DNA from: an uncultured virus (IMG/VR IMGVR_UViG_3300017917_002479)
Taxonomy: Duplodnaviria > Heunggongvirae > Uroviricota > Caudoviricetes
Virus record (IMG/VR): IMGVR_UViG_3300017917_002479
Reading direction: 5' to 3' (one strand)
Length of the DNA: 20,000 bases
Within the stretch, counting starts at the first letter, position 1. Every line of letters begins with the position of its first letter. This document shows positions 1 to 20,000 of this stretch, in pieces. A program made the position numbers and the translations under genes. The notes beneath the pieces were generated by a model that was not told the origin of the DNA, made no database searches, and saw only the letters and a program-made list of their open reading frames with translations.

Positions 1-1
1 A

Positions 2-262
2 GCCAAGCTGCCCTACGACTGCACACTCAACATGGTCGTCGAGGTCCGCTACGGGAAGGTCCGCGAGTGGACCGACCTGCACGACCGCACGCAGTGGATT
101 GGCTGGGGTTCCTCGAACACCACCGACGAGCGCTTCGTGGTGTCGAGCATGTCGACGAAGCAGAAGGCCAAGGCGCTGGCGCTGGACGGGCACATGGTCC
201 CCGACATTGCGTCGAAGCTCCAGCGCCCGGCGCGCGTCATTGAGAAGTGGCTCGGTCTTTAA
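2..262 (+). CDS. 5'-truncated CDS; C-terminal end with an HTH-like tail, possibly of a phage primase/helicase-type replication protein
   Basis: Frame is open from the window start (AKLPYDCTLNMVVEVRYGKVRE...). The C-terminus ALALDGHMVPDIASKLQRPARVIEKWL looks like an HTH. Function is a guess. Confidence 0.5.
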   Translation, partial: AKLPYDCTLNMVVEVRYGKVREWTDLHDRTQWIGWGSSNTTDERFVVSSMSTKQKAKALALDGHMVPDIASKLQRPARVIEKWLGL

Positions 263-680
263 CCAGTGCAATTACGCGCGCGTTCGGAAAGAACTTGCGC
301 ACCTCATCAGCGGCGGCGGCGACCTCGGGATAGAGCGCCCGGTTCTCCGCCGCCGTTTTGCCAGCCAGATACGTGACCTCGTAGATGTCCTCCAGCTCCG
401 GCGTGTGAGGCAGCCCACGCAGCTCGTCATCGTCCGGCGCAAGACGCTCCCGCACCACGGCAGCCGCAGCCTCCAGATGCTCAGGGATCGGTCGTCCCCG
501 GCGGATCAACTGCTCAACGTATTCGAGTTCTTTGGGGCCGAGGTTTTTGGGCATAAGTGTGGCCAGTCGAGAAATCGCCGGAACCACCGACAGACCAAAC
601 TCCACCGCCCCCTTAATCGAACTCAAGTCGTTTCCACGGACCCGCACGCACTCCAAGGGAGTGCGGGTCCGCCTGTTCAA
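237..680 (-). CDS. Hypothetical protein, lone inverted gene; true start uncertain (TTG 680, GTG 606 or ATG 554)
   Basis: Protein-like composition from MPKNLGPKELEY onward; lies downstream of a predicted leftward promoter. Confidence 0.55.
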   Translation of the reverse strand: MNRRTRTPLECVRVRGNDLSSIKGAVEFGLSVVPAISRLATLMPKNLGPKELEYVEQLIRRGRPIPEHLEAAAAVVRERLAPDDDELRGLPHTPELEDIYEVTYLAGKTAAENRALYPEVAAAADEVRKFFPNARVIALVKDRATSQ

Positions 681-711
681 ACCGACTCAAACCACAGACA
701 TTTATGGAGAC

Positions 712-751
712 CAGCGGAGCGGCAGTCCGGGGGACTGACGCGCAGCGTTCA
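712..751 (-). repeat. 40-nt hairpin element, left copy (inverted relative to 1185-1224)
   Basis: Reverse complement TGAACGCTGCGCGTCAGTCCCCCGGACTGCCGCTCCGCTG matches 1185-1224 at 35/40 positions. Confidence 0.9.
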
Positions 752-789
752 GCTCAAATCATCTCACTTCGAGAGCTAAGAGCGATTTC

Positions 790-818
790 TTGATACCTCA
801 CAAAAATTGACTTGGCAA
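790..818 (-). promoter_or_regulatory. Putative leftward sigma70-type promoter
   Basis: TTGCCA-N17-TATCAA on the - strand in an AT-rich intergenic region. Confidence 0.45.
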
Positions 819-842
819 CACCCTTGCACACCCCTAGGTGTC
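812..842 (+). promoter_or_regulatory. Putative rightward promoter overlapping a palindromic operator-like site
   Basis: TTGGCA-N17-TAGGTG; CACACC-CCTA-GGTGTC at 827-842. Confidence 0.35.
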
Positions 843-866
843 CTACTCCCACCACAGGAGTAACCC

Positions 867-1175
867 ATGACCAACGAGGATCGCGAGCGCCTTCTCAAAT
901 ACCGCCGTCGCTTCAAGGCGCGTGGCATCGACAAGCGTCGCCAAGATCGGCGTAATCCAGACCCGCGCGTCAAAAAGGGGGACCGCTTCGGCAAACTCGA
1001 AGTGACCCTCCCCAACTACCTTAACATCACTATGTGCATGGCCCGCTGCGAATGCGGCCACGAGGGCGCTTACCGCGCACAAGACCTGCTCGATGGCCGC
1101 AAATCCCATTGCGGGTGCAGCCGTAGTTATCGCCGGGGCGCGGCCCTCGGTGAGGGCCGGGCCGCGCCGGAATAG
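867..1175 (+). CDS. Small Arg-rich, Cys-containing protein (zinc-binding module of the type seen N-terminal to phage HNH/AP2 proteins)
   Basis: AGGAG RBS; GDRFGKLEV...CECG...LLDG..SHCGC motif; Arg-rich N-terminus; no HNH domain follows. Confidence 0.7.
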   Translation: MTNEDRERLLKYRRRFKARGIDKRRQDRRNPDPRVKKGDRFGKLEVTLPNYLNITMCMARCECGHEGAYRAQDLLDGRKSHCGCSRSYRRGAALGEGRAAPE

Positions 1176-1184
1176 ATTCGTGGT

Positions 1185-1224
1185 TGACCGCTGCGCGGCC
1201 GTCCCCCGGACGGCCTCTCCGCTG
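1185..1224 (+). repeat. 40-nt hairpin element, right copy
   Basis: TGACCGCTGCGCGGCCGTCCCCCGGACGGCCTCTCCGCTG; perfect stem GGCCGTCC-CCC-GGACGGCC at 1197-1215. Confidence 0.9.
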
Positions 1225-1253
1225 TCCTGTTCGCGCTCCCGTTTTATTTCTCA

Positions 1254-1289
1254 TGTCCCGTTGACGAGACACACCTAAAGGTGTCATCT
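1254..1289 (+). promoter_or_regulatory. Putative promoter with two overlapping palindromic sites
   Basis: TTGACG at 1261 preceded by an AT-rich tract; TGTCCCG-TTGA-CGAGACA (1254-1271) and CACACC-TAAA-GGTGTC (1270-1285). Confidence 0.45.
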
Positions 1290-1322
1290 ACACACCCACA
1301 CATGGCACGCGTGGGGTGGTCA

Positions 1323-1619
1323 ATGTCTCGTCGGATTGCGCTCTCCGAAACCCAAGTCGAATGGCTCCGTGCCAACCACCGGAAGCACACGCATGTTGAA
1401 CTTGCCACCGCCATTGGCTGCCATGTCGACACACTCAAACGCATCTTGGCCCGTCTTGGCCTCCAATCCTTTCCCGGCGCAAAATACCAAGTCGCGACCA
1501 CCTCGCTCATCCAAACTTGGAACCGCCCCTGCCTCGATTGCGGCTGCACCAAGTCGCGTCCCCGCCACCACTACTTCTGCAAGCCCTGCCGCACCCAACG
1601 AGGTTTCAATGACGAGTAA
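1323..1619 (+). CDS. HTH plus C4 zinc-finger putative transcription regulator
   Basis: THVELATAIGCHVDTLKRIL is HTH-like; CLDC...CKPC at the C-terminus; GGGGTGG upstream of ATG 1323. Confidence 0.7.
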   Translation: MSRRIALSETQVEWLRANHRKHTHVELATAIGCHVDTLKRILARLGLQSFPGAKYQVATTSLIQTWNRPCLDCGCTKSRPRHHYFCKPCRTQRGFNDE

Positions 1620-1809
1620 GCCTTTCATCCCCTACACCACCTCCCTCTACCCGTTCGAGCAGGCCCGCGCTCGCATCGGCGAAGCGGCCTACCGCCGCAG
1701 CATCCTGTTCTCCTACGTGATCCCTGTCCTTGCAGCCGAACTCGCGCCTCCTCCATCCCTCCGCGCCCACCTCCTCTCTTCCACCACCCTCAACCGGAGC
1801 CTCTTTTAA
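1609..1809 (+). CDS. Hypothetical protein (66 aa)
   Basis: Overlaps the preceding gene end, has TAATG coupling to the next gene, and uses C-ending codons like its neighbours. Confidence 0.55.
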   Translation: MTSKPFIPYTTSLYPFEQARARIGEAAYRRSILFSYVIPVLAAELAPPPSLRAHLLSSTTLNRSLF

Positions 1810-2012
1810 TGCCCCGCTACTTCACTCGGCGCGCCACCCCAAAGGCGACGCTCTACGTTGAAGACGATCACTATGGTCGGCCACAGGACATCATGCCCTC
1901 CGTGGACGAACACGAACCCACCTACACTGGCCTGCTCGATGCCAACGGCGACCCGATCTGGCGAGAACCCCGCGCAATCGGCTTCGGTCGGCACGACGAA
2001 TGGGACGAATAG
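1809..2012 (+). CDS. Small hypothetical phage protein
   Basis: TAATG coupling; TGLLDANGDPIWR...AIGF segment resembles small phage proteins. Confidence 0.65.
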   Translation: MPRYFTRRATPKATLYVEDDHYGRPQDIMPSVDEHEPTYTGLLDANGDPIWREPRAIGFGRHDEWDE

Positions 2013-2025
2013 CAGGAGCCTGACA

Positions 2026-2424
2026 ATGGAAACCACCACCCCCAAGAAGAAGCGCACCAATGGCCGCGCAATGAAGGCCAAGGGCGACCGCGTGGAACGC
2101 GAGGTGGCCGCCCACATGGCCAGCGTCTTGGGCCTCGACATCCGGCGCGCGCCGCTCTCCGGCGGCGGCGTCATCCATGGCCTGTCCGGGGGCGCTGACC
2201 TGTCCGGCACGCCGGGCCTCCACGTCGAGGTCAAGGCGGTCGAAGCGCTGTCCTTCCCCGCCGCCCTCGCGCAAGCCGAGGCGTCCCTCCTCAAGTCCCG
2301 CGCCCCCGAGGTGCCCATCGTCATCAACCGGCGCAACCGCCAGTCCACCGGCGACTCCTACGTCCTCCTCCGCCTCGACGCCTTCCTCGACTTCTACGCG
2401 TCGTGGCTGGCCCAACGCCCCTAA
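2026..2424 (+). CDS. PD-(D/E)xK nuclease, Holliday junction resolvase-like
   Basis: CAGGAG RBS; KAKGDRVEREVA...ADL...HVEVK motif pattern. Confidence 0.8.
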   Translation: METTTPKKKRTNGRAMKAKGDRVEREVAAHMASVLGLDIRRAPLSGGGVIHGLSGGADLSGTPGLHVEVKAVEALSFPAALAQAEASLLKSRAPEVPIVINRRNRQSTGDSYVLLRLDAFLDFYASWLAQRP

Positions 2425-2434
2425 GGAACCCGCC

Positions 2435-2689
2435 ATGACCTCCATCACCTCCATCACCTCCATCCCCTCGATCCTCGACGACTACGAGCCGCTCACCCCC
2501 TCGCCCGTCGACAAGTCCATCGAAACCCTCAACCGCCTCATCGAGATGGCCGAGCGCGCCGCCCCCAAGACGACCCTCATCACTGGCCCCGGCGGTCTCG
2601 GCCGCATCCCCTACAGCCACAGCACGCTCACTGTGCCTCCAGCAATGGGCATTGCCCCCTCTCCATTCGGGACGACCACCCTCTCGTAA
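2435..2689 (+). CDS. Hypothetical protein (84 aa)
   Basis: TAAGGA RBS; begins with three ACCTCCATC units (TSI x3). Confidence 0.6.
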   Translation: MTSITSITSIPSILDDYEPLTPSPVDKSIETLNRLIEMAERAAPKTTLITGPGGLGRIPYSHSTLTVPPAMGIAPSPFGTTTLS

Positions 2690-2695
2690 CCCCTT

Positions 2696-2729
2696 AACGT
2701 CCTCGACAACCACCATTGTCGAGGACGTT
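2696..2729 (+). promoter_or_regulatory. Perfect 14-bp hairpin occluding the RBS of the spike-base gene
   Basis: AACGTCCTCGACAA-CCACCA-TTGTCGAGGACGTT; GAGGA lies in the 3' arm; ATG at 2732. Confidence 0.75.
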
Positions 2730-2731
2730 TC

Positions 2732-3010
2732 ATGGCTGACCCCTACTCGAACGGCGCAGACATGTCGGCACCCGCCCAGCGCGGGGCAGCCGTCAACCTC
2801 GCGGCCGACACCACTTTCACCTCCGAAGCTGAACCCCGTGGCATTTGGGTCGGCGGCGCTGGCAACATTGTCATGTCGCTCGTCCACGCCCCGGCCACCT
2901 TCCTCACCTTCACCGGCGTCCAAGCTGGCACGATGTTGGCTGTCCGCCCCGCCGTAATCCGCTCGACTGCCAACGGCACGTCGGCCACTGGTATCTTGGC
3001 CCTCTGGTGA
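2732..3010 (+). CDS. Head spike base protein, RcGTA Rcc01079-like
   Basis: 92 aa; MADP...SAPA...RGIWVGGAGNI...TFTGVQAG...GTSATGILALW matches the pattern I recall for this family. Confidence 0.8.
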   Translation: MADPYSNGADMSAPAQRGAAVNLAADTTFTSEAEPRGIWVGGAGNIVMSLVHAPATFLTFTGVQAGTMLAVRPAVIRSTANGTSATGILALW

Positions 3011-3288
3011 TGCAAGACGCCCTCTTCATCACCTTCGTGATCCTGTTCGGCGCGGCCATGTCCGCGTTCGTCTACTGGCGCGCCTTCGCCTCGGCTCCCC
3101 CAGCCTCCACCGCCATCGAGTTCCCCACGCCCACCATCAAGATGCAGCGCGAAGCCGCCTCCCACGTGCGCCGCCTCGATCTCGCCATCGCCCAAGCCAC
3201 GGACCCCGCCCAGATCGCAGGCCTCACCGCTTGGCGCGATTTCTACGCCAACCTCCCTGACCCCGAAGACGCCGAAGAAGGAGCCTGA
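3010..3288 (+). CDS. Hypothetical protein with N-terminal hydrophobic helix
   Basis: TGATG coupling; LFITFVILFGAAMSAFVYW. Confidence 0.65.
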   Translation: MQDALFITFVILFGAAMSAFVYWRAFASAPPASTAIEFPTPTIKMQREAASHVRRLDLAIAQATDPAQIAGLTAWRDFYANLPDPEDAEEGA

Positions 3289-3291
3289 TCC

Positions 3292-3723
3292 ATGGGCACG
3301 CCCGTCCTCTACAACCAGTTCAAGCTCAAGCAGCACAATGGCAACGCCATTGACCTCGACAACGCGACCATCAAGGTGATGATCGTCACCAACTCCTACG
3401 TCCCCTCCCTCGCCCACGCCTTCAAGTCCGACATCACCTCCGAAGTCTCGGGCACCAACTACACCGCGCGCGGCACCGCCATCTCGGGCGTCACCCTCGC
3501 CCTCGACGGCAACACCGTCGAATGGGTCCACAACGACATCACGTGGCTCCAGTCCGCCTCCGGCTTCTCCAATGGCCGCACCTTCATCTGGTATGAAGAC
3601 ACGGGCGTCGACGCCACCTCCAAGCTCATCATGTATATGCAAGAGGGCGCAGACTTCGGGAACGTCGCTGGCGACCTGACCCTCGACGGCTCGCCCACCA
3701 CGGGCGTCCTCAACTTCACCTAA
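3292..3723 (+). CDS. Putative virion structural/fibre subunit
   Basis: GAAGGAG RBS; YNQFK...IDLD..TIKVMIV...EVSGTNYTARG resembles a common family of ~140-aa phage structural proteins. Confidence 0.7.
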   Translation: MGTPVLYNQFKLKQHNGNAIDLDNATIKVMIVTNSYVPSLAHAFKSDITSEVSGTNYTARGTAISGVTLALDGNTVEWVHNDITWLQSASGFSNGRTFIWYEDTGVDATSKLIMYMQEGADFGNVAGDLTLDGSPTTGVLNFT

Positions 3724-3731
3724 AAACCACC

Positions 3732-4724
3732 ATGGCTGGCCCCTTCCACAACGCAATCTGCGGCACCACCGCAAGTTCCCCCGGAACCGGCGCGTTCACC
3801 CCGAACGCCGCCGCCCCCGGCTTCCTTGCTTGGTCCACGGTCCCAACAGGTTGGATCGGCCTCGTGCGTTACCAAGACGGCTCCAACTGGGAACTCGCCT
3901 TCGGCTACTGGAACGGCACCACCATCAGCCGACCCTCCAACATCCTCGCGTCTTCGTCCGGCTCGCGTCTCTCCCTCTCGGCCTCGGCGACCGCCTCCCT
4001 CGTTGTCTCCGGCTTCAATGTCGCCCCCGCCATCCTTGGCGGGGACCGTGGCTGGATACCCCTCATCAACGGCACCACGCCCACGCCCATCGGGGTTGCG
4101 GCGGGAACCTTTACTGGCACCAACGCTGCGGTCACACCGACAACGACCAACTTCCTGACTGAGCAGCCGCGCTCTCAAATCACCAGCGCGACCACAGCCA
4201 ACGCCCAATCAGCTTTCGCTAACGGCACCAACTCCGTCTTGGTCAACACCACAGCCGGTCGTGGTGGCTGGATGGCCATGGCCCGGTTCGGTGCGTCCCA
4301 ACTTCCATCTGGCCCCCGCCTCTTCGTCGGTGTGACCTCGACCAGCCTTGTCGGCAACACGGGCGAACCCAGCGCCCTCACCGCCAACTACGCGACCTTC
4401 GCCAAGGACTCGACCGACACCAACATCCAGCTCCTCACGAACTCCAACGCTGGCACCGGAACCAAGATCGACACCGGCATTGCAATGGCCGCGAACGACT
4501 GGTTCCACGCGCAACTCTGGACGCCCCCCGGCTCGACCACGGTCCATGGCCTCCTCATCAAAATGAATGGCGGCTCGATCTACTACGGCTCCACCTCCAC
4601 CGACACGCCCGTCAACGGTGCAGCCATGGCTCCCAATGTGGTCAGCGGCCTGTCCGCCACCACCGGCACCGCCGTGATCTTCCATTTCGGCGGCTTCACC
4701 TTCCGCAACGGCGGCCTCCTCTAA
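3732..4724 (+). CDS. Putative virion structural protein (T/G/A/S-rich, beta-rich)
   Basis: 330 aa; composition and position within the structural module. Confidence 0.7.
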   Translation: MAGPFHNAICGTTASSPGTGAFTPNAAAPGFLAWSTVPTGWIGLVRYQDGSNWELAFGYWNGTTISRPSNILASSSGSRLSLSASATASLVVSGFNVAPAILGGDRGWIPLINGTTPTPIGVAAGTFTGTNAAVTPTTTNFLTEQPRSQITSATTANAQSAFANGTNSVLVNTTAGRGGWMAMARFGASQLPSGPRLFVGVTSTSLVGNTGEPSALTANYATFAKDSTDTNIQLLTNSNAGTGTKIDTGIAMAANDWFHAQLWTPPGSTTVHGLLIKMNGGSIYYGSTSTDTPVNGAAMAPNVVSGLSATTGTAVIFHFGGFTFRNGGLL

Positions 4725-5635
4725 TGTGGGGCATAAAAGGGTTTGGCGTCGAGCCATTCGCCTCGACCCCCATCTCCTCTGGAACGCCCACCACAATCTC
4801 GGTGACGGCGGCGACCCTCGCCGCCTCCCCCCTCGTAATCACGCTTAACGCCAGCCACCTGATCGGCGTCACACCCCAAAGCCTCGTCGCCGCTCCTCAA
4901 GCGACGCTAACCAACGCGCGTCGCTCCGTCCTCGTCACCACCTTGTCCGCCCTCTACACTGGGCAGACGATCACTCGTCTCACCGCCAACCGCGTCGTCG
5001 TCACCCCCCAAACCGCCGCCCTCACTGGCCAGCCAATCAACCTCAACAAGCGCCTCCTCGTGGGCGTCACCGTCCGCACGCTCCCGGCCACCCCCCAACC
5101 CATCCTAACCAACGCGCGTCGCTCCATCACCGTGACGCCCACCTCCCTCACTGCCACCCCCCAAACCGTCTTCACCAACCGGGGCACGTCCGTCTTCGCC
5201 TTTGTGCGCACGGCTACCCTCACGCCCCAGCCCATCACCGTAAACGCGCGCCGCTCGATCACCATCACGACGGCCACCCTCACTGCCACCCCTCGCCTCA
5301 TCCTCCGTTCGCTGCGCGTCCCCGTCACCGCGCGCACGGCCAGCTATGCCCCCCAAACCACTGGCCTCAACCGCCAGACCCGCATCGCTGTCACCGTCCG
5401 CACCCTCGCCTCCACCGCCCTCCCCATCACTCTCAACGCGCGCCGCAACATCGTGGCCACCACCCGCACGGCCACCTACACTGGCCAGCCCATAACCCTT
5501 CGTCTCGACCGGCGCGTCTCCGTATCCCCTGCCCTTGGCCTCTACGAGGCTCCCTTCATCCTCGCCCAAGTCAACTTCGACGACGGCCTCTGGCAGGATC
5601 GCGTGGCCAACCTGCGCATGACGCTGTCCCCCTAG
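4724..5635 (+). CDS. Fibre-like protein made of about 12 tandem 22-aa repeats
   Basis: TAATG coupling; repeat consensus approximately IxVTxxTLxxTPQPITxNARRS. Confidence 0.8.
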   Translation: MWGIKGFGVEPFASTPISSGTPTTISVTAATLAASPLVITLNASHLIGVTPQSLVAAPQATLTNARRSVLVTTLSALYTGQTITRLTANRVVVTPQTAALTGQPINLNKRLLVGVTVRTLPATPQPILTNARRSITVTPTSLTATPQTVFTNRGTSVFAFVRTATLTPQPITVNARRSITITTATLTATPRLILRSLRVPVTARTASYAPQTTGLNRQTRIAVTVRTLASTALPITLNARRNIVATTRTATYTGQPITLRLDRRVSVSPALGLYEAPFILAQVNFDDGLWQDRVANLRMTLSP

Positions 5636-5649
5636 CGGGACGACAGCCC

Positions 5650-5670
5650 CCACCATGCGGCGCATGGTGG
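5650..5670 (+). promoter_or_regulatory. Perfect inverted repeat occluding the RBS of the 905-aa gene
   Basis: CCACCATGCG-G-CGCATGGTGG, 4 nt before ATG 5675. Confidence 0.65.
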
Positions 5671-5674
5671 CCCT

Positions 5675-8392
5675 ATGACCGGCGCAATCTCCCCCTTCAA
5701 CCTCAAGCTCCGCAACCGTCGTTCTGGCACCACGACGCTCCCCGCCGACTTCTTCGTCACCAACGACGCTGAGCTGGCCTCCGTCTTGGCTCTCGGTGCG
5801 GCCACGCTGTCCGGCAAGACCGTCGCAATGACCGGCACCTTCACAACGCCGAACTTCAACGTCAAACCAGCCTCTACTCTGACCTTCCGCAGCCTTAATC
5901 CTGCGTCCCCGGCTGTCCTGATCCGCACCAAGTTGAACGGCTCGGGGAACATCAAGTTCCAAGACCTGAAGATGGTCACGGATTGCTTCACCGATAACGG
6001 ATCGGGCAACTCGGGCTTTGAGGCGATCTTCTACAACTCGGGAGCTTTCGGCAGCCACACATTTTCAAGCTGCATCATTCGTGGCGGCTACGGCGGTCCG
6101 GGGTCGGTGGGAGCAGTCTACAACAACGACTACAACCCCACCGCCACCTACCCAGAATACGCCTGCATCATCCCGACTTTCACGGCGGGCGCTATCACCG
6201 CGCTTTCCTGCACTGCGCCAAACAACTATGTTGGCGGCCTGCTGGCTGACGGCACGGGCTATGCGTGGAGCGTCAACACCAACACCTCGACCAACGGCGG
6301 GGTAACTTGGACCGTGCCTGCGACTGGGACTTTCGATGTTGTTTCGGGCCTGATTACCAACTTGGTCATCACAAACGGCGGTGCCTCCAATGCCGGGACC
6401 AATCCGGGGCTTGGCACACAGGTCAAGACGATCACTTGGGCCGCGCAGCGCCCGTTCATTAACGTGACGGCAGGCGGCGTGGGCGCATCCGGCGGTATCA
6501 CTTGGGACGCCGGAACGCAGATTTTCGAGGATTGCACCTTCTCGGACCTGCGCGACGGCATCAAGCACAGCATCGCCGCGCCCGGTAAGTTCATCGCCCG
6601 TCGCAACACCTTTATCCGCCTCTACCACGACGCTATCGTCCCCGCCTTGGCGGGTTCGGAAGCGGGTGCTGATCGCACGATTACCGACAACTTTGTGACT
6701 CAAGTCATGGCGCTGCCGACCGACCCGTTCGACCCCCACGCCGACGGGGTGCAGACCTACATGGGAACGTCGACGCCGAGCGATTGGCCGAACGTCACGA
6801 TCGAGCGCAACGTCATGCTCATCGGCAATACGCGCGGGGTGGCGCAAGGCATCTTCATGGAGAGCCTGACCGGCAAGTATTACACGAACCTGCGCATCGT
6901 CGGGAACATGGTCCTGTCGGCTTACGACATCAACCAGATGGCGCTGCCTGATACCAACGGGGCTTACGTCTATCGCAACACCTTTGTTCGCATGGTCCCT
7001 GACGATCCGCAGAACAGCGGGCGCGATGCGACCCTCCGCTACAATAGTGGCCGGACGGCAATCGGCAACAGCTACATCGCCAAGAACTTCTACGAAGCGG
7101 TGAGCCTGTCGGGTGTCTATGTCGGCAGCGGAAACGTGCAGGTTACTCGCGGCGACAACACCGATTACAACGCGAAGTTTGCTAGCCCCCCGACTTATGC
7201 AGGCGGGGCTGGTTCGTGGCCCACCACCAAGGCGCAGGCACTGGCGGCGTTTGCTCCTGAGACGGCTTACATCGGAACGGGCGCGGGTGGTTCAGACGGG
7301 TATCTGGACTACACGAACAACACCACCGATCTAACCAAGGAGCCGGTGTTTGTCGCCTTCGTGGACCTGACCGCGCAGACACCCTCGTCAAACGTTTCTT
7401 CGGGCTGGGTGCAAATCCTCGGCGGCCCTGCGACGGGCTCTATCTCGATCACCGGGGGAACTTACCAGTTTGCCGATGACAGCAGTGGGACCAATGCCAC
7501 GGCTGCGACTTCGGCCAGCGCGACTTACACGCGCGGCAAGTTTCTGCGCCTGAATGTGACCAACTCGGCCAGCGGCCTGACCACCACGACCGCCACGGTC
7601 ACGCTTCAGGGCACGGGTTCGGCGGCAAGCCAGAACTATTCGTTCGCCTCGACCACGGTTTCGACCTTTGTTCGCCCGGTGGTCCTGCTCGACACGGCCA
7701 CCCCGGACCTCTTCCGCGCGACCGGCGCTACCACGATGGGCAGCGACAGCTTCCTCGGCACGATTGCCATTTGGGGCCTCAAGGTCAACGGCAACCCGGC
7801 TGCACAGACGCAAATCTTCAACGTGTCGGCAGGTTCGGCGACGATCCAGATTGCCATCGACGCAAGCGGCCAGCTTCGCGTCAACCTGCGCAACGCCGCT
7901 GCCTCTACGATTGCCCAGTTGTTCACGCCCAACACCTTCTGCAACAACGTCGCGCACGACCTGCTCATCAGCTTCGACACCAACGACACCTCGGCAACCT
8001 CCGGCCTCCACTTCTACCTCGACGGTGTCCGCATCACCTCTGGCCACTCGTGGATCAGCGCGTCCTCCCAAGTCGCCTACAGCCGCTCCCTCTCCAGCTA
8101 CCAAGTTGGCCCCGGCGCTTCTCAAAAGGACTACGAAATCGCCGGTCTCTACATTCACCCCGGCGTCCGCGTGGACTTTACCAACTCTGCCAACCGCACA
8201 GCCTTCACCCTCGCCCCCTCCTCGATGGGCGTCAACGGCTCGACCCCGACCGGCTCGCAGCCCCGCTACTTCTTCGTGGGCAAGGCAGCTCAGTGGAACG
8301 ACGTCGCCGGTATCAACTTCGGCTCCGGCCCCAAGTTCATCAAGGTCGGCTCGGCGGCGGCCGCCGACGTCTCTGGCAACACGTGGGCTTAA
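5675..8392 (+). CDS. Large receptor-binding/depolymerase-like protein (right-handed beta-helix, Ig-like linker, C-terminal ConA/LamG-like domain)
   Basis: Beta-helix-like strands (ITDNFV, HADGVQ, VTIERNV, RIVGNMV, YVYRNTF); LamG-like HDLLISFD...HFYLDGV near the C-terminus. Confidence 0.7.
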   Translation: MTGAISPFNLKLRNRRSGTTTLPADFFVTNDAELASVLALGAATLSGKTVAMTGTFTTPNFNVKPASTLTFRSLNPASPAVLIRTKLNGSGNIKFQDLKMVTDCFTDNGSGNSGFEAIFYNSGAFGSHTFSSCIIRGGYGGPGSVGAVYNNDYNPTATYPEYACIIPTFTAGAITALSCTAPNNYVGGLLADGTGYAWSVNTNTSTNGGVTWTVPATGTFDVVSGLITNLVITNGGASNAGTNPGLGTQVKTITWAAQRPFINVTAGGVGASGGITWDAGTQIFEDCTFSDLRDGIKHSIAAPGKFIARRNTFIRLYHDAIVPALAGSEAGADRTITDNFVTQVMALPTDPFDPHADGVQTYMGTSTPSDWPNVTIERNVMLIGNTRGVAQGIFMESLTGKYYTNLRIVGNMVLSAYDINQMALPDTNGAYVYRNTFVRMVPDDPQNSGRDATLRYNSGRTAIGNSYIAKNFYEAVSLSGVYVGSGNVQVTRGDNTDYNAKFASPPTYAGGAGSWPTTKAQALAAFAPETAYIGTGAGGSDGYLDYTNNTTDLTKEPVFVAFVDLTAQTPSSNVSSGWVQILGGPATGSISITGGTYQFADDSSGTNATAATSASATYTRGKFLRLNVTNSASGLTTTTATVTLQGTGSAASQNYSFASTTVSTFVRPVVLLDTATPDLFRATGATTMGSDSFLGTIAIWGLKVNGNPAAQTQIFNVSAGSATIQIAIDASGQLRVNLRNAAASTIAQLFTPNTFCNNVAHDLLISFDTNDTSATSGLHFYLDGVRITSGHSWISASSQVAYSRSLSSYQVGPGASQKDYEIAGLYIHPGVRVDFTNSANRTAFTLAPSSMGVNGSTPTGSQPRYFFVGKAAQWNDVAGINFGSGPKFIKVGSAAAADVSGNTWA

Positions 8393-8398
8393 CGCATC

Positions 8399-8737
8399 AT
8401 GCTCCGCACCCTGCGCACCTTCCTCTCCGACATCCTCACGTCGACCACGACGCCGCCCGAAGGGCGCTTGCGCGCCTTCATGTCGCTCTCCCTCTTCGGC
8501 GCTGGAGTGGCGCTCACCCTCTTCTCCGCCGCCATCGTCCTCATCGTCTGGCTCGGCGCATGGTCCCCATCCACCGAAGCCCAGCGCCTCGACATCCTCG
8601 GCAACGCCCTCATGGCCGTCTTGGGTGGCGTGATCCTCTCCCTCATCGGCCTCGCCGTGGGCGGCCCCATCGGCCGCATCTCTGGCAAGGTCGGCCTCGC
8701 CGAGTTCAACGCCTCGCAAGACAAGGACGACGCCTAA
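8399..8737 (+). CDS. Putative holin
   Basis: 112 aa, two hydrophobic segments, charged C-terminus, directly upstream of the spanins. Confidence 0.6.
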   Translation: MLRTLRTFLSDILTSTTTPPEGRLRAFMSLSLFGAGVALTLFSAAIVLIVWLGAWSPSTEAQRLDILGNALMAVLGGVILSLIGLAVGGPIGRISGKVGLAEFNASQDKDDA

Positions 8738-9258
8738 TGCCCCCCTTCCTCGCCTCACCCGTCTGGCGCATCGCTTCCAGCGTCAGCGCCCTCATCCTCC
8801 CCTTCGCCCTGCTGGCCCTCTTCATCGCCAACAAGCAGGCCTCCCACTTCAAGACGGCCTACGAAACCCAAGTCCAGCTCAACGCCGACCTCGTCGCCGA
8901 CATCGAACTGGCCTCGGCCAAAGCCACCCTCGAAGCCACCGCCGCAGCCGAACGCAAGGCCTCTGCCTACGCCCGCATCCAACAGGAGAAGACCGATGCC
9001 CTCCAAGCCAACCTCGCTTCTGCTCGCAGCGTTCTTGCTGCTTACCGCCTGCGGGCCGAAGCCCGCTCCCCGCAAGATCAGCGTGGCTCCGGCCAAGACG
9101 GTGTGCCCCGCCCTGCCGACGCCTCCGGCGACCCTGCTCCTTCCGCTCCCGCAGATTTCGTTCTTGTCCCCGCTTCCGACCTCGACGCCTGCGCAGTCGC
9201 CTCCGTGACGGCCCAAGGCTGGCAAGACTGGTGGACCGCCGTGTCCAAAGCGCCCTGA
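8737..9258 (+). CDS. Rz: Inner-membrane spanin (Rz-like)
   Basis: TAATG coupling; N-terminal TM, Ala-rich coiled coil, C-terminal Cys; contains an embedded lipoprotein gene. Confidence 0.8.
   Translation: MPPFLASPVWRIASSVSALILPFALLALFIANKQASHFKTAYETQVQLNADLVADIELASAKATLEATAAAERKASAYARIQQEKTDALQANLASARSVLAAYRLRAEARSPQDQRGSGQDGVPRPADASGDPAPSAPADFVLVPASDLDACAVASVTAQGWQDWWTAVSKAP
8996..9208 (+). CDS. Rz1: Outer-membrane spanin lipoprotein (Rz1-like), fully embedded in the +1 frame
   Basis: AGGAG RBS; signal peptide with lipobox LTAC; Pro-rich mature part. Confidence 0.85.
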   Translation: MPSKPTSLLLAAFLLLTACGPKPAPRKISVAPAKTVCPALPTPPATLLLPLPQISFLSPLPTSTPAQSPP

Positions 9259-9267
9259 CTCTGGCGC

Positions 9268-9310
9268 AGAAACGAAGAAAGGCGCGAGTCCTAACGGACC
9301 CGCGCCTTTC
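9268..9310 (-). terminator. Intrinsic terminator at the convergence of the two arms (possibly bidirectional)
   Basis: - strand GAAAGGCGCGGGTCC-GTTA-GGACTCGCGCCTTTC followed by TTCGTTTCT. Confidence 0.75.
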
Positions 9311-9358
9311 ACTCCCACCACAGGAGCGCCCCACAACTAGGAGCACCCCCTCCAACCG

Positions 9359-9724
9359 TCAACCTCGCGTCACAAGCGCCTGCTTGATCCGCTCCAAGAC
9401 ACCCAGCATGAACGTGCCACACCTCGGACCCGCCATCGTATAGCGATAGTCCCGCAGCACCTCACCACTGGCCTCGTCTTCCCTCTCGTCGAACTCGATA
9501 ATCATGATCGACTCGACGCGCTTCTCCCCACTCTGAATGGCCCTGAGCAAATCAATCAGCGCGTCCTCTGGCCGCCAGTGATCGCTCCTGTTCGTCCTGC
9601 CCACCCGCAACTCGCCAATCGTCTTGGGCGCATCCGCAAAGTCCTCAACCACATAGGGCGGCGCGTCATTCACAACGTCGCCCATGCGCAGCGGCACGAC
9701 CTTGCCTTCATCCTCGTCTTGCAC
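9359..9724 (-). CDS. Hypothetical protein (121 aa, GTG start)
   Basis: AGGAGAAGGA RBS before GTG 9724; the upstream ORF extension crosses hairpins. Confidence 0.7.
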   Translation of the reverse strand: MQDEDEGKVVPLRMGDVVNDAPPYVVEDFADAPKTIGELRVGRTNRSDHWRPEDALIDLLRAIQSGEKRVESIMIIEFDEREDEASGEVLRDYRYTMAGPRCGTFMLGVLERIKQALVTRG

Positions 9725-9748
9725 AGTCCTTCTCCTTCTCAAATTAGT

Positions 9749-9811
9749 GAGGCCTCGCATCCCCCTGAATGAAAGGATGCGAGGCCTCTGCCCGCCCATC
9801 GTTTTGGGCCG
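9749..9811. other. Strong intergenic hairpin (14 bp) followed by part of a second GC hairpin
   Basis: GAGGCCTCGCATCC-N12-GGATGCGAGGCCTC (9749-9788); a second imperfect stem starts at 9790. Confidence 0.65.
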
Positions 9812-9827
9812 GTGGCGGGCGGACAAA

Positions 9828-10142
9828 TCAGGCGGCTTCTGCCTCGGCCGCCACAGGTTCAGCAGCACGAGCCAGCTTGCCCAGCATATCGCCGATCACG
9901 CCAGCATCATCGAGCCGCCCCTTCAATTCGTTGATGATGCGCGCACCAAACTGCCAGTCGCGCTGATCCTCAACCACCTTCGACCACTCAAAGCCGAAGC
10001 CCACGATGTTCCCCTTCTCATCGACCGCAGCCAGCACATGCAGCAGCGGCACGGGCGAGACACCCACAGGCACCGGGCCAGTCGCATCAGCGGCATCCGC
10101 CGCAATGTCCGCATCTTCAACGATGCTCGTCACTTCTTCCAT
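9828..10142 (-). CDS. Hypothetical acidic protein (104 aa)
   Basis: TAGGAG RBS 7 nt before ATG. Confidence 0.7.
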   Translation of the reverse strand: MEEVTSIVEDADIAADAADATGPVPVGVSPVPLLHVLAAVDEKGNIVGFGFEWSKVVEDQRDWQFGARIINELKGRLDDAGVIGDMLGKLARAAEPVAAEAEAA

Positions 10143-10152
10143 CACCAGTCTC

Positions 10153-10353
10153 CTATTCAGCCCAGCCCGTCGTATCGGACCAGTCGCTAACCTCACGCAT
10201 CCGGCCCAAGTCCTGCACCTGCGATGTCATGCTATCGGCAAGATCATCCATCGCATCACGCAAAAAACTGCCGGGCGAATACCCATCTGCCATGGCCCGC
10301 AACCGCTCGACCATGGCCTCAAGTTCCTCCTGCTCGTCTTCGTAGACCCGCAT
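10153..10353 (-). CDS. Hypothetical acidic protein (66 aa)
   Basis: AAGGAAGG RBS; directly downstream of a predicted promoter. Confidence 0.65.
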   Translation of the reverse strand: MRVYEDEQEELEAMVERLRAMADGYSPGSFLRDAMDDLADSMTSQVQDLGRMREVSDWSDTTGWAE

Positions 10354-10370
10354 GTTAACCTTCCTTGAAG

Positions 10371-10425
10371 GGGTGTCGCTTACGACACCCAAGTCACACC
10401 TTAACCTGTCACGCATTCGTGACAA
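10371..10425 (-). promoter_or_regulatory. Putative promoter with palindromic site and leader hairpin
   Basis: TTGTCA-N16-TAAGGT; perfect palindrome TGTCACG-CATT-CGTGACA (10407-10424); hairpin GGGTGTCG-N4-CGACACCC (10371-10390). Confidence 0.55.
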
Positions 10426-10455
10426 GCCCTCCCCATCCAATTTTTTTGGTGCCCT

Positions 10456-11484
10456 TTAGAGGCGTGCGACCGCCAAGCGTTTACTGTCACTGGCGAAGTG
10501 CGCGTAACGCTGCACCATCCCCAGCCCTTCGTGGCCCAGCAGCTCTGCAACCACGGCCAGCGGGGTTCCCCGCTGCACCAGCTTGCTGGCAAAGGTCCGA
10601 CGCAGATCGTGAAGCTGCACGTCTTCGACCCCGGCCATGGCTGCAATCTCGGGTGCCCGCTTCGACAACGTGGACGTTGTCAGCTTATACCCATACCAGT
10701 TGCGAAACACCCTCCCCCGGCGCTTCTCCCATGGCACGCTCTTCTGCCCATTAAGCCGGGCTTGCTCCTGCAAGGCTTCCATGGCCCGCCCATTCAGCGG
10801 AACGTGGCGCTCCCTCACAATCCCCTCCTGCCCCTTCTTCGTGCGGAACGTAACGAACCGTGTTGCCACCCCCGTCTCCTTGTCGATGTCGACCCAAAAG
10901 TCCTTCCATTCCAGATCGCCAATCTCACCCGCCCGCGCCCCGGTCATGGCCAAGAACAGGTAGGCGGGCCACAGATACTCCGGCGTCTTGAGCAAGAACG
11001 CCTCAAGCTCCGCATCATTAAGCCACCGGAACCGACGACCCTCATCCCGTGGCTTCTTCACATCGAGCGGATCGCACCACCCACGCTCAGCCCCAAAGTT
11101 CCAGATCGCCTTGGCCACGGTCAGCGTCTTACGCACACTCGATGGCGTGCAGTGACTCATAGTCCGATCAACAAAGTCCAAGACCTGCGCCGCCGTGATC
11201 GTCTTGATCTTCCGGTCCGAAAACTCATCGAGCAACCGGCGCACATCGCACATGGTGCCCTCGCTCAGGCCCCGCTTCTTGCTCCGCAGATAGGCATCCA
11301 CGACCTCATCGAAGTATTCCCGAGCGACCAGCACCTTGCCCTTGCTCGCCGCCAATTCCATCTGCAACCGCTTCTCTTCGGCCACAGCACGCACCTCAGT
11401 CCGCAAACTCAGGCGCACGCGCATCCCATTGACGGTGCCGCGTGCATGCCAGATGCCCTTAACCTTCTTCAGTTTCAGTGCCAT
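10456..11484 (-). CDS. int: Tyrosine recombinase / phage integrase
   Basis: TGAR, RTKK, HDLRRT, LLGH and RYAH catalytic motifs; N-terminal arm-binding-like beta region; GGTGGAG RBS. Confidence 0.92.
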   Translation of the reverse strand: MALKLKKVKGIWHARGTVNGMRVRLSLRTEVRAVAEEKRLQMELAASKGKVLVAREYFDEVVDAYLRSKKRGLSEGTMCDVRRLLDEFSDRKIKTITAAQVLDFVDRTMSHCTPSSVRKTLTVAKAIWNFGAERGWCDPLDVKKPRDEGRRFRWLNDAELEAFLLKTPEYLWPAYLFLAMTGARAGEIGDLEWKDFWVDIDKETGVATRFVTFRTKKGQEGIVRERHVPLNGRAMEALQEQARLNGQKSVPWEKRRGRVFRNWYGYKLTTSTLSKRAPEIAAMAGVEDVQLHDLRRTFASKLVQRGTPLAVVAELLGHEGLGMVQRYAHFASDSKRLAVARL

Positions 11485-11902
11485 CGTCTCCACCATACCT
11501 GTAGAGCGGCGCATAAGGATCGTCCTTGCGCCACTGATTGTCCCACGTCTTCGGCAGGCCCCCGCTCCACCGCATGTATTCTTCCGGGTTCGTCGCATCG
11601 AAGCGGGCCTTCGCCACCACCACGACACTGGCCCGGTTATGCACCCCGAACTTGGCAAAGAGGCTGCGCACATAGACCTTGGCCGTGTTCACGGTCACGC
11701 CGAACCGCTCGGCGATCTCGGCGTTGCTCGCCCCCCGCAGCAACATCTGCAAGGCGGCATGCTGCTTGGTCGTCAGCGTCGGCAGCGGCGGAGCCAAGTC
11801 CGCACCACCACACACCCGCTCAAGCGCCATCACCCGCCCCTCAAGCCGCGCAATCTCTATGCGCACGGCCGTCAACTCCTCACGAATGTTGTCCTGTTCC
11901 AT
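11459..11902 (-). CDS. LuxR/GerE-type HTH transcription regulator without sensor domain
   Basis: LTTKQHAALQMLLRGASNAEIAERFGVTVNTAKVYVRSLFAKFGVHNR; N-terminal coiled-coil-like segment. Confidence 0.88.
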   Translation of the reverse strand: MEQDNIREELTAVRIEIARLEGRVMALERVCGGADLAPPLPTLTTKQHAALQMLLRGASNAEIAERFGVTVNTAKVYVRSLFAKFGVHNRASVVVVAKARFDATNPEEYMRWSGGLPKTWDNQWRKDDPYAPLYRYGGDDGTETEEG

Positions 11903-11932
11903 GGTCCTAGTCCTTTGTTTCCCAGCGGGCCG

Positions 11933-11973
11933 ACCCTACACCCCTTTCCTCGTCTTGTCACGCCAATGAGACA
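11933..11973 (-). promoter_or_regulatory. Putative promoter for luxR-int with palindromic site
   Basis: GTGACA-N17-TAGGGT; TGTCACG-CCAA-TGAGACA at 11956-11973. Confidence 0.4.
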
Positions 11974-11975
11974 CC

Positions 11976-12662
11976 TCAAGCCACCTCCACCATGGTCAGC
12001 TTCCTGCCACGGAAGCCTGCGCCCGTGTCCAGCCACGTCTGATTTCCTATGGTTACAGCCCGCTCAACCACGTTGTGCCCATAGTAAACGTGATCGACAC
12101 CCCGCATCGGCAGGATCGAGTCGCCCCGCTCCAAGGCCTCGACCATATCCCTCGACCACATGGCGTGATTGCGCAGTGCCTTGCGCTCTCGTCGCTCAGC
12201 GTTGGCCATCCGCCACCGAAAGTTGTTCCAATCCAACCCATAGGCATCAGCATGAACCAGCCCGATGCGCCGCCCACTCGGACTGTTCACCGTGATCGTG
12301 ACCGGCAGTGTGGCCGCAAGACGGCAGGCCGCTCGGCGTTGTTCATCCGCCAGCTCGGCAAACCACGCACCACCGTTGGCCACGTGATAGCCCGCCGCCT
12401 TCGGGTTCTCGCTGGCCTCAAGCATCATGGCCTCGTGATTACCCATGACCGAGTGGAACCACGGCTCGTTCAGCAGCGACAAGACGCCCATGCTGTCCGG
12501 CCCCCGGTCCACCAGATCCCCCAACGCAAACAGGTGGTCGCGGTCGGCAATGAAGCCGACCCGCCCCAACTCCTGCATCAATTGGTCGAGGCACCCATGC
12601 ACGTCACCCACGACGAACATGCGCGCCCCTTCCAGCCACTCAATGTTCAGGTCTCTTTCCAT
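11976..12662 (-). CDS. Metallophosphoesterase, lambda NinI/PrpA-type Ser/Thr protein phosphatase
   Basis: GDVHG, GDLVDRG, GNHE, GH and LDTG motifs. Confidence 0.9.
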   Translation of the reverse strand: MERDLNIEWLEGARMFVVGDVHGCLDQLMQELGRVGFIADRDHLFALGDLVDRGPDSMGVLSLLNEPWFHSVMGNHEAMMLEASENPKAAGYHVANGGAWFAELADEQRRAACRLAATLPVTITVNSPSGRRIGLVHADAYGLDWNNFRWRMANAERRERKALRNHAMWSRDMVEALERGDSILPMRGVDHVYYGHNVVERAVTIGNQTWLDTGAGFRGRKLTMVEVA

Positions 12663-12681
12663 CGTCCTATCCTTCCTGCTG

Positions 12682-12709
12682 CGCCGGGCCGCGCTTGCGC
12701 GGCCCGGCG
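12682..12709. other. Perfect all-GC intergenic hairpin
   Basis: CGCCGGGCCGCGC-TT-GCGCGGCCCGGCG; no U-tract on either strand. Confidence 0.7.
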
Positions 12710-12717
12710 AAACCCGA

Positions 12718-13560
12718 TCAAGCCCGACCAACCGTAGCCATGTTGGCCAGATCGAGCGGACCACTCACGACCTCGTCGTCGTCGTCCTCGACCAAGTTGT
12801 TCACATCACGCCCCATGGCCCGCATCAACTGGCCCATGGCCCGAGCCTGCGCCTCGGCCTGCAAGGCGTTCTCGTAAGCCTCCTTGATCGTCTCGATTAC
12901 GACGCCCTTCGAGCGGCTCTTCATCACGTCCTCGTCCCAATCAATCGGGGCAAGCAGGCTGATGCTACCATCCCTGATGATAGCCAAGACGGGGGTGTTG
13001 CGATGCGCTCCCTTCTTCTCGTTGATTTCGTAGCAGCGCTGCGTGATCTGTTCCTTGACCATGCCCAGCGCAATGCGGTTCACTTCCATCGGGAACAGGT
13101 TGGCGAACATGTCGGAGAACCACAGCGACAGCGGCCACAGGTTGCCGGGCCAGCGCCGACCAACCCGCAGCACCACACCCATGGCGTAGAGCGCAACGAC
13201 CAGCCCAAGCCGCTCCCTGAACCGGCGCAGCCCATCACGAAAGCCCATGGCCTCGCCATGCGTGTCAGTGCATTCGTCGTCGAGGCAGGCGTGCGACCAG
13301 CTCCGCCACATGGCCGAACGCATGTCGCTGCGCACCATCCGAAGCTGCTCACTCAGCGCCAGCCACCCGTCGTGGAAGAGCGCCTTGGTCTTCTCGTAAT
13401 GTTCCTCGCTGTTCGACATGGGGTTGCCGAGCATCTGGATCATGTCGCTCACGCTCTTGACGTGCGGGGTGCCCCGCTCCTCGTTCTTGCGACGCGCCTC
13501 GTCGAGGCTGATGTTGGAGTTCACGTCTTGGGTGTGCGGCCCCTTGTTCTTCTTACGCAT
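12718..13560 (-). CDS. Hypothetical protein (about 280 aa)
   Basis: CCCACCACACAGGAG leader; ATG 13560 has better RBS spacing than 13566. Confidence 0.7.
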   Translation of the reverse strand: MRKKNKGPHTQDVNSNISLDEARRKNEERGTPHVKSVSDMIQMLGNPMSNSEEHYEKTKALFHDGWLALSEQLRMVRSDMRSAMWRSWSHACLDDECTDTHGEAMGFRDGLRRFRERLGLVVALYAMGVVLRVGRRWPGNLWPLSLWFSDMFANLFPMEVNRIALGMVKEQITQRCYEINEKKGAHRNTPVLAIIRDGSISLLAPIDWDEDVMKSRSKGVVIETIKEAYENALQAEAQARAMGQLMRAMGRDVNNLVEDDDDEVVSGPLDLANMATVGRA

Positions 13561-13583
13561 CTGCATTCTCCTGTGTGGTGGGA

Positions 13584-14015
13584 TTAGCGAAGCGAAATGC
13601 CGTCAGGCAGGTTCGCTTCAAGGATTTGGTTGAGGGTTTCGATGGCCTCGTTGCCACGCCGCCGCATGTCCTCCATCTCGGGCGTGTCCTTGGGGTTCGG
13701 CTTGGGATTGAACCCGACCTGCGCCAGCCCGAACTTGGTGACGCACATGTAGATCGGGCCACGTCCAGCATCCGCCTCCTGCTTGGCCGTCTTGAACATG
13801 GAAATCAGGCCAAGCAATTCGGTGTTGCCAATGGCAGCGAGTGCCTCGGTCAGGCGGGGCACGTCGTCGTCCTCGACTTCGGCGAGTGCATCCATCACCG
13901 CCTTGATGCGGGGGTCATACGACCCCCACTTGTCCATCACTTCGACCAGCGCTTTCATCATGCTGACGGCATCACGGCTCACGTCACGGGCAAAGCCCTC
14001 ATTCTTCTCACTCAT
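13584..14015 (-). CDS. Hypothetical protein (143 aa)
   Basis: CCCACCACAAGGAG leader; tight gene packing. Confidence 0.75.
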   Translation of the reverse strand: MSEKNEGFARDVSRDAVSMMKALVEVMDKWGSYDPRIKAVMDALAEVEDDDVPRLTEALAAIGNTELLGLISMFKTAKQEADAGRGPIYMCVTKFGLAQVGFNPKPNPKDTPEMEDMRRRGNEAIETLNQILEANLPDGISLR

Positions 14016-14044
14016 GGTATTCTCACTCCTTGTGGTGGGTTGGA

Positions 14045-14668
14045 TCAGTCGTTGTTCAGGTCACGCACCTCAGCCTCGATGGTCTTGGCCACGTCGGCGC
14101 TCAGGTCCGGCGTCTTGGGCTTGGGAGCCGGAGCCGAACGTGTGTAGCGGGGCGACGAGTATACGATGCGCCGCCCCCCGATGCTCTCACCCAGCGAGGG
14201 TGCAAAGCCGGGGCGAGGCGGAGCCGAACGCGCATCGTTCACGATCACGGGATGCTCGCTGACGCTGCGGTTCAGGTGGGTGTAGGCACGGGCCACACGC
14301 AGGGCAGCGCCACTCGCAGCCCGCTCGAGTGCACGCGGCTCGTGTGCCTGCGCCACGAGGCTGGCCTCACGGGACAGCGCCAGCCCCGTGCCAGCCAAGC
14401 TACGCCCGAAGATGTAGGCGGCAGGCTCGTAGCACACGAGCCGACCATCGTCGGTGCGGGCCGTGACCAGCACCCCATAGAGGCCGGTCTTGCTGTCGCC
14501 GTCACGATGGACGATGCGCGCCTGCCACCAGAGGTTGCCCTTGCGCACGACGTAGACGTCGAGGTCCGAGACCGGCGACTCGAACGGCTTGAAGGTGATC
14601 GGGGTGCCCTCGGGGATGACGCCCGAAATCAGGTGGTCGCTGCGGTGTGCGGTGCTTGCAGTGTTCAT
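14045..14668 (-). CDS. Hypothetical protein (207 aa)
   Basis: CCCACCACCACAAGAG leader before ATG 14668. Confidence 0.7.
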   Translation of the reverse strand: MNTASTAHRSDHLISGVIPEGTPITFKPFESPVSDLDVYVVRKGNLWWQARIVHRDGDSKTGLYGVLVTARTDDGRLVCYEPAAYIFGRSLAGTGLALSREASLVAQAHEPRALERAASGAALRVARAYTHLNRSVSEHPVIVNDARSAPPRPGFAPSLGESIGGRRIVYSSPRYTRSAPAPKPKTPDLSADVAKTIEAEVRDLNND

Positions 14669-14712
14669 GGTTGTTACTCGCTCTTGTGGTGGTGGGAGTG
14701 GTGAGGTGGGGG

Positions 14713-15294
14713 CTACTCGCCCCCATCCTTCTTGGGTGTGGCCGTCTTGGCCTGCCGACGCAGGCCATCGAGCAGGCTCTTGGCGTGACGGTTGGCAGCG
14801 CCAAGGGCCTCCGCATTGGTGAGCCTTCCACCCGTCTGGTTGTGGGTCATGTTGCTCACGTCCTCGGTCATGTCGGCCCAAATCCCGCCGATGAAATCGG
14901 CCACGTCCGGGTTGGCTTGGACGCTGGTCATGCCGCACACGAGCGGGCCAGTGGTCTCATCCCCGACCTTCACGGATGGACCGGCCGGACCAAAGATCAC
15001 GACGCTCACGTCCGCATTCTCCACGGCATTCTGCGCAGCCGCATCAATCGGGTCGAGGCACGTCTCGAACACGGGGTTGTCGTAGACGAGGCTGGCCAGA
15101 CAGCCGACAAGCGGGCGCAGCATGCGCTTGATGGCTTCGTCGGGAATGTCGGGGTTCGCCCCACCTTTGACCCCGGCGATGATGCTGGCCAGCATTTCCT
15201 TGGCCTTGGCCATGGATGCCTCACGCAACTCGTTGTTGCGGTTGTCACGGGGTTCGCCACCCTTGCGGAATGGGTTCGGTCTAGTCATGGGCAT
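14713..15294 (-). CDS. Hypothetical protein (about 193 aa)
   Basis: CACCACCACAGAAGGA leader; alternative ATG at 15288. Confidence 0.75.
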   Translation of the reverse strand: MPMTRPNPFRKGGEPRDNRNNELREASMAKAKEMLASIIAGVKGGANPDIPDEAIKRMLRPLVGCLASLVYDNPVFETCLDPIDAAAQNAVENADVSVVIFGPAGPSVKVGDETTGPLVCGMTSVQANPDVADFIGGIWADMTEDVSNMTHNQTGGRLTNAEALGAANRHAKSLLDGLRRQAKTATPKKDGGE

Positions 15295-15499
15295 GGTTCC
15301 TTCTGTGGTGGTGACGCCTCGGAGTGGCGTCGATGATGGGGACCAAGGCGCGCAGCGCCTCGGTGTCGGAGTGACGGATACGCTTCTGCTTCACGGCCAT
15401 GGCGAACGCTTGCCACCATTGCATCGAACGGTTGGGGGCAAGCGCCCGCCAGCTTGGCCGGAAGACGGCGCGTCGCTGGCGGCGCTCGGCGGGGGTCAT
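15281..15499 (-). CDS. Small basic hypothetical protein (72 aa)
   Basis: ATGA overlap with the cobT-like stop. Confidence 0.55.
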   Translation of the reverse strand: MTPAERRQRRAVFRPSWRALAPNRSMQWWQAFAMAVKQKRIRHSDTEALRALVPIIDATPRRHHHRRNHAHD

Positions 15500-17409
15500 G
15501 CCGCAGCTCTCACCCGTGCCCGCTGGCCCAGCAGCATGGCGGCGAGGGTGTCCATCGTCTTGCCAGCGAACTCGTCCATGTCGCGAGCCACGGCCCACGT
15601 CGGGTAGAAGCGCTTCACGCTTTCATCGAGGATGCCCACGCCAGCGACCTCGCCGCCCTCACGGATGATGCGCTGCACCGCCCGCTTGGTCCACTCGTTG
15701 AGCCAGTTGCCCTTCAAGGTGCCAGCCAGCGGGCTGTGCCACGCAGGTGCCCCGTCAGACAGGGTAATCATGACGTGGCGACGAGCATGGCGAGCGCGCA
15801 GGTGGTTCCACGCCTCGATCAGTGCGTCGTTGTCCGAGTTGTTGCCGCCGATGCACCGGCTGATCTGGCCCAGCGACGAGCGCGCCTCACGCAGGGTCTC
15901 GTCGAACCCCTTGAACTCGACCATGTCGAGCGGCTCGGTCCGACCCCACTCGCCGTGTGCCTCGCCTTCCCGGCGGCTGGCCATGCGTGAGCGCTTGCCC
16001 GCACCGTGCGTGTTGCTGAACCCGACCACCGCATAGTCTGCGCCAATCGTGTTGAGGCACTGCGCCAGAGCAATGCCGACCTGCTGCGCAAGGATGGCCT
16101 TGTGCCCACTCATCGAGCCGGACAGGTCGATGAGGATGAGCACGGCGGTTTCCATTTCCGGCCGGTCAATGCGCACCCGATGCACGAACCGATTGCCCAT
16201 GGCCGCTTGCGTCAGACGCTTGGGGTCGATGGCCCCATGCTCACGGGCTACATCCCAGTCACGCCGCTGCTTGGCCAGCACCATGCGCTCCAGCTTGCGC
16301 CGCATCACGCCGAGGTTGCCGCCCGTCTTGACGAGGTCACTCTCGTAGTAGCTGATGCCATCTTCGTCAGCGAGGCGGGCACTGTAGTAGGTGCCGCTCG
16401 TCTTGGTGTGCCAAGCGTCGTTCTCCGGGTTCATCACCCGGTAAGCGAAGCCGTCCTCGCCCTTGGCCACCTCCGTAATCTCACGCGCAGTGTTCTCGAT
16501 GGTGCGCGCCAGTTCCGGGTCGAGGCCGATCTTCACGTTCTTGACGGGCGGCACCGGCTTGTCGGTGTCAGGCGTCCGGCCCGAGGGCAGTTCGCCGCCC
16601 TCGCTGTCGCTGTCGGTGTCACCGTCGGCACCGCCTTCGCCGCCCGTGCCGCCGCCCTCTTCGCTGTCGCCCCTGCCACCACCGGGGCCACGGCCGCTGC
16701 GTTCGGGCTGCTCTTCCTCGTCGATCAACTTGAGGTCGCCAAGGATGGTGCGGGCAAGACGGATGGACTCCATCGTGCCTTCCTTCCCGTCGGGCAGATA
16801 GGTGGCGAGGTCCGCCCACTTCTTCGCCAAGTCCTGCACCTCAGGCGAGAACATGGCCAGCATGCGCTCGCACTCGGAGACGGCAGTGCCCATGCGCTTG
16901 CGTGCTTCGAGGGTGAGAGCCATCGCCCCCGCCTTGGCCGGGTCACTGGCAAGCGCAGGGTCCGCCGCAATAGCCTCGGCCACGCGCTTCTCCTGCAACT
17001 CGATGATGCCAGCGATGTTCTTCTGCATGCCGGGGTATTCTTCGATGCCGTAGCGCTCGATGCGCACGTCCTCGACGGCATTCGAGTAGGCTTCCCATAC
17101 TTCGGGCAGCTTCTTGCCAGCCCCGGCATAGCGCTTCCACGCATCCATGTCCGTCTTGCGGACATGCAAGGACTCGTGGTCGGCGTAGCCACGCATGGCA
17201 CGGGCCTGCACGTTGGTCAGCCCACGGTCAGCGGGCAGTGAGGGCATGACGATCTTCGAGCCATTGGTCTTGGCCTCGTCGCCAGCGAAGACGACCTCGA
17301 TGTCATGCGCACGACCGATGGTGCGGGACACACGGCTGACCTCGTGGCGGAACAGATCGGTGGAGATTTCGTGGACGGGAGCCGCATCTGCGGCGGGCTT
17401 GGTGGTCAT
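15496..17409 (-). CDS. cobT: CobT-like protein: N-terminal HExxH domain, acidic/Gly linker, C-terminal vWA (MIDAS)
   Basis: RGYADHESLH, NAVEDVRIE, GAIDPKRL, ILIDLSGSM and ITLSDGAP motifs. Confidence 0.85.
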   Translation of the reverse strand: MTTKPAADAAPVHEISTDLFRHEVSRVSRTIGRAHDIEVVFAGDEAKTNGSKIVMPSLPADRGLTNVQARAMRGYADHESLHVRKTDMDAWKRYAGAGKKLPEVWEAYSNAVEDVRIERYGIEEYPGMQKNIAGIIELQEKRVAEAIAADPALASDPAKAGAMALTLEARKRMGTAVSECERMLAMFSPEVQDLAKKWADLATYLPDGKEGTMESIRLARTILGDLKLIDEEEQPERSGRGPGGGRGDSEEGGGTGGEGGADGDTDSDSEGGELPSGRTPDTDKPVPPVKNVKIGLDPELARTIENTAREITEVAKGEDGFAYRVMNPENDAWHTKTSGTYYSARLADEDGISYYESDLVKTGGNLGVMRRKLERMVLAKQRRDWDVAREHGAIDPKRLTQAAMGNRFVHRVRIDRPEMETAVLILIDLSGSMSGHKAILAQQVGIALAQCLNTIGADYAVVGFSNTHGAGKRSRMASRREGEAHGEWGRTEPLDMVEFKGFDETLREARSSLGQISRCIGGNNSDNDALIEAWNHLRARHARRHVMITLSDGAPAWHSPLAGTLKGNWLNEWTKRAVQRIIREGGEVAGVGILDESVKRFYPTWAVARDMDEFAGKTMDTLAAMLLGQRARVRAAA

Positions 17410-17437
17410 GGTATGCTTACTCCTGTGGTGGTGGGTT

Positions 17438-18664
17438 TCAGATCATCGACTTGTAGTGGGTCTTGTAGGGGCGGCGCAGCGTGAGCGTGATTTCGCCGCC
17501 GCCCCGAGTGGGGAACGTGGCTTCGATCAGGCCATCGCTCGTGGTCTTGGCCGACTTGCACTCCTTGATCGTGAATACGAGGATCGGGTGGTGCGACGGG
17601 ATTTCGGCGCATTCGCCTTGGTTGAACTTCTCAATCGAGAAGCGGTTGTCGTAGCTACGAGCGTAGTCCACGGCATGACGGATCAGCACATCGCCGCGCA
17701 TTTCCTTGTAGGACTTGCCCGAGGTGTTCGCAGCGAGCAGGACCACCGGGTTCCAGTCGTCGTCGCCGTCGAACAGGTTGGCCTCGAACGTGAAGGTCAA
17801 GCACTCGCGCGTCGCATAGGTGACGCCTTGGAACTTGGCACCCTCGATGGTGTAGCGCACCTCGCCCACGTCCAGATCGACGTTCAGGAATTGCATCGCG
17901 TCGATCAGCTTCTCGTCGTAGCGGTTCATCTCCTCGATGAGCGCAGACATCTGGTCGAAGTTGAGCGAAGTCAGCGAGGCAAGACGGACCAGCTCACCCA
18001 CCTGCGTGGCATCCTTCACGTGGTCGGTGGCAAACTCGCGCACAAACTCGGGCGTCAGCCCGGCATAGTGCATGCGATAGAACACCCGTCCCGGACGATT
18101 GAGGAGCGGGTCGATCAGGCGTGACTCGTCGTTGGTGGTGAGGATCGCCAGCATGTGCAGCGTGAACACACCATCCAGCACGGTGAGCATCGCTTCCTGA
18201 TGTTCCTTTGCGTAGACCTTCTCGAACTCGTCGATGAACAGGACGAAGGGCGAGCCGATGGTTTGCAGGATGCTACCCAGCATATCCCCGGCCATCGGCT
18301 TGTTCAGCACGATCACGGGCATGCCATTGGCGCAGCACTCGATGGCCAGCTTGCGACCGAGCAGCGTCTTGCCCGAACCCTTCTCACCCGACAGCATCAC
18401 ACCCGTGGTCCCACGCTTGCGGGACTTGAAGGTGGTGAGGATGCGCTCCGCCTTGACCGGCACGTCGCCATACAGCTTGGGCGGCAGGGTCATGGGGTCG
18501 ATGCGCTTGAAGAAGGGGCCACGCTGCATGTCCACCTCGATGGTGTAGAACGCAGGCGGCAGCGACGGAGCGATGCTCGGCGCACCAATGGGCCAGTGAT
18601 CTGCACCGTTGATCGAGAAGCTGGTAGCGCTGGCGGGGGCGATCAGGTTGGTGGTCATGTTCAT
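17438..18664 (-). CDS. AAA+ ATPase (classic AAA type)
   Basis: Walker A GEKGSGKT, Walker B LFIDEFEK, SRH-like LTTN...LLNRPGRV; alternative start 18658. Confidence 0.88.
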   Translation of the reverse strand: MNMTTNLIAPASATSFSINGADHWPIGAPSIAPSLPPAFYTIEVDMQRGPFFKRIDPMTLPPKLYGDVPVKAERILTTFKSRKRGTTGVMLSGEKGSGKTLLGRKLAIECCANGMPVIVLNKPMAGDMLGSILQTIGSPFVLFIDEFEKVYAKEHQEAMLTVLDGVFTLHMLAILTTNDESRLIDPLLNRPGRVFYRMHYAGLTPEFVREFATDHVKDATQVGELVRLASLTSLNFDQMSALIEEMNRYDEKLIDAMQFLNVDLDVGEVRYTIEGAKFQGVTYATRECLTFTFEANLFDGDDDWNPVVLLAANTSGKSYKEMRGDVLIRHAVDYARSYDNRFSIEKFNQGECAEIPSHHPILVFTIKECKSAKTTSDGLIEATFPTRGGGEITLTLRRPYKTHYKSMI

Positions 18665-18778
18665 GCTTACTCTCACGTTGGAATGGGTTGGGTGGGGTGC
18701 TTTCGTGAACGCGGCACCCCGGCGCGCTTCCATGCGAGGCGAGGGAGAAAGGAACCGAAGCCCTGCCTCACCCCACGA

Positions 18779-19999
18779 TCACTTGAGGACGCGGTCGATC
18801 AGGCCCTTGAACACGGCACGATCCTGTCCCGTGGCCTTGGCCAGCACCATGTCCTCGAACGCACGACGCAGCGCCTTCTTCCGGTCGCCGAGGATTTCGT
18901 AGAAGGACACGTAGCTGTCAGCGACAGCGCCGATGCCACGCGGGCTGAGCGGCTGCATCACCTGCGCATTGGTGAACGCTTGGCGATGCTCGGTCACATA
19001 CTTCGCGATCAGGTTGGCGGCATCCATGTCGATGGCCGGGACGCGCTTGCGGATCAGGTCACGCTCCTGCGTCTCGTTCATGTAGCCGACGTGGACGAAC
19101 GGGAAGAAGCGGTCGAGGAAGGCCATGCTCTGCGGGCGTGCGCCCTGATACATGCCATACTCGTCGCCCTGCCCGACCGTGTTGGCCGTGGCAAACAGGC
19201 GGAACATCGGGTGCGGCTTGACGTATTCCCCGCTGTTCTCGTTGAGCAGCAGGCCTTTGCCTTCGGCGATGCGCTGCATCACGTAGCTCACGTCGGGACG
19301 AACGAAGTCAATCTCGTCGAGCAGCAGGATGTTCGGACCACGCAAGGCCTGCGGCAGGACGCCGTCTTCCCACTTGGTCACAGTCGTGCCCGAGGTCGGG
19401 TCCACGACGAGCGTGTCACGACCGACGAGGTCCATGCGCGTGATCTCGGAGTCGAAGTTGACACGCTTGACCGGCCACTCAAGACGGGCAGCGATCTGCT
19501 CGACCAGTGTCGACTTGCCCGAGCCAGTGTGCCCGTGGACCCAAGGCTGCTGGCCTTTCACGATAGCAAGGAGCAGCGTGACCAGCATGTCGGGACGGAA
19601 CACGTAGTCCGGGTCGATTTGCGGCACGTCCGGGTGCGTGAACTTCCACTGGAAGGTGGGCACCTCGAAGCTGAACGCCTTGGCCGCAGCGCCCTTGATG
19701 CCGAACACGTCGGCCGCCTTGCGCATGACGACCTCGCCTTCGGGCAGCTCGCCTGCCTTGCCGGTCGGCGCAGCGGCCCCATCGACCTTGCTCATGGCCT
19801 CGAACTTGGCGCGTGCCACTTCGGCAGACAGCTCTTCAATGCGCTTCTGCATGCCAGCGGCCACCTTCACGGCGTCCGTGGCATGGCCGACGATCACGTC
19901 AATGCTCGGCAGCTTGGCCGACGACAGGACCGCATCGAGCATGGGCTTCATGGTCGCATCGACGGTCAGGTCGAGCGGCTTGAGGCCAGCCACGGTGGG
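18779..19999 (-). CDS. cobS: CobS-like MoxR-family AAA+ ATPase (probably 5'-truncated)
   Basis: VPQIDPDYVF, GHTGSGKS, RMDLVGRD, LLLDEID, FRLFATANTVGQGD and AFLDRF; frame open to the window edge. Confidence 0.9.
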   Translation of the reverse strand, partial: PTVAGLKPLDLTVDATMKPMLDAVLSSAKLPSIDVIVGHATDAVKVAAGMQKRIEELSAEVARAKFEAMSKVDGAAAPTGKAGELPEGEVVMRKAADVFGIKGAAAKAFSFEVPTFQWKFTHPDVPQIDPDYVFRPDMLVTLLLAIVKGQQPWVHGHTGSGKSTLVEQIAARLEWPVKRVNFDSEITRMDLVGRDTLVVDPTSGTTVTKWEDGVLPQALRGPNILLLDEIDFVRPDVSYVMQRIAEGKGLLLNENSGEYVKPHPMFRLFATANTVGQGDEYGMYQGARPQSMAFLDRFFPFVHVGYMNETQERDLIRKRVPAIDMDAANLIAKYVTEHRQAFTNAQVMQPLSPRGIGAVADSYVSFYEILGDRKKALRRAFEDMVLAKATGQDRAVFKGLIDRVLK

Positions 20000-20000
20000 C

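Follow-up and report, generated by a model that had tools for sequence, protein, structure and literature searches.

The Sulfolobus plasmid pRN1 carries a 100-nt stem-loop 54 bp behind its Prim-Pol-helicase gene, which is essential and conserved in structure only (PMC4234260). Its authors proposed a downstream stem-loop start for the Prim-Pol-helicase proteins of phages too, such as that of Bordetella phage BIP-1, and did not find the priming site. In the IncQ plasmid RSF1010, the paired hairpins ssiA and ssiB work with the RepB' primase and the RepA helicase (PMC8567376). Among 64 triloops tested, only GNA formed DNA mini-hairpins, with RNA versions being much weaker, and GNA loops are described at the G4 origin, at ssiA, and at N4 promoters (PMC13037366). 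Hairpins also rebuild promoters on single strands (PMC12672017), and boxA, boxB, and put elements serve in lambdoid antitermination (PMC12360218).

Here, we analyzed a 20,000-nt stretch of DNA from an uncultured tailed phage (the window), in which two inverted 40-nt copies of a hairpin element lie between a primase-helicase gene and a helix-turn-helix (HTH) gene. On balance, these copies probably serve as signals for priming or loading on single-stranded DNA, within an origin of the pRN1 type behind the Prim-Pol/AAA_25 gene. The interval would be a replication origin by analogy with pRN1; its position, conservation, covariation, loop bias, and promoter overlap were established by sequence comparison. 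We found no paper on the 40-nt element or the stem-loop region around it in the main text of open-licence papers.

The locus and its phage family

The interval and its borders contain the following features:

1–262, plus strand: 3' end of the primase-helicase gene (Prim-Pol + AAA_25); over 86 aa, its product shares 82.6% identity with the C-terminal part of the closest relative's protein
237–554, minus strand: small leftward ORF of 105 aa; the predicted leftward transcript would carry no other gene before reaching the convergent primase gene
570–578, no strand: left basal arm of an inverted repeat (9 perfect bp, or 12 with one G-T), corresponding to the family-wide basal stem
637–671, no strand: GC-rich hairpin with an 11-bp perfect stem inside the basal arms (DNA fold z −6.2, 0 of 200 shuffles)
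712–751, minus strand: left copy of the 40-nt element, with hairpin 2 at 723–737 (loop 729–731, GGG on plus) and hairpin 1 at 738–748 (loop 742–744, GCA on plus)
777–784, minus strand: boxA-like octamer, about at the predicted +1 of the leftward promoter, probably a chance match
782–790, no strand: right basal arm of the same repeat, within 751–800, the 50-nt block with the highest A+T content (58%) in 501–1350
790–818, minus strand: predicted leftward sigma70-type promoter, TTGCCA-17-TATCAA (prediction only; a stricter promoter scan found none)
828–841, no strand: operator-like palindrome ACACC-N4-GGTGT, copy 1 (two copies only in 20 kb at ≤1 mismatch)
867–1175, plus strand: 102-aa protein with a basic N-terminal helix and one small Cys-Zn beta module (phrog_374, E 1.7e-6)
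1141–1159, no strand: 8-bp hairpin at the 3' end of ORF 867–1175, loop GGT on plus; a similar hairpin lies inside the basal arms in the closest relative
1185–1224, plus strand: right copy of the 40-nt element, with hairpin 1 at 1188–1198 (GCA loop on minus) and hairpin 2 at 1199–1213 (GGG loop on minus)
1271–1284, no strand: second copy of the operator-like palindrome, in the next gene's promoter region
1323–1619, plus strand: HTH + Cys4 protein, a candidate repressor found family-wide and used as synteny anchor; its model has three N-terminal helices

By its gene content, the window belongs to a temperate phage of the type of Roseobacter phage CRP-810. Besides the primase-helicase, it encodes a RusA-like resolvase, a tyrosine integrase (10456–11673), and CobT/CobS-like genes, so that Prim-Pol + AAA_25, resolvase, CobS/CobT, and integrase occur in the conserved order; capsid and terminase genes were seen in relatives, outside the window. 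Full-length relatives of the primase-helicase (loci L001 and L005) match PF09250 and PF13481 above cut-off, and the only full-length cultured match is that of CRP-810 (61.7% to the L005 protein). The CRP-810-type family is described as temperate and globally distributed, with 251 related genomes that share the gene set found here and a tRNA-Thr att site (PMC11288001). The text of that paper used here names no replication origin or hairpin element for the family.

The C-terminal ~35 aa of the small leftward ORF are conserved at the same location in many relatives (tblastn); the ORF found no family in Pfam, PHROGs, or Atlas and retrieved no loci as a sole query. A fold search with the HTH-Zn protein gave weak HTH fold matches only, none at E ≤0.001. 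In CRP-810 itself (L192, ~6426–6720), the HTH-Zn gene and the small leftward ORF are present, though absent from the GenBank annotation. Elsewhere in the window, the minus strand of 15496–19993 encodes a CobT-like vWA protein and two AAA ATPases (one CobS/MoxR-like), typical of CRP-810-type phages. A Thr/Ala-rich ORF of ~66-nt (22-aa) repeats lies amid tail-like genes at 4724–5635, and at 11459–12764 a LuxR-type HTH gene overlaps the integrase start, with a calcineurin-like phosphoesterase next upstream.

Relatives were fetched with the HTH-Zn gene (1323–1619) as anchor. The resulting 173 loci comprised 8 initial ones, 80 metagenome stretches (the best of 287), 79 new viral stretches (from the 80 best of 296), and all 6 genome stretches. 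With the window, this made 174 sequences, 151 of which show the order primase-helicase, interval, HTH gene; the other 23 are without a helicase end upstream and are mostly short contigs. The 151 were kept and collapsed to 65 interval clusters. The closest relative is a single phage (L009 = L089 = L090; 62,005-nt provirus G001) with the same layout as the window; at the DNA level, the two intervals match only in the hairpins and in short stretches around 846–885. This relative also has two GAAC-N7-GAAC boxes, absent from the window, beside the left basal arm (3126–3140) and in the HTH-gene promoter region (3978–3992); presumably, these are of the alphaproteobacterial SOS-box type.

The inverted pair and the family-wide stem-loop

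The reverse complement of 712–751 is identical to 1185–1224 at 35 of 40 positions, as the initial annotation had stated, and this is the longest inverted repeat in the 20-kb window. The best 40-nt inverted match in 40 dinucleotide shuffles of 1–3000 reached only 24–28 of 40. The weak extension to 760/1175 that had also been described consists of scattered ungapped matches. With up to three mismatches allowed, the element pattern occurs at two sites only in 20 kb and in 0 of 200 shuffles. Whole-genome counts came from relatives, and the 62,005-nt provirus has no further GTCC-CCC-GGAC core beyond its three interval copies.

The two copies differ at positions 4, 14, 16, 28, and 32. Positions 16 and 28 compensate within the GTCC-CCC-GGAC hairpin, as first reported, but the original count of two compensatory differences out of five was too low because positions 4 and 14 form a second such pair (A-T in the left copy, C-G in the right copy, and G-C in the relative's copy). 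The second pair sits in a 4-bp hairpin, (A/C)CGC-TGC-GCG(T/G), immediately 5' of the GTCC-CCC-GGAC hairpin, so that four of the five differences are compensatory. The rough post-hoc chance of two compensatory pairs among five differences is 3e-4, and a covariation shuffle control on the three sequences was not significant (33/500).

Each copy is thus a twin hairpin of 26 nt, and its opposite strand carries GCA and GGG loops that are each closed by C-G (C-GCA-G and C-GGG-G), triloops of the DNA mini-hairpin type. Under DNA folding, the purine-loop strand is predicted to be the more stable one, at −12.3 vs. −8.1 kcal/mol in one copy and −12.4 vs. −9.7 kcal/mol in the other. The minimum-energy fold of an isolated 40-mer is one long hairpin, and the twin-hairpin form of the left copy appears in a longer minus-strand fold, so two conformers are possible. 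Neither copy has a T-run that would support a terminator role. The Rfam search that the initial annotation had proposed matched no RNA family, yielding four weak, unrelated matches, none near gathering score.

In the closest relative, one minus-strand GTCC-CCC-GGAC copy is followed by a homologue of the 867–1175 gene and then by two plus-strand copies. The core is invariant in all five copies (two in the window and three in the relative), and hairpin 1 is present in only three of them. IMG/VR matches to the twin-hairpin pattern (20 specified bases) were confined to this relative. In other pattern scans of IMG/VR, a strict one returned 0 stretches, and looser ones returned 4 and 6, two each being the same phage and the rest being dropped as chance after showing no match to six anchor proteins. 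DNA similarity to cultured phages and plasmids was limited to short chance-level matches, and no further members of this high-GC branch were found with the relative's primase as query. Within the family, L005 has one related 12-bp hairpin, on the right side, and L015 has one different hairpin per side, with the purine loops opposed as in the window. Three other complete family genomes contain no copy of the element, and the full pair is absent from 63 of the 65 clusters with a matching operon layout. The pair is found in the window and one relative phage only, and so it is conserved but branch-specific.

A second structure is far more widespread. The earlier reading had overlooked the 637–671 hairpin, the arms 570–578/782–790 around the left copy, and the primase-helicase end at 1–262. 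Across the family, the final 350 nt of the interval contain a perfect inverted repeat (≥10 bp, arms spaced by 62–126 nt) in 58 of 65 clusters, compared to 6 of 195 background windows, a frequency not built in by the choice of arms. These arms enclose a GC-rich apical hairpin, often plus a side hairpin, in a stem-loop of ~100 nt, and CRP-810 has one with a 12-bp basal stem. The stem-loop is enlarged in the window, whose 9-bp arms lie 203 nt apart and enclose the 637–671 hairpin and the left 40-nt copy, and in its closest relative, where the arms measure 14 bp and are separated by 234 nt. Of 40 elements picked by eye, 4 were left out, and an alignment of the remaining 36 shows two-sided changes at 9 of 11 basal pairs and pairing in 99.5% of 390 cells, although this pairing figure is partly by construction, as the arms were selected for perfect pairing.

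The basal stem also overlaps a predicted promoter. An identical search for TTGAC-17-TAnAAn promoters with a score of at least 8.5 found them on the minus strand of 40/60 elements vs. the plus strand of 3/60. In 53 of 60 elements, the right arm contains the leftward −10, and in 29 of 60 an extended-(−10) TGnTA stands at the arm's outer end; outward pairing is near background beyond 5 nt, and the −35 is not reached. The −10 of the window adjoins the basal arm and overlaps part of it, whereas most relatives have it inside the arm. Because the leftward transcript starts at the inner end of the right arm, the basal stem cannot form in leftward RNA. The A+T-rich block (751–800) and the leftward promoter lie between the two 40-nt copies, so that the high-GC branch has oppositely oriented hairpin copies on both sides of them. 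The operator-like palindrome, which is matched at ≤2 mismatches in 35 of 65 relative clusters, stands at both 828 and 1271, and this suggests that a promoter-gene-hairpin cassette was added in the high-GC branch. Just inside the right arm, the minus strand also shows strongly strand-biased GAGTT/TGAGT and GACGA/AACGA (TGAGT 20 vs. 0 of 58), which are candidate start or recognition motifs.

Loop sequences in the intervals are biased toward one strand. The minus strand of the intervals (22,060 nt) has 23 C-GNA-G triloop hairpins, found in 20 of 65 clusters, compared to 15 in the 378,429 nt outside; the plus strand of the intervals has 4, and only two hairpins are in the RNA-type cUNCGg register. 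A few branches, including the closest relative and L015, have the purine loop on plus, and the GGG loops of the 40-nt copies fall outside the GNA set that formed DNA mini-hairpins (PMC13037366). With four elements left out, the minus strand folds better in 47 of 56 elements under RNA parameters and in 36 of 56 under DNA parameters, and G-U (G-T) pairs favor the minus strand (125 vs. 53). Given the better RNA folding of the minus strand and this G-U excess, an RNA leader fits as well.

Possible roles of the pair

Under the origin reading, the block at ~750–820 would be melted jointly by the phage helicase and by RNA polymerase as it opens the leftward promoter, and each exposed strand would fold its own hairpins. 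The primase-helicase could then load or prime at one copy per strand, giving two forks. If the purine-loop strand (GCA/GGG) were the template, primers would point outward; if the CCC strand were, they would cross the enclosed gene, as in IncQ origins. We also put forward, tentatively, a broader scheme in which CRP-810-type phages would use a promoter-coupled hairpin origin. With the −10 box of a host sigma70 promoter forming one stem arm, either transcription would open the origin or the folded single strand would rebuild an extended −10 for RNA priming. The high-GC branch would then have added twin mini-hairpins as Prim-Pol-helicase start sites, joining pRN1, IncQ, and single-strand-promoter features.

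Among the options raised in the initial annotation, an origin with ssi-like hairpins is the best supported, lying behind the Prim-Pol + AAA_25 gene in a conserved stem-loop region, although iterons and skew lent it no support. We found no iterons near the pair, and none of the 20 largest direct-repeat families listed lies in 1–2000. Whole-genome GC skew showed no clean switch at the element. At fourfold sites in three relatives (G003, G004, and G005), the plus strand was more C-rich right of the element, a result confounded by codon use and crude gene calls, which failed in G001. The usual skew polarity at an origin is the opposite of this.

From 1000 to 13000, the plus strand of the window is strongly C-rich (skew ~−0.25 in most 1-kb bins) in plus- and minus-strand genes alike, and then neutral; a similar 7–11 kb C-rich block lies right of the element in G001 and G003. 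Three relatives have a minus-strand Lys/Ala/Pro repeat gene before the terminase region, with TTC-loop hairpins (G001 oriented 28,600–28,800, G004 5,400–5,700, and G003 17,450–17,800), and non-coding GAA-loop hairpins flank this gene. We weighed the TTC-loop cluster as a competing origin candidate but discounted it, since most of its hairpins lie in the Lys/Ala/Pro coding repeats.

The copies could instead act as RNA in divergent early transcripts, as put- or nut-like antiterminators or other leaders, which we consider unlikely but worth weighing. In lambdoid phages, the right-hand antitermination site lies after the first gene. The layout here resembles such left/right sites, as the left copy lies ~30–70 nt after the predicted leftward start and the right copy after the first rightward gene, with two adjacent hairpins per copy. 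The CCC strand is sense in both predicted transcripts, in the window and in its closest relative, and this shared sense orientation is the strongest point for an antiterminator pair. Right of the element, convergent genes also share the plus-strand C-richness, a pattern for which long read-through could account. However, the leftward transcript spans one 105-aa gene, and no terminator-like site was found on either strand in 180–2050. The pair is also missing from the 63 other clusters, which share the operon layout, and the family basal stem cannot form in leftward RNA.

The boxB of lambda is a hairpin with a purine-rich loop that follows boxA. This loop is unmatched here, as the sense-strand loops of the 40-nt copies are UGC and CCC, and the copies fold better on the other strand; their lack of an Rfam match counts against an RNA role as well. 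The boxA octamer is indeed at 777–784 on the minus strand, but its proposed significance is doubtful. At least one arises in 38 of 200 shuffles, and it occurs in 16 of 199 loci, with a matching position in only one other cluster (L086), a point in its favor. It is absent from the closest relative under all three locus entries, and no boxB-like loop follows the window octamer. Of the nut/put proposal, then, the geometry and the sense orientation of both copies stand, whereas the boxA and the boxB loop do not.

The enclosed gene bears on this point. Its Arg-rich N-terminus is present as described, and the predicted model has a basic helix (residues 3–18) followed by a small beta module. Residues 37–87 match the N-terminus of an HNH endonuclease family (E 1.7e-6). 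The Cys-Zn module occurs in 1041 library proteins, mostly with 2–11 copies each, and some of the 26 that we scanned carry AP2 or HTH domains. Matches to the predicted fold, Tudor, SH3, and NusG-KOW domains among them, all had Z ≤4.1, below significance; the NusG/KOW match, which would suit an RNA role as the basic helix would, was weak (Z 4.0, rmsd 2.2, 45 aligned). Neither Pfam nor PHROGs gave an N-family antiterminator match. By these family matches, the protein is more likely an HNH/AP2-associated Zn module than the N-type protein first suggested. Its homologue in the closest relative is a stand-alone gene at the same location (42% identity), and this conservation indicates that the protein is probably functional. 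In L006 (5111–5804), a Zn-module gene lies directly after the primase gene, and a SET-domain gene is also in the interval.

Less likely again, the palindromes could be duplex or cruciform sites for a phage regulator, either the 867–1175 protein or the HTH-Zn protein, at divergent promoters. An invariant GTCC-CCC-GGAC core would suit such sites, as would the presence of an 867-type gene between the copies in both full-pair phages and of its module beside AP2/HTH domains. Yet changes in the outer stem pairs are compensated, something not required for duplex recognition, and both promoters already have a separate operator-like palindrome. Moreover, a related hairpin occurs in L005, where no 867 homologue is present, and L006 carries the module but no such hairpin.

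We give still less weight to a DNA-structure switch for transcription only, in which cruciform or single-strand folding would hide or rebuild the leftward −10 and the pair would stabilize that state. The −10 within a perfect stem and the TGnTA at the arm's outer end fit this idea, and hairpin-rebuilt promoters have precedent, but pairing stops short of the −35, and the promoter is complete as a duplex, unlike ssDNA promoters. A switch would also leave the right-hand copy and the tight primase-gene linkage unexplained.

Finally, it is highly improbable that the two copies bound a cassette that inverts or moves (with integrase inversion sites, as once suggested, or as a degenerate homing-endonuclease element): although they flank an ORF related to HNH endonuclease N-termini in a phage with a tyrosine integrase, the enclosed gene keeps its orientation in the only relative to carry it, the copies in that relative number three and are separated by different DNA, the compensatory changes point to folding rather than crossover homology, and the family integrase uses a tRNA-Thr att site (PMC11288001).

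Comparison with known systems

The origin reading can be set against each of the systems that the locus resembles. Like lambda nutL/nutR and HK022 putL/putR, the locus has an element in each divergent transcript, with the right-hand one behind the first gene. Unlike lambda nut, it has no conserved boxA, no boxB-type loop, and no N-like homologue in Pfam or PHROGs, and its 26-nt twin hairpin is not family-wide. For HK022 put, the promoter-proximal position and the twin hairpins fit in three of the five copies, without an Rfam match. The difference from Frpo-type ssDNA promoters is that only the −10 region pairs here, while the duplex promoter is predicted to be complete.

The family resembles GNA mini-hairpin systems, such as the G4 origin and the N4 virion RNA polymerase promoters, in having C-GNA-G triloops on one strand, upstream of a rightward operon (PMC13037366). 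No virion RNA polymerase was recognized among 55 proteins of two complete relatives, several large ORFs of which have no family.

The likeness to RSF1010 ssiA/ssiB is closer in architecture: two ~40-nt hairpin elements, one per strand, with an AEP-type primase and a RepA-like helicase. By contrast, the window is without iterons or RepC, and 433 nt and a gene lie between its copies. A search of plasmids found no sequence similarity. As an IncQ reference, we used pDN1, whose two hairpins we call ssi by their likeness to the CCGAAGG hairpin of PMC13037366 and in which iterons are plain. Its left ssi-like copy has a GC-GCA-GC hairpin, like the GCA loops of the window. The GNA loops of pDN1 lie on minus (left) and plus (right), giving crossing primers; the purine loops of the window lie on plus (left) and minus (right), the opposite orientation.

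With pRN1, the family shares a ~100-nt stem-loop 3' of a Prim-Pol-helicase gene, conserved in structure and not in sequence, and the lack of iterons. The window itself is a looser fit, as its arms are 203 nt apart with 9 bp perfect only. The family differs in having an AAA_25 (RepA-like) helicase instead of an SF3 one, in the small convergent gene that lies between, and in the promoter −10 within its basal stem, to which the high-GC branch adds an inverted hairpin pair; the function here is a predicted one. CRP-810 shares the stem-loop, though without the GTCC-CCC-GGAC pair in the interval shown.

The CRP-810-type family thus offers dozens of naturally covarying stem-loops, a cultured member in CRP-810, and a precise candidate site, so that two questions become directly testable: how a start site is chosen by a fused primase-helicase, and whether that site is opened by the RNA polymerase of the host. 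The kind of arrangement is already known, both as a stem-loop origin behind a primase-helicase and as paired ssi hairpins. What is new is a stem-loop found family-wide in CRP-810-type phages, a −10 box within its stem, and the added inverted twin hairpins.
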